64,000 bases of DNA from an uncultured Acidobacteriota bacterium. Its GTDB lineage: Bacteria; Acidobacteriota; Thermoanaerobaculia; Multivoradales; UBA5704. Of this stretch, positions 1 through 64,000 are shown one piece after another (the first letter of the stretch is position 1; the number at the start of each line of letters is the position of its first letter). Both the position numbers and the translations under genes were made by a program. The DNA is taken from positions 1,920,001 through 1,984,000 of the forward strand of contig OY969474.1 of NCBI GenBank assembly GCA_963700145.1, given 5' to 3'. Under the pieces are notes generated by a model. The model worked only from the letters and a program-made list of their open reading frames with translations. It did not search any database and had not been told where the DNA came from.

Positions 1-2667
1 CGTCCCGATGACAGCCCTCGCCTCCGTGTTCTCCTTCTGGACGATCGTTCCGGCAGGATGCTGCGCCTTCAACTTCGTGCCGGCGACGAAGGTCAGCGTG
101 TTCCCCGCGGCGCTGCCGATCTCATACGGGCCTTCGTGCTGCGCAGGTGAAGCGTGCCGCACGAGAGCGCCGAATGCCTGAGGCGCCGCCAGCCCGGCAC
201 TGAGCTTCAACTTCACGTCCGCGCCCACGACCCTCTTCGGAGGTATCCCGGACAGCGTTTCGTGTGCGGTAACGGCGGTGATCGTGACCTGCTGACCGCC
301 GATGGTGATTTCATCGCCCACTCGAAAGCCGTCGACGTTCGCCACGACGACGCTGGTGGCGCCTGCCGGCGCCTTCTCCACCACCACCGTCTCGCGGCGG
401 CGTCCGACCAGGATCTTGTCGCCGGCGGAGAACCCGGCGGTCGACTCGACGTCCAGCGACAGGGCGTCCAGGTTGCCGACGGTGCGAAGAACGGTTTCCG
501 CGCCGATCAGCAGCGCCTGACGGGGTTGCAGTTGCGCCGCGACCGCGGCGCTGGCCAGGTGGATGAAGCGCGTCTTCGGCTGAGCTTTCACGCTCAGCTT
601 GGTCGAGGAGATGCCGCCCAGGATGAGGAGCCCGTTGGTGTCGGCGATCCTCGTCACCGCCTGCGTGTCGCTGTGGACCCAGAGATTGCGCGCGTCGATG
701 CCGGTGATCTTGAGATCGATCGGCACGGCCGTCCTGCGCAGGATGTCCCGCACTTCCAACCAGGTCAGGGACGGCTTGGCGGAGATCATCAGTGCCGCCA
801 CCGCCGCCGCCTGCGGCGTGGCGGCGGAAGTGCCACCGTAGGTCGCGTCATAGCCCGCCTTGCCGGTGATCAGCTCGGCGCTTGCGTGCGCGGAGGTGAG
901 AGGCTCGTCGAGCATCACCTTGAACGTGCCGGCCGGGTCCTCGCTCTTCGAGACCGCTCGACGCACTTCGGAATTGTCCTCGTCGTCCTTGTCGAGGATC
1001 AGCGCAGGCCTGGGAAGTCCGATGAGCGCGGCGTAGTCGGCGCCGGAGATCTTCAGCTCCTTCTCTCCACCCAAGAGCGGATCGAGGACGACCGCCCGGG
1101 TGTCAGCCGTGCCGGGGAGATCGCCGGAACCGGCGTCGGCGAGTGTTGCTATGCCGCGCAATGCCGGCGGCGAATGCCGGTAGGGGCCGAGGGTAAAGTG
1201 GCTCCGGCTGGGCGCGGCGAAGTCGATGTCCGGCGCGTCCGGAGTCGTCCACGAGCTGTCGGGCATCCGGACCTCGGCGCCGCGATGATCGAGCGACGAC
1301 GCCGCCACCTTCATGACGTTGACGTCCTCACCCCATTCGGATCCGTCCCGCGATTTGCTGTCGTAGTTGTTGGCGGAGACGAAGAACAACGTCCCTCGCC
1401 GGCCCCGCCCGAACATCGAAATATGGCCGAGCGCCTTCTTCAGGGACGGGGACATGGCCGGCAGTGTGTGGCTGCAATTGACGATCGCGGCCCGCAGAAC
1501 TAGCGACGCACCGCCGCCAAGCAAATATGGGAATATTTGCGTGGCTTCATATCCGCCGACACCCTTCTTCCAACCGGGAACGAAGCCGGCGGCGTAAAGA
1601 AAGGCGTGCGCCCACCGCAGATCGGCTGTCTTCGTCCACCGATATGCCGCCACGCGCGTGTTGGCGGCGATGCCGATCGTCCCGTCGGCCTCCCCGGCCG
1701 CCGAAATGAGGCCCGCCACGTTGATCCCATGCGGGTCGTCCACGGCATCGTTGTCGGCCACCATCGGCGCCGACCTCAGGTCGTAGGTGAACACCACCTT
1801 CTGCACCGGGACACCTGCCGGGGTGGTGACGGTGCCTTTGAGCTGCAGATGGTCGACGACACCGCCGCTCGTCTTGATTCCTTCGTCGTGGATCGCCACG
1901 ATCACGAAGGGGTTGCCGTAACTGGCCGACGTCCCATTCGCGTCGAGCTCTGCCCACGCCTCCGCCACCCGCATGAGCGAGTAGTTCCATTGCAGCGGAT
2001 AGAGAAAGTCCTGCGGCTCGACGGCGGTGGTCGTCGGGTCGGCGTGCAGGACGGAGTCGACTCTGCGGATGCCGGGCACCCTCCTGAGCTGTTCCAGCAG
2101 CAGCTCGGGACGATCGGAGGGCTCCTCGACGAGACGGACCAGATAGAGATTCGGCTGCACCGAGTCGCGCAGCTCGACTTTGATGGGGAAATCGGCCAGC
2201 AGCGCTTGCAGGGCCGCGATCGAGATCGGCTCTGCGGTCTCGACGTGCAGGTTGCGCGTCAGGTACAACGGCCGCCCGCCCGCCCACCCGACGAGCGGAC
2301 CGAGGTCCGGACTCTTCTCGGTCTCGCGGGGCGCGAAGGCGCCGGCGCGCGGCGTCAGCTGCCGGAAGTAGACCTTCCGTCCTTCCCGGTAGTAGTAGGA
2401 GTCCCCTTCCCGCCCGAGCATGACGCGCTCCGTCCTCGGGAAGACACGGGCATCGGCTTCGATCGTTTCGGTGAGCAGGCCGGGGGCCTCGACCGTCACC
2501 TGGTAGATCGCAGGCTCGACGTCGAGCTGGTAGCCGAGTAGGCGCTCGTTCCACGTCACCGGCGCCGGGGCGGGGACGCCTTGCCGCTGCAGCGAGACCG
2601 TGGCGTCGCGCACGGGCGCGTTGGCCGCGTCGACGACTTGAACGACGAGCGCACCCTTCTCCGGCAT
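1..2667 (-). CDS. S8 (subtilisin-like) serine peptidase with beta-rich C-terminal domains; 3' end outside window
   Basis: Not in the ORF track, consistent with no stop in the window. Manual translation from ATG 2667 (MPEKGALVVQVVDAANAPVRDATV...) gives the motifs VIVAIHDEGI (Asp), DDPHGINVAGLISAAG (His) and YGGTSAATPQAAAVAAL (Ser). The frame still reads as protein at position 1. Confidence 0.85.
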   Translation of the reverse strand, partial: MPEKGALVVQVVDAANAPVRDATVSLQRQGVPAPAPVTWNERLLGYQLDVEPAIYQVTVEAPGLLTETIEADARVFPRTERVMLGREGDSYYYREGRKVYFRQLTPRAGAFAPRETEKSPDLGPLVGWAGGRPLYLTRNLHVETAEPISIAALQALLADFPIKVELRDSVQPNLYLVRLVEEPSDRPELLLEQLRRVPGIRRVDSVLHADPTTTAVEPQDFLYPLQWNYSLMRVAEAWAELDANGTSASYGNPFVIVAIHDEGIKTSGGVVDHLQLKGTVTTPAGVPVQKVVFTYDLRSAPMVADNDAVDDPHGINVAGLISAAGEADGTIGIAANTRVAAYRWTKTADLRWAHAFLYAAGFVPGWKKGVGGYEATQIFPYLLGGGASLVLRAAIVNCSHTLPAMSPSLKKALGHISMFGRGRRGTLFFVSANNYDSKSRDGSEWGEDVNVMKVAASSLDHRGAEVRMPDSSWTTPDAPDIDFAAPSRSHFTLGPYRHSPPALRGIATLADAGSGDLPGTADTRAVVLDPLLGGEKELKISGADYAALIGLPRPALILDKDDEDNSEVRRAVSKSEDPAGTFKVMLDEPLTSAHASAELITGKAGYDATYGGTSAATPQAAAVAALMISAKPSLTWLEVRDILRRTAVPIDLKITGIDARNLWVHSDTQAVTRIADTNGLLILGGISSTKLSVKAQPKTRFIHLASAAVAAQLQPRQALLIGAETVLRTVGNLDALSLDVESTAGFSAGDKILVGRRRETVVVEKAPAGATSVVVANVDGFRVGDEITIGGQQVTITAVTAHETLSGIPPKRVVGADVKLKLSAGLAAPQAFGALVRHASPAQHEGPYEIGSAAGNTLTFVAGTKLKAQHPAGTIVQKENTEARAVIGT

Positions 2668-2734
2668 CTATTCCGACCTCGAAGGTAAAACCTAATTTTA
2701 GCGTAGCACAGTGAGCCGCTCGACCGCGGCGGCT

Positions 2735-2786
2735 CGTCGAGCGTCCGCGTCGAGTGGCCGACGGTGAAGAGGGTCAATGGGGCCAC
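2735..2786 (-). pseudogene. N-terminal fragment of DUF488-family protein
   Basis: MAPLTLFTVGHSTRTLDE matches the typical DUF488 N-terminus (FTIGHSTR); similarity ends after about 18 codons. Confidence 0.55.
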
Positions 2787-2811
2787 GGGCGCGGCCTCGG
2801 ACGCGGCCCGA

Positions 2812-3226
2812 TCAATGCAACCAAGGGTCGCGGCGATGGTCGTCGACGACGCGGAACCCGCGCTTGCGCCGTAGCCGCCCCATCCGCTGCCGCAACCACC
2901 ACCCCTGCGTCCGCAACCACCACTCGCGCCCGGCGCGCCGGAAGCCGCCCTGCGTCAGCGTCCCCCACACCACTGCGATGGCCGCGCAGATGCCCAGGAA
3001 GCCCGCCAGGTCGTGCGTCTTGAGGAAGCCGATGAAGGCGATCAGCACCTCGATGGTCAGGAACCACTTCGCACGCACCGGGATGCTCAACATCAACATG
3101 ATCGTCGCGTCGCGATACAACGTCGCAAACGCCGCGATCACGATGACGAACAACATGTGCTGCCCCTGCGCCAACACCAGCGACGCCGGCGAAACCTCCC
3201 AAACTTCCGACGTACGACGACTGCAT
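2812..3226 (-). pseudogene. C-terminal fragment of a rhomboid-like/membrane protein
   Basis: Hydrophobic helices (AFATLYRDATIMLMLSIPVRAKWFL) and a basic tail ending RGFRVV...DPWLH; no credible 5' half upstream. Confidence 0.45.
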
Positions 3227-3469
3227 CTGCCAATTGGACGGATCACTGGCGCGGCGCAGCGAGGACCCCAGGGAATCGCTGGTTCATGCGGCGCTCCACG
3301 ACGGGATGGCTCGTCACCTCGCAGAAGACGTGTTCGCTGACAATCCATTTGCACTGCTCGCGGCGCGCGACTTGATCGATGCAGCGCCAGTGGCCCTTCT
3401 GGGCTACATGCGCGATCTCTCCCAAGACCCCGAGCGTGAAAGACGGTTCCGCGCGGCCATTGCAGCGGA

Positions 3470-3813
3470 CGATGAACGCATCCGGCGCGATCGACCGGCC
3501 GACCTACGAGGCCCAGCTCGACAAGCTCAACGAGCAGCTGGCCTTGGCGCGGCTCCGTGCCGTGGATGCCGAGGTCGAGCAGATCGACGCCGAGGGCATC
3601 CTTGGCTTCGCCGAGCACCTCGCCGCGAACGCCTCTCGCCTCTGGGTGGAGTTCAACCTCCGCCAGAAGCAGCGGTTCCAGACGTTCATCTTCCCCGACG
3701 GCGCGAAATACGCCCATGGCGGGTTTTTGAACCCGCGCACGTCCCTGCTGTTCAACGAGATAGCGGAGGAACCAATGCTACTTGTAGGGAATGGTCGGGG
3801 CGAGAGGATTTGA
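3470..3813 (+). pseudogene. C-terminal relic of a large serine recombinase/integrase
   Basis: GAIDRPTYEAQLDKLNEQL...DAEGILGFAEHLAANASRLWVEFNLRQKQRFQTFIFPDG resembles the coiled-coil/C-terminal region of tRNA-targeting large serine recombinases. The frame ends inside the tRNA and the catalytic domain is absent. Confidence 0.6.
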
Positions 3814-3868
3814 ACCTCCGGCCTCACGGTCCCGAACCGTGCGCTCTACCAAGCTGAGCTACGCCCCG
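3792..3868 (-). tRNA. tRNA-Pro (anticodon CGG)
   Basis: Reverse complement CGGGGCGTAGCTCAGCTTGGTAGAGCGCACGGTTCGGGACCGTGAGGCCGGAGGTTCAAATCCTCTCGCCCCGACCA: 77-nt cloverleaf, anticodon arm CACGG-TTCGGGA-CCGTG, GGTTCAA T-loop, encoded CCA. Confidence 0.97.
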
Positions 3869-3972
3869 AACGGGAGACTGCGGCTAGGGCTCGCCTGCCG
3901 CGAAGACCGGCGAGGATAGCGCAGAAGACCCTGCGGTACAATCCGGCCGCTTCCCGCGAGAGGAGGGTCCTG

Positions 3973-5781
3973 ATGTCGATCCGCACCCTGTCGGAGCTGT
4001 TCCTGAAGACCGCCGCCTACGACAAGGCCGAGCATCTGATGCACAAGGTCGGCGGCCGCTACGAGGCGGTCTCGACCGCCGAGCTGGTGGACCGCGTGCG
4101 GCGGCTGGCCAAGGCGCTCCAGGACCTCGGCGTCCAGCCCGGCGAGCGGGTGGGGCTGATGTCGGAGAACGCCCCGCACTGGCCGACGATCGACTTCGCC
4201 GTCCTCTCGCTCGGCGCCGTCGTGGTGCCGATCTACCCCACCCTCCTTCCCGACCAGGCGGCCTTCATCGCCAACGACTGCGGCGCCAAGATCCTCTTCC
4301 TCGAGACCCAGGCGCACCTCGACGGCCTGCTCGGCGAGAGCGCCAACACCCCGGCCGTCGTGCGCTACGTGGCGATCCGCGGCACCTCCAGCGACCCGCG
4401 GGTCACTACCCTCGACGCCCTCCTCGAGGCCGGCGCCGGCGTCGATCCGGCCTGGTTCGAGGAGCGCGCGCGCTCGCCCAAGCCCGAGGACCTCGCCACC
4501 TTCATCTACACCAGCGGCACGACCGGCAAGCCCAAGGGCGTCATGCTCACCCACCACAACATCGCCTCGAACGTCGTGTCGGCGATGGAGGTGCTGCCGG
4601 TCGAGGGGCGCTTCACCGCCCTCTCTTTCCTCCCGCTCTCCCACTCCTTCGAGCGCACCGTCGACTACGCCTACTTCTACAAGGGGTGCACGATCGCCTA
4701 CGCCGAGTCGGTGCAGGCGGTGGCGCAGAACCTCCAGGAGGTCAAGCCGCACGTCTTCGTCTCGGTGCCGCGGGTCTACGAGAAGGTGCTGTCGCGGGTG
4801 CAGGAGAGTGTGGCGACGAGCCCGCCGACCAAGCAGAAGATCTTCGCCTGGGCCAACGCGGTGGGGCGGCAGGCGCTGCCCTGGCGCCTCAAGCTGCAGA
4901 CGCCGCCGGGTCTCCTCGGCTTCAAGCTCAAGCTCGCCGACAAGCTGGTCTTCCACAAGATCCGCGAGCGGCTCGGCGGGCGCTTCCAGTTCGCGCTCTC
5001 GGGCGGCGCGCCGCTCGGCCGCGACGTCGCCGAGTTCTTCTGGGGCGCCGGCATCCCGATCTACGAGGGGTACGGCCTCTCGGAGACCTCGCCGGTCATC
5101 ACCGTCAATCCGCCGGGGAACGTCAAGCTGGGCACCGTCGGCCCGCCGATCCCGGGGGTCGAGACCCGCATCGCCCCCGAGGACGGCGAGATCCTCGCCC
5201 GCGGCCCGAACATCATGAAGGGGTACTGGAACAACCCCGAAGGCACCGCCGAGGTCATCGACCCCGACGGCTGGTTCCACACCGGCGACATCGGCGAGGA
5301 GGACGAGGAGAAGTTCTTGACGATCACCGACCGGAAGAAGGAGCTGATCGTCAACGCCTACGGCAAGAACGTCGCGCCGGCGCCGATCGAGAACGCGCTC
5401 AAGTCCAGCCGCTACATCGGCCAGGCGGTGGTCCTCGGCGACCGCCGGCAGTTCCTCTCCGCCCTCGTCGTCCCCGACTTCGAGGTCCTGCGCTCCTGGG
5501 CGCAGCGGCAGGGGATCGCCGCGGCGGACGACAAGGCCCTGCTCGCCGAGCCGCGCGTGCGCGAGCTGATCGGCAAGGAGGTCGACGCGGTCAACCAGAA
5601 CCTGGCGCACTACGAGCAGATCGTGACCTGGGACCTGCTGCCGAAGGAGTTCACGCTCGAGACCGGCGAGCTGACGCCGACCCAGAAGGTCAAGCGGCGG
5701 GTGGTCAACGAGAAGTACGGCGACGTCATCGACCGCCTCTACGCCGCCGCCGACGCCGGCAAGAAGGCGGCCGCGTCCTAG
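3973..5781 (+). CDS. fadD: Long-chain fatty-acid--CoA ligase (AMP-binding)
   Basis: YTSGTTGKPKG P-loop, YEGYGLSET, WFHTGDIG, ITDRKKELI; SD GGAGG upstream. Confidence 0.93.
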   Translation: MSIRTLSELFLKTAAYDKAEHLMHKVGGRYEAVSTAELVDRVRRLAKALQDLGVQPGERVGLMSENAPHWPTIDFAVLSLGAVVVPIYPTLLPDQAAFIANDCGAKILFLETQAHLDGLLGESANTPAVVRYVAIRGTSSDPRVTTLDALLEAGAGVDPAWFEERARSPKPEDLATFIYTSGTTGKPKGVMLTHHNIASNVVSAMEVLPVEGRFTALSFLPLSHSFERTVDYAYFYKGCTIAYAESVQAVAQNLQEVKPHVFVSVPRVYEKVLSRVQESVATSPPTKQKIFAWANAVGRQALPWRLKLQTPPGLLGFKLKLADKLVFHKIRERLGGRFQFALSGGAPLGRDVAEFFWGAGIPIYEGYGLSETSPVITVNPPGNVKLGTVGPPIPGVETRIAPEDGEILARGPNIMKGYWNNPEGTAEVIDPDGWFHTGDIGEEDEEKFLTITDRKKELIVNAYGKNVAPAPIENALKSSRYIGQAVVLGDRRQFLSALVVPDFEVLRSWAQRQGIAAADDKALLAEPRVRELIGKEVDAVNQNLAHYEQIVTWDLLPKEFTLETGELTPTQKVKRRVVNEKYGDVIDRLYAAADAGKKAAAS

Positions 5782-7967
5782 TGGTCGAGACATCCAACTT
5801 CCACCTGGCGGTCGGCGGCAACCGCCTCGCCACGCTCACCTTCGACGCTCCCGAGCGCAAGGTCAACGTCTTCTCGCGCACGGCGCTGCTCGAGCTCGAG
5901 CGGCTGCTCGCCGAGCTCGCCGGCCGCAGCGACATCGGCTGCCTCGTCCTCCTCTCCGGCAAGGAGACGAGCTTCATCGCCGGCGCCGACCTCGACGAGA
6001 TCGCCCGCGTCACCGACCTGGTCGAAGCCGAAGCCGGGGCGCGCGTCGGGCAGCGCCTCTTCGCCGCCTGGGAGGCGCTCCCCTTCCCCACCGTGGCGGC
6101 GATCCGCGGCATCTGCCTGGGCGGCGGCACCGAGATCTCCTTGGCCTCCACCTTCCGCGTGGCGAGCGATCGGGCGGACACCCGCATCGGCCTGCCGGAG
6201 GTGCGGCTGGGCATCCTCCCCGCCTGGGGGGGCTCGGTGCGGCTGCCGCGGCGGATCGGCGTCACCGCGGCGCTCGACATGATCCTGACCGGCAAGACCG
6301 TCTCCGGGCGCAGCGCGCTCAAGAGCGGCCTCGTCGACGCGCTCCTCCCCGAGGCGCGCTTCTTCGACCTGGTGCGCGACTTCGCCCTGGCGCGCCTCGA
6401 CCGCGGCGCCGGCAAGCCGCGCAAGGAGGCCGGCGGGGAGGCGCACGGCGGCGGCGGCTGGAAGGGCCTGCTGCTCGAGAAGAACCCGCTGGGGAGGAAG
6501 ATCGTCTTCGACCAGGCGCGGAAGAAGACCCTGGAGCAGACCAAGGGGCACTACCCGGCGCCGCTGCGGGCGCTGGAGGTGGTGCGGATCGGGGTCGAGG
6601 ACAGGCCGCGCGCCGGCTTCGACGCCGAGGCGCGGGCCGTCGCCGAGCTCGCCACCGGCCGCGTGTCGAAAAACCTCGTGCACGTCTTCCGGCTGACCGA
6701 GGAGTCCAAGAAGGACCCCGGGCTGCCAGGCGGCGAGGCGCGGCCGGTGCGCGCGGTGGCAGTGCTCGGGGCGGGCACCATGGGCGGCGGCATCGCCCAG
6801 CTCGTGGCGCAGGAGGCGGGCGTGCCGGTGCGGCTCAAGGACGTGGACGCCGGCGCCCTGGCCCGCGGCATGGAGCACGCCGCCGGGCTCTTCGACCGCC
6901 TGGTCAAGAAGCGCCGCCTCTCGCGCGCCGAGGAGCGGCGGCGGCTGGCGCTCATCCAGCCCACCCTCGACTACTCGGGCTTCGGCCGCGCCGACCTGGT
7001 CATCGAGGCGATCGTCGAAAAGCTCCCCGTCAAGCAGGCGGTCTTCGCCGAGGCGGCGGCGGTGGTGCCGGAGACGGCGATCCTGGCCTCCAACACCTCG
7101 TCGCTGCCGATCGCCGCCATCGGCGAGAAGGTGCCGCGGCGCGAGCGCGTCGTCGGCATGCACTTCTTCAACCCCGTCCACCGCATGCCGCTCATCGAGG
7201 TGATCGCCGCCGAGACGACAGGCGCCACCGCGGTCAACACCGTCTTCGCCTTCGCCCGCCGCCTCGGCAAGACGCCGGTGCTGGTCAAGGACACGCCGGG
7301 CTTTCTGGTCAACCGCCTGCTGATGGTCTACTCGGCCGAGGCGCTCTGGCTCCTCGACGAGGGGCACTCGATCGAGGACGTGGACCGCGCGATGGTCGAG
7401 TGGGGGATGCCGATAGGGCCGCTGGCCCTCACCGACGAGGTGGGGATCGACGTCGCCGGCCACGTCGCCCGCTTCCTCCAGGAGTCGTTCCCCGACCGCG
7501 TCTCGCTGCCCGCCTGGCTGGAGAAGGCCGCCGCGCCCGACCGCCTGGGCACCAAGACCGGCCGCGGCTTCTACCGCTACGACGGGCGCGAGCGGAAGGA
7601 CCCCGACCCGGCGGTCTACGAGCTGCTGGGCCTCTCGCCGCGCGTCCAGTCCCCCGACCCCGGGCTCCTCGCCGACCGCATGGTGCTGCCGATGGTCAAC
7701 GAGGCCGCCCGCTGCCTCGCCGAGGGGGTGGTACGCAGCGCCGCCGAGCTCGACGTCGCGATGATCTTCGGCACCGGCTTCCCGCCCTTCCGCGGCGGCC
7801 TCTGCCGCTGGGCCGACCAGGAGGGGGTGGACACCCTCGTCGCCACCCTGGAGCGGCTGGAGAGCGCGGTCTCCGAGCGCTACCGTCCGTCGGAGGCGCT
7901 GCGCGAGACGGCCGCCGCGGGAGGCTTCTACGCGCGCTTCCCAACGGGCGGCCCTGTCCCCTCCTGA
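5781..7967 (+). CDS. fadJ: Fatty-acid oxidation complex alpha subunit (enoyl-CoA hydratase/3-hydroxyacyl-CoA dehydrogenase), FadJ/FadB-like
   Basis: FIAGADL, CLGGGTE, GLPEVRLGILP, GAGTMGGGI, ASNTSSL, GMHFFNPV. GTG start overlaps the fadD TAG. Confidence 0.9.
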   Translation: MVETSNFHLAVGGNRLATLTFDAPERKVNVFSRTALLELERLLAELAGRSDIGCLVLLSGKETSFIAGADLDEIARVTDLVEAEAGARVGQRLFAAWEALPFPTVAAIRGICLGGGTEISLASTFRVASDRADTRIGLPEVRLGILPAWGGSVRLPRRIGVTAALDMILTGKTVSGRSALKSGLVDALLPEARFFDLVRDFALARLDRGAGKPRKEAGGEAHGGGGWKGLLLEKNPLGRKIVFDQARKKTLEQTKGHYPAPLRALEVVRIGVEDRPRAGFDAEARAVAELATGRVSKNLVHVFRLTEESKKDPGLPGGEARPVRAVAVLGAGTMGGGIAQLVAQEAGVPVRLKDVDAGALARGMEHAAGLFDRLVKKRRLSRAEERRRLALIQPTLDYSGFGRADLVIEAIVEKLPVKQAVFAEAAAVVPETAILASNTSSLPIAAIGEKVPRRERVVGMHFFNPVHRMPLIEVIAAETTGATAVNTVFAFARRLGKTPVLVKDTPGFLVNRLLMVYSAEALWLLDEGHSIEDVDRAMVEWGMPIGPLALTDEVGIDVAGHVARFLQESFPDRVSLPAWLEKAAAPDRLGTKTGRGFYRYDGRERKDPDPAVYELLGLSPRVQSPDPGLLADRMVLPMVNEAARCLAEGVVRSAAELDVAMIFGTGFPPFRGGLCRWADQEGVDTLVATLERLESAVSERYRPSEALRETAAAGGFYARFPTGGPVPS

Positions 7968-8044
7968 GGACGAGCCGGGGGCGCCCGGCGGGCTGAACCG
8001 CTGGTCTACCCCTTGCTACTCACTAGTCTGAAAGGAGGATCGCC

Positions 8045-9151
8045 ATGATCCGATGGAAACGCGCTACGCCTCTCGCTTTGGCGGCGGTGCTCCTGGCCCC
8101 GCTCGCCGTGGCCGCGCAGCAGGAGCCGCCGGCCGGCGAGGTTCGCGAGCAGGTCGAGGTCACCGAGGTGCTCCTCGACGTGCTGGTGACCGACTCCCGC
8201 GGCAACGTCATCCTCGGCCTGGACGAGAGCGACTTCGTGGTCACCGAGGACGGCAAGCCGATCGAGCTGACCGACGCCGTCTTCTACTCCAACCGCCGGC
8301 TGCTCGACCCGCCGGTGGCCGCCGCCAACGTCCGCCGTCCCGAGGTCTCGCAGGGGACCGAGGACCGTTACTTCATCCTCTTCCTCGACGACCAGCGCAG
8401 CGCCGCCCTCGAGGCGCCGAGCCTGCTGACGCAGCAGATGGAGGCGGTGCGGCGGGCCCGCGAGTGGGTGGCGACCGAGCTCGTCCCCGGCGACCACGTC
8501 GCGGTGGTGAGCTACGACAAGAAGCTGAAGGTCCACCAGGACTTCACCGCCGACCGCCAGGCGCTCGACGCGGCGCTCAAGGCGGCCGGCAAGGGCAAGG
8601 ACGACGACGGCAACTGGCCGTCGCGGATCGAAGGCCAGGTCGGCACCTCGCTGCGCGCCGCCCTGCCGCGCGGCGACGAGCTGCGCGACCGCACGGCCAA
8701 CATCTACGAGGCGCTGCAGGTGCTGGGCGAGGCCGCCGGCGCCGTCCGCGGCCGCAAGAACCTGCTCTACCTGGGCATCGGCTTCGGCCGCATCAACAAC
8801 TTCGGCCAGTACACGCCGGACCCGCGCTACTACGACGACACGGTGCGGGCGCTCAACGACAACAACGTCGCCTTCTACGCCCTCGACCTGACGCCGGCGG
8901 GGACCCAGCACGTGCTCGCCGACGCGCTCAACCAGATCTCGGGCGACACCGGCGGCAAGTACTACTTCAACACCGTCAACTTCTTGACCCCGCTGCGCCA
9001 GGTCTCGGAGGAGAACAGCGGTTACTACCTGCTGAGCTATAAGGCCACCCACCCGGCGGGCGCCAAGGGCTTCCAGCGGGTGCAGGTGCACACCGCGAAC
9101 CCCGAGTTCCGCCTGCGGGCGCGCGAAGGGTACGTATTCGGGGAGAGTTGA
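8045..9151 (+). CDS. Secreted VWA-domain protein, Acidobacterial type
   Basis: Signal peptide; VLLDVLVTDSRGNVILGLDESDFVVTEDGK N-terminus, GRKNLLYL, TGGKYY, YYLLSY, LRAREGY; SD AAGGAGG. Confidence 0.85.
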   Translation: MIRWKRATPLALAAVLLAPLAVAAQQEPPAGEVREQVEVTEVLLDVLVTDSRGNVILGLDESDFVVTEDGKPIELTDAVFYSNRRLLDPPVAAANVRRPEVSQGTEDRYFILFLDDQRSAALEAPSLLTQQMEAVRRAREWVATELVPGDHVAVVSYDKKLKVHQDFTADRQALDAALKAAGKGKDDDGNWPSRIEGQVGTSLRAALPRGDELRDRTANIYEALQVLGEAAGAVRGRKNLLYLGIGFGRINNFGQYTPDPRYYDDTVRALNDNNVAFYALDLTPAGTQHVLADALNQISGDTGGKYYFNTVNFLTPLRQVSEENSGYYLLSYKATHPAGAKGFQRVQVHTANPEFRLRAREGYVFGES

Positions 9152-9500
9152 GTAAGTAGAGGACAGCGGACGCCTCGGCGGCCGGCGATTGGGCTGGGTC
9201 GGCCGCCCGAGTGCGTAAGTAGAGGACCAAAACCGCTTCGCGCCCGGCCGATTGCGTAAGTTGAGGACCGAATGGGCTGGGTCTGCGGCTCAACTGCGTA
9301 AGTTGAGGACGAAACCCAGCCAGTCGGCCGGACGAACCGCGTAGGTTGAGGACCAAAACCGCCATTTCGGCACCCGACCCACCCCAAACGCCCGGCAAAC
9401 CGCGTAGGTTGAGGACCGCGAAGCCCCAATCATCCGCCGAACCGCGTAAGTAGAGGACAGGAGCGCCCCATCGGAGCGCCGAACCGCGTAAGTTGAGGAC
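9150..9500. repeat. Array of 8 short (15-bp) direct repeats GCGTA(A/G)GT(T/A)GAGGAC with variable spacers
   Basis: Copies start at 9150 (GAGTA variant), 9213, 9254, 9296, 9339, 9402, 9444 and 9486; spacings 63, 41, 42, 43, 63, 42, 42. Confidence 0.92.
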
Positions 9501-9517
9501 AGCCTCACTTGCCTGGG

Positions 9518-9934
9518 CTAGGCCTTCGCACCTGCCTTCGCCGGCGGGCCATTCCGGGCCACCGCGGCCTTCACCAGCGCCTTGAACGCGCGCGCGTCGA
9601 CCTTCTCCCCTTCGTGGATGTCGATCGCCCTTCGCGTGTTGCCTGTCAAGCTGGAATTGAAGAGGCGCGACGGGTCCGGGACGCCGGCCCCCCGGGCGAA
9701 CGTGAGCTTCACGACCTTCGTGTACGCCTCCCCGGTGCAGACGATCCCGTGGTGCGACCAGACCGGATTGCTCCACTTCCACTCCTCGGTCATCTCGGGG
9801 TCGGCTTCCAGGATCAGCGCCCGCATGCGGGCCAGGGTCTCCCCGCGCCATCCCTCCAGGTCGCGGATCCGCTGGTCGATGAGCCGGGAAGCGGGTTCCC
9901 CGGTCGCTGGCTCACGGCTCGTCATACCCGTCAC
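9518..9934 (-). CDS. DUF1801 (YdhG-like) domain protein
   Basis: WRGETLARMRALILEADPEMTEEWKW..PVW, KVVKLTFARGA..DP..LFNSSL.GNTRRAIDI; start may be ATG 9925. Confidence 0.85.
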   Translation of the reverse strand: MTGMTSREPATGEPASRLIDQRIRDLEGWRGETLARMRALILEADPEMTEEWKWSNPVWSHHGIVCTGEAYTKVVKLTFARGAGVPDPSRLFNSSLTGNTRRAIDIHEGEKVDARAFKALVKAAVARNGPPAKAGAKA

Positions 9935-9944
9935 GCGTTCCGGT

Positions 9945-12470
9945 CTAGCGCCCGATGCGGTAGTTCAGCCGGGCGAAGTAGTAGCCGCCGTTGATGCCGA
10001 AGGGCAGCGTCTCCCAGCCGTAGGTGAAGCCGAGCTGCGGGAAGGGGAAGGCGTTGACCGGGTCCCACTCGTCCGGGTACTCGTCGAAGATGTTGAGGCC
10101 GCCGATCGTGAACTTCAGGTCGTCGTTGATGTTGTAGCCGATCGACAGGTCGGTGAGCCACTTGGCGCCCCAGGTCTGGGTGAAGCCGGGGGTGAAGCCC
10201 TGGCCCGCTACCTCGCCGAAGTAGTTGAAGCGCAGGTTCGTCGTCCAGTCGCCGGCGTACCAGGTGCCGGAGAGGACGTAGTGCTCGCTCGGCTGCCCCT
10301 CCTCGAGGAGCGTCACCTGCGCGTTGTCGAAGAGCACCGGCGCCGGCAGGATGCTCGACGACGAGCGCCGTGCCGTCACCTCGGTGTCGTTGAAGTGGAA
10401 GGCGCCCTCGAGGCTGAGCAGCGAGTTGGCGCCGAGCGTCCAGTCGTAGAGGGCGACGACGTCGAGGCCGTCGGTCTGGGTGTCGATGGCGTTGGTGAAG
10501 AAGAGCACCTGGCCGACGTTGAGGCTGTTGAGGATGTTGTCGATCGCGGCCGACGTTCCCAGCCCGATGTTGCTCGAGAAGACGATGCGGTCGTCGATGT
10601 CGATGCGGTAGACGTCCACCGTCAGCCGGAAGTTCTCGCTCGGCTTGGCCACCAGGCCGAACGAGTAGCTCTGGGAGGTCTCCTCGTCGAGCGCCGGCAC
10701 GCCGAAGGCGCTGGTGACGGCGCCCCCCTGCCGCGCGGTCAGGGTGTCGGTCAGGATGCCGGCGGCGTTGAGGTTCGTGGACCGCTGGCTGAAGAACTGC
10801 TGCTGCACGCTGGGCGCGCGGAAGCCGGTCGAGAGCGTGCCGCGCAGCGAGACGCGGTCGCTGAGATCGAACCGTCCCGAGAGCTTGCCGTTGACCGTGC
10901 TGCCGAAGTCGGAGTAGTCCTCGAAGCGCAGCGCCAGGCCGGCGAGGAAGCGGTCGGAGATCGGCGACTCCAGGTCGAGGTAGAGCCCGGTGTTGTTGCG
11001 GTCGTCGTTCACCGCCTCGCGCGGCGACCAGCCGGGGAAGCCCTGCGTGCCGGGCTGGGCGAGGCTGCCGTCCTGGGCGAGGATGCGGATCGCGCGGTTG
11101 TCGGTGCGGCCGTACTCGTAGGAGGCCTCGTCGCCCGGCTCGATCTCGTACCCCTCCTCGCGGAACTCGGCGCCCAGGGCGACGAACAGCGGGCCGTCCC
11201 CGAACCCCCAGTCGACCTGGCCCCTGAAGTCGAGGTTCAAGGCGAGCTGGTCGAACTTGAGGGTGCCGGTGTCGGCGGCGAGCGGCGACGCGGCGAAGCG
11301 CGGGCCGGTCGGGTTGGCCGGGTTGGTCGGCTCGAACCAGTAGCTGACGTTGATCGTGTTCTCTTCGCGGAAGGCGAACTCGCTGGCGCCGTAGTTGGCG
11401 CTCAGGTCCCAGCTCCAGTCGCCGCCGCCGAGCGGCGCCTTGTAGCCGACGACGAGCGAGGTGTCGGTGGGCTCGGTGATGATCGTCGGCAGGAAGCCGT
11501 TGGGGTAGACCGCGGGCACGGTGCGGGCGTCGCCCGCGGTGCGGAAGAAGCCCGAGGAGTTGGTCTCGCGCTGCGAGTGCCCGCCGAAGGCGTAGAGGTC
11601 GCCGCCGCCGGCCGGGATCGAGGCGTTCAGCCAGAGCAGGGCGTCCTGGGCGTCGGAGTCGCCGATGCGCTGGGTCACCCGCGCCGGGGTGACGCGCAGC
11701 GAGTCCGGGCCGGCGCGGTTGGTCTCGCCGCGGTCGCGGTACTCGACGCTCAAGTTGAGGAAGCCCTCCGCGCCGAGCCCCCAGCCGGTGTTGACGGCGC
11801 CGCTCAGGACGTCGCCGTCGCCCTCGTAGGTCGAGCCCGCGTCGACGGTCAGGTCGGTGCGGTTGGTCTGGCTCTTGAGGATGATGTTGATGACCCCGGC
11901 GATGGCGTCGGAGCCGTACTGGGCGGCGGCGCCGTCGCGCAGCACCTCGATCCGCTCGATCGCCGAGGCGGGGATGGCGTTGATGTCGGTCCCCGACTCG
12001 CCGCGGGCGATGGTCTGCTGCACGTTGAGGTGGGCCGTGGTGTGCCGGCGCTTGCCGTTGACCAGGATCAGCACCTGGTCCGAGCCCAAGGCGCGCAGCG
12101 TCGCCGGCCGGATGGCGTCGGTGCCGTCGCTGATGTACGTCGTCGAGAAGTTGAACGACGGCGCCAGGAGCTGGAGGATCTTGCCGGTCTCGGTGGCGCC
12201 GCTCCGTTCGATGGCCTCGGCGTTGATGATGTCGACCGGCGATGGGGTGTCGGTCGCCGTCCGTCCTTCGACGCGCGTGCCGGTGACCGTGATCTCGTCG
12301 GTGACGACCCCTTCGACGCCCTCCTCCTCGGCGGCGGCCGCCTCCTCCTCCTGGGCCTCCTCGGCCGGGGGCTCCTGCTGCGCTAGGGCGGGGCCGCACG
12401 CCAGGGCCAGGACGAGGGCCGCGACGGCGAGCTTTCTCACGAGTTCAGACAACGATTCTGGGGTGGTCAT
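9945..12470 (-). CDS. TonB-dependent receptor
   Basis: Signal peptide, EITVTGTR, plug (LVNGKRRH, IERIEVLRDGAAAQYGSDAIAGVINIILK), STGFRAPS, C-terminal YYFARLNY. Start placed at ATG 12470. Confidence 0.93.
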   Translation of the reverse strand: MTTPESLSELVRKLAVAALVLALACGPALAQQEPPAEEAQEEEAAAAEEEGVEGVVTDEITVTGTRVEGRTATDTPSPVDIINAEAIERSGATETGKILQLLAPSFNFSTTYISDGTDAIRPATLRALGSDQVLILVNGKRRHTTAHLNVQQTIARGESGTDINAIPASAIERIEVLRDGAAAQYGSDAIAGVINIILKSQTNRTDLTVDAGSTYEGDGDVLSGAVNTGWGLGAEGFLNLSVEYRDRGETNRAGPDSLRVTPARVTQRIGDSDAQDALLWLNASIPAGGGDLYAFGGHSQRETNSSGFFRTAGDARTVPAVYPNGFLPTIITEPTDTSLVVGYKAPLGGGDWSWDLSANYGASEFAFREENTINVSYWFEPTNPANPTGPRFAASPLAADTGTLKFDQLALNLDFRGQVDWGFGDGPLFVALGAEFREEGYEIEPGDEASYEYGRTDNRAIRILAQDGSLAQPGTQGFPGWSPREAVNDDRNNTGLYLDLESPISDRFLAGLALRFEDYSDFGSTVNGKLSGRFDLSDRVSLRGTLSTGFRAPSVQQQFFSQRSTNLNAAGILTDTLTARQGGAVTSAFGVPALDEETSQSYSFGLVAKPSENFRLTVDVYRIDIDDRIVFSSNIGLGTSAAIDNILNSLNVGQVLFFTNAIDTQTDGLDVVALYDWTLGANSLLSLEGAFHFNDTEVTARRSSSSILPAPVLFDNAQVTLLEEGQPSEHYVLSGTWYAGDWTTNLRFNYFGEVAGQGFTPGFTQTWGAKWLTDLSIGYNINDDLKFTIGGLNIFDEYPDEWDPVNAFPFPQLGFTYGWETLPFGINGGYYFARLNYRIGR

Positions 12471-12546
12471 CGTTTCTGCCCTCCAAGGGATCACTGTGTT
12501 GTTCTGCGCTACCTTAGGACAAGGTGCGCGGGGGCGCAAATGGCGC

Positions 12547-14283
12547 TCAGGCCAGGGCGTCGACGCGGGAGCGCAGCCGCTCCAGGCCCTGCTGGACCTC
12601 CGCCAGCTCACTCTGGGAGGTCTCCAGCCGCTCGCGCTCGGCGCGCACGAAGCGGGTGTAGGGGGCGATCGACTCGAGGATCCGGTGGACGCTCGACTCG
12701 ATCTCGCGGTCGAACTGGCCGGTGAGGGAGCCCATGAGCTGCTCGCGCAGGGCGGCGATCTTCTGCCGCAGCTCGCGCTTGGCGTCGCGCCGGCGGTTGG
12801 GGATGATGAAGAATCCGAGCACCGCCACGACGCTCGCCGCCAGGATGCCCGTGGCGTCCACCGCCGCCGAGGCGGCGAGGTGGGTGATGATCGCGCCGAG
12901 GCCGATGGCGGTGACCTCGACCAGCGCCGTGCCCGCCACCGCCACCTGCACCGACTCGGCGATCCGGTTGGCCTCCCCCTCCCGGTCGTAGCTCTCGACC
13001 GAGCGCTGCGCCGCCCGCCCGACGGTGTCGAGGAGATGGGCGCGGTCGAAGTCGAAGCTCCGCCCCACCTGCCCGACGATGCGGTCGGCGTGCACCTGCC
13101 GGCGGCGCAGCAGGTGCTCGTTGATCGCCTGCCACTGCCGCAGGTCGCTCGCCACCAGCCAGTCGATCACCTCCCCCACCCGCCGCTCGATCCGCTGCGG
13201 CGTGTCGCCCACCACCTGGCGCTCGAACTCGGCCTTCATCCGCGCCTTGTTGAGCAGGTCGATCACCCGGCCGATGCGCATCGTCTCGTCGAAGAAGGCG
13301 ACTCCGCGGTTCTCGAACTCGTGGAGGATGGCGTCGACGTCGGCCAGGCGGAAGCGGAACTCGCGCCCCATGTCCTCCTGGTAAAGGGCGAGCTGGCGCT
13401 CGAGGTCCTCGAGGGTCGCGAAGTCGGCCTGCAGGAGATCCAGCCGGCCGCGGGCGATCTCCAGGTACTTGCCGACCAGGTGGAGCCCGACGCCCAGCGG
13501 GTTCATGAGCTTCAACCGCACCCGCTCCTTCTCGTCGAGCGTGTCGTGGACGTAGCGCTCGAGGGCGTCGAAGCGGCTGGCGGCGAGGAGCTGCGCGTCG
13601 CCCGCCTCCTTCGCCTTGAGCGCCTGGCGGGCCGAGACCGGGAAGATCTCGGGCGCGGCGCCGAGGAGAGCGCGCGAGTGCTCGGCGACGAAGGCGCGCA
13701 CCCGCTCGATGTCCTCGGCGCTGTCGAGGATGTCGATCTTGTTGATCACCACGACGACCTTCTTGCCCCAGTCGCGGATCCCCTCGAGGAAGCCGCGCTC
13801 GCTCTCGGTGAACGGGCGGTCGGCGGAGGTGACGAAGAGCACCATGTCCGAGCGCGGCACGAAGTCGCGGGTGATGGCCTCGTGCTCGCGCAGCACGGCG
13901 TTGGTGCCCGGGGTGTCGACGATGTGGATGTCGCGCAGCAGCTCGACGGGCGCCGTGACGCGGTCGACCTTCGACTCGGCGAAACCGCGCTCGTCGGCCT
14001 CGCCGTAGGTCAGGACGTGGATGCGGGTGGTGGTCGGGGTGACGCCTTCGTCGAGGACCTTCCTGCCGAGGAGGGCGTTGATGAAGGCGCTCTTGCCGGC
14101 GTTGAACTCGCCCGCCACCACCAGCAGGAAGAGCTCCTGGAGCTGCGCCAGCGAGCGCTGGATGGTGGCCTGGTCCTCGGCGGCGGCGTCGAAGTGCGCC
14201 AGCGCGCCCTGGAGCTCCGTGAGCAGCCGGCGGTTCTCGGCCAGCAGCTCGTCCTGCCGCTTGTTGAGGATTCGCCGCAGCAT
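12547..14283 (-). CDS. Bacterial dynamin-like GTPase
   Basis: GEFNAGKS (G1), GVTPTT (G2), DTPG (G3), NKID (G4), helical stalk and hydrophobic paddle near the C-terminus. Confidence 0.88.
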   Translation of the reverse strand: MLRRILNKRQDELLAENRRLLTELQGALAHFDAAAEDQATIQRSLAQLQELFLLVVAGEFNAGKSAFINALLGRKVLDEGVTPTTTRIHVLTYGEADERGFAESKVDRVTAPVELLRDIHIVDTPGTNAVLREHEAITRDFVPRSDMVLFVTSADRPFTESERGFLEGIRDWGKKVVVVINKIDILDSAEDIERVRAFVAEHSRALLGAAPEIFPVSARQALKAKEAGDAQLLAASRFDALERYVHDTLDEKERVRLKLMNPLGVGLHLVGKYLEIARGRLDLLQADFATLEDLERQLALYQEDMGREFRFRLADVDAILHEFENRGVAFFDETMRIGRVIDLLNKARMKAEFERQVVGDTPQRIERRVGEVIDWLVASDLRQWQAINEHLLRRRQVHADRIVGQVGRSFDFDRAHLLDTVGRAAQRSVESYDREGEANRIAESVQVAVAGTALVEVTAIGLGAIITHLAASAAVDATGILAASVVAVLGFFIIPNRRRDAKRELRQKIAALREQLMGSLTGQFDREIESSVHRILESIAPYTRFVRAERERLETSQSELAEVQQGLERLRSRVDALA

Positions 14284-14360
14284 CGCCGCCCCGCCCGCGG
14301 CAGGGTAGCACGGGGTGTGCCACCCCAGGCGGCGGTCAGCCGCCGTGTCCGATCAGGTGC

Positions 14361-15461
14361 TCAGTTGCCGGCGACCGCGGCGCGCAGCAGCCGGCGGCGG
14401 AGGCCGCGGTAGGGCTGGTTGCAGGCGAGGAGGTCGGCGAGGACGCGGCGGACGGCGGGGTGGAGGCGGCAGAGGGGCACCATCCACTGGCCGACGGGCT
14501 CCTCGAAGAAGAGCGTGCGGGCGCGGTGGGCGCGCGCCATCTCGGCGGCGAGCTCGCCCTCCAGCCGCCGCGGATAGGTCTCCGGCCGCTCCGCGAGCAG
14601 CGCTTCGGCCGCCCACTGGCCCGACAGCGCGGCGTAGCGGATCCCCTCGCGGGTGAGCGGGTCGGCCAGCGCCGCGGCGTCGCCGGCGAGGAGCACCCGC
14701 CGTTCGAGCGCGCGCCGCACCGCGGGCAGCGTCCAGGGGCCGAAGACCGGGATCGGGTAGCGGTAGCGCGGCCCGGGCAGCTCGCGCCACCCCGGCAAAT
14801 GGCGGTCGAGAAACGCGTCGAGCAGCCCGCGCGCCGCGCCCCCCGAAAGCGCCGCGTCGCTGTAGGCGATCCCCACCGAGACGCCGCCCGGGCGGGGGAA
14901 GATCCAGAGATAGCCGTCCGCCACGCCGGCGATGGCCAGCACCAACCGCCGCCAGTCGATCCCGGAAAGCGAAGCACCGAGCCCGACACTGTCTCCCTCC
15001 GGCGCCAGCCCGAGCGCCCGCCGTACCCGCCCCCGCGCCCCGTCGGCCGCGATCACCCAAGGGTAAGCCCGCCGCTCACCCCCGGCCTCGACCGCCACCG
15101 ACCCGTTCGCCCACTCCAGCCCCTCGACCCTGGCGCCGACCACCCGCGCCCCAGCCCCCACCGCCGCCGCGACCAGCGCCCCGTCCAGATCGCCCCGCCG
15201 AAAGATCCGCAGCCCCTCGACCGCCAGCTCCACCCGCCCCCCCAACCCGTTCTCGACCACGATCTCCGGATCCACCACCGAAGCCAGCCCCCCCGCCTCG
15301 AACCCCTCCAGCCGCGGCAGCAAATGCGCCGGCACCGCCCCCCCGCAAGGCTTCTCGCCCGGGCGCGACGGGCGGTAGAGGTCTACCTCCGCTCCCCCGC
15401 GCGCCAAGCGCAGGGCTGCCGCGCCGGCGGCCGGCCCCCCGCCGATTACACCCACTCTCAT
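14361..15461 (-). CDS. Geranylgeranyl-reductase-family FAD-dependent oxidoreductase
   Basis: MRVGVIGGGPAAG, EKPCGG, IAADGA, GYLWIFP, LAGDAAALADPLTREGIRYA. Confidence 0.85.
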   Translation of the reverse strand: MRVGVIGGGPAAGAAALRLARGGAEVDLYRPSRPGEKPCGGAVPAHLLPRLEGFEAGGLASVVDPEIVVENGLGGRVELAVEGLRIFRRGDLDGALVAAAVGAGARVVGARVEGLEWANGSVAVEAGGERRAYPWVIAADGARGRVRRALGLAPEGDSVGLGASLSGIDWRRLVLAIAGVADGYLWIFPRPGGVSVGIAYSDAALSGGAARGLLDAFLDRHLPGWRELPGPRYRYPIPVFGPWTLPAVRRALERRVLLAGDAAALADPLTREGIRYAALSGQWAAEALLAERPETYPRRLEGELAAEMARAHRARTLFFEEPVGQWMVPLCRLHPAVRRVLADLLACNQPYRGLRRRLLRAAVAGN

Positions 15462-15476
15462 GTAAGCGATTCTAGG

Positions 15477-15515
15477 GCCGCCCCCGCCCAGATCCTTCGC
15501 TTCGCTCAGGATGAC
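15477..15515 (-). repeat. REP-like palindromic repeat, copy 1 (GTCATCCTGAGCGAAGCGAAGGATCTGGGCGGGGGCGGC on - strand)
   Basis: 39 bp, one mismatch to the copy at 29034-29072. Confidence 0.85.
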
Positions 15516-15550
15516 AAGGAGGCGACCTGAGTGGGAAGCGCGTGGGGGGA

Positions 15551-15718
15551 AGCCCGGCGGCGGGCGCTCCCCGGAGGAAGCTCTGAGCGAGCGCCTGGCA
15601 AGGCCCTCCGCAGTCCACCGCCACCCCGGCGCAAAGCGAAGCGCAGGCGCGCGCCTCAGATCCCGAAGTCCACAAAACGCGCGCGCCGGTTCCTCCGGGG
15701 AGCGCCCGCCGCCGGGCT
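15551..15718. repeat. Perfect 29-bp inverted repeat enclosing about 110 bp (MITE-like)
   Basis: AGCCCGGCGGCGGGCGCTCCCCGGAGGAA at 15551-15579 and its exact reverse complement at 15690-15718. Confidence 0.8.
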
Positions 15719-15767
15719 GGGCGGGGGCTGCGGCCGAGAAAAAAACGCCCGGCACGTAGGCCGGGCG

Positions 15768-16568
15768 CTACTCCGTCTCGGTTTCGTCCTCTTCTTCGTC
15801 GCCCTCTTCCGGCTCCTCGATCCCCAGCAGCACCACCGTCACGTTGTCGAACCCCCCGCGCGCATTCGCATCCGCCACCAACCCGCGGCAAGCCTCCTCC
15901 AACGTCCGCCCCCTCCCCAACCGCTCCCGGATGTCCTTGTCCGCCAACATCGTCGTCAACCCGTCCGAACAGAGCAGATAAAGGTCCCCCGCCTGCACCT
16001 CCACCTCCCGCACGTCCACCACCACCTCGCTCTCCCCCCCCAGTGCCCGCGTCACCACGTTCTTGAGAGGGTGCGTCCGCGCCTGGTCCTCCCGCAGGAA
16101 CCCCGCCACCACCTGCTCGTGCACCCACGTGTGGTCCTGCGTCAGCTGGTCCAGCGTGCCGTTGCGGAAGCGGTACGCCCGGCTGTCCCCGACGTGCGCC
16201 ACCGCCGCCACCGAGCCGCGGAGGAAAAACCCCACCACCGTCGTCCCCATCCCGTGCAGCGTGCGGTCGTCGCGGATCGCCCGCAGCACCTTGTCGTGCG
16301 CCAGGCGCACCGCCGTCTTGAGCAGGTTCGAGTGCCGCTGCAGCCGCGAGTCGTAGACGAACGGCCAGGTCGTGTCGTGGTCGAGCGACTTGTCGATGAA
16401 ATCGCGGATCGCGTCCACCGCGATCTGCGCCGCCACCTCGCCGTGGCTGTGCCCGCCCATGCCGTCGGCCACCACGAAAAGGCCGCGCGGGTGGTCGAGC
16501 CCGAACGTGTCCTCGTTGTGGGCCCGCGCCAGCCCCACGTCCGAGACGCCGCAGGCGCGCACCCGCAT
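15768..16568 (-). CDS. PP2C-type Ser/Thr protein phosphatase (Stp1/IreP family)
   Basis: SDVGLARAHNED, VADGMGGH, MGTT, AHVGDSRAY, LCSDGL, GGFDNVTV. Confidence 0.93.
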   Translation of the reverse strand: MRVRACGVSDVGLARAHNEDTFGLDHPRGLFVVADGMGGHSHGEVAAQIAVDAIRDFIDKSLDHDTTWPFVYDSRLQRHSNLLKTAVRLAHDKVLRAIRDDRTLHGMGTTVVGFFLRGSVAAVAHVGDSRAYRFRNGTLDQLTQDHTWVHEQVVAGFLREDQARTHPLKNVVTRALGGESEVVVDVREVEVQAGDLYLLCSDGLTTMLADKDIRERLGRGRTLEEACRGLVADANARGGFDNVTVVLLGIEEPEEGDEEEDETETE

Positions 16569-17206
16569 CAGCCGGCCTTCCCGAAGATGCCGCTCGTCCG
16601 CCGCCCCCGCTTGCGCAACGCCTCCAGCGCCTCGCGCAACGCCGGCTCGTCGCCCCCCCACTCCAGCGCCTGCTCGTAGTAGCGCTCGGCGTCGGCCGCC
16701 TTCCCGCACAGCTCGGCGATGCGGCCGGCGAGCTTGAAGTAGTCGGGGTTCATCGTCTCCAACTCGCAGGCGCGGACGATCGCGGCCAACGCACGGGCGT
16801 GCCAGCGGCTCTGCTGGCTGCAGGCGAGGGCCAGGTGGTGCCAGGCCTTGGCGCTCGTCGGCTCGGCCTGCGTGGCGCGGTCGAAGTTCTCCGCCGCCTC
16901 GAGGAAGTTGCGCTCCTTGTAGGCCTTGACCCCGCGCTGCATGAACATCCGGCTGGTCTGGCGGGGGTCGGCCGACTGCTCCTGGGGGCGCGCCAGCTCG
17001 AGGTCGTGCTGGCGGCGCCGCTCGTCGTCGCTCAAGACGTTGGCGGCCTGGGTGATCTCCTGGAACTCCACCTCCGCCGCCGCCTTCGCCTCCCCGGCGA
17101 AGCGGTCGGGGTGGCGCTCGCGCGCGAGCTCGCGGAAACGCTGGCGGATCTGCTCCTCGGTCGCCGTGCGCTGCAGGCCGAGGACGGCGTAGAAATCCCT
17201 GCGCAT
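16568..17206 (-). CDS. J-domain + TPR protein
   Basis: MRRDFYAVLGL...RERHPDRF (HPD motif), followed by TPR-like helices. Confidence 0.85.
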   Translation of the reverse strand: MRRDFYAVLGLQRTATEEQIRQRFRELARERHPDRFAGEAKAAAEVEFQEITQAANVLSDDERRRQHDLELARPQEQSADPRQTSRMFMQRGVKAYKERNFLEAAENFDRATQAEPTSAKAWHHLALACSQQSRWHARALAAIVRACELETMNPDYFKLAGRIAELCGKAADAERYYEQALEWGGDEPALREALEALRKRGRRTSGIFGKAG

Positions 17207-17217
17207 AGATCGTGGGG

Positions 17218-18222
17218 TTACTGTTGCCTCATTGTATACAAGCGCTGGGCGGCCGCACGCACGGGCGCCGTGGTGTTGCGGCTGCGGGAGAGGTCGCGCA
17301 GGTCGCGGATGTTGAGGCGCCCGATGAGCCGCAGCGCCACCCCCGCCGGGGTGCGCGGGTTCTGCACTAAAGCCTTGAGGATCGGGTACTTGGCGATCCA
17401 ATCCCGCCGCCGCCCGATCTCCATCAACACCTCCTCGGGGACCAGGCGGTTGTTGGCGATCTGCTCGATCTCGTGCTCGTCGAGGGTGTTGTGCTCCATC
17501 ACCGCCATGGCCACCAGCGGGTTGGTGTCGCGGATCAGGAAGTTGCGCAGGATGCGGGTGGCGCCGCGCGCCAGCTTGAGCCGCTCCGGCACCGGCAGGT
17601 TGCGGATCTCCCACTCGGTCAGGCCGGCCCCGCCCGCGGGCTCCGCCTCCTCGGCCGCCGCCGCAGCGGCGGCCGCCGCCGCGGCCTCCTCGGCCGCCTC
17701 CTCGGCGGTCGGTGCCGCCGCGGCGCGCGGCAGGAGGTGCTCGCGGTACTCGTCGATGCGCCGCCGGGCGTAGGGGGTGAGCCGGGGGTTCTCCTCCAGC
17801 GCCTCGAGGATCGCCGGCAGCTCGCGGATCGCGTCCTGGCGCAGCAGGAGGACCTCCTGCAGCTCCGGCCCGCAGCGGCGGGCCAAGGCGGCCAGGAGCG
17901 GGCGCGGGACGTCCCGCCGGCGCACGATGCTCTCGAGGATCTCGAAGCCGGCGGCGCGCTCGGCGAACCAGGCCAGCGTCTCCGCGTCCGCCGCCTCGGC
18001 GAGGAACGGGGCGGCGAGACGCGGATCGAGCCGCGCGAGGGCGTCGGCCGCGACGCCGGCGATCTCGGCCTCGCCGCCGCGCGCCAGGGCGACCTGGAGC
18101 GGGATCAGCTCTTCGGGAGGGAGCGGCAGGAGGCCGGCCGCCGCCAGCCGCCGGAGGTGCGGCTCCCCCCCCGCCCGCACTCGCTCGACGAGGGAGGCCT
18201 GGCTGTCGGCGGGCCCGGTCAC
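17218..18222 (-). CDS. Conserved helical-repeat hypothetical protein
   Basis: Codon-biased ORF; C-terminal ERLKLA..RNFLIRDTN..LVQNPRTP..LRDLSRSRN pattern. GTG start overlaps the upstream TGA. Confidence 0.7.
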   Translation of the reverse strand: MTGPADSQASLVERVRAGGEPHLRRLAAAGLLPLPPEELIPLQVALARGGEAEIAGVAADALARLDPRLAAPFLAEAADAETLAWFAERAAGFEILESIVRRRDVPRPLLAALARRCGPELQEVLLLRQDAIRELPAILEALEENPRLTPYARRRIDEYREHLLPRAAAAPTAEEAAEEAAAAAAAAAAAEEAEPAGGAGLTEWEIRNLPVPERLKLARGATRILRNFLIRDTNPLVAMAVMEHNTLDEHEIEQIANNRLVPEEVLMEIGRRRDWIAKYPILKALVQNPRTPAGVALRLIGRLNIRDLRDLSRSRNTTAPVRAAAQRLYTMRQQ

Positions 18223-19070
18223 TGCGGCAGGCGCTCGGCGGGCAACCGTGCAGCGCCGCCGGCGGCGACACGCCGCGCCATCTCGAGGTCGATCACCAGG
18301 TCCTTGACCCGGGTGTCGGTCGGCCCCCACAGGCGGAGCGGCTGGCCGTTGAGCTGCGCCTGCACGCCCTTGGCGTTGCCGAGCTCGAGCAGGATCTCTT
18401 TCTGCGCCTGGAGCTGGAGCGACTCGCCCTGGACCCGCAGCTCGGCGATCCGCCTGGTGCCGTCGATAGTCAGCTCCACCCAACACTCCTCGACGAAGTC
18501 GAGGGTCAGCTCGATCGGCGCCCGCGGCCGGTCGGGGGGCGGCGGCGGGGGCGCCGTCGTGGCGCGCGCGGTGGCCGGGGCGGCGATCGGCGGCGGCTGC
18601 TCGGCGGCCGTGCGCTCGCGCCGCCTTTCCGCCCAGTAGGCGAGCGCCGCCACTAGCCCGAGCAGGAGCAGCGCCGCCAGCGCCAGCAGCAGCATCTGCA
18701 CCAGGCTCCGCCCCCGGCCGCTGCGCTCGCGCGCCACGACCGGTTCGGCGTCGCCGGCCGGCGGCTGGTGGACGGCCAGGAAGTGGTTCACCACCTCGTC
18801 CGGAGAGAGCCCGACGTGGCGGGCGTACTCCTTCAGGAACCCCTTGGCGAAGATCGGCGCCGGGAGGATGTCGAAGCGGTCGTCCTCCATCGCTTCGAGG
18901 TAGCGGAGGCTGATCTTGGTGCGCTCGGCGATGTCGCGCAGGTCGACGCCGCGCATCTCGCGCTGGCGGCGCAGCCAGGTGCCGAAGGAGACGGGTTCGG
19001 CGTCCACGTCCTTGCCCCAGGGCGGGGGCCGGTTCTCGAACCTGGAGGAATCGCTCGGCACGCGGACCAT
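18219..19070 (-). CDS. rodZ: RodZ-like HTH membrane protein (HTH_25 + DUF4115)
   Basis: FGTWLRRQREMRG..IAERTKIS.RYLEAME..P..FAKGFLKEYARHVGL, one TM helix, CWVELTIDG...LGNA; start uncertain. Confidence 0.8.
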   Translation of the reverse strand: MVRVPSDSSRFENRPPPWGKDVDAEPVSFGTWLRRQREMRGVDLRDIAERTKISLRYLEAMEDDRFDILPAPIFAKGFLKEYARHVGLSPDEVVNHFLAVHQPPAGDAEPVVARERSGRGRSLVQMLLLALAALLLLGLVAALAYWAERRRERTAAEQPPPIAAPATARATTAPPPPPPDRPRAPIELTLDFVEECWVELTIDGTRRIAELRVQGESLQLQAQKEILLELGNAKGVQAQLNGQPLRLWGPTDTRVKDLVIDLEMARRVAAGGAARLPAERLPQ

Positions 19071-19127
19071 GACTCTACTACCCCTCCCCCCCGGATGAAA
19101 CGGCATTTGTTATCTTGCCGCTCCGCC

Positions 19128-21197
19128 ATGACGCTTCCCCGCGCCATCCAGAGCAGCCTCGCGCGCGCCGACTACGCGGCGATCGAGGACGACTGGCTGG
19201 CCCGCCTGGGCCAGGACCCCGCCGATCTCGACTACTTCGTCGGCGTGGCGCGGGCGCTGGTCGGCACCGCCGAGGAGGAGCGCGCCCGGTTCCTCCTCGA
19301 GATGCTCGACGAGCAGCTCAAGGAGCGCGGCGCCTGGCGCCCCCGGCTCAAGCTCCTCGAGCGCGCCGGCAGCATCCTTTTCCCGCCCGAGGGGCTCCAC
19401 CCGGCGATCCTCCAGACCCTGGAGCGGCTGCACGGCGACCGCCCCAGCTTCCGCGGCCTCGCCGAGACGGTCGGGCTCCAGCGCGCCACCCACGACATCC
19501 CGAAGACCTGGGAGAAGATCGAGCGCCTGGAGACTCTCCTCGCCTTCGACATCGGGTCAGTGGTGACGATGGAGGGGAAAGGCGCCGGGCGGGTCGCCGA
19601 GGTCAACCTCGGCCTCGAGAGCTTCAAGGTGGCGTTCGAGCGCCAGACCCTGGCCGTCGGCTTCAAGGCGGCGCCCAAGCTGCTCAAGCCGCTGCCGCGG
19701 GAGCACGTCCTGCGCCGGAAGCTCGAGGAGCCCGCGGCCCTCGCCGCGCTGGCGCCGCCGGAGCTGCTGCGGGTCACTCTCCAGAGCCACGACCGGCCGC
19801 TCACCGCCGGCGAGGTGCGCGAGGCGCTGGCCGGCGTCGTGGCGGAAGCGCAGTGGACCTCCTGGTGGACGGCGGCGCGCAAACACCCGCAGGTGGTGGT
19901 GGCCGGCGCCGGCCGCCAGACCTACCGCTGGGCGGAGTCGAGCGGCGACGCCCAGACCGCGGCCTGGAGCGGCTTCGCGGCGGCCGAGCCGCGGCGGCAG
20001 CTCGAGCTGCTGCGGCGTGAGGGGGCGCGCGACCCCGAGCTGCGCCGCCGCATGGCCGAGCAACTGGCGGCGCTCGGCGACGAGGTGGCGGCCGTAGACC
20101 CCGGCCTCGCCTTCGAGATCTGGTACGCGCTCGAGAAGAGCGGCGGCGCGCCGGAAGGAGTCTCCTGGGCGCCGGAAACGATGCTCGCGGGCTCCGGGGA
20201 CCTCAAGCGCCTGCTGAGCGGCATCCAGGACCGGGCGCTGCGCGAGCGCGCCTACGCCATGGTGCGCGAGCGGCGGCCGGACTGGCCGGCGGTCTGGCGC
20301 GAGGCGCTCGGCAGCGAGACCGACCCGCGCGCCCTCGACCTCCTCGCCGACGGGCTGGCGCAGTCCGGGGACCCCGCCACCGCGCGCGAGCGGGAGCGCT
20401 TCTTCGATGCCCTCGTCACCCAGCCGCACAAGCAGCCGGCCGCCTTCACCTGGCTGGCCGAGCGGGCGGCGCGCGACGAGGTGCTGCGCACGCGCAACCC
20501 GCTCCGCCTGCTGCAGCAGATCCTGGCGTCGATGACCCGCGACGAGTTCGCGCCCTTCCGCACCCGTCTGGCCGTCCTCGCCGACTCGGGGTCCACCCTG
20601 GCGCGGCTCCTCCAGCACCTGACGGCGGAGCAGGCGCCGCAGGCCGAGGACGCGGTGCACCGCGCTCCCATGCTCCAGCCCTACCAGCGCGAGCAGCTCA
20701 CCAACGCCATCCAGCTCCGCTTCCCGGCGCAACGCAAGGAGACCGCCGTCCCGCTCTACGCCACGCGCGCGGCGATCGAGGCCAAGAGCGCCGAGCTGCA
20801 GCAGCTGATGGCGGTCGAGATCCCCGCCAACCGCAAGGCGATCGAGGAGGCGCGCGCCATGGGCGACCTGCGCGAGAACTTCGAGTACAAGGCCGCCCGC
20901 CAGCGCCACGAGTACCTGAACTCGCGGGCCGCGACGCTCAACGCCGAGCTGGCGCGCGTCCGCCCGATCGACGTGCCGCCGGGAGAAGCGTCGGAGGTGC
21001 GCATCGGCACCCGCGTGCGCCTCGACGGCGGCCGCCTCCTCACCATCCTCGGCCCCTGGGAGAGCAAGCCCGAGGAGGACGTCATCTCCTACGAATCCGA
21101 CCTGGCGAAGGAGCTCCTCGGCCGCAAGGTGGGGGACGAGGTGCGGCTCGCCGGCGCCGCCTACCGGATCAGCGCTATCGCCAGCTATGAAGGCTGA
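19128..21197 (+). CDS. Large GreA/GreB-family transcription elongation factor with long N-terminal extension
   Basis: C-terminal IPANRKAIEEARAMGDLRENFEYKAAR...ILGPWES...ISYESDLAKELLG. Confidence 0.85.
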   Translation: MTLPRAIQSSLARADYAAIEDDWLARLGQDPADLDYFVGVARALVGTAEEERARFLLEMLDEQLKERGAWRPRLKLLERAGSILFPPEGLHPAILQTLERLHGDRPSFRGLAETVGLQRATHDIPKTWEKIERLETLLAFDIGSVVTMEGKGAGRVAEVNLGLESFKVAFERQTLAVGFKAAPKLLKPLPREHVLRRKLEEPAALAALAPPELLRVTLQSHDRPLTAGEVREALAGVVAEAQWTSWWTAARKHPQVVVAGAGRQTYRWAESSGDAQTAAWSGFAAAEPRRQLELLRREGARDPELRRRMAEQLAALGDEVAAVDPGLAFEIWYALEKSGGAPEGVSWAPETMLAGSGDLKRLLSGIQDRALRERAYAMVRERRPDWPAVWREALGSETDPRALDLLADGLAQSGDPATARERERFFDALVTQPHKQPAAFTWLAERAARDEVLRTRNPLRLLQQILASMTRDEFAPFRTRLAVLADSGSTLARLLQHLTAEQAPQAEDAVHRAPMLQPYQREQLTNAIQLRFPAQRKETAVPLYATRAAIEAKSAELQQLMAVEIPANRKAIEEARAMGDLRENFEYKAARQRHEYLNSRAATLNAELARVRPIDVPPGEASEVRIGTRVRLDGGRLLTILGPWESKPEEDVISYESDLAKELLGRKVGDEVRLAGAAYRISAIASYEG

Positions 21198-21231
21198 GGA
21201 CCGTCGCTGACGATCACCTCGAGGGCGGTTC

Positions 21232-21999
21232 CTAGTCGTCGAGGTTCACACCACCGCTCGAGCCACTCGCGTCGAAATCCGTCAGCTTGCCGTCGACAAA
21301 GCGAAGCGTCTTGGGCGCTCCCATGCCAGGAGTTGCGGTCGAAACTCCCCAGAAGCCGATCTTCATTCCCTTGTTCTGGCGCATGGTCCAGATCTCGACC
21401 GGCTTACCCTTTTCCTCCGCTTCGCGAACACTCTCCGGAGAGCCTGTGATGTAGAACACTTGCCGCTTCGTCATGCCCTTCTGGAGCTGCCGTCGGCTGA
21501 TGGCCTCTTTGACCTCGGCTGGCCAATCCGGGTGTTCGTCTTGGAGCGGCACACGAGAGAAGGCGCGGTCGGCAGCCTTCTTGAAATCGTCCAGGCTGTG
21601 GATGCCGACGAACTTGATGACCGTGTCATTCCCGTCGGTGCTGCCGATGCCCTCGAGCTCGATTTCGACCGTGTCGTCGTCGAATTCCATCTCGTCGAGC
21701 TGCATCGTGTCGTTCGGGCCGACTCCCCAGTAGGTGCTCTGGGCGTGGTACCAGCCCGCCGAAAAACCGGTCTCACCGTCGGTGTTGATACCGGTAGGCG
21801 AGACCTCTACGAGGGGAGACATGTAGGTCCCCATCGGGTGTCTTCCTGTTGCACAAGGAACGTCAATCCTGAGATGGAGCGGACCAGCAAGGTACGCCTT
21901 GGCTTCCTTGCGTTCCGCCTTGGCAATCTGGGCGTCCAGCGGTGTGACAGCTGCCAGCCCAATGATCGCCAGAAAAGCTACCGCGAGAGGTCCACGCAT
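21232..21999 (-). CDS. Secreted hypothetical protein (lower GC), SmpA/OmlA-like C-terminal motif
   Basis: Signal peptide MRGPLAVAFLAIIGLAAVTPLDA; GMTKRQV...GSP...EIW...LRFVDGKL; SD GAGGAG. Confidence 0.7.
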   Translation of the reverse strand: MRGPLAVAFLAIIGLAAVTPLDAQIAKAERKEAKAYLAGPLHLRIDVPCATGRHPMGTYMSPLVEVSPTGINTDGETGFSAGWYHAQSTYWGVGPNDTMQLDEMEFDDDTVEIELEGIGSTDGNDTVIKFVGIHSLDDFKKAADRAFSRVPLQDEHPDWPAEVKEAISRRQLQKGMTKRQVFYITGSPESVREAEEKGKPVEIWTMRQNKGMKIGFWGVSTATPGMGAPKTLRFVDGKLTDFDASGSSGGVNLDD

Positions 22000-22129
22000 C
22001 GTGTTCTCCTCATGATTATCGAGCTCGGATGGTTTTTTCGTATTCGGCAAGAGCCTACCGGGTCCCTGGAAGATGGGCTAATAGAGATATAGAGACCATC
22101 GATCCACGTTGACTGACGCCCGAACCGGC

Positions 22130-22171
22130 TTGACAGGACCCGATGACCGCTGTACCGTTACAGCAGTACAC
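22130..22171 (+). promoter_or_regulatory. Sigma70-like promoter overlapped by a YtrA/GntR-type operator
   Basis: TTGACA (22130-22135), 17 bp, TACCGT; palindrome TGTAC-N10-GTACA (22151-22170) immediately before the gntR start. Confidence 0.6.
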
Positions 22172-22173
22172 CG

Positions 22174-22560
22174 ATGCCGCTCCTCCGCGTAGACCCCGCC
22201 GACCCGCGTCCGATCTGGCGTCAGATCGAGGAGGGGGTGCAGAACCTCGTCGCCGCCCGGCGGCTCGCCCCCGGCGATCCCGTCCCGTCGGTCCGCGACC
22301 TGGCGCGCGAGCTCCAGGTCAACCCCGGCACGGTCGCCAAGGCCTACCAGCGGCTGGTGGACGGCGGGGTCCTGGCGGTGCGGCGCGGCGAGGGCACCTA
22401 CGTCGCCGAGGCGCCGGAGACGGGCGACGGCCAGCGGGCGCGGCGCCTCGGCGAGGGCGCGGCCCGCTACGCCAGCGTCGCCGCGACTCTCGGCGCCACC
22501 CGCGGCGAGGCGGTCGAACGCCTGCGGCAGGCCTGGACCACACTCGAGCGAGGGAGCTAA
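22174..22560 (+). CDS. GntR (YtrA subfamily) transcriptional regulator
   Basis: PIWRQI, PSVRDLARELQVNPGTVAKAYQRL, RRGEGTYV; short C-terminus. Confidence 0.93.
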   Translation: MPLLRVDPADPRPIWRQIEEGVQNLVAARRLAPGDPVPSVRDLARELQVNPGTVAKAYQRLVDGGVLAVRRGEGTYVAEAPETGDGQRARRLGEGAARYASVAATLGATRGEAVERLRQAWTTLERGS

Positions 22561-22563
22561 GAC

Positions 22564-23322
22564 ATGGCTGCGATCGAGCTGCGCGATCTCGGAGTGCGCT
22601 ACGGCCGCCGCACCGCGCTGGCGGAGGTCTCGCTGGCGGTGCCGGAGCGGGAGGTCTGCGCGGTCCTGGGGCGGAACGGCGCGGGCAAGACCTCGCTCGT
22701 CCGCTGCCTCCTCGGCCAGCAGCGGCCGAGCGGCGGGGAGGTCCGGCTGCTCGGGGAGGAACCCTGGCGGGCGCGGGCGCGGCTGATGGACCGGGTCGGC
22801 GTCGTGCCGGAGGTCCCGGACGCCCCGCCGGGCCTCAGCGCGAAGGAGCTCTCGACCCTCCTCCGCCGCGCCCACCGCCGCTGGGACGACGCCGCTGTGC
22901 GCGCGCGGCTGGAGCGCTTCGGCGTGCCGCTCGGCCAGCCTTTCGGGCGTCTGTCGCGCGGCCAGAAGACCCTCGTCCAGCTCGCGCTGGCGCTCGGCCA
23001 CGAGCCCGAGCTCCTGGTGCTCGACGACCCCACGCTCGGGCTCGACGCCCTCGCCCGCCGCGCCGTGCTCGAGGAGCTGGTCGGCGAGCTGGCCGACCGC
23101 GGCGTCACGGTCTTCCTGACCACCCACGACCTGCCGGGCGTCGAGCGGATCGCCGACCGCGTCGCGGTGCTGCGCGACGGGCGGCTCCTCCTCGCCGAGG
23201 AGCTCGAGCCGCTCAAGGAGCGCTACCGGCGGCGCGCCGCCTCGCCGCTCGAGGTGGTGCCGCTGACCCTCGAAGAGATCTTCGTCTCGCTGCACGACAC
23301 GCCCGCGGAGGTCCACCCATGA
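22564..23322 (+). CDS. ABC transporter ATP-binding protein
   Basis: GRNGAGKT, LSRGQ, LVLDDPTLGLD, TTH. Confidence 0.92.
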   Translation: MAAIELRDLGVRYGRRTALAEVSLAVPEREVCAVLGRNGAGKTSLVRCLLGQQRPSGGEVRLLGEEPWRARARLMDRVGVVPEVPDAPPGLSAKELSTLLRRAHRRWDDAAVRARLERFGVPLGQPFGRLSRGQKTLVQLALALGHEPELLVLDDPTLGLDALARRAVLEELVGELADRGVTVFLTTHDLPGVERIADRVAVLRDGRLLLAEELEPLKERYRRRAASPLEVVPLTLEEIFVSLHDTPAEVHP

Positions 23323-25169
23323 GCGCGGTCCTCGCCCTCGCCGCCGCCGAGCTGCGCCAGCGGCGGCTGCTCCTCGCCGCCTCGGCGCTGCTGGGTCTCC
23401 TCGCGCTGGCGGCGCCGCTCCTCGATTCGCCCCCCGTGAGCCGACCCGGCGAGCTGCGGGCGGCGACGGCCCTCGTCATCCTCGCGCTCTGGACGACGCT
23501 CCTGGCGCTGATCACCGGCGCCACGGCGCTGGCCGGCGAGATGGCCGACCGGCGGCTCGGCTTCTACCTGGCGCGGCCCTTCTCCACCTGGAAGCTCTGG
23601 GCGGGGAAGATGGGAGCGGCGGTGCTGCTGCCGCTGCTCGCCGGGGCGCTGGTCGTCCTGCCGGCGGCGCTCGCGGGCGCGCCCGTGGCCGCGATGTTCG
23701 AAGGCATCGTCGGGCGCCGGCCGGCGCTCGCGACCGCTCTCGCCGCGGCCACCGTCGTGGCGCTGGTCGCCTTCTCGCACGCGGCGGCCATCGCGCTGCG
23801 GTCGCGCCGGGCGTGGCTGCTGCTCGATCTCGCTGCGCTCGCGGTCGGCGCGGCGCTCGTCGTCGAGGCGGTGACGGTCCTCCGCCGCGCGTTCGTCCCG
23901 CAGGCGGTCACGGCGGGCGCAAACGCGCTGACCGCGCTGGCCTTCGTCGCGCTGCTCGCCGCCGGCGCCCTGGCGGTCCACCGCGGACGCGGTGACTTGG
24001 CGGCGGCGCATCGCACGCTCTCGCTGGTGCTCTGGCCGCCGGTGCTCGCCGGGGCCCTCGGCTTTCTACTCTTCGCCGGCTGGGTCGTCGGCGCGCCGAT
24101 CGACAGCCTGGAATCGCCCATGGTGTGGACCGCGCAGGGGCGCGTCTCCTGGGTGGTCGTCCACGGCGCGGCGGCGCACCGCTTCGGCTACCGACCTTTC
24201 TTCCTGTTCGACGCCGCGACCGGCCGATCGGTCCGGATGGGGGCGGACGGGTTCTCCTGGCCCGCGTTCGCGGCGGACGGCTCGCGCGCTGTCTGGCTCA
24301 CCGAGCCGGAGGAACGGAGCCCGGAGGCCTGGAGCCTCGACCTGGCGCGCGCGGACGCGCGGCCACGGCGCACGCCGATCGCGCTCGCCGGTTGGCCGCA
24401 GTGGCTGGAGCTCTCGCCCAGCGGCGGGCGGCTGGCGATCCTCCAGCACGAGCGCCTCCTCGTCTATGGGGTCGCCGACGGGCGTTTGCTCGCTGCGGTG
24501 CGGCTGGCGCCGTCGGGCGAGCGGCGGCTCGCCTTCCTCGACGAAGACCGGGTGCGGCTGGTGGAAAGACAGTCACGCGCGAAGGGCTTCGCCGTCTCCG
24601 ATCTGGCGATCGGCGGCCGCCTGGAGCCGCGAGGACGGTTCGAAACGCCGGAGGGCGCCCGCGGGGAGGTGAGCCCGCAGGGGGACCGCCTCCTCGTGAG
24701 GATTGTGCCGACCGCTCCCGGAAGGCCCGCCGGCATCCGGCTCTACGCCCTCCCCGGCGGCGAGGTCCTGGCGTCGCTGCCGCCCCATCCCGGCCGCGCG
24801 GTCTCCTTCTTGGCCGATGGACGTCTGGTGCTGCACCGGCACGGGGATGGAGGACAGCATCTCCGCACGCTCTCCGCCGACGGCAGGCAGGAATGGAGCT
24901 GGCGGTTCCCCGGCGCCGTGCTCATTCACCTCGGCGGGCAGCCCGAGCCCCACACGCTCCTGGTGGGCACCTCCGCCGGCGAGGTCCGCACGGTCTACCG
25001 TCTCGACCTTGGCACCGGGCGCAGGGTGGAGCTGGGCCGCGGTCTCCTGCCCGTCGCGAACCCCGAGACATCCGGCCCGGCCGCCCGCCTCTTCACGACC
25101 GCGGACGGCTCCGTCGTCGAGATCGCCGCGGACGGCGCCCGGCGCGCCGTCCTGCCGCGCCGCGACTAA
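23319..25169 (+). CDS. ABC-type permease-like membrane protein with C-terminal beta-propeller-like domain
   Basis: Multiple TM helices, E...R..FYLARP...LW.GK permease motif, repeated SPxG motifs; ATGA overlap with the ATPase. Confidence 0.7.
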   Translation: MSAVLALAAAELRQRRLLLAASALLGLLALAAPLLDSPPVSRPGELRAATALVILALWTTLLALITGATALAGEMADRRLGFYLARPFSTWKLWAGKMGAAVLLPLLAGALVVLPAALAGAPVAAMFEGIVGRRPALATALAAATVVALVAFSHAAAIALRSRRAWLLLDLAALAVGAALVVEAVTVLRRAFVPQAVTAGANALTALAFVALLAAGALAVHRGRGDLAAAHRTLSLVLWPPVLAGALGFLLFAGWVVGAPIDSLESPMVWTAQGRVSWVVVHGAAAHRFGYRPFFLFDAATGRSVRMGADGFSWPAFAADGSRAVWLTEPEERSPEAWSLDLARADARPRRTPIALAGWPQWLELSPSGGRLAILQHERLLVYGVADGRLLAAVRLAPSGERRLAFLDEDRVRLVERQSRAKGFAVSDLAIGGRLEPRGRFETPEGARGEVSPQGDRLLVRIVPTAPGRPAGIRLYALPGGEVLASLPPHPGRAVSFLADGRLVLHRHGDGGQHLRTLSADGRQEWSWRFPGAVLIHLGGQPEPHTLLVGTSAGEVRTVYRLDLGTGRRVELGRGLLPVANPETSGPAARLFTTADGSVVEIAADGARRAVLPRRD

Positions 25170-25172
25170 GGC

Positions 25173-26936
25173 TCAGTTGGCGCCGGCCCGCGCCTTGGCG
25201 GTCGAGGCGACCTGCGCCGGCGGCAGCTCGACGCGCTCGCCGTAGTAGACGAGGAGGCCGGCGACGATCGCCTCGGCCACCTTCTGGCGGTAGGCGCGGG
25301 TCTGGAGCAGGCGCCGGTCTTCCTCGTTGGCGAGGTTGCAGACCTCCAGGAGCGCCTTGGCGGGGACGACGTTGTAGCGCAGCACCGCCGGCACCCACTG
25401 GCTGCGCTCGCGGATGATCTTGTCGCGCACCGGCTTGAAGGGGTGGACCGCGAGGCCGCCGGCGGCGAAGGCGTCCACGACGCGTTGCGCCAGCTCGCGC
25501 GACAGGCCCTCGCTCTTCACCCGCTCCTCCCACGGGAACTCGACGCTCGGGCTCTCCTGCACCTCGCGCCGCGCGGTGTAGACGGCCGAGGACTTGCCGT
25601 AGCTCTCCTGGCGCATGCTGGCGGCGGGGATGTAGGCCATGACGCCGCGCAGCGAGGGGTGGAGCGAGTCGGCGTGGATCGAGAGGAAGACGACCTTCTC
25701 GGGGCCGGCGTCGGCGGCGAGCGCCCGGCGGTAGAGGCTATTGGCGAGGTACCAGCGGAGGTTGACGCCCACCGTCGGGTCTTCGATCGGATACGGCGGC
25801 GTGGTGAGCACCGCGTGGCGGCGGGAGAACGGCAGCACGTCGGTCTCGTGGATCTGGAAGCTCTCGCCGTCGCGCGTGGTGAGCGCCACCTGCGCCGCGG
25901 TGTGCGATTCGAGCAGGCGCTTGGCGCGCAGCACGATGTCGTAGACGTAGGTGCTCTCCCAGACGCCGGCCATCGTGGTGCCCGAGTCGCGGCCGCCGTG
26001 GCCGGCGTCGAGGATGACGGTGATGCCGGCGAGCCCCTTGGCCCGCACCTGGTTGCTGAAGCGGGCGCTGGCGGCCAGCTCGGCCTCGTACTCGCGCCGC
26101 CGCGGGTGCCCTTCGGGGAGAAACTCGGGAAGCAGGAGGTCGGCCGGGATCTTCACCCGGTAGCCGACGGGGATGTCGGTGACGTCGCGGATGCCGTTGC
26201 GCGCCGCGATCTCCGCCGCCAGGGCGTTGACGTCGGCACCGAAGACGCGGCCGGTGAAGCGCACGACGACGCTCGAGTAGAGTGCCTCGCCGGGGCGCAG
26301 GCGGTAGACCGCGTACTCGCCGCCGGCGTCCTTGCCGAAGTGCAGGCGGTGCCCCTCGGCCGCCGGCAGCGCGGCGCGGAAGGCCGGCAGCAGCAGCTCC
26401 GCCGGGACGATCACCGAGGCGCCGCTCGGCAGGTCCTCGTCGCCGAGCTCGTTGTACTCGCGGATGGCGCGGAAGTTCTCGCCGTTGCCGGTGAACCAGC
26501 GCGCCAGGTGCCAGAGGCTCTCGCGCTTGAGCGGCCCGACGCCGCGCACGGTGTGGCGCCAGCCGTCGGCCTCGGCGGCGTCGCGCGCGAAGAGGCGCTG
26601 CACGGCCTTGAGCTGGACGTCGGGAGCGAGCAGCTCGAACGGCACCCGGTAGCGGACGCCGACCTGCAGCTCCTCGCCGCCGCCGTTGGCCTTGGCGACC
26701 AGCGGCGCGCGCGCCGGGTCGCCGCAGAGGCGGCGGGTGAAGGCGAGCAGCCCCTCGCCGCGGCGCGGAGAGGCCTCGAGGCGGATCGTGTGGTCGTCGC
26801 CCAGGACGGCGGTGACGCCGTCCTCGAGCGGCGCGCGCAGCGGCCCCGCAGCCGCGGCCGCGACCGCCGCGAGCGGCAGGGCGAGCGCCGCGGCGAGCGC
26901 GATCGAGACCGCGTGCCGCCTGTAGATCGTCGCCAT
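25173..26936 (-). CDS. N-acetylmuramoyl-L-alanine amidase (Amidase_3) with LysM-like N-terminal modules
   Basis: VILDAGHGGRDSG, LSIHAD, LLEVCNL; signal peptide; YRLRPGE...IPVGYRVKIP LysM-like segments. Confidence 0.85.
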   Translation of the reverse strand: MATIYRRHAVSIALAAALALPLAAVAAAAAGPLRAPLEDGVTAVLGDDHTIRLEASPRRGEGLLAFTRRLCGDPARAPLVAKANGGGEELQVGVRYRVPFELLAPDVQLKAVQRLFARDAAEADGWRHTVRGVGPLKRESLWHLARWFTGNGENFRAIREYNELGDEDLPSGASVIVPAELLLPAFRAALPAAEGHRLHFGKDAGGEYAVYRLRPGEALYSSVVVRFTGRVFGADVNALAAEIAARNGIRDVTDIPVGYRVKIPADLLLPEFLPEGHPRRREYEAELAASARFSNQVRAKGLAGITVILDAGHGGRDSGTTMAGVWESTYVYDIVLRAKRLLESHTAAQVALTTRDGESFQIHETDVLPFSRRHAVLTTPPYPIEDPTVGVNLRWYLANSLYRRALAADAGPEKVVFLSIHADSLHPSLRGVMAYIPAASMRQESYGKSSAVYTARREVQESPSVEFPWEERVKSEGLSRELAQRVVDAFAAGGLAVHPFKPVRDKIIRERSQWVPAVLRYNVVPAKALLEVCNLANEEDRRLLQTRAYRQKVAEAIVAGLLVYYGERVELPPAQVASTAKARAGAN

Positions 26937-26952
26937 CGCCGCCGTCCCCCGC

Positions 26953-28455
26953 TCAGCCCGCCGGCGCCGCGATAGGCGCGCCCGCCGCCTCGGCGCCGCG
27001 GAAGCTCGGCGCCACCTGCCACCCGGCCTCGTGCTCGAAGGCGCGCGCGGCGCGGAAGACCGTCGCCTCGTCGAAGGGGCGCCCCATGATCTGGAGCGAC
27101 AGCGGCAGGCCCTCGTCGTCCGCTCCCGAAGGCACCGCCACGGCCGGCAGGCCGAGAAGGCTCGCCGGCGTGGTGAAGATGTCGGAGAGGTACATCGCCA
27201 GCGGGTCGTCCACCTTCTCGCCGAGCGCGAAGGCGCCGCCGGGCGCCGTCGGCGTGACCAGCAGGTCGACCTCCGCGAAGGCCGCCTCCACCTGCCGGCG
27301 CATCCCTTCGAGGACGCCGCGCGCCCGGCCGTAGTAGGCCTCGTAGTAGCCGGAGGAGAGGGCGAAGGTGCCGAGCATGATCCGGCGCTTGACCTCGGCT
27401 CCGAACCCCTCGCTGCGGCTGCGCAGGTAGAGGTCGAGGAGGTTCTCGGCCTCGGCGCGCCGGCCGTAGCGCACGCCGTCGAAGCGGGCGAGGTTGGCGG
27501 AAGCCTCGGAGGTGGCGATGACGTAGTAGACGGCGATCGCCGCGCCCAGGCTCGGCACCGAGACCTCGATCGGCTCGGCGCCGGCGCGCGCCAGGAGCTC
27601 GAGGGACTCGCGCCAGTTGCGCTGCGCCGCGGGGGCGAGGGCGCCGGCGTCGACCTCGCGCAGGATGCCGACGCGCAACCCGCGCACGCCTTCCTCGATC
27701 CCCGCCAGGTAGTCCTCGCCCGGACGGGCGGCGCAGGTCGAGTCGCGCGGGTCGGAGCCGGCGACGACCGAGAGCGCCAGGGCGGCGTCGCGCACGTCGC
27801 GCGCCACGGGGCCGATCTGGTCGGTCGAGGAGGCGAAGGCGACGAGGCCGTAGCGCGAGACGCGGCCCCAGGTCGGCTTGACGCCGACGACGCCGCACAG
27901 CGCCGCCGGCTGGCGCACCGAGCCGCCGGTGTCGGAGCCGAAGCCGAGCGCTGCGCTCCCCGCCGCCACCGCCGCCGCCGGGCCGCCGCTCGAGCCGCCG
28001 GGGACGCGCGCCAGGTTCCACGGGTTGCGCGTCTTGGCGTAGGCCGAGTTCTCGGTCGAGGAGCCCATCGCGAACTCGTCCATGTTGGCGCGGCCGAGGA
28101 CGACCGCCCCTTCGGCGAGCAGGCGCTCGACGGCGGTCGCGGTGTAGGGGGCGACGTAGCCGGCGAGGATCTTGGAGCCGCAGGTGAGCGGCTTGCCGGC
28201 GAGGCTCAGGTTGTCCTTGAGGACGATCGGGACGCCGGCGAGGCGGCCGGCCGGCTCGCCGGCGGCGAGGCGGCGGTCGAGGTCGGCGGCGGCGGCGCGC
28301 GCTTCTTCGTCGTAGACGGCGAGGTAGGCGGCGACCAGGGGCTCGACGCGGGCGGTGCGGCCGAGGGCGGAGGCGACGACTTCGGCGGCGGAGAGGTCGC
28401 GGGCGGCGACGCGACGGGCGATCTCTTCGGCGCCCAGCTCCCAGGGCTCAGGCAT
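26953..28455 (-). CDS. gatA: Asp/Glu-tRNA amidotransferase subunit A
   Basis: LKDN, NMDEFAMGSSTENS, PGGSSGG, GSDTGGSVRQPA, EVKRRIMLGT. Confidence 0.96.
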   Translation of the reverse strand: MPEPWELGAEEIARRVAARDLSAAEVVASALGRTARVEPLVAAYLAVYDEEARAAAADLDRRLAAGEPAGRLAGVPIVLKDNLSLAGKPLTCGSKILAGYVAPYTATAVERLLAEGAVVLGRANMDEFAMGSSTENSAYAKTRNPWNLARVPGGSSGGPAAAVAAGSAALGFGSDTGGSVRQPAALCGVVGVKPTWGRVSRYGLVAFASSTDQIGPVARDVRDAALALSVVAGSDPRDSTCAARPGEDYLAGIEEGVRGLRVGILREVDAGALAPAAQRNWRESLELLARAGAEPIEVSVPSLGAAIAVYYVIATSEASANLARFDGVRYGRRAEAENLLDLYLRSRSEGFGAEVKRRIMLGTFALSSGYYEAYYGRARGVLEGMRRQVEAAFAEVDLLVTPTAPGGAFALGEKVDDPLAMYLSDIFTTPASLLGLPAVAVPSGADDEGLPLSLQIMGRPFDEATVFRAARAFEHEAGWQVAPSFRGAEAAGAPIAAPAG

Positions 28456-28735
28456 CGCCGCTCCCCATGACGCCGGGGACGAGGAGCAGGCCGTCGAGGG
28501 CGGAGGGGGCGTTGGCGAGGAAGAGCTCGCGCGGCAGGGAGGGCTGGGGGAGGTCGGTAGCTTCGGGGGCGGGGGCGGAGGCCGGCGGTGGGTCGGCGCT
28601 CTCGTAGTGCGCGAGCTGGCCGATGTAGTCCACGATGGCGCCTAGCTGGCCGGCGAAGAGTGACTCCTCCTCCGGTGTGAGACGGAGGCGCGCCAGCGAG
28701 GCGATCTTCCTTACTTCGTCGACAGTTAGCGACAT
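28448..28735 (-). CDS. gatC: Asp/Glu-tRNA amidotransferase subunit C
   Basis: MSLTVDEVRKIASLARL...LANAP....LLVPGV directly upstream of gatA. Confidence 0.9.
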   Translation of the reverse strand: MSLTVDEVRKIASLARLRLTPEEESLFAGQLGAIVDYIGQLAHYESADPPPASAPAPEATDLPQPSLPRELFLANAPSALDGLLLVPGVMGSGDA

Positions 28736-28764
28736 AGACCTGACGTGGAATGTTAACAGAAGGG

Positions 28765-28793
28765 GGAAGAAGGAAAGGCTCGCTTCGGCGGCC
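28765..28793 (-). terminator. Putative intrinsic terminator after the ncRNA
   Basis: Minus strand GGCCGCCGAAGCGAGCC hairpin followed by TTTCCTTCTT. Confidence 0.45.
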
Positions 28794-28798
28794 GTTCC

Positions 28799-28980
28799 GG
28801 TGTGGGGCCCCGGAGGCTCTCCTGCGCGCCGTGCGCTCCCTTGATGACCGCGCTTCGCGTGCCGGTTCAGGGGCGCCGTGCCGACAGACAAAGCGTTGGC
28901 TCCGGCGCCTCGCATGGTGGCCTGCGACGGGGAGCGGTCAGGAGCGCCCGGTGCTCCGGAGACCTCCGGGACCTGGCACC
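28799..28980 (-). ncRNA. ssrS: Putative 6S RNA (long rod-like structured RNA)
   Basis: About 180-nt nested pairing: GGTG..CCCGGAGG-TCTCC with GGAGA-CCTCCGGG..CACC, GCGCTCC/GGAGCGC, TGACCGC/GCGGTCA, a central bubble containing CCTGAACC, and GGCGCCG/CGGCGCC. Strand inferred. Confidence 0.55.
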
Positions 28981-29033
28981 GACGGTGCCCTACCAACCAC
29001 TTATCCCGACCTACCGCTTATCCCCACCTACCC

Positions 29034-29072
29034 GTCATCCTGAGCGTAGCGAAGGATCTGGGCGGGGGCGGC
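29034..29072 (+). repeat. REP-like palindromic repeat, copy 2
   Basis: GTCATCCTGAGCGTAGCGAAGGATCTGGGCGGGGGCGGC. Confidence 0.85.
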
Positions 29073-29087
29073 AGCTAGACTGGCAGG

Positions 29088-30344
29088 GTGGATTCCAGCT
29101 CCCTGAAGTCGCTGCGCCGGCACCGGGCGGTGCGGGCGCTGGTGCGGGTTACGGGGGGCGAGTGTCACCTGGTGGGCGGCGTGCTGCGCGATCGGCTGCT
29201 CGGGCTGGCGGTCAAGGATCTCGACGCGGTGGTGGCGGGGGGCGGGGAGGAGGTGGCGGGGCGGCTGGCGGCGGAGCTGGGGGCGCGGCTGGTGCGGCTG
29301 GGGGGCAAGGAGTTCGCCGCCTTCCGGCTGGTGGCGCGGCGGTGGGTGCTCGATCTGTGGGACCGCGCGGAGGTCTCGCTGGAGGACGACCTGGCGCGGC
29401 GCGACTTCTCGGTCAACTCGATCGCCTGGGCGCCGGCCGGCGGCGTCTTGACCGACCCCTTCGGCGGCCTCGACGACCTCGGCTGCCGGCTGCTGCGCGC
29501 AACGACCGCCGCGAGCTTCACCGGCGACCCGCTGCGCGTGCTCCGCTTGCCGCGCTTTCTCGTCCAGCTGCCGGGCTTCAGCGCTGACGCCGGGACCGTG
29601 GAGCTGGCACGCGCGAGCGCGCCAGGCCTCGCCGGCGTCGCCGCCGAGCGGGTGCGCGAGGAGCTGGGGCTGACGCTTGCGCATTCCGAGGCGTACCGGG
29701 GAGTCGAGCTACTCGCGCGGTTGGAGGTCTATCCGCGGCTGTGGCTGGGTGGGGAGGGGAACTCGGGCGATCCCGGCCAAGCGCTCGCTCTGTTGCGGGC
29801 GCTCCCGGCCGCCGCCGAGCGACTGCTCGTCGCCGCGCCGGAGCTCTCGGGTGCGCTCGATCGTGCCGCCGCGGCTTGGGCGGCCACCTTTGCGCCCCTA
29901 CCCGGTCCTCTCCAGGCGCTGGAGCGCTTCCGCCAGGCCGGCTACCTTACCAACCATCTCGCCGAGAGGGTGCAGGCCCTCCTCCGGCTGAGCTCCGTGC
30001 CCGAGGACGACCGCGCCCGCCGCCGCTTCCTGCACGCAGCCGGCGCCGCCTGGGCCACCGCGCTTGTCTTCCTCGGTGCCCGCGCCACCGCCGCTGGAAT
30101 GCTCGCGAGCTGGGAGCGCGCAGTGCCGCCGCTCGTCGAGCTGGCGCGCCGCCACGGCGCCGAGCTCGCCGCGCCGCCGCGGCTCCTCACCGGCGAGGAG
30201 GTGCAGGCGCTCCTCGGCGTGCCGCCGGGGCCGGCCGTCGGACGGGCGCTGGCGGCGGTGCGGGAGGCGCAGGTAGAGGGGACGGTGAGCGGGCGGGAGG
30301 AGGCGGTGCGGCTGGTCGAGTCGCTGCGCGGGAAGGGCGGCTAG
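29088..30344 (+). CDS. tRNA nucleotidyltransferase/poly(A) polymerase family protein
   Basis: LVGGVLRDRLLG...DLD, DLARRDFSVNSIA, DPFGGLDDL, DPLRVLR, ERVREEL. Confidence 0.88.
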   Translation: MDSSSLKSLRRHRAVRALVRVTGGECHLVGGVLRDRLLGLAVKDLDAVVAGGGEEVAGRLAAELGARLVRLGGKEFAAFRLVARRWVLDLWDRAEVSLEDDLARRDFSVNSIAWAPAGGVLTDPFGGLDDLGCRLLRATTAASFTGDPLRVLRLPRFLVQLPGFSADAGTVELARASAPGLAGVAAERVREELGLTLAHSEAYRGVELLARLEVYPRLWLGGEGNSGDPGQALALLRALPAAAERLLVAAPELSGALDRAAAAWAATFAPLPGPLQALERFRQAGYLTNHLAERVQALLRLSSVPEDDRARRRFLHAAGAAWATALVFLGARATAAGMLASWERAVPPLVELARRHGAELAAPPRLLTGEEVQALLGVPPGPAVGRALAAVREAQVEGTVSGREEAVRLVESLRGKGG

Positions 30345-30351
30345 CCGGCGG

Positions 30352-31782
30352 TCAGCGCGAGAAGATCCCGGACTTCTTCCCCTCCCCGCCCCCCTGCTGC
30401 TGCTGGTTGAGCTCCTTGATCCGCGCCATCAGCTTGTCGATCTTCTCCTGCGCCTCCTGGCGCAGGCGCCCGTAGTCGGCGCGCACGCGCTCGCGGTCCT
30501 GCGTGATCTCCTGCAGCCGCTGCTTCATCTCCTCGATCTGCCCGTCGCGCCCCTGGATGGCGGCGTGCAGCTCGGCGATCTGCTCGTCCTTCTCGGCGAG
30601 GCGGATCCGCGTCTTTTCCTCCTGCTCCTCGTAGAGGCGGCGGAACTGCTGCAGCTCGACGATCTGGGAAAAGTCGGACGTCGTGGGGCTCATGTCTCCA
30701 CCTCGCTCCTCGATGACGGGGAACATCTTGCGCAGCTTGAGCGACAGGTCCTCGGGATCGCCAGACTGCCGCATCGCCTCGGCGTAGGAGATCGTGCCGT
30801 GCACCAGCAGCGCCAGCAGCGACTGGTTCATCGACTGCATGCGGTAGTAGGGGACCGAGGACTCGACCTCGTCGTGGAGCTGGCTGGTCTCGCCCTTCTC
30901 GATCATCGCCGCGATCTTGGGCGAGGCCTTCATGATCTCGAGCGCCGCCACCAGGCCCTTACCGTCCTGGCGCTCGACCAGCTTCATCGACACCACGCCC
31001 TTGAGCACCTGAGCCAGCTGGGTGCGCACCTGCGCCTGCTGGTCGGCGGGGAAGGCGTCGAGGATGCGGTCGACGGTCTGCGTCGCGGTGTTGGTGTGCA
31101 GCGTCGAGAAGACCAGGTGCCCGGTCTCGGCGGCGGTGATCACCGTCGAGACGGTCTCGGGGTCGCGCATCTCGCCGACCATGATGACGTCGGGGTCCTG
31201 GCGCAGGACGTTGCGCAGCGCCTCGGAGAAGCTGATGGTGTCGGTGCCCACCTCGCGCTGGGAGATGGCGGCCGCGTCGTCGGTGAAGAGGAACTCCATC
31301 GGGTCCTCGATGGTGACGACGTGGACCGGCCGCCGCTGCGCGATGTGGTTGATCAGGGCGGCGAGGGTGGTCGACTTGCCGCTGCCGGTGGGGCCGGTGA
31401 TCAGCACCATGCCCATCGGCAGGTCGCAGAAGTCGAGCAGCGTCGGCGGCAGCTCGAGCTGCTCGATGTCCTTGATCTTGAAGGGGATGCGGCGGAAGGA
31501 GGCGGCCAGCGTGCCGCGCTGGCGGTAGATGTTGGCGCGGAAGCGGGCGAGGCCCTTGACGCCGTAGCCGATGTCCACCGCCATCCGCTCGTCGAGCCGC
31601 GCCTGCTGCCAGGGCTCGAGCACCTTGAGGATCATCTCGCGCAGCTGGTCGGGGTCGAGCGGCGGCGACTCCACCGCCATGAGCCGCCCGTTGATGCGCA
31701 GCAGAGGCGGACGGGTGGGCTTCAGATGGAGGTCGGACGCCCCCTTGTCCGTCATCAGCTTGAGCAGGCGGTCGAGGTCCAT
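30352..31782 (-). CDS. pilT: PilT/PilU-family type IV pilus retraction ATPase with C-terminal coiled coil
   Basis: ASDLHL, GPTGSGKSTT, TIEDP, QREVG.D, LRQDPDVIMVGEMRD, AAETGHLVFSTLHTN. Confidence 0.9.
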   Translation of the reverse strand: MDLDRLLKLMTDKGASDLHLKPTRPPLLRINGRLMAVESPPLDPDQLREMILKVLEPWQQARLDERMAVDIGYGVKGLARFRANIYRQRGTLAASFRRIPFKIKDIEQLELPPTLLDFCDLPMGMVLITGPTGSGKSTTLAALINHIAQRRPVHVVTIEDPMEFLFTDDAAAISQREVGTDTISFSEALRNVLRQDPDVIMVGEMRDPETVSTVITAAETGHLVFSTLHTNTATQTVDRILDAFPADQQAQVRTQLAQVLKGVVSMKLVERQDGKGLVAALEIMKASPKIAAMIEKGETSQLHDEVESSVPYYRMQSMNQSLLALLVHGTISYAEAMRQSGDPEDLSLKLRKMFPVIEERGGDMSPTTSDFSQIVELQQFRRLYEEQEEKTRIRLAEKDEQIAELHAAIQGRDGQIEEMKQRLQEITQDRERVRADYGRLRQEAQEKIDKLMARIKELNQQQQGGGEGKKSGIFSR

Positions 31783-31862
31783 CAGCACCCTGTCGGGATG
31801 CGGCGCATTGTACAGGACGGCGGCAGCTTCCTTGGCAGGCAGTTCGAGGGTATGGTCTCGCC

Positions 31863-32431
31863 ATGAGCGCCGCGCCGCGCCCGCGAATGAAGGCCGAGGA
31901 GTATCTGGCGTTCGAACGGAGTCAGGTGGAGGCCAAGAACGAGTTCCTGGACGGCGAGCTCGTCGCCATGGCGGGCGCCAGTCGCAAGCATGCCTGCTCG
32001 TCGGAAACATGGTGACCGCGCTCAACCCGCAGCTCCGCGACCGCGGCTGTGAGGTCTACGCCAACGAGATGCGAGTGCGCATCCCGGCCACAAATTCCTA
32101 TCTCTACCCCGACGTGGTTGTCGCTTGCGAGCCCCGCTTCGAGGATGCCGAGACGGACACGCTGCTAAATTCCAAGGTGATCGTCGAGGTCCGCTCGCCA
32201 TCCACCGAAGCCTACGACCGCGGCATCAAGCTCGCCCATTACCGGACGCTCGAATCGCTCGCCGAGATCCTGTTGATCGCCCAGGACCGCGTGCACGTCG
32301 AGCACTTCGTCCGCCAGGCCAGCGACCGCTGGCTGCTGATCGAGACCGACGACCTCGAAAGGGTGCTCGATCTCCCTTCGGTCGGCGCCCGCCTTTCCCT
32401 GCGCGAGATCTACGACCGCGTGCTTTCCTGA
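31863..32431 (+). pseudogene. Uma2-family (PD-(D/E)XK) endonuclease, frameshifted
   Basis: One frame reads MSAAPRPRMKAEEYLAFERS...EFLDGELVAMAGASRKH, then continues in another frame as LLVGNM...YPDVVV...IVEVRSPSTEAYDRG.K..Y. This implies one base missing near 31990. Confidence 0.8.
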
Positions 32432-32439
32432 CCGCTGCG

Positions 32440-32940
32440 TCAGAGGGCGAGCGAGCGCTGGAGGGCGCCTTCGAGCTCGAGGAGGTAGCGCTTGCGGTCG
32501 ATGCCGCCGGCGTAGCCGGTCAAGGAGCCGGCGGCGCCGATCACCCGGTGGCAGGGGATGACGACGCCGATCGGGTTGTCGTGGTTGGCCCGCCCTACCG
32601 CCCGCGCCGCGCCGGGCTTGCCGACGGCGGCGGCAAGCTCGCCGTAGGAGCGGGTCTCGCCGTAGGGGATGGCGAGGAGGGCGTCCCAGACGTCGCGCTG
32701 GAAGGGGGTGCCGGTGGGGGCCAAGGGCAGCTCGAAGGCGGTGCGCTCGCCGGCGAAGTACTCGGCGAGCTGGCGGCGCAGGAGCGGGAAAGGGGCGGCG
32801 TCGGGGTCCATCTCGCCGCCGCCGAGCGCCGCGCGCGCCGCCGCCTCGTCGGCGTAGAAGCTCAGCCCCACGAGCCGCCCCTCCCGCGCCGCTGCCAGGG
32901 CGGTGCCGAAGGGGGTCGGGAAGAGGGCGTAGGCGCTCAG
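32440..32940 (-). CDS. ogt: Methylated-DNA--protein-cysteine methyltransferase
   Basis: GTPFQ..VW..L..IPYGET.SYGELA, ARAVG.A...NP...VIPCHRV. Plausible N-terminus (FPTPFG) extends to a CTG at 32940. Confidence 0.92.
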   Translation of the reverse strand: MSAYALFPTPFGTALAAAREGRLVGLSFYADEAAARAALGGGEMDPDAAPFPLLRRQLAEYFAGERTAFELPLAPTGTPFQRDVWDALLAIPYGETRSYGELAAAVGKPGAARAVGRANHDNPIGVVIPCHRVIGAAGSLTGYAGGIDRKRYLLELEGALQRSLAL

Positions 32941-33569
32941 AATTTCCTCATGAGCCCGACCACGATCCCCTGCACGCGCACGTCGCGGGCCGGGACGTGG
33001 AGCGCCTGCATCGCCGGGTTGGCGGGCTGGAGGCGCACCGTCTCCCCCTCGGGGAAGAAGCGCTTCAGCGTGGCGTCGTCGCCGACCAGCGCGACGACCA
33101 TCTCTCCGGCCTCGGCGCGCTCGCGGCGCAGCACGACGACGTAGTCGCCGTCCTGGATCCCCTCCTCGATCATCGAGTCGCCGACCACGCGCAGCACGTA
33201 GTGGTCGCCGGCGCGGGTCGAGAGCAGGTGCGTCGGCACCGCCAGCCGCTCGTTGCCGGCCACGGCCTCGATCGGCCGCCCGGCGGCGATGCGGCCGAAG
33301 AAGGGGAGGTCCACCTGCGAGGCGGTGCTGCCGCCGCCCGGGATGGCGCGGATCAGCTCCATGCCGCGCTTCTGGTTCCAGTCGCGGCGCAGGTAGCCCT
33401 TGTCCTGCAGCAGGCGCAGGTGCTTGTAGACCGTGCCGTAGGACGAGAAGCCGAACCGCTCGCAGATCTCGCGGTGGGTGGGGGCGATGCCCTGGGTGCG
33501 CAGGAACTCCTGGATATACTCCAGGATCTCGCGCTGGCGCTCCGTCAGGTAGGCGGGTTTGGCGCTCAT
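32937..33569 (-). CDS. lexA: LexA repressor
   Basis: LTERQREILEYI..PTHREI, GRIAAGRPI (Ala-Gly cleavage site), VVGDSM (Ser), ATLKRF (Lys), LQPAN. Confidence 0.93.
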   Translation of the reverse strand: MSAKPAYLTERQREILEYIQEFLRTQGIAPTHREICERFGFSSYGTVYKHLRLLQDKGYLRRDWNQKRGMELIRAIPGGGSTASQVDLPFFGRIAAGRPIEAVAGNERLAVPTHLLSTRAGDHYVLRVVGDSMIEEGIQDGDYVVVLRRERAEAGEMVVALVGDDATLKRFFPEGETVRLQPANPAMQALHVPARDVRVQGIVVGLMRKF

Positions 33570-33599
33570 GGGAGAGAGGATAGGCGGAATCGAGGCGTA

Positions 33600-34892
33600 A
33601 TGCAAGCTCCCGGCGCGATCCTCCCCGATCTCACCTGCCAGCTCCACACTCTCGACAACGGCCTGCGGGTGGTCCTCCACCGCGAGCCGTCGCTGCCGCT
33701 GGTCGCCGTCAACCTCTGGTACCACGTCGGCTCGAAGAACGAGCGCCCCGGCCGCACCGGCTTCGCCCACCTCTTCGAGCACATGCTCTTCCAGGGCAGC
33801 GCCAACGTGCCGATCCACGAGCACTTCCGCCAGGTGCAGCGGGTCGGCGGCGTGCTCAACGGCTCCACCTGGTACGACCGCACCAACTACTACGAGACCC
33901 TGCCGGCGCACCACCTCGAGCTCGGGCTCTGGCTGGAGTCCGACCGCATGGGCTTCCTGCTGCCGGCGGTCACCCAGCAGAACCTCGACACCCAGCGCGA
34001 CGTGGTGATGAACGAGCGCCGGCAGCGGGTGGAGAACCAGCCGTACGGGCGGGCCACCGAGCGGCTGCACGAGCTGCTCTACCCCGCCGACCACCCCTAT
34101 CACTGGCCGGTCATCGGCTACCTCGACGACATCGCCGCCGCCTCGCTCGAAGAGGTGCGGGACTTCTGCCGCACCTACTACACGCCGAACAACGCGGTGC
34201 TGACGGTGGCCGGCGACATCGACCCCGCCGCCGCCCTGGCGCTCGTCGAGCGCTGGTTCGGCGACATCCCGCGCGGCCCGAAGCCGCCGCCGGTCGCCGC
34301 CGCCGACCCGCTGCCCCTGGACGGCGAGCGGCGCGAGGCGCTGCCGGACGACATCCGCCTCGCCCGCGTCTACTTCGGCTTCCGCGCGCCGCGCTACGGC
34401 GACGCGCGCTGGTACGCCGGCGACCTGCTGGCCGGTGTGCTGTCGGCCGGCAAGTCGAGCGTCCTCTACCGCGACCTCGTCTACCGGCGGCAGCTCGCCC
34501 AGGAGGTGGGCGTGCACCTCGACCCGACCGAGCTGGCGGGGACCTTCTACGTCGTCGCCACGGCGAAGCCGGGAGTCGAGCCGGAGGCGCTCGTCGAGGC
34601 GCTGTCCGAGCACCTCGCCGGCGCCGCCGCGGCGCCCCCCGCGCCCGAGGACTTCGAGCGAGCGCGCAACAAGGCGCTGACCGACATCTTCGGGGTGCTG
34701 CAGAAGCTCGACCACCGCGCCGACCTGCTGTCGCAGTACACGACCTACTTCGACGATCCGTCCGGCCTGGCGCGCGAGGCCGAGCGCTACGCCGCCCTGC
34801 GGCCCGAGGAGCTGGCGGGCTTCGCGGCCGAGGTCTGCCGCCCGGAGCGGCGCGTCGTGGTGACGGTCGTGCCGCGCGAGGCGGCGGCGTGA
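33600..34892 (+). CDS. M16 (pitrilysin-family) zinc peptidase, catalytic subunit
   Basis: VGSKNE..G.TGFAHLFEHMLF (HxxEH), NGSTWYDRTNYYE, VVMNERR. Confidence 0.93.
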   Translation: MQAPGAILPDLTCQLHTLDNGLRVVLHREPSLPLVAVNLWYHVGSKNERPGRTGFAHLFEHMLFQGSANVPIHEHFRQVQRVGGVLNGSTWYDRTNYYETLPAHHLELGLWLESDRMGFLLPAVTQQNLDTQRDVVMNERRQRVENQPYGRATERLHELLYPADHPYHWPVIGYLDDIAAASLEEVRDFCRTYYTPNNAVLTVAGDIDPAAALALVERWFGDIPRGPKPPPVAAADPLPLDGERREALPDDIRLARVYFGFRAPRYGDARWYAGDLLAGVLSAGKSSVLYRDLVYRRQLAQEVGVHLDPTELAGTFYVVATAKPGVEPEALVEALSEHLAGAAAAPPAPEDFERARNKALTDIFGVLQKLDHRADLLSQYTTYFDDPSGLAREAERYAALRPEELAGFAAEVCRPERRVVVTVVPREAAA

Positions 34893-36274
34893 GCGCCGAG
34901 GTCGCGCTCGATCGCACCCTGCCGCCGGAGCCGGGGACGCTCCGCGCCTTCGACTTTCCGGACTTCCTGCACACCGAGCTGCCGGGCGGGCTGGCCGTCT
35001 ACGCCGCGCGCCACGGCGACGTGCCGCTGGTCTCGCTCGAGCTGGTGACGCCGGCCGGCGGCCAGCACGACCCGCCGGGACGGCACGGCCTCTCGACCCT
35101 CACCGCCGGCCTCCTCGACGAGGGCACGGCGCGCGGCGGCGCGCTCGAGATCGCCGCCCGCGTCGAGCGGCTGGGGGGGTACCTGGCGAGCGGCGCCGAC
35201 TGGGACTCCTCGTATCTCGCGGCCGGCGTCCTGTCGCGCAACCTGCCGGCCGCGCTCGAGCTCCTGGCCGAGGTGGCGACCTCTCCCACCTTCCCGCCCG
35301 AGGAGCTGGAGCGGCTGCGGCGCCAGCGCCTGGCGGAGCTCCTCCGCCGCCGCCACGACCCGGCGATCCTGGCGGACGAGCGGGTGACCGAGGAGATCTT
35401 CCGCGGCACCGTCTACGGCCGCTCGCTCCTGGGCGACGAGGAGAGCGTCGCGGCGATCGCTCGCGACGATGTCGTCGCCCACTACCGGCGGCACTACGGC
35501 CTGCGCGACGCGGCGCTGGTGGCGGTCGGCGACCTCGACCCCGAGGCGCTGGTCGAGGCGGCCGAGCGGATCTTCGGCGGCGGCGGCGGCCCGCCTTCCC
35601 CGACGCCGCCGGAGGTGCGGCCGGCGCCGCTGCCCGGCGTCGTGGTCCACGTGGTGGACCGCCCCGGCGCCGCGCAGACCGAGCTGCGCCTCGGCCACGC
35701 CGGCGTCCCGCGCCGCCACCCCGACTACTCGCCGCTGGTGGTGCTCAACACACTCCTCGGCGGCCAGTTCACCAGCCGCATCAACTTGAACCTGCGCGAG
35801 CGCCACGGCTACACCTACGGCGCCCACAGCCGCTTCGTGGGTCGGCGGGGGCCCGGCCCCTTCCTGGTCTCGGCGGCGGTGGCGACGGAGGCGACGGGCG
35901 CGGCGGCGCGAGAGGTGCTCGGCGAGCTGGAGCGGCTGCGCGAGGAGCCGGTCGGGGCGGTCGAGCTGGCGGAGACGCGCGACTACCTGATCGGGGTCTT
36001 CCCCTACACCGTGCAGACGATCGGCGACCTGGCGAAGCGGCTGGAGATGCTGGCGACCTACGGCCTGCCGGACGACTACTTCGAGCGCTACATCGAGCGG
36101 GTGCGCGCGGTGACCGCCGAGGAGGTGCAGCGGCTCGCCCGCCGCCACCTCCACCCCGACCGGATCGCCATCGTCGCCGTCGGCCCCGCCGAAACCCTGG
36201 AGCGCCAGCTCTCGGCGCTCGGCCCCGTCACCGTGTGGAGCCCCGACGGGCGCGTGCCGGTGGCGGCGGCGTAG
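34889..36274 (+). CDS. M16 peptidase, non-catalytic partner subunit
   Basis: No HxxEH; LGGQFTSRINLNLRERHGYTYG; GTGA overlap. Confidence 0.9.
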   Translation: MSAEVALDRTLPPEPGTLRAFDFPDFLHTELPGGLAVYAARHGDVPLVSLELVTPAGGQHDPPGRHGLSTLTAGLLDEGTARGGALEIAARVERLGGYLASGADWDSSYLAAGVLSRNLPAALELLAEVATSPTFPPEELERLRRQRLAELLRRRHDPAILADERVTEEIFRGTVYGRSLLGDEESVAAIARDDVVAHYRRHYGLRDAALVAVGDLDPEALVEAAERIFGGGGGPPSPTPPEVRPAPLPGVVVHVVDRPGAAQTELRLGHAGVPRRHPDYSPLVVLNTLLGGQFTSRINLNLRERHGYTYGAHSRFVGRRGPGPFLVSAAVATEATGAAAREVLGELERLREEPVGAVELAETRDYLIGVFPYTVQTIGDLAKRLEMLATYGLPDDYFERYIERVRAVTAEEVQRLARRHLHPDRIAIVAVGPAETLERQLSALGPVTVWSPDGRVPVAAA

Positions 36275-36292
36275 CCCCGAGCGGAAGGACCG

Positions 36293-38404
36293 TCAGTAGA
36301 GCTGGGCCGTGACCCGGCCGCCGGCCGTGAGATGAACAGCCAGGCGGCGGGCGGCGCCGCCGGGGAGGGCGACCTCGACGACCTCGGCGGTGCGCCCTTC
36401 GGGCGTAACCAAAACCAGGAGCCGCTCGGTGCCGGCCGGCACCACGACGTTCTGCTGGAACCAACCGCCGCGCGCCCGCCGGCTCAAGAAGCTCCCCTCG
36501 CGGAAGTCGAAGCGCCGGTTGAGCAGGCTCTGCTGCCTGGTCCGCACCATCACCGTGCCGAGCGGCAGGTCGCTGCGGAACTCCACCGTCAGCGTCGCGA
36601 GCGCCGGCTGCTGCGGCTGCGGGACCGCGGGCAACGTCTCCGCCACCGCCGGCGCCGCGGCCGGCGGCGCGGCCTCGGTCGCCGGCACCGTCGGGCCCGG
36701 CCGCTGCGCGCGCTGCGCCGCCCCCTGCCGCTCGCGTCCGGCCACCGCCGTGCGCAGGATCTGCGGCGCCTCGGGATGGTGGGGGTCGAGCTCCAGGATG
36801 CGCCGGCCGGCCGCTTCGGCGGCGTCCCAGCCGCGGCGGCGCAGAGCGCCGTGCGCCTCCTCCAGGCGAGTGCCGATCTCCTGCTCGATCGCCTGCCGCC
36901 GCGCCAAGTCCATCGTCTCCCGCTCCGCGTCGCGGCGCAGCTTGCCGAGCACTGTCACGGCGGGGGCCAGCCGCTCGGCGCGGCCGAAGGCTTCCGCGGC
37001 CGCCGGCGCCTGGCCCGCCTCCCTGAGCGCGGCCCCCTCCGAGATCAGCGGCACGACCTGCGGATGGACATCCGGCGCCTCGGCGTTGGCGGGGACCGGC
37101 GGCTGGGTCCAGGCGAGGAGCAGGAGCGCCGCCGCCACCGCGAAGATCGGCACCGCCGCGGCGGCGGCGGTGAGGAGCGCGAGACGGCGGGGCGCCGGGG
37201 AGAGCGGCGCGCTGGCCGCGGCCGGCGGCGCCGGACGCACCGGCATCGGGTCGGGCGGGATGAGCGGCACGACGTCCGCCAGCTCGAGCCCCGAAGAGAC
37301 GGTCTCGTCGTCGCCCGGCAGCGGGCTCAGCACGACCTCGCCGCTCGGGATTTCGGCAGCGGCGGCCACGGCCGCCGGCGCCGCGGTGGACGGCATCGCC
37401 GCCGTTCGCTTGCGCGGCAGCAACCGCCTCCAGATCGGCACCACCGGCGCCGCCAGCGCCTCCTCGGCGAGCACCGCCGTCGCCGCCAGGCTCTGCGTCT
37501 CGTTGAGCGACTCGTGATCGGCGGCCGGCCGCTCCCCCACCAGGCGCTTGAGGTCGTCGGTCAGCTCGCGCGCCCGCTGGTAGCGCTCCGCCGGGTCCTT
37601 CGCCAGCGCCCGGGCGAGGATGCGCTCCACCTCCGGCGGCAGGTCGCGCACGTACTGGCGGGGCGGCGTGAACCCGTCGTAGACGATGCGGTGGGAGACG
37701 ACCGTCAGGTTCTCGCCCTGGAAGGGCTTGTGCCGGGTGAGCATCTCGTAGAGCACCACCCCGAGCGAGAAGAGGTCGGCGCGGTGGTCCACCTCCTTGC
37801 CCAGGATCTGCTCCGGCGCCATGTAGTTGGGGGTGCCGAGGAGCTGCCCCTCCTGGGTCAGGTTCGAGGTGTCGAGCCGCGCGATGCCGAAGTCGGTGAT
37901 CTTCACCCGGTTGTCGGCGGTGATGATGATGTTGGCGGGCTTGACGTCGCGGTGGACGACGCCGCGCGAGTGGGCGTAGTCGAGGGCCTCGCCGACCTGG
38001 CGCACGATCTCGGCCGCGAACGGCAGGCCGAGCGGCGTCCCGCCCTGCAGGAGCTGCTTCAGGTTGGTGCCGCGGACGTACTCCATGGCGATGAACGCCA
38101 CACCGTCCGCCCCTTCCTCGACGACGTCGTGGATGGTGACGATGTTGGGGTGCGAGAGGATGCCGGCGCTCTGCGCCTCGCGGATGAAGCGGGCGCGGAA
38201 CTGCTGCAGCTCGTGGTCCTTGACCGAGTAGCCGATGCGGAAGGTCTTGAGCGCCACCAGGCGCCCGATCAGCGGGTCGCGGGCCAGGAAGACCACCCCG
38301 GCCGCGCCCTTGCCGAGCTCGTCGAGGATCTCGTAGCGGCCGAGTCGGCTTGGGGTAGCAGGCAACATCGACGTCGTCTGAAAAGCGCGAGTTGGAAGGG
38401 GCAT
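36293..38404 (-). CDS. Hanks-type Ser/Thr protein kinase, membrane-anchored
   Basis: LGKGAAGVV, VALK, HRDVKPAN, TDFGIA, GTPNYMAPEQ; TM helix and TPR-like C-terminal part; start uncertain. Confidence 0.92.
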   Translation of the reverse strand: MPLPTRAFQTTSMLPATPSRLGRYEILDELGKGAAGVVFLARDPLIGRLVALKTFRIGYSVKDHELQQFRARFIREAQSAGILSHPNIVTIHDVVEEGADGVAFIAMEYVRGTNLKQLLQGGTPLGLPFAAEIVRQVGEALDYAHSRGVVHRDVKPANIIITADNRVKITDFGIARLDTSNLTQEGQLLGTPNYMAPEQILGKEVDHRADLFSLGVVLYEMLTRHKPFQGENLTVVSHRIVYDGFTPPRQYVRDLPPEVERILARALAKDPAERYQRARELTDDLKRLVGERPAADHESLNETQSLAATAVLAEEALAAPVVPIWRRLLPRKRTAAMPSTAAPAAVAAAAEIPSGEVVLSPLPGDDETVSSGLELADVVPLIPPDPMPVRPAPPAAASAPLSPAPRRLALLTAAAAAVPIFAVAAALLLLAWTQPPVPANAEAPDVHPQVVPLISEGAALREAGQAPAAAEAFGRAERLAPAVTVLGKLRRDAERETMDLARRQAIEQEIGTRLEEAHGALRRRGWDAAEAAGRRILELDPHHPEAPQILRTAVAGRERQGAAQRAQRPGPTVPATEAAPPAAAPAVAETLPAVPQPQQPALATLTVEFRSDLPLGTVMVRTRQQSLLNRRFDFREGSFLSRRARGGWFQQNVVVPAGTERLLVLVTPEGRTAEVVEVALPGGAARRLAVHLTAGGRVTAQLY

Positions 38405-38576
38405 TGTAGGCTCCGAGCGGCCCCGAGTCAAACCCGCGCGTGTGCCGCTAAGCGATTCTGCCGCTTGCGTTTAACCGCCGAAGCACGGGCCGGCGTCAAG
38501 CCGGGCTGCTATGGTATATCTTCGCGCTGCTCTCCCGGCCGGGAGCGCCGAGCCTACCCACAGGAGGTCCCCAGGC

Positions 38577-40667
38577 ATGCAGGTCGACAGTCCTGAGAAG
38601 ATCCGCAACCTCGCGGTGGCGGGACACAACGACACCGGCAAGACCACCCTCGTCTCGGCCCTGCTCTTCGCGGGGGGCGTGGTCAACCGGTTGGGGCGGG
38701 TCGAGGACGGCAACGCGCCGACGGACTTCGACCACGAGGAAGTGCAGCGCGGCATCTCGATCGGGCTCGGCACCGCCTTCGTGCCCTGGAAGGGCCACAA
38801 GGTCAACCTCATCGACTGCCCCGGCTACTCGATCTTCCTGACCGAGACCAAGGCCGGGATGCGGGCGGCGGACGCGGTCCTGCTCTGCGTCAACCCGGTG
38901 GCCGGCGTCGAGGTCACGACCGAGCGGGTCTGGAGCTTCGCCGAGGAGCTGGGGCTCCCCGTCCTCCTCCACCTCGCCAAGATGGACCGCGAGCGCGCCG
39001 ACTTCGACCGCGCCGTCGCCGGGCTCCAGGCGCGCTTCGGCCGCGGCGTCCTGCCGCTGCAGCTGCCGATCGGCGGCGAAGCGCGGTTCGAGGGGGTCGT
39101 CGACCTGGTGCAGAACCGCGCCTACCGCTTCGCGCGCGACGGCAACGGCCGCGCCGAGCCGGCTGAGGTGCCGGCCGAGCACGCCGCCGAGATCGACGCC
39201 TGGCGCGGGCGGCTGATCGAGGCGGTGGCCGAGACCGACGACGCGCTGATGGAAGGGTTCTTCGAGAGCGGCTCGCTCGAGCAGGCCGACTTCGAGGCGG
39301 GGCTGAAGCGCGCGATCGCGCGGCGGCAGGTCTTCCCGCTCACCCTCTCGGCGGCGGCGCACGGCATCGGCCCCGCGGCCCTCCTCGACGCGGTCGTCGC
39401 CCACGCCCCCTCTCCCGCCGAGCGCTCCGGCTTCCCGGCGACCAACGTCGGCGGCGACCCGATCGAGGCGCCGACGGGCCCCGGCGACCCGGCCGCGGCG
39501 CTGGTCTTCAAGACCATCAACGACCCGTTCACCGGCAAGCTGACGCTCTTCCGTGTGGTCTCCGGCACGCTGCGCTCCGACGCCACCGTCTACAACGCCC
39601 GCGAGGAGGAGACCGAGCGGCTCGGCCACCTGCTCGTCCTCCAGGGCAAGCAGACGGCGCCCGTCGGCCAGCTCGTGGCCGGCGACATCGGCGGCGTCGC
39701 CAAGCTCAAGCACACCCACACCGGCGACACCCTCTGCGCCAAGGAGCGGCCGGTGCGGCTGGCCTGGATCACGGTGCCGGAGCCGGCGATGGCCTTCGCG
39801 ATCAAGCCCAAGAGCAAGGGGGACGAGGAGAAGATCGGCGAGGCGATGGCGCGCCTGATGGAGGAGGACCTGACGCTGCGCGCCGGCCGCGATCCCGAGA
39901 CCCACGAGGTCCTGCTCTCCGGCACCGGCCAGCTGCACATCGAGATCGCGGTGGCGAAGCTCAAGCACCGCTACCACGTCGACGTCGAGCTGCACCAGCC
40001 GAAGGTGCCCTACCGCGAGACCATCCTGCGCCCCGCCGACGGCCACGGCCGGCACAAGAAGCAGACCGGCGGCCGCGGCCAGTTCGCCGACTGCCGGATC
40101 AAGATCGAGCCGATGCCGCGCGGCGGCGACTTCGAGTTCGTCGACGAGATCTTCGGCGGCTCGATCCCGCAGAACTACCGGCCGGCGGTCGAGAAGGGGA
40201 TCCAGGATGCCCGCCACCGTGGCTACCTCGCCGGGTACCCCGTGGTCGACTTCCGGGTCCGCCTCCTCGACGGCCAGTACCACGACGTCGACTCCTCGGA
40301 GCTGGCCTTCAAGATCGCCGGCTCGCTGGCCTGGAAGGACGCCATGCAGAGCGCCAAGCCGACGATCCTCGAGCCGATCATGAAGGTCGAGATCGCCACC
40401 AACGACGAGTTCATGGGCGACATCATGGGCGACCTCTCGCACCGCCGCGGGCGGCCGCTGGGGTTGGACTCGCAGAACGGCGCCCAGCTCATCAAGGCGC
40501 TGGTGCCGATGTCCGAGATGCTCAACTACGCCCCCGCCCTGCGCTCGATGACCCAGGGCCGGTCGAGCTTCACCATGGAGTTCTCGCACTACGAAGAGGT
40601 GCCGCGCCCGGTGCAGGAGAAGATCATCGCCGACGCGCAGAAGGCCAAGCAGGAGCAGGAGGCCTGA
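38577..40667 (+). CDS. fusA2: Elongation factor G-like protein (EF-G2 paralogue)
   Basis: GHNDTGKTT, RGISI, DCPG, GQLHIEI, KKQTGGRGQF, HDVDSSE.AF, LRSMTQGR; SD AGGAGG. Confidence 0.9.
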   Translation: MQVDSPEKIRNLAVAGHNDTGKTTLVSALLFAGGVVNRLGRVEDGNAPTDFDHEEVQRGISIGLGTAFVPWKGHKVNLIDCPGYSIFLTETKAGMRAADAVLLCVNPVAGVEVTTERVWSFAEELGLPVLLHLAKMDRERADFDRAVAGLQARFGRGVLPLQLPIGGEARFEGVVDLVQNRAYRFARDGNGRAEPAEVPAEHAAEIDAWRGRLIEAVAETDDALMEGFFESGSLEQADFEAGLKRAIARRQVFPLTLSAAAHGIGPAALLDAVVAHAPSPAERSGFPATNVGGDPIEAPTGPGDPAAALVFKTINDPFTGKLTLFRVVSGTLRSDATVYNAREEETERLGHLLVLQGKQTAPVGQLVAGDIGGVAKLKHTHTGDTLCAKERPVRLAWITVPEPAMAFAIKPKSKGDEEKIGEAMARLMEEDLTLRAGRDPETHEVLLSGTGQLHIEIAVAKLKHRYHVDVELHQPKVPYRETILRPADGHGRHKKQTGGRGQFADCRIKIEPMPRGGDFEFVDEIFGGSIPQNYRPAVEKGIQDARHRGYLAGYPVVDFRVRLLDGQYHDVDSSELAFKIAGSLAWKDAMQSAKPTILEPIMKVEIATNDEFMGDIMGDLSHRRGRPLGLDSQNGAQLIKALVPMSEMLNYAPALRSMTQGRSSFTMEFSHYEEVPRPVQEKIIADAQKAKQEQEA

Positions 40668-41137
40668 CCCCACTTCGCACGCTGCGCCGCCGCCTCGTCC
40701 TGCTCCTCGTCGTCTACTTCTTCGCCGGGGGCGCCAGCCAGAAGCTGGTGCCCGGGGTGGACGAGATCTTCCCCTTCTTCGGCTGGTCGCTCTTCTCGAA
40801 GGTCCCCAACGACGAAAGCCGGTACTGGATCGTCATCGACCGCCACGACGGCCGGCCGGTCGAGCCTCCCGTCTCCTTCCTCCACGCCCCCGAGTCGATC
40901 GTCGGCGGCAACCGCTGGGTCGGCCGCAAGGTGATCCAGCGGCTGGGCCGGGCGTTCGACAAGGGCCGGACCGGCGAGGTCGCCGACCTCCGCCGGCTGC
41001 TCGAGCAGAACTACCTGCGGGGCCAAGTGCGCTACGAGCTCCTCTTCGGGCGCTACGACCCGCTGGAGAAGTGGAAGACGGGCGAGAGCCGAGAGACCAG
41101 ACGCCTGGCGAGCTTCGAGAGCGGCGACGCGGAATGA
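40664..41137 (+). CDS. Hypothetical membrane-anchored protein
   Basis: Frame open from CTG 40664 with TM segment RRLVLLLVVYFFAGG and EIFPFFGWSLFS; ATGA overlap with the next gene. Confidence 0.6.
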   Translation: MTPLRTLRRRLVLLLVVYFFAGGASQKLVPGVDEIFPFFGWSLFSKVPNDESRYWIVIDRHDGRPVEPPVSFLHAPESIVGGNRWVGRKVIQRLGRAFDKGRTGEVADLRRLLEQNYLRGQVRYELLFGRYDPLEKWKTGESRETRRLASFESGDAE

Positions 41138-42147
41138 AGCGCAAGGGCCGCCTCGAGGCGATCGCGGCGTTCTTCCGCCCGCGGCACGCCGTGCCGTGGG
41201 CGGAGCGGACGGCGCTCCTGGCGAGCCGGGAGAGGTTCGCCGCCGCCCGGGCGCTCGTCTCGGCCTTCTACGCCGTGCTGCTCTTCTTCGCTCTGAGCAA
41301 CCTCTTCTCCTGGCAGGACTTCCTCAACGCGACGGAGCTCACGCCCCGCTGGCCGCTCTTCTGGCTGCGCTTCGTGGACCTCCATGCCGGCATCGTCTTC
41401 GTCCTCTGGTTCCACCTCCTCGGCGGCCTTCTCGGCGTCGTCGCTCCCGGCTCCCGCCTCGCGCGCATCCTGGTCTTCTGCTCCTGGCTGGAGTTCCTGG
41501 CGCTCCGCTACTCGTTCGGGTCCATCAACCACGGCGACCACCTGGGGCTCCTCCTCACCTTCGTCCTCATCTTCCTGCCGCCGGGGTGGAGCTCCAGCCG
41601 GACGCCCGGGCGGTCCGTGCGCACCGCGACGCTGCTCGTCTTCTCCGGCTGCCAGGCGATGATCATGCTGACCTACAGCATGTCGGGGATGTGGAAGGCG
41701 GGCGGGGTGGTGCAACAGGCGATCGAAGGGGAGGTCACCTACCTCGCCCCCTCGGCGCTCGCCCGGCAGGTGGCGGCCAAGCTCCTCTCCGACGAGTCCT
41801 CCGGCCTCCTCGGTCCCTGGCTGATCGAGCACGCCTGGGTGGGCTGGCCGCTGATGATCGCCGCCCTCTACCTGGAGCTCTTCGCGCTGTGGGCCGTGCC
41901 GCGCCCGTCGCTGCACCGCGGCTGGGGCCTGGGCCTCATCCTGCTCCACGTCGCCACCCACCTGACGATGGGCGTCGGGTTCCCCCAGAACCCCCTCTGG
42001 CTCGCCCTCTTCCTCGTCTTCTCGCCGTTCCGCCCGCAGCCGTCGCCCGGCTGGCGCCGGGCCCTGCGCGATCTGCCCCTCGTGGGGCGGTGGCTGGGGC
42101 CCTCTGGTACTCTCGCGCCGGTGACACGCAAAAGCAGCTCTCTGTAG
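41134..42147 (+). CDS. Multi-pass membrane protein (HTTM-like)
   Basis: Several TM helices, YSFGSINH, YSMSGMWK, LLHVATHLTMGVGF. Confidence 0.65.
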   Translation: MKRKGRLEAIAAFFRPRHAVPWAERTALLASRERFAAARALVSAFYAVLLFFALSNLFSWQDFLNATELTPRWPLFWLRFVDLHAGIVFVLWFHLLGGLLGVVAPGSRLARILVFCSWLEFLALRYSFGSINHGDHLGLLLTFVLIFLPPGWSSSRTPGRSVRTATLLVFSGCQAMIMLTYSMSGMWKAGGVVQQAIEGEVTYLAPSALARQVAAKLLSDESSGLLGPWLIEHAWVGWPLMIAALYLELFALWAVPRPSLHRGWGLGLILLHVATHLTMGVGFPQNPLWLALFLVFSPFRPQPSPGWRRALRDLPLVGRWLGPSGTLAPVTRKSSSL

Positions 42148-42160
42148 GAGGTTTTAGCCC

Positions 42161-42718
42161 TTGGTTCAAGCCACTCAGCTCCGCGCCGGCATGTGCATCC
42201 TCTTCGAGAAGGACATCTGCCGCATCATGTCGGTCCAGCACGTCACCCCCGGCAACTGGCGGGGGTTCGTCCAGGCGCGCATGAGGAGCCTCAAGAGCGG
42301 CAACAGCTTCGAGCACCGCTTCGGCTCGACCGAGCGGGTGGAGCGGGCGATCCTCGACACCCACCCGATGGAGTACCTCTACTCCGACTCCTCCGGCCAC
42401 CACTTCATGAACCAGGAGAACTACGAGCAGGTGGCCCTCGAAGACGAGACGCTGGGCACCTCCATGCTCTACCTGCTGCCCAACACGGTCATCAAGGTGG
42501 ACTTCCACGAGGGTCAGCCGGTGGGCATCGAGCTCCCCAACACGGTCACCCTGGAGGTCGTCGAGACCGACCCGCCGCTGCGCGGCGCCACCGCCAGCGC
42601 CTCGTACAAGCCGGCCAAGATGGAGACCGGCCTGGTGGTGCAGGTGCCGCCCTTCATCGAGGTGGGGACCAAGATCCTCATCGACACGCGCGAGGACAAG
42701 TACCTGAGCCGCGGGTAG
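42161..42718 (+). CDS. efp: Elongation factor P
   Basis: HVTPGNWRGFVQ, YLYSD, FMN.ENYEQ, TDP..RGATAS..KPA.METG..VQVP.FI..G..I.IDTR; TTG start after AGGAGG. Confidence 0.96.
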   Translation: MVQATQLRAGMCILFEKDICRIMSVQHVTPGNWRGFVQARMRSLKSGNSFEHRFGSTERVERAILDTHPMEYLYSDSSGHHFMNQENYEQVALEDETLGTSMLYLLPNTVIKVDFHEGQPVGIELPNTVTLEVVETDPPLRGATASASYKPAKMETGLVVQVPPFIEVGTKILIDTREDKYLSRG

Positions 42719-42745
42719 CGCCCGGGCCACGTCCCGGGCGTTCTT

Positions 42746-43450
42746 ATGGACCCCAACCTCGTCCTCCTCGGCCTGACCTGGTTCGTGGTCTTCCTCTTCT
42801 CGACCACACTGCACGAGGCCGGGCACGCGCTGGCCGCCAAGAAGCTCGGCGACCCCACCGCCTACCACGGCGGGCAAGTCTCCCTCTCGCCGTTCCCGCA
42901 CATCAAGCGCGAGCCGTTCGGCATGGTGCTGGTGCCGCTGCTCTCCTTCGTCCTGTCGCGCGGCGGCTGGATGATGGGCTGGGCGAGCGCCCCCTACGAC
43001 CCCATGTGGGCGCACCGGCACCCGCGGCGCGCGGCGCTCATGGCGCTGGCCGGCCCGGCGGCGAACCTGCTGCTGGTGATCGTGGCCGGGGGGCTGATCC
43101 GGCTGGGGGTGGCGACCGGGGCCTACCGGGTGCCGGAGTTCGTGACCTTCACGGCCGTGACCCAGCCGGCGGCGGAGGGGCTGGCGGCGGCCGCGGTGCT
43201 GCCGCTCTCGATCTTCTTCACCCTCAACCTCGTCCTCTTCGTCTTCAACCTGCTCCCCCTACCCCCCCTCGACGGCAGCGCCGCCATCGCCATCCTGATG
43301 CCCGACGAGATGGCCCGTCGCTACCAGGAGTTCCTCCACAACCCCAGCTTCTCCTTCCTCGGCATCCTCATCGCCTGGCGCCTCTTCAACCCGGTCTTCG
43401 ACCCGGTGCACACGGTGGCGCTGCGGCTGCTATACCTGGGCGCGTTATAG
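42746..43450 (+). CDS. Site-2 protease (M50) family
   Basis: LHEAGH, AGPAAN, FNLLPLPPLDG. Confidence 0.92.
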   Translation: MDPNLVLLGLTWFVVFLFSTTLHEAGHALAAKKLGDPTAYHGGQVSLSPFPHIKREPFGMVLVPLLSFVLSRGGWMMGWASAPYDPMWAHRHPRRAALMALAGPAANLLLVIVAGGLIRLGVATGAYRVPEFVTFTAVTQPAAEGLAAAAVLPLSIFFTLNLVLFVFNLLPLPPLDGSAAIAILMPDEMARRYQEFLHNPSFSFLGILIAWRLFNPVFDPVHTVALRLLYLGAL

Positions 43451-43557
43451 GGCGCTGCGCTACCTCTGCCGGTGACGCACCGTGCAGACGGTTCACTCGG
43501 GGCAGCATCCAACATTGAAGGTCAAACCTAGAGACTCTAAACAAGGAAGCACTTAGC

Positions 43558-45183
43558 ATGGACGGAATCACGCCAGACATTGTTGCACGCCTCGATCTTG
43601 CGGCAGCGATGCAACAGGCTTGCGTTCCAAATGATCTACTGCCTTCGCGAGAGGAGGATCGCGTGGGCGGAGAACTCGGCAAGCGCTATGCGGAACACCT
43701 CCGCAAGCAGTTAGAGGAGGGGCGTTACGAACCCGACCCCGCCTCCTTTGTGCCAGTTCCCAAGCCAGGCTTCACATCCCGCCCCGCCGCACTCCTTACG
43801 CTGACCGATCGAGTGCTTTACGAGGCGCTCGTATCCCTTCTTCGCCCTCGTCTCGCGAAGGTCCTTTTGGATCCTGAGGTCGTTCTATGGCCTCGTGAAA
43901 CGTATGTGGAGAAGCGCTGGGCAGAGTTCGAAGGCGCCCCTCTCACCGTTTCTACTGCCTACGTCGTGCAAGCTGACGTAGCTGGTTTCTACGAGACGAT
44001 CAGTCACGACCAGCTTGAGGATGATCTCGTGCAATTGACTGGCGAGAGGCAGGTCGCCAAAGCCATTAGCGCGTTCCTTTCTCGCGTCATGAACTCTCCA
44101 CGCGGCCTTCCCCAGGGCCTCCTCCCATCGGACACACTCGCCACCACATATCTGCAACCTCTCGACGCTGCCCTCTTGCGACAAGGCTTCCACCACTGGA
44201 GGCACGGTGACGACATCCGCGTGGCCGCTGATACCATCCCCGATGCACGGGAAAGCATCGCGTTGATCGAGCACGAACTGCGAAACCGCGGACTCCTAGT
44301 GAGTGGCTCCAAGTGCGCCATTATCACTCGCGAGAACTACGAGGCAAGTCTGTTGGCTAGCGACGCTGCGCTTAGCGCAGCGCGCGAGAGCCTTCTGGCA
44401 GCAAGGATTGAGGAGGTCGCCAGTGATGATGAGGAGTTAATCTCTGCCATGGAGAAGGCGCAGCTCGACGAGGATGTGAGCTGGGCTCTGTTCTACCATA
44501 TGTCTATTTCGATCGACGAAGTGATCGACATGCTCCGAGAACATCTGCAGCCCACCGACATCGAGGTCGCACAAGAGGTCTTCTTGGAAACTGTCCGGCA
44601 TGGCCCCGGAAGTCAAGATCCGTTGCCGAAAGAGCAGTTTCATGCGCAAATCACCCGCTCGCTATTGCGCTTAGCCGCGGCCAGGTCTCCTGTTGGCCTG
44701 CGGAAGGCGGCATGGTTGACGGAAACATTTCCCGAGAAGACAGGGCTAGTATGCACCTACCTTCAAGCGATGATGCGATCACACTCGCTTCAGGCTGTGC
44801 GCCAAGCGGAGAAGGTATTGCTCTCTGCGGCGTTCACTACGGCGTGGCAGCAAGCGTGGCTTCTCAGGGTGTTAGGTCTCGGTTCGGAACGTATCGCACC
44901 TGCCACGGTCGAGCGCTTGGAGGCGATAGCCAACGACGAAGCTGCTCACTGGCTTGCCCGAGTAGAAGCAATGAAAGTGCTGGCTCGCCTTAACCGACTC
45001 GATCGTGACACCGTGCTTCGAAGCTGGAGACTAGCACCACGGCCATATAGGAGTGATCTGTTGGAAGCGACCGCCTTTCTGCGGGACTCGGAAGAATGGG
45101 CACGAAGGTTCCTCAAGGGAACGCAGCTGGATCCTGTCGAGAAGGTGGTCGTGAGTCACTTGACGAGCCAAGCGCGCACCTAA
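43558..45183 (+). CDS. Stand-alone reverse transcriptase, probably UG/Abi (DRT-like) class, with C-terminal alpha-helical repeat domain
   Basis: VPKPGFTSRP, ADVAGFYETISH, GLPQG..PSD.LA..YL..LD, WRHGDDI, GL....SK; about 280-aa helical C-terminus; visibly lower GC than neighbours. Confidence 0.88.
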   Translation: MDGITPDIVARLDLAAAMQQACVPNDLLPSREEDRVGGELGKRYAEHLRKQLEEGRYEPDPASFVPVPKPGFTSRPAALLTLTDRVLYEALVSLLRPRLAKVLLDPEVVLWPRETYVEKRWAEFEGAPLTVSTAYVVQADVAGFYETISHDQLEDDLVQLTGERQVAKAISAFLSRVMNSPRGLPQGLLPSDTLATTYLQPLDAALLRQGFHHWRHGDDIRVAADTIPDARESIALIEHELRNRGLLVSGSKCAIITRENYEASLLASDAALSAARESLLAARIEEVASDDEELISAMEKAQLDEDVSWALFYHMSISIDEVIDMLREHLQPTDIEVAQEVFLETVRHGPGSQDPLPKEQFHAQITRSLLRLAAARSPVGLRKAAWLTETFPEKTGLVCTYLQAMMRSHSLQAVRQAEKVLLSAAFTTAWQQAWLLRVLGLGSERIAPATVERLEAIANDEAAHWLARVEAMKVLARLNRLDRDTVLRSWRLAPRPYRSDLLEATAFLRDSEEWARRFLKGTQLDPVEKVVVSHLTSQART

Positions 45184-45188
45184 AAAGG

Positions 45189-46647
45189 GGGGTTGTCCCT
45201 CCCGCTGTTGAAAGAGCAATGAGGTGAAGGCGGCTCCTCGGCCCACCTGATCGAGAATCGGGTTGGTCGAATAACCGGCCCCGCCAGGGGGCCAAGGAGC
45301 CGTGATGAAGACGAGAGCAGAAAGGCGGGTGGTGTGGCAAGGGGGCCGTGCGGCGCGCATCAGCCACGGGCTACAAGCGCTGCTGCGGCCGATGGTCGAG
45401 GGCATCGAGGCCAGCCGCCAGGGGCTGCTGGAGCTGTTTCACGCCGCGGGCGTCGAGGCCCTGGGGCGGCAGCTCGCGGACGAGGTCGAGGCCGTCGTCG
45501 GTCCGAAGCGTCGGCGCAATCCGACCCGCGAGGCGTACCGCTGGGGCTCGACGGCGAGCGAGTTCGTGCTGGGTGGCCGCCAGGTGGCGCTGCCGCGACC
45601 GCGCGTCCGGCGACGCGACGGTGGCGAGATGAGCTTGCCTTCGGTGCGCGCCTTTCAGGACGAAGATCCCTTCACGGAGCGGGTGATCGAGCAGGCGCTG
45701 GTCGGCGTCTCGCAGCGCCGCTACGGTCGGAGCTTGGAGCCGCTCGCAGAGTCGGTGCCGGAGCGCGCGACGAGCAAGAGTGCGGTCCAGCGCCGGCTGG
45801 TGGCGGGGACGCGTCGTCTGCTGGGCGCGTGGCTGCGCCGAGACCTGTCGGACTTCCAGCCCCTGATCCTGATGATCGACGGGCTGGAGGTGGCCGGCCA
45901 CACCCTGGTGGTGGCACTCGGCATCGCGCGCGACGGGACCAAGCGGGTGCTCGGCCTGCGTGAAGGCGCGACGGAGAACGCGGCGCTCTGTACCGGCCTG
46001 CTCCAGGAGCTGTTGGAGCGAGGCCTCGCGATGCCGCCGCGCTTCTTGGCGGTGCTCGACGGCGGCAAGGGGCTGCGCAAGGCCGTGCGCGCCGTCTTCG
46101 GGGACGCAACCCACGTCCAGCGCTGCCAGCTCCACAAGCGCCGCAACGTCCGCGACCACCTGCCCAAGCAGCTCCAAGCCCGGGTCGACCGCCTGATGGT
46201 CGAGGCCTACCAGAGCGCTCGCTTCGACCTCGCCAAGCGTCGCCTCGAGCAGCTTGCCCGCTGGCTCGAGCACGCAGGCCACGCGGGCGCCGCGGGCAGC
46301 CTGCGCGAGGGCCTCGACGAGACCCTCACCGCCTTGCGGCTGAAGCTGCCCGACGCTCTGCGCCGGTTGCTCGCCTCGACCAACGCGATCGAGAACACGA
46401 TCGGCTCGATCCGTACGACGACGCGCAACGTCAAGCGCTGGCGCGGCGGCGACATGGTGCTGCGCTGGGTCGCCCTGGCGCTGTGTGACGCGGAGGCTGG
46501 CTTCCGGCGTGTCAAGGGACATCGGCACCTCGGGGCTCTCGAGCTCGCGCTCGCGGCGATCGAGGAACCGACGAACACCAAGGCCGTGGCATGATCAACC
46601 GAGCCGCTTTCCCTCTTTCGGCTTTCAACAGGGAACGGGGCATCCCC
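45189..46647 (+). mobile_element. IS256-family insertion sequence
   Basis: Imperfect 26-bp terminal IRs GGGGTTGTCCCTCCCGCTGTTGAAAG and GGGGATGCCCCGTTCCCTGTTGAAAG (rc); 9-bp direct repeat CTAAAAAGG at 45180-45188 and 46648-46656. Confidence 0.9.
45302..46594 (+). CDS. IS256-family (Mutator-like) DDE transposase
   Basis: GVSQRRY, LMIDG, VALGI..DG.KRVLG, LDGGKGL, QRCQLHK.RN, STNAIE. Confidence 0.93.
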   Translation: MMKTRAERRVVWQGGRAARISHGLQALLRPMVEGIEASRQGLLELFHAAGVEALGRQLADEVEAVVGPKRRRNPTREAYRWGSTASEFVLGGRQVALPRPRVRRRDGGEMSLPSVRAFQDEDPFTERVIEQALVGVSQRRYGRSLEPLAESVPERATSKSAVQRRLVAGTRRLLGAWLRRDLSDFQPLILMIDGLEVAGHTLVVALGIARDGTKRVLGLREGATENAALCTGLLQELLERGLAMPPRFLAVLDGGKGLRKAVRAVFGDATHVQRCQLHKRRNVRDHLPKQLQARVDRLMVEAYQSARFDLAKRRLEQLARWLEHAGHAGAAGSLREGLDETLTALRLKLPDALRRLLASTNAIENTIGSIRTTTRNVKRWRGGDMVLRWVALALCDAEAGFRRVKGHRHLGALELALAAIEEPTNTKAVA

Positions 46648-46748
46648 CTAAAAAGGTTCACAACCAGACTTCTCCTTCCTCGGTACCCTTATCGCCTAGC
46701 CCGGTAAGGCTTCCGGAACGCGCCGAAGGCTTGGCCAAGTGGGGGCGT

Positions 46749-47330
46749 TCAGCGGACGAAGTAGCGGTAGTGCCCGGTGACCTCGTAGGCGAAGAGGATG
46801 TCCTCGAGCCGCGTGCCGGCGCCGATGTTGTGGACGACGAGGCGGCGGTCGGTGCGCGCGACGGGGCGGTCGGAGGTGATGCCGACGTGGGGCACTCCCG
46901 AGGGCAGGCGCCAGGTGACGACGTCGCCCGGTAGATAGTCGGCGCCGCGGCTTGTGACCGGCACGGCCTTGCCGCCGCGGCGGAAGAAGGTGGCCAGGTT
47001 CGGCACGCGGCGGTGGTCGATGTTGGGATCGGGGCGGCGCAGGCCCCAAAGACGGGGGTAGGCGTCGAAGTGGGCCTTCATGTCCTCGTGCACGAGCACC
47101 TGCAGGTCGGTGCCGGCGCGGCGGAAGGCGCGGACGACGACGTCGGTGCAGACGCCGGTCGCGAGCGGCACGTCGCCGCCCGGGTAGGCGATACGGCGGT
47201 AGCTCGGGTCGTAGCCGGGGGTCCTCCCCACCTGCTCCACCGCCCCCGCGACCAGCGCGGCGACACCGGCCTCCTGCGCCAAGGCGGGGGCCAGCGCGAC
47301 GACGACCAGGAAGGCGAAGGCGCGCCTCAC
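46749..47330 (-). CDS. DUF1287 domain protein
   Basis: YDPSY..IAYPGGDVP...GVCTDVVVRA.R..G.DLQ.LVHEDM, DPNIDHRRVPNL..FF.R, VHNIG.G. Confidence 0.88.
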   Translation of the reverse strand: MRRAFAFLVVVALAPALAQEAGVAALVAGAVEQVGRTPGYDPSYRRIAYPGGDVPLATGVCTDVVVRAFRRAGTDLQVLVHEDMKAHFDAYPRLWGLRRPDPNIDHRRVPNLATFFRRGGKAVPVTSRGADYLPGDVVTWRLPSGVPHVGITSDRPVARTDRRLVVHNIGAGTRLEDILFAYEVTGHYRYFVR

Positions 47331-47339
47331 AGGGGTTGA

Positions 47340-47531
47340 TCAGGAGGACCGGGGAGCCTCTCCGATAGGGGGCTGCGAGGCCTGGATCTCCGCCAGGTCG
47401 TCGGCAAAGCGAGGGTCCGGCGCGCCGAGCTGCCGCAGCCGCTCGACCAGCTCGCGAAGGGTGACGCGGCGGCTCGGCGACGCAGGCGAGAATCGTCTTG
47501 TGGCCTCGGTCGCGGTGACTCTTTTGTCCAT
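47340..47531 (-). pseudogene. Internally deleted Phd/YefM-like antitoxin; toxin partner missing
   Basis: MDKRVTATEATRRFS N-terminus joined directly to a TLRELVERL...DPRFADDL.EI...QPP C-terminus. Confidence 0.55.
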
Positions 47532-47610
47532 CACCACGACGGTACTCTGAAGAATCAGATTGCCGCAAGGCGCGGGACCGCCCTCCGGGCTGCGCCGGGG
47601 GGCCTCCGGC

Positions 47611-47881
47611 GCCGCCGGAAGCTTCCCCCTCGCCGCCGGAAGCTTCCCCCTCGCCTCCGGAGGCTTCCGCACCTGCTCCGGAAGCTTCCGCCCCGCCTCC
47701 GGAAGCTTCCCGTTCACCTCCGGAAGCTTCCGCTTCGCCTCCGGAAGCTTCCGCTCCTCCTCAGGAAGCTTCCCGGCCACGTCCGGAAGCTTCCCGCCCG
47801 CCTCCGGAGGCTTCCGCACCACCTCCGGAAGCTTCCGCCCCGCCCTGGGAAGCTTCCGCTCCTCCTCCGGAGGCTTCCGGA
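47611..47881. repeat. 13 x 21-bp tandem array with palindromic core GGAAGCTTCC
   Basis: Cores start at 47617, 47638, 47659, ... 47869 with an exact 21-bp period; three copies read GGAGGCTTCC; the intervening 11 bp vary. Confidence 0.95.
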
Positions 47882-47885
47882 GGGG

Positions 47886-49583
<1,698 letters not shown>

Positions 49584-49674
49584 GCGCGGGGGATTCCTCC
49601 TAGGAACGGCCGGAGGCGCAATCGTAGGAGAGCTGTCCCATCGGAGCAACTACGGAGTCACCGAGAGCAGTAGA

Positions 49675-50103
49675 ATGAGCGATGCCATGATTGTCTTCAT
49701 CAGCCATTCGTCGAAGGATTCCAAGTGGGCGCAAGACCTCTCGCAGCGGCTCCGCCAAGAAGGTCTGGAAGTGTCCAACCCGAGCTCGGACTACGATCCG
49801 GGGAACAACTTCTTTCTCGAAGCCGCCAGGGCTCTCGACCGCGCCGACGCGATGATCGTGCTGATTTCTCCTGCCTTCGTTGGATCCGAATGGGCCGGGA
49901 AGGAACTCGAATACGCCCTCTTCTCGCAAAAGTTCAAAGACCGCTTGATCCCGGTCATCCTTCGCCCCGACGCAGAGATGCCGTGGATCCTGCGTCGTCT
50001 GCAGCCACTCGAGGCCCATGATCCCGCGACGGTCGACGAGATCATTCGCCGTCTGAAACAGCCGGACGCTCCACATTCGCGCGCACGTGCCGATTCCCGC
50101 TGA
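49675..50103 (+). CDS. Stand-alone TIR-domain protein 1
   Basis: VFISHSSKD, IVLISPAFVGSEWAGKEL, LIPVIL; start may be ATG 49687. Confidence 0.88.
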   Translation: MSDAMIVFISHSSKDSKWAQDLSQRLRQEGLEVSNPSSDYDPGNNFFLEAARALDRADAMIVLISPAFVGSEWAGKELEYALFSQKFKDRLIPVILRPDAEMPWILRRLQPLEAHDPATVDEIIRRLKQPDAPHSRARADSR

Positions 50104-50503
50104 GCTGTTCCTCTCCCATTCGGATCAGGATCGCGACTTCGCCGAAGCTTTGGGCGCAGTCCTCGGGCGCCACGGAGTGCCCTACTGGTACAGCCGGCGC
50201 GATCTCCGCGGCGCCGATATTTGGCACGACGAGATCGGTACCGCGCTGCATCGGTGCGACTGGTTTCTCCTCGCGCTCTCTCCCGCCGCCATCGATTCGA
50301 TGTGGGTGAAGCGGGAGCTCAACTTCGCATTGCGCGACCCACGGTACGAGGGGCACATCGTGCCCGTGCTTTACCAGCCCTGCGCCTACGAGAGCCTCTC
50401 GTGGACGCTCGGCGCGATCGAGAGGATCGACTTCACGGCCGGCTTTGACGAAGGCTGTCGCGAGCTGCTGCGCATCTGGGGCTTGGGCTACCGCCCAGCG
50501 TAG
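50087..50503 (+). CDS. Stand-alone TIR-domain protein 2
   Basis: LFLSHSDQD, EIGTAL..CD.FLL.LSP.AIDS.WVKREL, IVPVLY, IDF. Confidence 0.9.
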   Translation: MPIPAELFLSHSDQDRDFAEALGAVLGRHGVPYWYSRRDLRGADIWHDEIGTALHRCDWFLLALSPAAIDSMWVKRELNFALRDPRYEGHIVPVLYQPCAYESLSWTLGAIERIDFTAGFDEGCRELLRIWGLGYRPA

Positions 50504-50672
50504 ATGTCTTAGCGTAGCTCCCCACGAGCTCTCACCGTTCCCTACTCGAGCTAAGGCCTACACCTGCGTGCCGCCGCGGCGAGAAGACAAAGTCACCGAA
50601 GGACTAGCGGCTTGTTCGACGTGAACGGCTGAGTACTGTGTCTTCCGAGTGCGGACATGTGCCTCCGGAGTA

Positions 50673-50708
50673 GCCGCCGCCCAGATCCTTCGCTGTGCTC
50701 AGGATGAC
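50673..50708 (-). repeat. REP-like palindromic repeat, copy 3 (degenerate opposite half-copy at about 50741-50768)
   Basis: GCCGCCGCCCAGATCCTTCGCTGTGCTCAGGATGAC. Confidence 0.8.
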
Positions 50709-50783
50709 GAGAGTGCTCATGCCGGACACGACCCCATTTTGAGCGAAGCCTAGCGCAGCGAAGGATATTGGGGCTGACGCTTC

Positions 50784-53700
50784 TTAGCGGGTTCCGGCGA
50801 CTGGCGCTTGGCCGAGCGCCGCCAGGTCGGCGCCGTTCTCGCGCGCCTCCTTGGCGGCGCGCTGGTACTCCTCGCCCTTGCCCAGCGCCTTGGCGGCGAT
50901 CGCCAGGAGCACCTGCCCTTCGGTGCCCTCGATGCCGCCGCTCTCGATTCCCCGGCGCAGCCGCTTGAAGGCGCGGTCGTAGACGCCGCGCTGCATCTCG
51001 AGGCGCGACTCGAGGACCTTCATCTCGCGGCCGATCCAGCCGCCCATCCCCTCCTCGAGGGTGCGGTCGGCGCGCTCGAAGTCGGCCTGCGCCTCCGCGG
51101 TCCGCCCCTGGTCGAGGTGGAGGCGGGCGAGCCCCAAGTGGATCTGTCCGTCGAGGAGCCGCCGCTCGCGGCCGTCGTCCTCGCTCTCCTCGTCGCTGCC
51201 CTCGACCTCGCCTTCGACCGGCGCCGCCAGCGCCCGGGCGAACAGCTCGCCGGCGCGGGCCCCGTCGCCGCCCGCCGCGGCGTCCATCGCCTGGTACCAG
51301 AGCACCCGCTTGGGCGAGCGGCTCTCGTCGAAGAAGCGGCCGAAGACCTCCTCGTGGCGGTCCATCCAGAAGCCCTTCGGCTCGTGCTCGACCGCGATGT
51401 CGAAGTTCGAGGTCTCGCCGCGGATCAGGATGTGGGCGCGGCCGGTCAGGTTCGCCTGCTCCTTGCCGTCGCGCCGGGCCTTGCCGGCCGGCGGCTTGCG
51501 CGGGTCGTAGAGGGTCATCTCGACCGGCACGACCAGCGCCGAGTCGGCGACGGCGACCTGCTCCAGCCGCTCGCGCGCGACGTCGAAGCCGGCGGCGGTC
51601 TTGACCGCGCGGTAGCGGAAGCGGTAGGGCGCCTGCTGCCGCGCCGTGCCCTTGACCGCCCACCCCGCCTCGCCCTTCTCGAAGCGGTAGGTGTAGTACA
51701 CCTCGGGGAGGCCGGTGCCGTAGACGTACTGGTCGGCGAACCAGTCGAGCTCGCCGCCGGTCATCTTCTCGAAGAGGACGAAGAGGTCCTCGGTCGAGAG
51801 CGGCCGGTGCGCCACGACGCGCGCCGTCTCCTTGAGCATGCGGGCGAAGGTCTCCTCGCCGACGCTGCGCGCCAGCATGTCGAGGATCACTGCGCCCTTG
51901 TAGTAGACGATCGCCTGGTAGGCGGCGTCGGAGCGGCTCGACACCAGCCGGGCGCCGAGCACCACCGGCCCCACCGCCTCGACCGGCCGGCCGTCGTCGA
52001 GGGTCTCGGTCAAGGCGCGCTGCCAGCCGGTCGTCGGCCCGATGCGGGCGCGGTCCAGCCACTCCAGCTTGTTCTTGGCGTAGAGCAGGGCGGCGTAGTT
52101 GGCCAGGGCCTCGGAGAGCCACTGGTCGCGGTAGCTCGACCACCCCACCATGTGCCCCCACCACTGGTGGGCGATCTCGTGCGCCACGATGGTGCGCCGG
52201 TCCTCGAAGCCGAGCAGCTCCTGCAGCCAGTCGAGGTCGGCCATCATCAAGTTGGAAAGAGTGACGAAGCCGAGCATCGCCTGCGAGAACTCGCGCGGGC
52301 TGGTGACGACCGTCAGGTGGTCGAGCGGGTAGGGACCGAAGATCTCCTCGAAGTAGGCGAGCGACCCTGCCACCGCCTGCGCGATCTCCTCGCGCTCGGC
52401 GCGCCCGACGATGTCCTTGCCGGCGGCGTCGAAGGCGAGGGTGACGGTGACGTGGCCCGCCGGCACGGTCTGGACGTCGAAGTGCCCGACCTCGAAGGCG
52501 AAGCCGACGGCCGGGAGGTCGAGGGTGCGCCGCTCCCAGCGCGTTCCGCCGCGCTCGCCGCCGTCGGCGCGGACCCCGCTGGCCAGCAGGTCGAGCTGCT
52601 TCGGCCAGGTGAAGGTCGCGTCGTAGCGGGCGCGGTCGAGGGTGCCGGCGCGCGGGTACCAGTCCTGGGTGTCGAGCAGCTGGTAGGCGCGGCCGTCGCG
52701 GTGGAGGAGGTTGCCGGCGTACTCGACGACGACCGCCAGCGGCTCGCCGGCCTCGGGCGCCGCCGGCAGGAAGACGTTGAGCTCGCCCGCCGAGCGCAGG
52801 AAGAAGAGCGGCGCGCCGGCGCCGTCGGTCACCCGCTTGACCTCGAGGTCGCGCGACAGGCGCAGCGCCAGGTTGCGCGAGCGCAGCACGGGCTGGAGGT
52901 CGAGGCGGGCCTTGCCGACGAGCCGCTCTCCCTTCTCGGCGATCGTCACCTCCAGTGTGTACTTCTCGGGCTCGAAGGCGGCGGTGCCGGGCAGGGGCTT
53001 GCCGTCCTTGGCGCGCAGCGCCGCGGAGAGCCAGGTGTCCCACTGCCCCATGTCGTCGAGCTCGACGCCCATCAGGCGGCCGCGGCGCTGCTCGCGGTGC
53101 ACGGCGCGGCGCAGGCGCCGCTTCTCGCGCGCGCTCGCCTCCAGCGGCACGAAGCGGCCTAGCGTGACCTGCTCCTGCGCGTCGGGCTCGACCACGTAGA
53201 GGAAGTCCCCGAGCTCGCCGCCGCGGCACCAGGCGGCGAAGTAGCGCTGGTAGAGCGGATCGGCGGCGGCGTCCATGAAGACCCCGGCCTCGACGTTGAG
53301 GAGTCGCCGCTGCGCGCTCCCCTTCCAGGCAGCGTAGAACGCCTCGGCGGCCTTGACCGCCTCGGGCGGGAGCGCGGCGGCCTTGGGCTTCTTGAGCAGG
53401 GCGTCGACGGCGCCGTCCATCCCCAGCACCAAGACCGCCTCGGTGAAAGGCTGGTCGAAGCGGCCGTCGCCGGTGAAGAGCTCGAGCTGCCCGGCCTCGA
53501 TCCGGTCCGGCGGCTCGACCGTGATGCGGCCGCTGCCGCGGAAGACCATCTCGACCACCCGGCCGCCGACCGGCGTCGCCGGCAGGAGCACCCCGTCGTC
53601 GAGCCGCAGCGTGCCGATCCCGGCCTCCAGCTTGACGCGGCTGACCTGGACGGCGCCGGCCGGCTCCAGCCGCGCGGCGCGCACCTGGGCGAGGAGGGCC

Positions 53701-53795
53701 GCGGGGTCGGGCTCGGCGGCGCGCGCGGAGACGGGAGCGGACAGAGCGGCGGCGAGCAGGGCGAGGACGGCGGACGGGCGTCGTACGGCGGACAT
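50784..53795 (-). CDS. M1-family aminopeptidase with C-terminal TPR-like region
   Basis: AHEIAHQWWG...WLSEALA (HExxH+E), YYKGA; signal peptide. Confidence 0.88.
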   Translation of the reverse strand: MSAVRRPSAVLALLAAALSAPVSARAAEPDPAALLAQVRAARLEPAGAVQVSRVKLEAGIGTLRLDDGVLLPATPVGGRVVEMVFRGSGRITVEPPDRIEAGQLELFTGDGRFDQPFTEAVLVLGMDGAVDALLKKPKAAALPPEAVKAAEAFYAAWKGSAQRRLLNVEAGVFMDAAADPLYQRYFAAWCRGGELGDFLYVVEPDAQEQVTLGRFVPLEASAREKRRLRRAVHREQRRGRLMGVELDDMGQWDTWLSAALRAKDGKPLPGTAAFEPEKYTLEVTIAEKGERLVGKARLDLQPVLRSRNLALRLSRDLEVKRVTDGAGAPLFFLRSAGELNVFLPAAPEAGEPLAVVVEYAGNLLHRDGRAYQLLDTQDWYPRAGTLDRARYDATFTWPKQLDLLASGVRADGGERGGTRWERRTLDLPAVGFAFEVGHFDVQTVPAGHVTVTLAFDAAGKDIVGRAEREEIAQAVAGSLAYFEEIFGPYPLDHLTVVTSPREFSQAMLGFVTLSNLMMADLDWLQELLGFEDRRTIVAHEIAHQWWGHMVGWSSYRDQWLSEALANYAALLYAKNKLEWLDRARIGPTTGWQRALTETLDDGRPVEAVGPVVLGARLVSSRSDAAYQAIVYYKGAVILDMLARSVGEETFARMLKETARVVAHRPLSTEDLFVLFEKMTGGELDWFADQYVYGTGLPEVYYTYRFEKGEAGWAVKGTARQQAPYRFRYRAVKTAAGFDVARERLEQVAVADSALVVPVEMTLYDPRKPPAGKARRDGKEQANLTGRAHILIRGETSNFDIAVEHEPKGFWMDRHEEVFGRFFDESRSPKRVLWYQAMDAAAGGDGARAGELFARALAAPVEGEVEGSDEESEDDGRERRLLDGQIHLGLARLHLDQGRTAEAQADFERADRTLEEGMGGWIGREMKVLESRLEMQRGVYDRAFKRLRRGIESGGIEGTEGQVLLAIAAKALGKGEEYQRAAKEARENGADLAALGQAPVAGTR

Positions 53796-53834
53796 CGGAG
53801 CTCCTTGGCGCGACGGAGAAACTTCCGGATTTTA

Positions 53835-55031
53835 TCAAACCGGCCGCGCCGGGACCACGCGGCGCGGCGCCGCGACGGCGATGCCGGCGGCGGCGGCCAG
53901 GGCGAGGGCGGCGCCGAGGCCGAAGGCGGCGGGGGCGCCGGCGCGGTCCCAGACGAAGCCGAAGAGGAGGGCGGCGGGGAGGGCGCCGAGGCCGAGGGTC
54001 AGGTTGTACCAGCCGAAGGCGGTGCCGCGCCGCGCAGCGGGCACGAGGTCCGCGACCAGCGCCTTCTCGACCCCCTCGGTCAGGCCGAAGTGGACGCCGT
54101 AGGCGGCGAAGAGGGCCCAGACCTGCCACTCCGCCCGCGCCGCGCCCAGGCCGAGGTAGACGAGCGCGTAGAGCCCCCAGCCGGCGACCAGCAAGGGCTT
54201 TCTGCCCAGCCGGTCGGAGAGCGCGCCGCCGGGGGTGCTGGCCAGCGCCTTGACCGCGTGCAGGAGGGCCCAGAGGACCGGGATGAGCGGCGCCGCCACC
54301 CCGAGCTGCGCCGCGCGCAGCAGGAGGAAGGCGTCGCTGGAGTTGCCGAGGGCGAAGAGGAGGATGACCGCGAGGACGGCCCAGAAGCGGCGCGGGAGGG
54401 GGACGCGGAGGTCGGCGGCGGCGGGCGCGGCGGGCGAAGGCTCCGTCGCCCGCGGCGTCTCGCGCACGGCGACGATCAGGAGGATGACGGAGAGGACGCC
54501 CGGCACCGCCGACCAGAGGAAGACCTCGCGCAGCGGCATCCCGGTCCAGCTCAGGAGGGCGAAGGCCACCAGCGGCCCCACCACGGCGCCGGCGTGGTCG
54601 CCGGCGCGCTGGAAGCCGAAGGCGCGGCCGCGCACCTCGGGCGGGGTCGAGTCGGCGATCAGGGCATCGCGCGGCGAGGTGCGGATCCCCTTGCCGACGC
54701 GGTCGCCGAGGCGGATCGCCAGGACCTGCGCCGGCGCACGCGCCAGCCCGACGAGCGGCCGCAGCACGGTCGCCAGGGCGTACCCCAGGACGACCAGGGG
54801 CTTCCGCCGGCGCAGGCGGTCCGACCACCAGCCGCTGCCGAGCTTCAAGAAGGCGGCGGTCGATTCGGCGGCCCCTTCGATCGCCCCGAGCGCCGTCGCC
54901 CCGGCCCCCAGGACGCCGGTCAGGAAGAGCGGCAGGAGGGGGTAGATCATCTCGCTCGAGGCGTCGGTCAGGAAGCTGACCGCGGCCAGGGCGACGACGT
55001 TCCTGCCGAGGCGGGGGCGGACGGCGGGCAT
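53835..55031 (-). CDS. MFS transporter
   Basis: SFLTDASSEMIYPLLP, SDRLRRRK, DRVGKGIRTSPRDALIA, multiple TM helices. Confidence 0.92.
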   Translation of the reverse strand: MPAVRPRLGRNVVALAAVSFLTDASSEMIYPLLPLFLTGVLGAGATALGAIEGAAESTAAFLKLGSGWWSDRLRRRKPLVVLGYALATVLRPLVGLARAPAQVLAIRLGDRVGKGIRTSPRDALIADSTPPEVRGRAFGFQRAGDHAGAVVGPLVAFALLSWTGMPLREVFLWSAVPGVLSVILLIVAVRETPRATEPSPAAPAAADLRVPLPRRFWAVLAVILLFALGNSSDAFLLLRAAQLGVAAPLIPVLWALLHAVKALASTPGGALSDRLGRKPLLVAGWGLYALVYLGLGAARAEWQVWALFAAYGVHFGLTEGVEKALVADLVPAARRGTAFGWYNLTLGLGALPAALLFGFVWDRAGAPAAFGLGAALALAAAAGIAVAAPRRVVPARPV

Positions 55032-55058
55032 GCGGGCGGTAGTATCCTTCACTCACAG

Positions 55059-55982
55059 ATGCCCCTCGAGATCGGCTCCGCCTGGCAGCGCGCCTGGGAC
55101 GGCACGGCGCGGCGGCTCTTCCGCCCCTTCGACTTCCGCACCTGGCTCTGGCTGGGGTTCTCGGCCTGGCTGGCCCACCTCCTCGAAGGCGGCACCGGCT
55201 CGGTCAGCTTCCCGGCCGACTTCCCCGTAGGCGCCGACGACGGGCCGGAGCTGGGGCGGGCGGGGGAGTGGATCGGCGAGAACCTGGGCTGCATCCTCGC
55301 CGTCGTCGTCCCGATCGTCCTGCTGCTGCTCGCGGTAGTGGTCGTCCTCTCCTACCTCAAGGCCCGCGCCGAGTTCGTCTTCCTCGACCAAGCGGTCGGC
55401 GGCCACATTCGCTTCGAGGGGCCCTGGCACGCCTACCGCCGCGAAGGGAGGTCGCTCTTCCTCTGGCGCTGGGGCCTCTTGGGGGTGACGTTCGCCGCGA
55501 TCGTGGTCCTCGTCGGGCTGGGCGTCCTGCTCTGGCTCCCCGCCCGCGACGGGCTCGACACCGGCCTCGCCGTCGCCGCGCGGATCGCGCTGACGGCGCC
55601 GATCGTCCTCCTCTTCACCCTCGCCGTGCTCGCCTGCGTGCTCGCCGACTTCTTCCTGAAGCACTTCGTGGTGCCGATCATGGCCAAGCACCACCTGACG
55701 GCGTCCGCCGCCTGGCGCCGCTTCCTGCCGCTCCTGCGCGCCAACGCCGGGGGGTTCGCCCTCTACGTCATCGTGACGCTGGCGGTGTGGATGGTGGTCG
55801 GCATGGCGGTCCTCTTCGCCGGCTGCATGACCTGCTGCATCGGCTTCGTCCTCCTCGCGATCCCGTGGCTCGGCATCCTGCCGCTGCTGCCGGCGCTGCT
55901 CTTCTTCCGGCTGCTCTCGGTCCACTACCTGGCCCAGCTCGGGCCGGAGTACGACCTCTTCGCCCAGACGCCGGCCGCCTGA
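55059..55982 (+). CDS. Conserved multi-pass membrane hypothetical protein
   Basis: LFRPFDFRTWLWLGF, FVVPIM, GCMTCCIG; several TM helices. Confidence 0.75.
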   Translation: MPLEIGSAWQRAWDGTARRLFRPFDFRTWLWLGFSAWLAHLLEGGTGSVSFPADFPVGADDGPELGRAGEWIGENLGCILAVVVPIVLLLLAVVVVLSYLKARAEFVFLDQAVGGHIRFEGPWHAYRREGRSLFLWRWGLLGVTFAAIVVLVGLGVLLWLPARDGLDTGLAVAARIALTAPIVLLFTLAVLACVLADFFLKHFVVPIMAKHHLTASAAWRRFLPLLRANAGGFALYVIVTLAVWMVVGMAVLFAGCMTCCIGFVLLAIPWLGILPLLPALLFFRLLSVHYLAQLGPEYDLFAQTPAA

Positions 55983-55989
55983 AACGAGA

Positions 55990-56020
55990 ACGGCCGGCGG
56001 GGTCGCCCCCCACCGGCCGT
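55990..56020. terminator. Hairpin between convergent genes
   Basis: ACGGCCGGCGGGG-TCGCC-CCCCACCGGCCGT. Confidence 0.5.
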
Positions 56021-56045
56021 CGGTCTCGTCGCGAAGCGGGCGCGG

Positions 56046-56699
56046 CTACTCTTCGGCCGCGTCATCCCGCTTGGCCGGCTTCTTCTTCGCCGGCTTCTTG
56101 GCGCCGCCGGCGGGCTTCGCCTGCTTCTGCTTGGCGGGCTTGGCCGCCTTGGCCGCGCCCTTGGCCTTCACCTTCCCCTTCCCCTTCCCCTTGGGCTCCT
56201 CCCCCTCCTCTGCCTCGGCCTCGGCGGCCTTGCCGCGGCGGCCCACCCCGGCCAGCCGCGCCGCCGCGGCCGCCATGGCACCGCGCTTGGCCGGCTTCTT
56301 CGCCGGCTTCCCGCCCTCCGCCGGCTCCGTCCCCGCCCCGTCCGCGCGCTCGACCAGCTCCAGCAGGGCCATCTCCGCGCCGTCCCCCTTGCGGGGGCCG
56401 AGCTTGACGATCCGCAAGTAGCCGCCCGGGCGCTCGGCGAAGCGCGGCGCGATCTCGTCGAACACCTTCCGGACCAGGTCGCGGTCGGGGATCCAGCGCA
56501 GCACCCAGCGGCGGGCGTGCACCGTGCCGTGCTTGCCGTGGGTGATCACCCGCTCGGCGATCGGCCGCAGCTCCTTGGCCTTCGGCAAGGTGGTCTTGAT
56601 CCGCTCCGCCGCCATCAGCGACTGCAGCTGGTTGCGGAAGAGCGCCTCGCGGTGGGCGGAGGTCCGCCCCAGCTTCCTGCCCTTGACGCCGTGACGCAT
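56046..56699 (-). CDS. rplQ: 50S ribosomal protein L17 with Lys/Ala-rich tail
   Basis: [36 protein letters not shown]. Confidence 0.97.
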
Positions 56700-56711
56700 G
56701 ATTTCCTCTCC

Positions 56712-57692
56712 TTAAGCCGAGGCGCCGACGCCGACGGGCCTGTCCGGCACGTCCATGCCGAGCGAGAGGCCCAGCTTGTCGAGGACTTCCTGCACCTCTT
56801 CGAGCGACTTCTTGCCGAAGTTCTTGGTCTCCATCATGTCGCGCTCGCTCCGGCGCACCAGGTCGCGGAGGGTGTGGATGTTGGCGTTCTTGAGCGAGTT
56901 GGCCGAGCGCACCGAGAGGTCGAGGTCGTCGATCGACTTGGCCAGCAGGGCGTCGATCCCAGCCAGCTCCTCGGAGGCGCCGGCCTCGCGCCGCAGCCCC
57001 TCCTCGGCGCCGAAGATGGCGAGGTGCTCCTGCAGCAGCTCCGCCGCCATCGACACCGCCGTCTCGGGGGTGATCGTGCCGTTGGTCCAGACCTCGAGGA
57101 TCAGCCGCTCGTAGTCGGTGGCCTGGCCGACGCGCGCCGCCTCGATCTTGTAGTTGACCCGCCGCACCGGCGAGTGGGCGGAATCGACCGGGATCCAGCC
57201 GATGCCCATCGACTCGTCGCTGTTGCGGTCGGCCGAGACGTAGCCGCGGCCGCGCTTGACCAGGGCCTGGAGCTTGAGCCGGCCCTCCTCGTTGAGGGTG
57301 GCGATGTGCACGTCCGGGTCCACCACCTCGAGCGTCGGGTCCTCGGTCATCTGGCCGGCCTTGACCGCGCCTTCGCCGTCGACGTCGATGACCAGCACCT
57401 TCGGCTCCTCGCCGTGGAGGAGGATCGGCACCTGCTTCAGGTTGAGGATGATGTCGGTGACGTCCTCGACCACGCCGGCCAGCGAGGAGAACTCGTGGAG
57501 CACCCCCTCGATGTGCACGGCGGTGATCGCCGCCCCCTCGATCGAGGAGAGCAGGCAGCGGCGCAGGGCGTTGCCGACGGTGGTGGCGAACCCGCGCTCG
57601 AACGGCTGCGCGGTGAAGCGGCCGTACGTCGGGGTCAGGGTCTCGGTGTCGATCTCGACCCGCTTGGGTCGCTGAAAACCTCTAGTCGTCAT
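56712..57692 (-). CDS. rpoA: RNA polymerase alpha subunit
   Basis: PFERGFATTVGNALRR.LLSSI.G, LSVRSANSLK, NFGKKSL.E. Confidence 0.97.
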   Translation of the reverse strand: MTTRGFQRPKRVEIDTETLTPTYGRFTAQPFERGFATTVGNALRRCLLSSIEGAAITAVHIEGVLHEFSSLAGVVEDVTDIILNLKQVPILLHGEEPKVLVIDVDGEGAVKAGQMTEDPTLEVVDPDVHIATLNEEGRLKLQALVKRGRGYVSADRNSDESMGIGWIPVDSAHSPVRRVNYKIEAARVGQATDYERLILEVWTNGTITPETAVSMAAELLQEHLAIFGAEEGLRREAGASEELAGIDALLAKSIDDLDLSVRSANSLKNANIHTLRDLVRRSERDMMETKNFGKKSLEEVQEVLDKLGLSLGMDVPDRPVGVGASA

Positions 57693-57724
57693 GAAGGCTC
57701 CTTCTTAGTGGGCTCCACCCGGGA

Positions 57725-58354
57725 TTACCGGCTGTAGAGCTCGACGATGAGCTGCTCCTGGATCGGGAGCTTGATGTCCTCGCGCGCCGGCTCGCGCAGC
57801 ACCTTGCCGGCCATGTTCTCGGCGTCCAGCTCGAGCCAGTCGGGGACGCCCCGCCCGCGCGCCGTCTCGACGCTCTGGCGGATGAAGTCGTTCCCCTTGC
57901 TTCCCTCGCGCACGGCGATCGTCTGATTGCCGCGCACCTGGTAGGAGGGGATCGAGGTCTTCTTGCCGTCCACCAGCACGTGGCCGTGGCGCACGAACTG
58001 GCGCGCCTGGGCGCGCGAGGCTGCGAACCCCAGGCTGTAGACGACGTTGTCGAGCCGCCTCTCGAGCATCACCAGCAGGTTCTCGCCGGTGATCCCCTTC
58101 TTGCGGTCGGCCTCCCGGAAGTAGGTCCGGAACTGGGCTTCCAGCACGCCGTAGATGCGCTTGACCTTCTGCTTCTCGCGCAGCTGCAGGCCGTAGCCCA
58201 GGGTGCGCCGGCCGCGGCGCTGGCCGTGCTGGCCGGGCGGATAGCCCCGGCGCTCGATGGCGCACTTCTCCTTGAAACAGCGGTCCCCCTTGAGGAACAG
58301 CTTCATCCGCTCCCGGCGGCAGAGCCGGCAGACGGGTCCGGTGTATCTGGCCAC
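57725..58354 (-). CDS. rpsD: 30S ribosomal protein S4 (Zn-binding form)
   Basis: [38 protein letters not shown]. Confidence 0.97.
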
Positions 58355-58464
58355 TTGCTCTCTCCTTTACGTCCTCTCCGCGACGCTACGCGGACTTCGA
58401 CTCGGGAAGACGCCGGGACGCGGCCCCGGCGCGCCCGGGGCCCGGCGTCCCGCTTCCTGAACGG

Positions 58465-58860
58465 CTAGACGCGGCGGCGCTTGCGCGGCCGGCAGCCGTT
58501 GTGCGGGATGGGCGTGACGTCCTTGATCGACTTGACCTCGATGCCCGCCGCCTGCAGGGCGCGGATGGCCGACTCGCGGCCAGCCCCCGGTCCCTTGACC
58601 AGCACGTCGACCGAGCGCAGCCCCAGGTCCTTGGCCGTGTTGCCGGCCGCCTGCGCCGCCACCTGGGCCGCGAACGGGGTCCCCTTGCGGGAGCCCTTGA
58701 AGCCGATGCGGCCGGCCGACGACCACGCCAGCACGTTCCCCTCGGGGTCGGCCAGCGAGACGATCGTGTTGTTGAAGGTGGCCTGAATGTGCGCCACACC
58801 GTGGGGCACGATCCGCTTCTCCTTCTTCTTGCCGGCCTTCTTCTCACCCGGTTTTGCCAT
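58465..58860 (-). CDS. rpsK: 30S ribosomal protein S11
   Basis: [30 protein letters not shown]. Confidence 0.98.
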
Positions 58861-58870
58861 TGATGTCCCC

Positions 58871-59254
58871 TTACTTCTTCATTGCCTTCTTTTTGCCCGC
58901 CACGGCGCCGCGGCGCGGGCCTTTGCGGGTGCGGGCGTTGGTCTGCGAGCGCTGGCCGCGCACCGGCAAGTTCTTGCGGTGCCTGACCCCGCGGTAGCTG
59001 CCGATCTCCATCAGCCGCTTGATGTTCTGGCTGACCTCCTTGCGCAGGTCGCCCTCGACGCGCCCTTCGTCCTGGATCACCTTGCGGATCCGGCGCGCCT
59101 CGTCCTCGGTGAGGTCCCTCACCTTGGTGGTCGTCGGCACCGCCGCTTCGGCGAGGATCGCCTGCGCGCGCGAGCGCCCGATGCCGTAGATGTAGGTCAG
59201 CCCGACCCACACCTGCTTGTGCTGGGGGAGGTCCACTCCTGCGATGCGTGCCAT
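58871..59254 (-). CDS. rpsM: 30S ribosomal protein S13
   Basis: [27 protein letters not shown]. Confidence 0.98.
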
Positions 59255-59260
59255 ATGCGC

Positions 59261-59374
59261 TTACCCCTGACGCTGCTTGTGTTTGGCGTTCTCGCAGATC
59301 ACCCGCACGACGCCCTTCCTGCGGACGATCTTGCACTTGGGACAGATCCGCCTCACCGATGAACGTACCTTCAT
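59261..59374 (-). CDS. rpmJ: 50S ribosomal protein L36
   Basis: Manual translation [37 protein letters not shown]. Confidence 0.97.
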
Positions 59375-59399
59375 GACGCTTCCCTTTCCGTGCTCTCCA

Positions 59400-59621
59400 C
59401 TACTTCAGCCGGTAGACGATGCGCCCCCGGTTCAGGTCGTAGGGGGACAGCTCCACCAGCACCCGGTCTCCCGGCAGGATGCGGATGAAGTGCTTGCGCA
59501 TCTTGCCGGAGATGTGCGCCAGCACCTGGTGCTTGTTCTCGAGCTCGACCCGGAACATCGCGTTCGGCAGCGGCTCGACGACCGTCGCCTCGACCTCGAT
59601 CGCCTCCTCTTTCTTCGGCAC
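59400..59621 (-). CDS. infA: Translation initiation factor IF-1
   Basis: GTG start: [28 protein letters not shown]...[15 protein letters not shown]. Confidence 0.97.
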
Positions 59622-59680
59622 CTCCGCCGGCGCGGACCGCCGCGCCGCCGGCTTGCCGCGGGGCCGCCCGCCGCGCTGCC

Positions 59681-60478
59681 TCACGCCCGCGCCTCCGCGG
59701 CGGCCGGCTGCTCGGCCGTCGCGTAGTGGTACGCCGGGTCGGTGCCCAGCACCCGCGCCCCGGCGTCGGTGACCGCTACCGAGTACTCGAAGTGCGCCGA
59801 GAGCGACCCGTCCTCGGTGCGGGCGGTCCACCCGTCGGCGTCCATCACCACGCCGCTCGATCCGGCGTTGACCATCGGCTCGATGGCCAGCACCAGGCCC
59901 GGACGGAGCCGCGGCCCCTTGCCGGGCGGGCCGTAGTTAGGCACCTGCGGGTCCTCGTGCAGCGAGGTGCCGACGCCGTGCCCCGAGAACTCGCGCACCA
60001 CCGAGTAGCCGTGCTCCTCGGCGTGGCGCTGGACGGCGTGCCCGATGTCGGACAGCCGCCCCCCCGGCCGCACCTGCGCCACCGCCAGGTGGAGGGACTC
60101 CTCGGTCACCCGCAGCAGGCGCAGGGCGTCGTCGCCCACCCGCCCCACCGCGTAGCTGCGGGCGGCGTCGCCGTAATACCCCTTGTAGAGCACGCCACAG
60201 TCGATGCCGACGATGTCCCCCTCGGCCAGTTGGCGGTCGCCCGGGATGCCGTGCACGATCACCTCGTTGACCGAGATGCACAGCGTCGCCGGGTAGCCGC
60301 GGTAACGCAGGAAGGCGGGCACGCCACCGGCGTCGCGGATCATCCGCTCGGCCGTGCGGTCCAGCTCGCGGGAGGTGACGCCCGGGGCGATCCGGCGGCC
60401 CATCTCGTCGAGCACCCGGTGGACGATCCGGTTGGCCTCGTCCATCAGCTCGATCTCGCCCCGGGTCTTCAGGACCAT
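59681..60478 (-). CDS. map: Methionine aminopeptidase type I
   Basis: [35 protein letters not shown]. Confidence 0.96.
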
Positions 60479-61074
60479 CACCGGGGATCTCCGAGCGCCG
60501 CCAGGATGTTGGAGGTCACCTGCTCGATCGGATGGTGCCCGTCGACCTCGCACAGGAGACCCCTGCGCCGATAATAACCGACGAGCAGCGGCTTCGCTTC
60601 CCGGAAGACGTCGATCCGCGCCCGCGCCACCGACTCGCCGTCGTCGGCGCGCCCCCGGTCGGCGATCCGCTGCATCACCTCGTCCTCCGGCACCTGGATG
60701 AGCAGCGCCGCGTCGAGGGCCTCGCCGCGGCCGGCGAGGATCTCCTCGAGAGTCGCCGCCTGCCCCTCGGTCCGCGGGTAGCCGTCGAGGAGGAAGCCGC
60801 GCGCCGCGTCCGGCTGCGCCAGCCGCTCGCGCACCACCTCGGCCATCGTCGCGTCGTCCACCAGCGCGCCGTCGGCCAGGAACCCGGCGACCCGCCGCCC
60901 GAGGTCGCTGTCCGCCACCACGGCGGCGCGCAGCATCTCCCCGGTCGAGATCGCCGGCACGCCGAGCTCGGCGGCCAGGATCTGCGCCTGCGTGCCCTTC
61001 CCCGAGCCGGGGGGGCCGATCAGCACGAGCCGGCGCGGCCTTCCGCCGTTGCGCGAGGTGGTGATCTCAGCCAC
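60478..61074 (-). CDS. adk: Adenylate kinase (short-LID type)
   Basis: GPPGSGKGTQA, ISTGEMLR, LDGYPRT, RGRADD. Confidence 0.94.
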   Translation of the reverse strand: MAEITTSRNGGRPRRLVLIGPPGSGKGTQAQILAAELGVPAISTGEMLRAAVVADSDLGRRVAGFLADGALVDDATMAEVVRERLAQPDAARGFLLDGYPRTEGQAATLEEILAGRGEALDAALLIQVPEDEVMQRIADRGRADDGESVARARIDVFREAKPLLVGYYRRRGLLCEVDGHHPIEQVTSNILAALGDPR

Positions 61075-62449
61075 GGCGTCCCTTGATCCTGCTCCGACGC
61101 ATAAATCCTTCGTAGTTCCGCATGACCAACTGACTCTCGATCTGCTGGATCGTGTCCATCGCCACGCCGACCACGATGAGGAGCGAGGTGCCGCCGAAGT
61201 AGAAGTTGATCCCCAGCCCGCTGGTGAACCAGTCGGGCATGAAGGCGTCGAGCCGCGGGCCGATCCCGGGGATGCCGGCCACCTTGAAGCCGGTGAGCAG
61301 GAACTCCGGCAGGATGGACACCGCCGCCAGGTAGAGCGCGCCGACCAGGGTCAGCCGGGTGAGGATGCGGTCGATGTACTCCGCCGTCCGCTTCCCCGGC
61401 CGGATGCCCGGGATGAACCCGCCGTACTTCCGCATGTTCTCGGAGAGGTCGGCCGGGTTGAAGATGATCGAGACGTAGAAGTAGGAGAAGAAGAGGATCG
61501 CCACCGTGTAGAGCAGGTAGTAGATCGGCTGGCCCCAGGAGATGGCGTCGGCTACCCGGCGCACGTAGTCGTTCTCGATCATCCCCGCCACCGTCGCCGG
61601 CACCATGACCACCGAGCTGGCGAAGATGACCGGGATGACGCCGCCGGTGTTGACCCGCAGCGGCAGGTAGGTGCTCTGGCCGCCGTACACCCGGCGCCCG
61701 ACGACGCGCTTGGCGTACTGCACCGGGATCCTTCGTTGCGCTCGTTCCATGTAGACGATGAAGCCCACCACCGCCACCATGAAGACGATCAGGATCAGCA
61801 CCGAGATGATGTTGAGCGTGCCGTTGCGGATGGCGCCGTAGGTGTCGAAGATCGCCGGGATCAGCCCCACGACGATGCCGGCGAAGATGATCAGCGAGAT
61901 GCCGTTGCCGACGCCGCGCTCGCTGATCTGCTCGCCCAGCCACATGATGAAGGCGGTGCCGGTGGTGAGCGTGATGATGCTCATCAGCCGGAAGCCCCAG
62001 CCCGGATCGGGCACCAGCAGCGCCCCCGAGGGGGTCGTCTGCTTCTCGAGGAAGATGGCGATCGAGGTCGCCTGGATGATCGAGATGAGCACCGTGCCGT
62101 AGCGCGTCCACTGGGTGATCTTCCGCCGCCCCAGCTCGCCCTCCTTCGACAGTTTCTCGAGGTAGGGCCAGACCACGGTCAGGAGCTGGAGGATGATCGA
62201 GGCGGTGATGTAGGGCATGATGCCCAGGGCGAAGACCGCGACGCGCGACAGGCTGCCGCCGGTGAAGGTGTTGACGAAGCCCAGGAACGTCCCCTGCGCC
62301 GCCGCCATGAACTCGAGCAGCGCCTTGGCGTCGATGCCCGGCGTCGGGATGTGGCACCCGATCCGGTAGACCGCGAGCAGGCCGAAGGTGAACATCAGCC
62401 GCTTGCGCAGGTCCGGGATCGCGAAGACGTTGCGGAAGCTCTCGATCAC
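61067..62449 (-). CDS. secY: Preprotein translocase SecY
   Basis: [50 protein letters not shown]. Confidence 0.98.
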
Positions 62450-62895
62450 GCCGCCAGCTCCTCGCAGCGGCCGCCCGCCTGCTCGATCTTGGCGCGGGCC
62501 GACTTGCTGAACTTGTGGGCGGTGACGGTGAGCGCCGCGCTCAGCTCGCCGTTGCCGAGGACCTTGACCGGCAGCCCCTTGCGCACCAGGCCGTGGCGGG
62601 CCAGGATCTCGGGGGTGACGTCACCCGGCTCGGACGCGGCCAGCGCGGCGAGCTGCGACACGTTGATCACCGCGTACTCGGTCTTGAAGATGTTGGTGAA
62701 GCCGCGCTTGGGGACGCGCCGGATCAACGGCATCTGCCCGCCCTCGAAGCCGGGGCGGGAGCGGTAGCCGGTACGCGACTTCTGCCCCTTGTGACCCTTG
62801 CCGGCGGTCTTGCCGAGCCCCGAGCCGGGGCCGCGGCCGACGCGGCGGCGGGAGTGCTTGCTCCCCTTGGCCGGGGAGATGTCGTGCAGGTTCAT
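62446..62895 (-). CDS. rplO: 50S ribosomal protein L15
   Basis: [35 protein letters not shown]. Confidence 0.97.
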
Positions 62896-63099
62896 CTAGC
62901 CTTCCTCCTCGACTTCGAGCAGGTAGCCGACCTTGGCGATGGCGCCGCGCACCGCCGGGGTGTCCTGACGGACCACCTCGTGGCGGATGCGGCGCAGCCC
63001 GAGGCCGCGCAGCACCTCGCGGTGCCCGGCCTTGGTCGCGATGCCGCTCTTGACCTGGCGGATGCGCAGCAGTTTCGTGGCGCTCTTCTGCTCAGCCAT
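62896..63099 (-). CDS. rpmD: 50S ribosomal protein L30
   Basis: IRQVKSGI...LRGLGLRRI...DTPAVRG.I.KV.YL. Confidence 0.95.
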
Positions 63100-63616
63100 T
63101 GCCTGCTTCCTTGACTTCCCCGGCGGCCGGCTTGCCGTCCAGGCCGCGCATGCGCATCACGTCGGCCTCGTGGCGCAGGGCCAGCAGGGCGTCGAAGGTG
63201 GCCTTGACCACGTTGTGCGGGTTGGCTGAGCCGAGCGACTTGGTGAGGATGTCCTGGATGCCCGCCGTCTCGACGACCGCGCGCACCGGGCCGCCGGCGA
63301 TCACCCCCGTCCCCGGCGAGGCGGGCTTGATCAGCACCCGGCCGGCGCCGAAGATCCCCAGCGCCTCGTGCGGGATCGTGCTCCCCTTCATCGGCACCTG
63401 GATCATGTTCTTCTTGGCGATCTCGATCCCCTTGCGGATGGCGGTGGGGACCTCCTTCGCCTTGCCGGCGCCGTAGCCGACCCGGCCGTTGCCGTCGCCG
63501 ATCACCACCAACGCCGAGAAGGAGAAGTTCTTCCCCCCCTTGACCACCTTGGTCACGCGGTTGATGTGGACGACCTGCTCGAAGAACTCGCTCTCGCGCT
63601 CGAACTCTCTTGCCAC
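63092..63616 (-). CDS. rpsE: 30S ribosomal protein S5
   Basis: [32 protein letters not shown]. Confidence 0.98.
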
Positions 63617-63643
63617 GGTTTCTCCTTAGCCCTCTGAACGCTC

Positions 63644-64000
63644 TTAAAACTCGAGGCCCTTCGCGCGGGCCCCCTCGGCGACCGCCTGCACCCGGCCGTG
63701 GTAGACGTAGCCGCCGCGGTCGAAGACCACCCGCTCGACGCCCGCCGCCTTGGCCCGCTCGGCCACCAGCTCGCCCACCGCCTTGGCGGCGGCGCGGTCC
63801 TTGGCCGACTTGCCGACGGGCTCGGCCGCGGCGAGCCGCCCCTTGACCTCGGCCTCGGCCGAGCTGGCCTGGGCGAGGGTGGCGCCGCGGCTGTCGTCGA
63901 TCACCTGCGCGTAGATGAAGCGCAGGCTCTTGTAGACCGACAGGCGCGGCCGCGCCTCGGTGCCGCGGACGCGGCTGCGCACCCGTAGGTGCGCGCGATG
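63644..64000 (-). CDS. rplR: 50S ribosomal protein L18 (5' end outside window)
   Basis: RPRLSVYKS...YAQVIDD, VFDRGGY.YHGRV.A.A..AR..GL.F. Confidence 0.96.

Follow-up and report, generated by a model that had tools for sequence, protein, structure and literature searches.

The reverse transcriptase (RT) gene described here is assigned by sequence to UG22, a lineage of Class 1 UG/Abi enzymes, and within that lineage it falls in a clade whose motif C reads x-G-D-D and whose members carry no HEPN-like partner gene. It lies in a stretch of 64,000 nucleotides (nt) from an uncultured Acidobacteriota bacterium (Multivoradales, UBA5704), which we term the window (OY969474.1 in assembly GCA_963700145.1, positions 1,920,001-1,984,000). 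The UG22 group as such was already known; the partnerless clade with its conserved x-G-D-D motif differs from UG22 as described in the text of the survey that named it.

Gene, product, and family placement

The RT open reading frame (ORF; 43558..45183, + strand) starts with ATG, is open throughout, and encodes 541 amino acids (aa), with a ribosome-binding site (AAGGAAG) 8 to 14 nt before the start. The fingers and palm (residues ∼40 to 257; 43675..44328, +) were delimited by profile alignment to 6ar1 and by Pfam RVT_1, which matches residues 67 to 257 (E value 5.8e-15; 56 bits versus a cutoff of 29.6). The RT core that a first-pass annotation of this DNA had read from the sequence (DVAGFYETISH, GLPQG, and SK) was found in place. 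Motif A, DVAGFYETISH (residues 140 to 150; 43975..44007, +), carries the catalytic D140, and in the alignment its F144 and Y145 correspond to the FF of group II RTs; GLPQG occupies residues 183 to 187, and an SGSKC motif contains K252. The residues of motifs A and B are ordinary RT ones, and the dNTP-binding residues K69, R75, and Q186 are canonical. Motif C (residues 215 to 219; 44200..44214, +) reads R-H-G-D-D and aligns to the RYADD of group II intron RTs, with His in place of Tyr, as annotated. None of the 41 aligned homologues (33 to 64% identity) deviates from RHGDD or from the residues K69, R75, D140, Q186, D218, D219, and K252. The large helical C-terminal domain that had also been proposed is all helix in the AlphaFold2 model (mean pLDDT, 93.3; pTM, 0.89; residues 258 to 540 at pLDDT >90), and from DSSP of this model and Foldseek it is predicted to be an alpha-helical repeat (alphaRep) domain (residues 258 to 540; 44329..45177, +), with an invariant Y261 at its start.

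Among the PADLOC profiles, the best match was RT_UG22 (E value 1.4e-112, 375 bits), with residues 5 to 533 aligned to profile positions 2 to 474 of 476. RT_UG21 came second (2.2e-54), the Drt8 profile reached 1.4e-33, and the Drt4 and Drt6 profiles were absent from the best 25 matches. The earlier suggestion of a possibly uncharacterized clade has to be revised, since the RT is not unplaced and matches an existing profile over its full length; because PADLOC would already label the gene, the find is useful rather than surprising. No characterized DRT or Abi type accounts for the protein, as the NCBIfam equivalogs for Drt2 to Drt5 and for retron and group II RTs all scored far below their cutoffs (Drt3a, 40 versus 200 bits; Drt5, 34 versus 550; Drt2, 21 versus 390; Drt4, 20 versus 450; retron RT model NF038233, 19 versus 235; and the top NCBIfam match, group II RT model TIGR04416, 78 versus 300).

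UG22 was named by Mestre et al. in 2022 (PMC9226505), whose text describes it as a Class 1 group with an alphaRep domain, consisting of an RT and a HEPN-like neighbor ("cluster 79"), and rates the prediction of a defense role as inconclusive. Our literature search found no experimental study of UG22, the 2022 survey being the only source, and likewise nothing beyond that survey for UG21, UG23, UG7, and DRT8. We collected 104 homologues at an E value of ≤5.4e-78 (the window's own protein included), which span at least five phyla according to their record titles. All 10 tested members of five clades matched RT_UG22 best, and the x-G-D-D subclade comprises proteins of ∼540 aa with an SH-like support of 0.97. 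Among PLSDB plasmids there was no close relative (two distant matches to the RT domain only, 34% identity), nor was there one in IMG/VR (three distant matches, 26 to 27% identity), and INPHARED phages held no relative at an E value of ≤1e-10.

Motif C and gene neighborhood in two UG22 clades

Motif C is HGDD in 103 of the 104 homologues (P0001-P0104) and RGDD in the remaining one. Across a clade of 52 members, the first residue of the motif may be H, N, Y, R, or K, and G-D-D is invariant. In view of these substitutions and of the ordinary residues in motifs A and B, the altered nucleotide selectivity suggested in the first-pass annotation looks overstated. This conservation indicates that HGDD is a trait of the lineage and not a decay mutation, which had been raised as the alternative. 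The other UG22 proteins have Y/F/W-x-D-D where the window clade has x-G-D-D, and the window clade is further set apart by an insertion of ∼50 residues around positions 290 to 340.

The two groups also differ in their gene neighborhoods. In the sister UG22 clade (Y/F-x-DD), 31 of 33 loci contain a translationally coupled gene for an Rx4H (HEPN-like) protein, and the RT and Rx4H genes often share a 4-nt stop/start overlap. With these loci as the positive control, the same neighbor method found no family in more than 3 of 28 loci of the window clade, antisense ORFs inside the RT gene excepted. A hidden Markov model (HMM) of the partner matched nothing in the window or the 28 loci, none of 246 family proteins carried the partner as a fusion, and in the RT's own genome the partner profile found nothing at an E value of ≤1 (127 candidates scored). 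The proposal of a single gene without a partner is thus borne out, and the window clade departs from the two-gene UG22 system as the text of PMC9226505 describes it. N-terminal extensions of other UG22 clades were considered as the missing HEPN domain and rejected (weak wHTH/MarR-like matches and no match to the partner HMM). Of the 28 homologous loci, 5 are split, 5 are partial, and 1 is cut by a contig end; these counts were not used as evidence of decay, as several come from long-read metagenome-assembled genomes (MAGs), in which frameshifts may be sequencing errors. ORFs adjoining the RT in other loci include those for SIR2, an AAA_15/AAA_21 ATPase, a Zeta-toxin-like kinase, an HNH protein, a type III methyltransferase, and four transposases or integrases. 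Of the neighbors examined, only a minority are of defense type, and their support for a defense role is anecdotal.

An RNA partner was sought as well, since the gene had been annotated as either a single gene or a gene with a noncoding RNA (ncRNA). An Rfam search of 40000-50000 at an E value of ≤1 found no RNA family, intron, msr/msd, and retron RNAs included; the RNA folding z-scores of the flanks (−1.08 upstream, +0.83 and +1.47 downstream) did not beat shuffled sequences; and the flanks were unconserved across 17 intact loci and the window, close pairs excepted. In several homologous loci, a neighboring ORF directly abuts the RT. The single-gene half of the annotation stands, and the ncRNA half is not supported by the Rfam, folding, and conservation searches. 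UG22 is split here into a nuclease-coupled Y/F-x-DD clade and a stand-alone x-G-D-D clade, whose comparison could reveal the role of the nuclease and what takes its place.

The inserted cassette

The lower GC content noted for the RT gene was confirmed (0.584 versus 0.709 for the window); its flanks of roughly 100 nt have values of 0.57 (upstream) and 0.58 (downstream), and GC3 is 0.63 in the RT gene and 0.97 in the M50 gene. Also as annotated, the gene follows efp and an M50 peptidase gene; on its 3′ side lie a Transposase_mut (IS256-type) element and then a convergent DUF1287 gene. The insert amounts to ∼1.84 kb with a single gene, and the same site consists of ∼12 bp in two genomes of the same genus (G004 and G001). 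A search of 151 genomes of the order found the UG22 profile in one. The RT gene was acquired horizontally as a single-gene cassette.

The left boundary of the insert lies in the 3′ end of the M50 peptidase gene (43335..43450, +), as located by comparison with the same-genus genomes and by a repeat search. This segment holds the left copy of a direct repeat (43348-43379/46669-46700, 88%), and the last ∼21 nt of the M50 gene diverge from the same-genus genomes. At their empty site, G004 and G001 lack the upstream noncoding part of the cassette (107 nt; 43451..43557, +). The downstream noncoding part (∼100 nt; 46649..46748, +) holds a degenerate copy of the M50 3′ end of roughly 50 nt (∼46657-46703), as shown by alignment with the M50 3′ ends from the window and from G004 and G001. 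With the insertion sequence (IS; 45188-46648) removed, ∼105 nt separate the stop codons of the RT and DUF1287 genes, in agreement with the ∼100 bp of noncoding DNA reported for each side. A scan of 43300-46900 for sigma-70 promoters and terminators gave nothing useful. The direct repeat led us to consider that the cassette had integrated site-specifically at the M50 3′ end, a reading that we did not adopt: the cassette has no integrase, and a simple att model fits poorly with the order of the conserved and degenerate M50 copies.

The IS256-family insertion sequence (45188..46648, +; Transposase_mut ORF, 45302-46594, Pfam PF00872) has terminal inverted repeats at 45188-45229 and 46607-46648 and is present in the genome in 21 full-length copies of ∼100% identity, the window copy included. 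TAAAAAG flanks it on both sides, and the target duplication with this core includes the RT stop codon. The element is incidental and lies outside the RT system. In the source genome, the RT gene sits among housekeeping-type genes and outside a defense island; two TIR-domain ORFs lie ∼4.5 kb away, and a separate, true DRT6/DRT4-type gene is found elsewhere (L030; E value 1.4e-149). Our search for sequencing runs listed no RNA run and one soil metagenome DNA run only, possibly the source sample. For expression tests, the window offers a clean minimal cassette with known insertion boundaries.

Predicted fold, proposed function, and known systems

Whole-chain Foldseek comparisons of the model returned Class 1 enzymes (DRT6 9wy8, TMq of 0.60; DRT4 9vdo, 0.57; UG15 9l9s, 0.56; AbiK 7r06, 0.52; Abi-P2 7r08, 0.46), with alignments covering about 550 to 600 columns, and group II intron RTs matched the RT lobe only (0.36 to 0.40). 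The model therefore has the fold of an RT with a helical lobe and no thumb, like DRT6, DRT4, and AbiK. Together with the alphaRep domain and the UG22 profile, these matches uphold the UG/Abi (DRT-type) architecture claimed in the first-pass annotation. At the sequence level, the RT profile aligned better with group II intron RTs (6ar1, residues 44 to 263, E value 3.9e-22; 5hhl, 2e-21) than with solved Class 1 enzymes (UG15, 1.2e-7; Abi-P2, 2.3e-7). As the RT lobe is much nearer in sequence to template-copying group II RTs, a loss of templating is not evident from the sequence.

The reading that we prefer, and hold to be somewhat probable, is that of a functional stand-alone UG22 Class 1 polymerase that would defend against phages by making protein-primed, untemplated DNA. 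By analogy with AbiK, Abi-P2, AbiA, and DRT4, the RT would oligomerize and prime DNA synthesis on a tyrosine of its own. The channel that separates the RT lobe from the helical lobe would be where single-stranded DNA (ssDNA) is extended with no nucleic acid template, and a phage cue would then turn the polymerase activity into abortive infection. As the nuclease found in the sister clade is missing, the effector would have to be either the DNA product or the RT itself. Candidate priming tyrosines conserved in the clade are Y261, Y401, Y145, Y57, and Y313; Y261 is invariant in four clades, whereas in a fifth, 11 of the 37 proteins have Phe instead. Class 1 enzymes are described as untemplated and Class 2 enzymes as ncRNA templated (PMC13174585). 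AbiK and Abi-P2, as presented in PMC9508834, provide mechanistic precedent, as does DRT4, for which protein-primed, untemplated ssDNA is described together with a cue consisting of either an SSB-like protein that stabilizes the product or a rise in dNTPs (PMC12783706; bioRxiv 10.64898/2026.10.27.754916).

This interpretation may be taken further, although we consider the extension rather doubtful. The x-G-D-D clade could unite sensor, polymerase, and effector in one self-contained protein, having arisen from an RT-plus-HEPN ancestor by loss of the nuclease, with a remodeled motif C (aromatic to His/Asn/Arg/Lys, next to the invariant Gly) giving a DNA product or a priming chemistry new to DRTs, for instance base biased or protein dictated. 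Each DRT type studied from 2024 to 2026 is described as having a different DNA-making route (gene assembly, homopolymers, random ssDNA, or protein-templated repeats; PMC13213688).

Two other explanations seem to us about equally unlikely. The enzyme could be a template-dependent RT that copies host or phage RNA, its own mRNA, or an unrecognized small RNA, as in DRT2, DRT9, and DRT10. The alignment of the RT lobe with group II intron RTs through motifs 0 to 7, the rank of the group II model in NCBIfam (despite its 78 of 300 bits), and the canonical K69, R75, and Q186 favor such copying; the short noncoding flanks (107 nt and ∼105 nt), their lack of conservation, of Rfam matches, and of folding better than shuffles, and the abutting ORFs in several loci argue against it, as do the predicted absence of a thumb/X domain and the modeled whole-chain fold of the untemplated RT and helical-lobe type. 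Alternatively, the place of the HEPN-like gene could be taken by an effector or partner that the host provides or that lies elsewhere in the genome, so that the RT would not be self-contained. The tight coupling in 31 of 33 sister-clade loci suggests that RT plus nuclease is the ancestral logic. Against such a partner, the genome search with the profile of the sister-clade partner came back empty (E value of ≤1), the cassette entered an empty site as a single gene, an unlinked dependency would not easily survive horizontal transfer spanning at least five phyla, and DRT4 and DRT6 work as single genes.

That the gene has no defense role, being either a decaying recent passenger or an RT co-opted for a different cellular task, seems to us less probable still. 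The inconclusive defense association in the text of the only survey (PMC9226505), the landing of an active IS at the RT stop codon, and the split or partial state of several homologous loci would fit it. The ORF is nevertheless intact with all catalytic residues kept, the IS spares the reading frame, the family is conserved at full length at 33 to 64% identity, many of the split copies come from the long-read MAGs mentioned above, and the patchy distribution (1 of 151) speaks against housekeeping. An RT of a mobile retroelement (group II intron, retron, or diversity-generating retroelement [DGR]) is by far the least probable origin. The Pfam RVT_1 match and the likeness to group II RTs recall such elements, and the reading is already contradicted by a single UG22-type copy in the genome, by group II and retron NCBIfam scores far below cutoffs, by the lack of a maturase/X or endonuclease domain in the Pfam search and the model, and by empty repeat and Rfam searches. 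With no TR/VR-like repeat in 38000-52000 and no RNA family in the Rfam interval given above, the annotated absence of maturase/X or endonuclease domains, a TR/VR pair, and retron features holds.

Our preferred reading of a stand-alone, protein-primed polymerase can be set against the known systems. Among solved structures, group II intron RTs (GsI-IIC RT, 6ar1) are nearest in sequence to the RT lobe; the window RT differs from them in lacking the thumb/X and DNA-binding/endonuclease domains and an intron RNA and in having RHGDD for RYADD. From the ncRNA-dependent DRTs (DRT2, DRT3, DRT9, and DRT10) it differs in having no conserved structured ncRNA next to the gene. AbiK and Abi-P2 share with its model the bilobal arrangement described in PMC9508834, with fingers-palm and alpha-solenoid lobes and no thumb, and the oligomer interface described there also involves the RT lobe (Figiel et al. 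2022); the structural match is looser (TMq of 0.46 to 0.52, about 11% identity), and their priming tyrosines (Y44 and Y61) lie in a fingers loop that is not conserved in the window RT. DRT4 (UG15) and DRT6 (UG12) differ in having only 12 to 14% identity to it in the structural alignment, and the priming Tyr125 of DRT4 has no identifiable equivalent. They nevertheless share the single-gene organization, for which both are described as working precedents (PMC12783706; PMC13213688), and the closest whole-chain matches (TMq of 0.56 to 0.60), and by analogy they would most likely be the functional model for the window RT.

Placement of the HGDD reverse transcriptase in UG22

The reverse transcriptase (RT) encoded in the window is a real, partner-less x-G-D-D variant of the known, uncharacterised UG22 group. 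Its 541-codon open frame (43558-45183, plus strand) is preceded 8-14 nt upstream of the ATG by AAGGAAG, a plausible ribosome-binding site, and the translation contains DVAGFYETISH (residues 140-150), GLPQG (183-187), RHGDD (215-219) and K252; Pfam RVT_1 matches residues 67-257 (E = 5.8e-15). The gene has a GC content of 0.584, versus 0.709 for the window, and a GC3 of 0.63, versus 0.97 in the adjoining M50 gene, and the low GC extends into the ∼100-nt non-coding stretches on both sides. Upstream lie efp and the M50 peptidase gene; downstream lie a Transposase_mut (IS256-type) element and then a convergent DUF1287 gene. Checks of the reading frame, motifs, low GC and neighbours thus bore out all descriptive statements of the first-pass annotation.

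The comparison with PADLOC profiles that the annotation had proposed gave RT_UG22 as the best match (E = 1.4e-112, 375 bits), with residues 5-533 aligned to profile positions 2-474 of 476. The next-best profile was RT_UG21 (2e-54), and UG23, UG32, UG19, Drt8 and UG20 were near 1e-33 to 1e-36. Identities as a group II intron RT, Drt2-5 or a retron RT were rejected, with all NCBIfam equivalogs far under their cut-offs. Mestre et al. 2022 (PMC9226505) named UG22, assigned it to Class 1 of the UG/Abi RTs with an alphaRep domain at the C terminus, and placed it among the groups with an inconclusive defence prediction. That survey was the sole relevant work found in a full-text literature search for the UG22 reverse transcriptase, and no mechanistic study of DRT8, UG7, UG21 or UG23 was among the matches listed from 2023 on. 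The full-length match and this silence of the literature place the RT in a named, experimentally untouched group, so that the earlier description of an orphan falls away; existing tools are already able to label it. The same genome encodes a second Class 1 UG/Abi RT (G000:C1:4151557-4153125; positions 1102-2670 of locus L030), which is of the DRT6/DRT4 type (PADLOC Drt6, E = 1.4e-149; Drt4, 5.6e-146).

Motif C and the clades of the family

A word-index protein search at E ≤ 0.001 returned 105 proteins, of which 104 (including the window's own) reached E ≤ 5.4e-78, with 33-64% identity. Forty-one of the 105 homologues, picked to span the identity range with full-length sequences favoured, were aligned, and R215, H216, G217, D218 and D219 were invariant in 41/41, as were D140, F144, Y145, H150, K69, R75, P185-Q186-G187 and K252. 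Motif C reads HGDD in 103 of the 104 close homologues (P0001-P0104) and RGDD in 1. The HGDD motif singled out by the first-pass annotation is therefore a conserved feature and not a decay mutation.

Searching 1.84 billion representatives exhaustively with a profile yielded 768 proteins at E ≤ 1e-30, and a midpoint-rooted FastTree phylogeny (LG+gamma) was built from 116 sequences (150 listed representatives and P0001, minus 34 that were <440 aa or had no motif region). The family split into five clades, each with an SH-like support between 0.95 and 1.0. Clade A (n = 37, about 620 aa, motif C Y/F-A-D-D, including YADD) carries ∼100 additional, unannotated residues at the N terminus; clade B (n = 10, about 480-510 aa) has H-N-, Y-S- or F-S-D-D; and clade D (n = 6) has C-S-D-D and similar motifs. 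Clade C (n = 11, 650-730 aa; among them P0166, P0173, P0177, P0179 and P0203) is another HGDD clade, with an N-terminal extension of ∼100-190 residues that gives weak, mostly sub-threshold winged-helix (wHTH)/MarR-like matches. The window's RT falls in clade E (n = 52, about 540 aa), where the first residue of motif C is drawn from H (39 proteins), N (5), Y (4), R (3) and K (1), and G, D and D are each found in 52/52. Because the first residue varies and G-D-D does not, the conserved novelty of the motif, as judged from the alignment, is the glycine with the absent aromatic residue, not histidine as such. RT_UG22 was the best match for all 10 proteins sampled across the five clades; the clade B protein P0236 scored 387 bits, above the window's RT, and clade B therefore probably lies at the centre of the published profile.

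Aligned to the group II intron RT 6ar1, RHGDD falls on RYADD and FY (144-145) on FF. If the second aromatic of this pair (Y145 here) is the residue that serves RTs as a steric gate for the sugar, the enzyme would be expected to be a DNA polymerase and not an RNA polymerase.

A single-gene cassette

Two kinds of partner, a protein and an RNA, were considered. Around 28 clade E loci from species-representative genomes, ORFs of ≥70 aa within 3.5 kb were clustered by BLASTP, and, the RT and antisense ORFs inside it aside, no neighbour family was common to more than 3 loci; the 3 that had one are syntenic relatives. Clade B served as a positive control. A clade B alignment was used to retrieve 41 metagenome loci, of which 33 were examined once 6 contigs of <2.2 kb and 2 loci with the same statistics as L050 had been set aside. 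In 31 of these 33, which lie within L049-L088, an ORF of ∼200 aa directly follows the RT, often with a 4-nt stop overlap, the exceptions being one contig that ends at the RT and locus L061. The sole invariant residues among 18 of these neighbours, E62, R130, H135 and G138, make up an Rx4H signature, which fits the HEPN-like "cluster 79" neighbour that Mestre et al. describe for UG22; from Pfam came one weak HEPN_RiboL-PSP match among the 18 and nothing further. RTs of the partnered loci have motif C Y/F/W-[NSTAV]-D-D, never HGDD. Searched with a profile of the partner, neither the window nor any of the 28 clade E loci had an ORF that matched at E ≤ 10, the window's 5.46-Mb genome gave no match at E ≤ 1 (127 candidates scored), and none of the 246 family proteins carried the partner as a fused domain. 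With no partner in loci, genome or fusions, clade E is a partner-less UG22 variant, in agreement with the initial reading; Mestre et al. may already list such members in their supplementary tables.

An RNA partner, the other option raised initially, would have to fit within flanks of 107 nt (upstream) and about 105 nt (downstream), and neighbouring ORFs abut the RT in several loci. The flanks fold no more stably than shuffled sequences (z = −1.08, +0.83 and +1.47) and have no Rfam counterpart at E ≤ 1, and those of 17 intact loci and the window have no sequence in common, close pairs excepted. A gene-plus-ncRNA system thus finds no support.

The RT arrived by horizontal transfer, in a minimal cassette that contains no other gene. 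Two same-genus genomes, G004 and G001 (M50 protein 98% and 94% identical to the window's, respectively), have ∼12 bp between the M50 and DUF1287 stops, versus 3.3 kb in the window, made up of the RT cassette (∼1.84 kb) and the IS. Immediately beyond the RT stop and the IS is a degenerate ∼50-nt copy of the 3′ end of the M50 gene, so that the cassette is bracketed by an imperfect direct repeat of its target (43348-43379 and 46669-46700; 88% over a 32-nt core, ∼50 nt recognisable). The last ∼21 nt of the M50 gene differ from the same-genus genomes, and the cassette has no integrase. Only 1 of 151 sampled genomes of the order, the window's own, matched the UG22 profile at E ≤ 1e-60 (1/127 among those ≥90% complete), and record titles assign homologues to Gammaproteobacteria, Myxococcota, Acidobacteriota, Gemmatimonadota and Actinomycetota. 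Twenty adjoining ORFs from 17 of the 28 clade E loci included defence-type domains (SIR2, L013; AAA_15/AAA_21 ATPase, L001; Zeta-toxin/AAA_33, L018; HNH, L026; type III methyltransferase, L022), a DUF5677 protein (L008), four transposases/integrases, one ClpB and seven without a match; the upstream adjoining ORF of L013 has a SEC-C motif only. This uncontrolled sample of 20 ORFs fits an accessory, mobile-context gene.

The IS256-family element (45188-46648; 42-nt imperfect terminal inverted repeats) is bordered on both sides by TAAAAAG, the left copy of which includes the RT stop codon TAA, and leaves the reading frame intact. Its 21 full-length copies in the 5.46-Mb genome (G000:C1), at about 100% identity, indicate a recent transposition burst; the IS is recently active, landed at the RT by chance and is outside the RT system. 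About 4.5 kb from the RT, two adjoining small TIR-domain ORFs (49672-50100 and 50087-50500, plus strand), set in DNA of lowered GC (0.61-0.65), may form a separate defence-type locus: both match PADLOC SAVED_TIR, Aga_TIR and PDC-S66 (1e-8 to 1e-11), and the first matches Pfam TIR_2 (E = 2.3e-24). At least 14 tandem 21-nt repeats (47549-47942) lie inside a minus-strand ORF (47340-47822) and encode KLPE-type heptad repeats; G004 aligns to the array in several registers, which points to a probably variable number of copies.

Structural relatives and a possible mechanism

An AlphaFold2 model built from the 41-sequence alignment (mean pLDDT 93.3, pTM 0.89) predicts a fingers-palm lobe that ends near residue 257 and is followed by helices over residues 258-540, in keeping with the large helical C-terminal domain proposed initially. 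Foldseek searches of the PDB with this model returned DRT6 (hexamer; 9wy8, TMq 0.60), DRT4 (9vdo, 0.57), UG15 (9l9s, 0.56), AbiK (7r06, 0.52) and Abi-P2 (7r08, 0.46), the five best matches, aligned over about 550-600 columns; several group II intron and DGR RTs matched over the RT lobe only (0.36-0.40).

The main reservation about an untemplated mechanism comes from sequence, in which the RT lobe resembles template-copying group II RTs (E = 3.9e-22) far more than it does the untemplated enzymes of known structure (about 1e-7). Y261 sits where the RT lobe meets the helical lobe and does not vary in clades B-E (Phe in 11/37 clade A members), and Y401, Y145, Y57 and Y313 are likewise conserved; all five are no more than candidate priming tyrosines. 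According to PMC9508834, AbiK and Abi-P2 have a helical domain in place of the thumb. This domain leaves a cleft too narrow for a duplex, retains the growing single strand and holds together the trimer or hexamer on which activity depends; their DNA is primed on a tyrosine. DRT4 is described in PMC12783706 as a single-gene hexamer making protein-primed (Tyr125), untemplated ssDNA that is stabilised by a phage DNA-binding protein, and a 2026 preprint (bioRxiv 10.64898/2026.10.27.754916) reports that active-site residues set a purine bias in DRT4 and that the enzyme also has a dNTP-dependent RNase activity. By analogy with these enzymes, we infer a defence function and untemplated synthesis; the RT is a reasonable candidate for biochemical study. 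Given its architecture, single-gene organisation and absent RNA partner, we lean, with confidence slightly above even, towards an AbiK/Abi-P2/DRT4-like logic as the most likely one, in which the RT would carry out protein-primed, untemplated ssDNA synthesis as those enzymes do.
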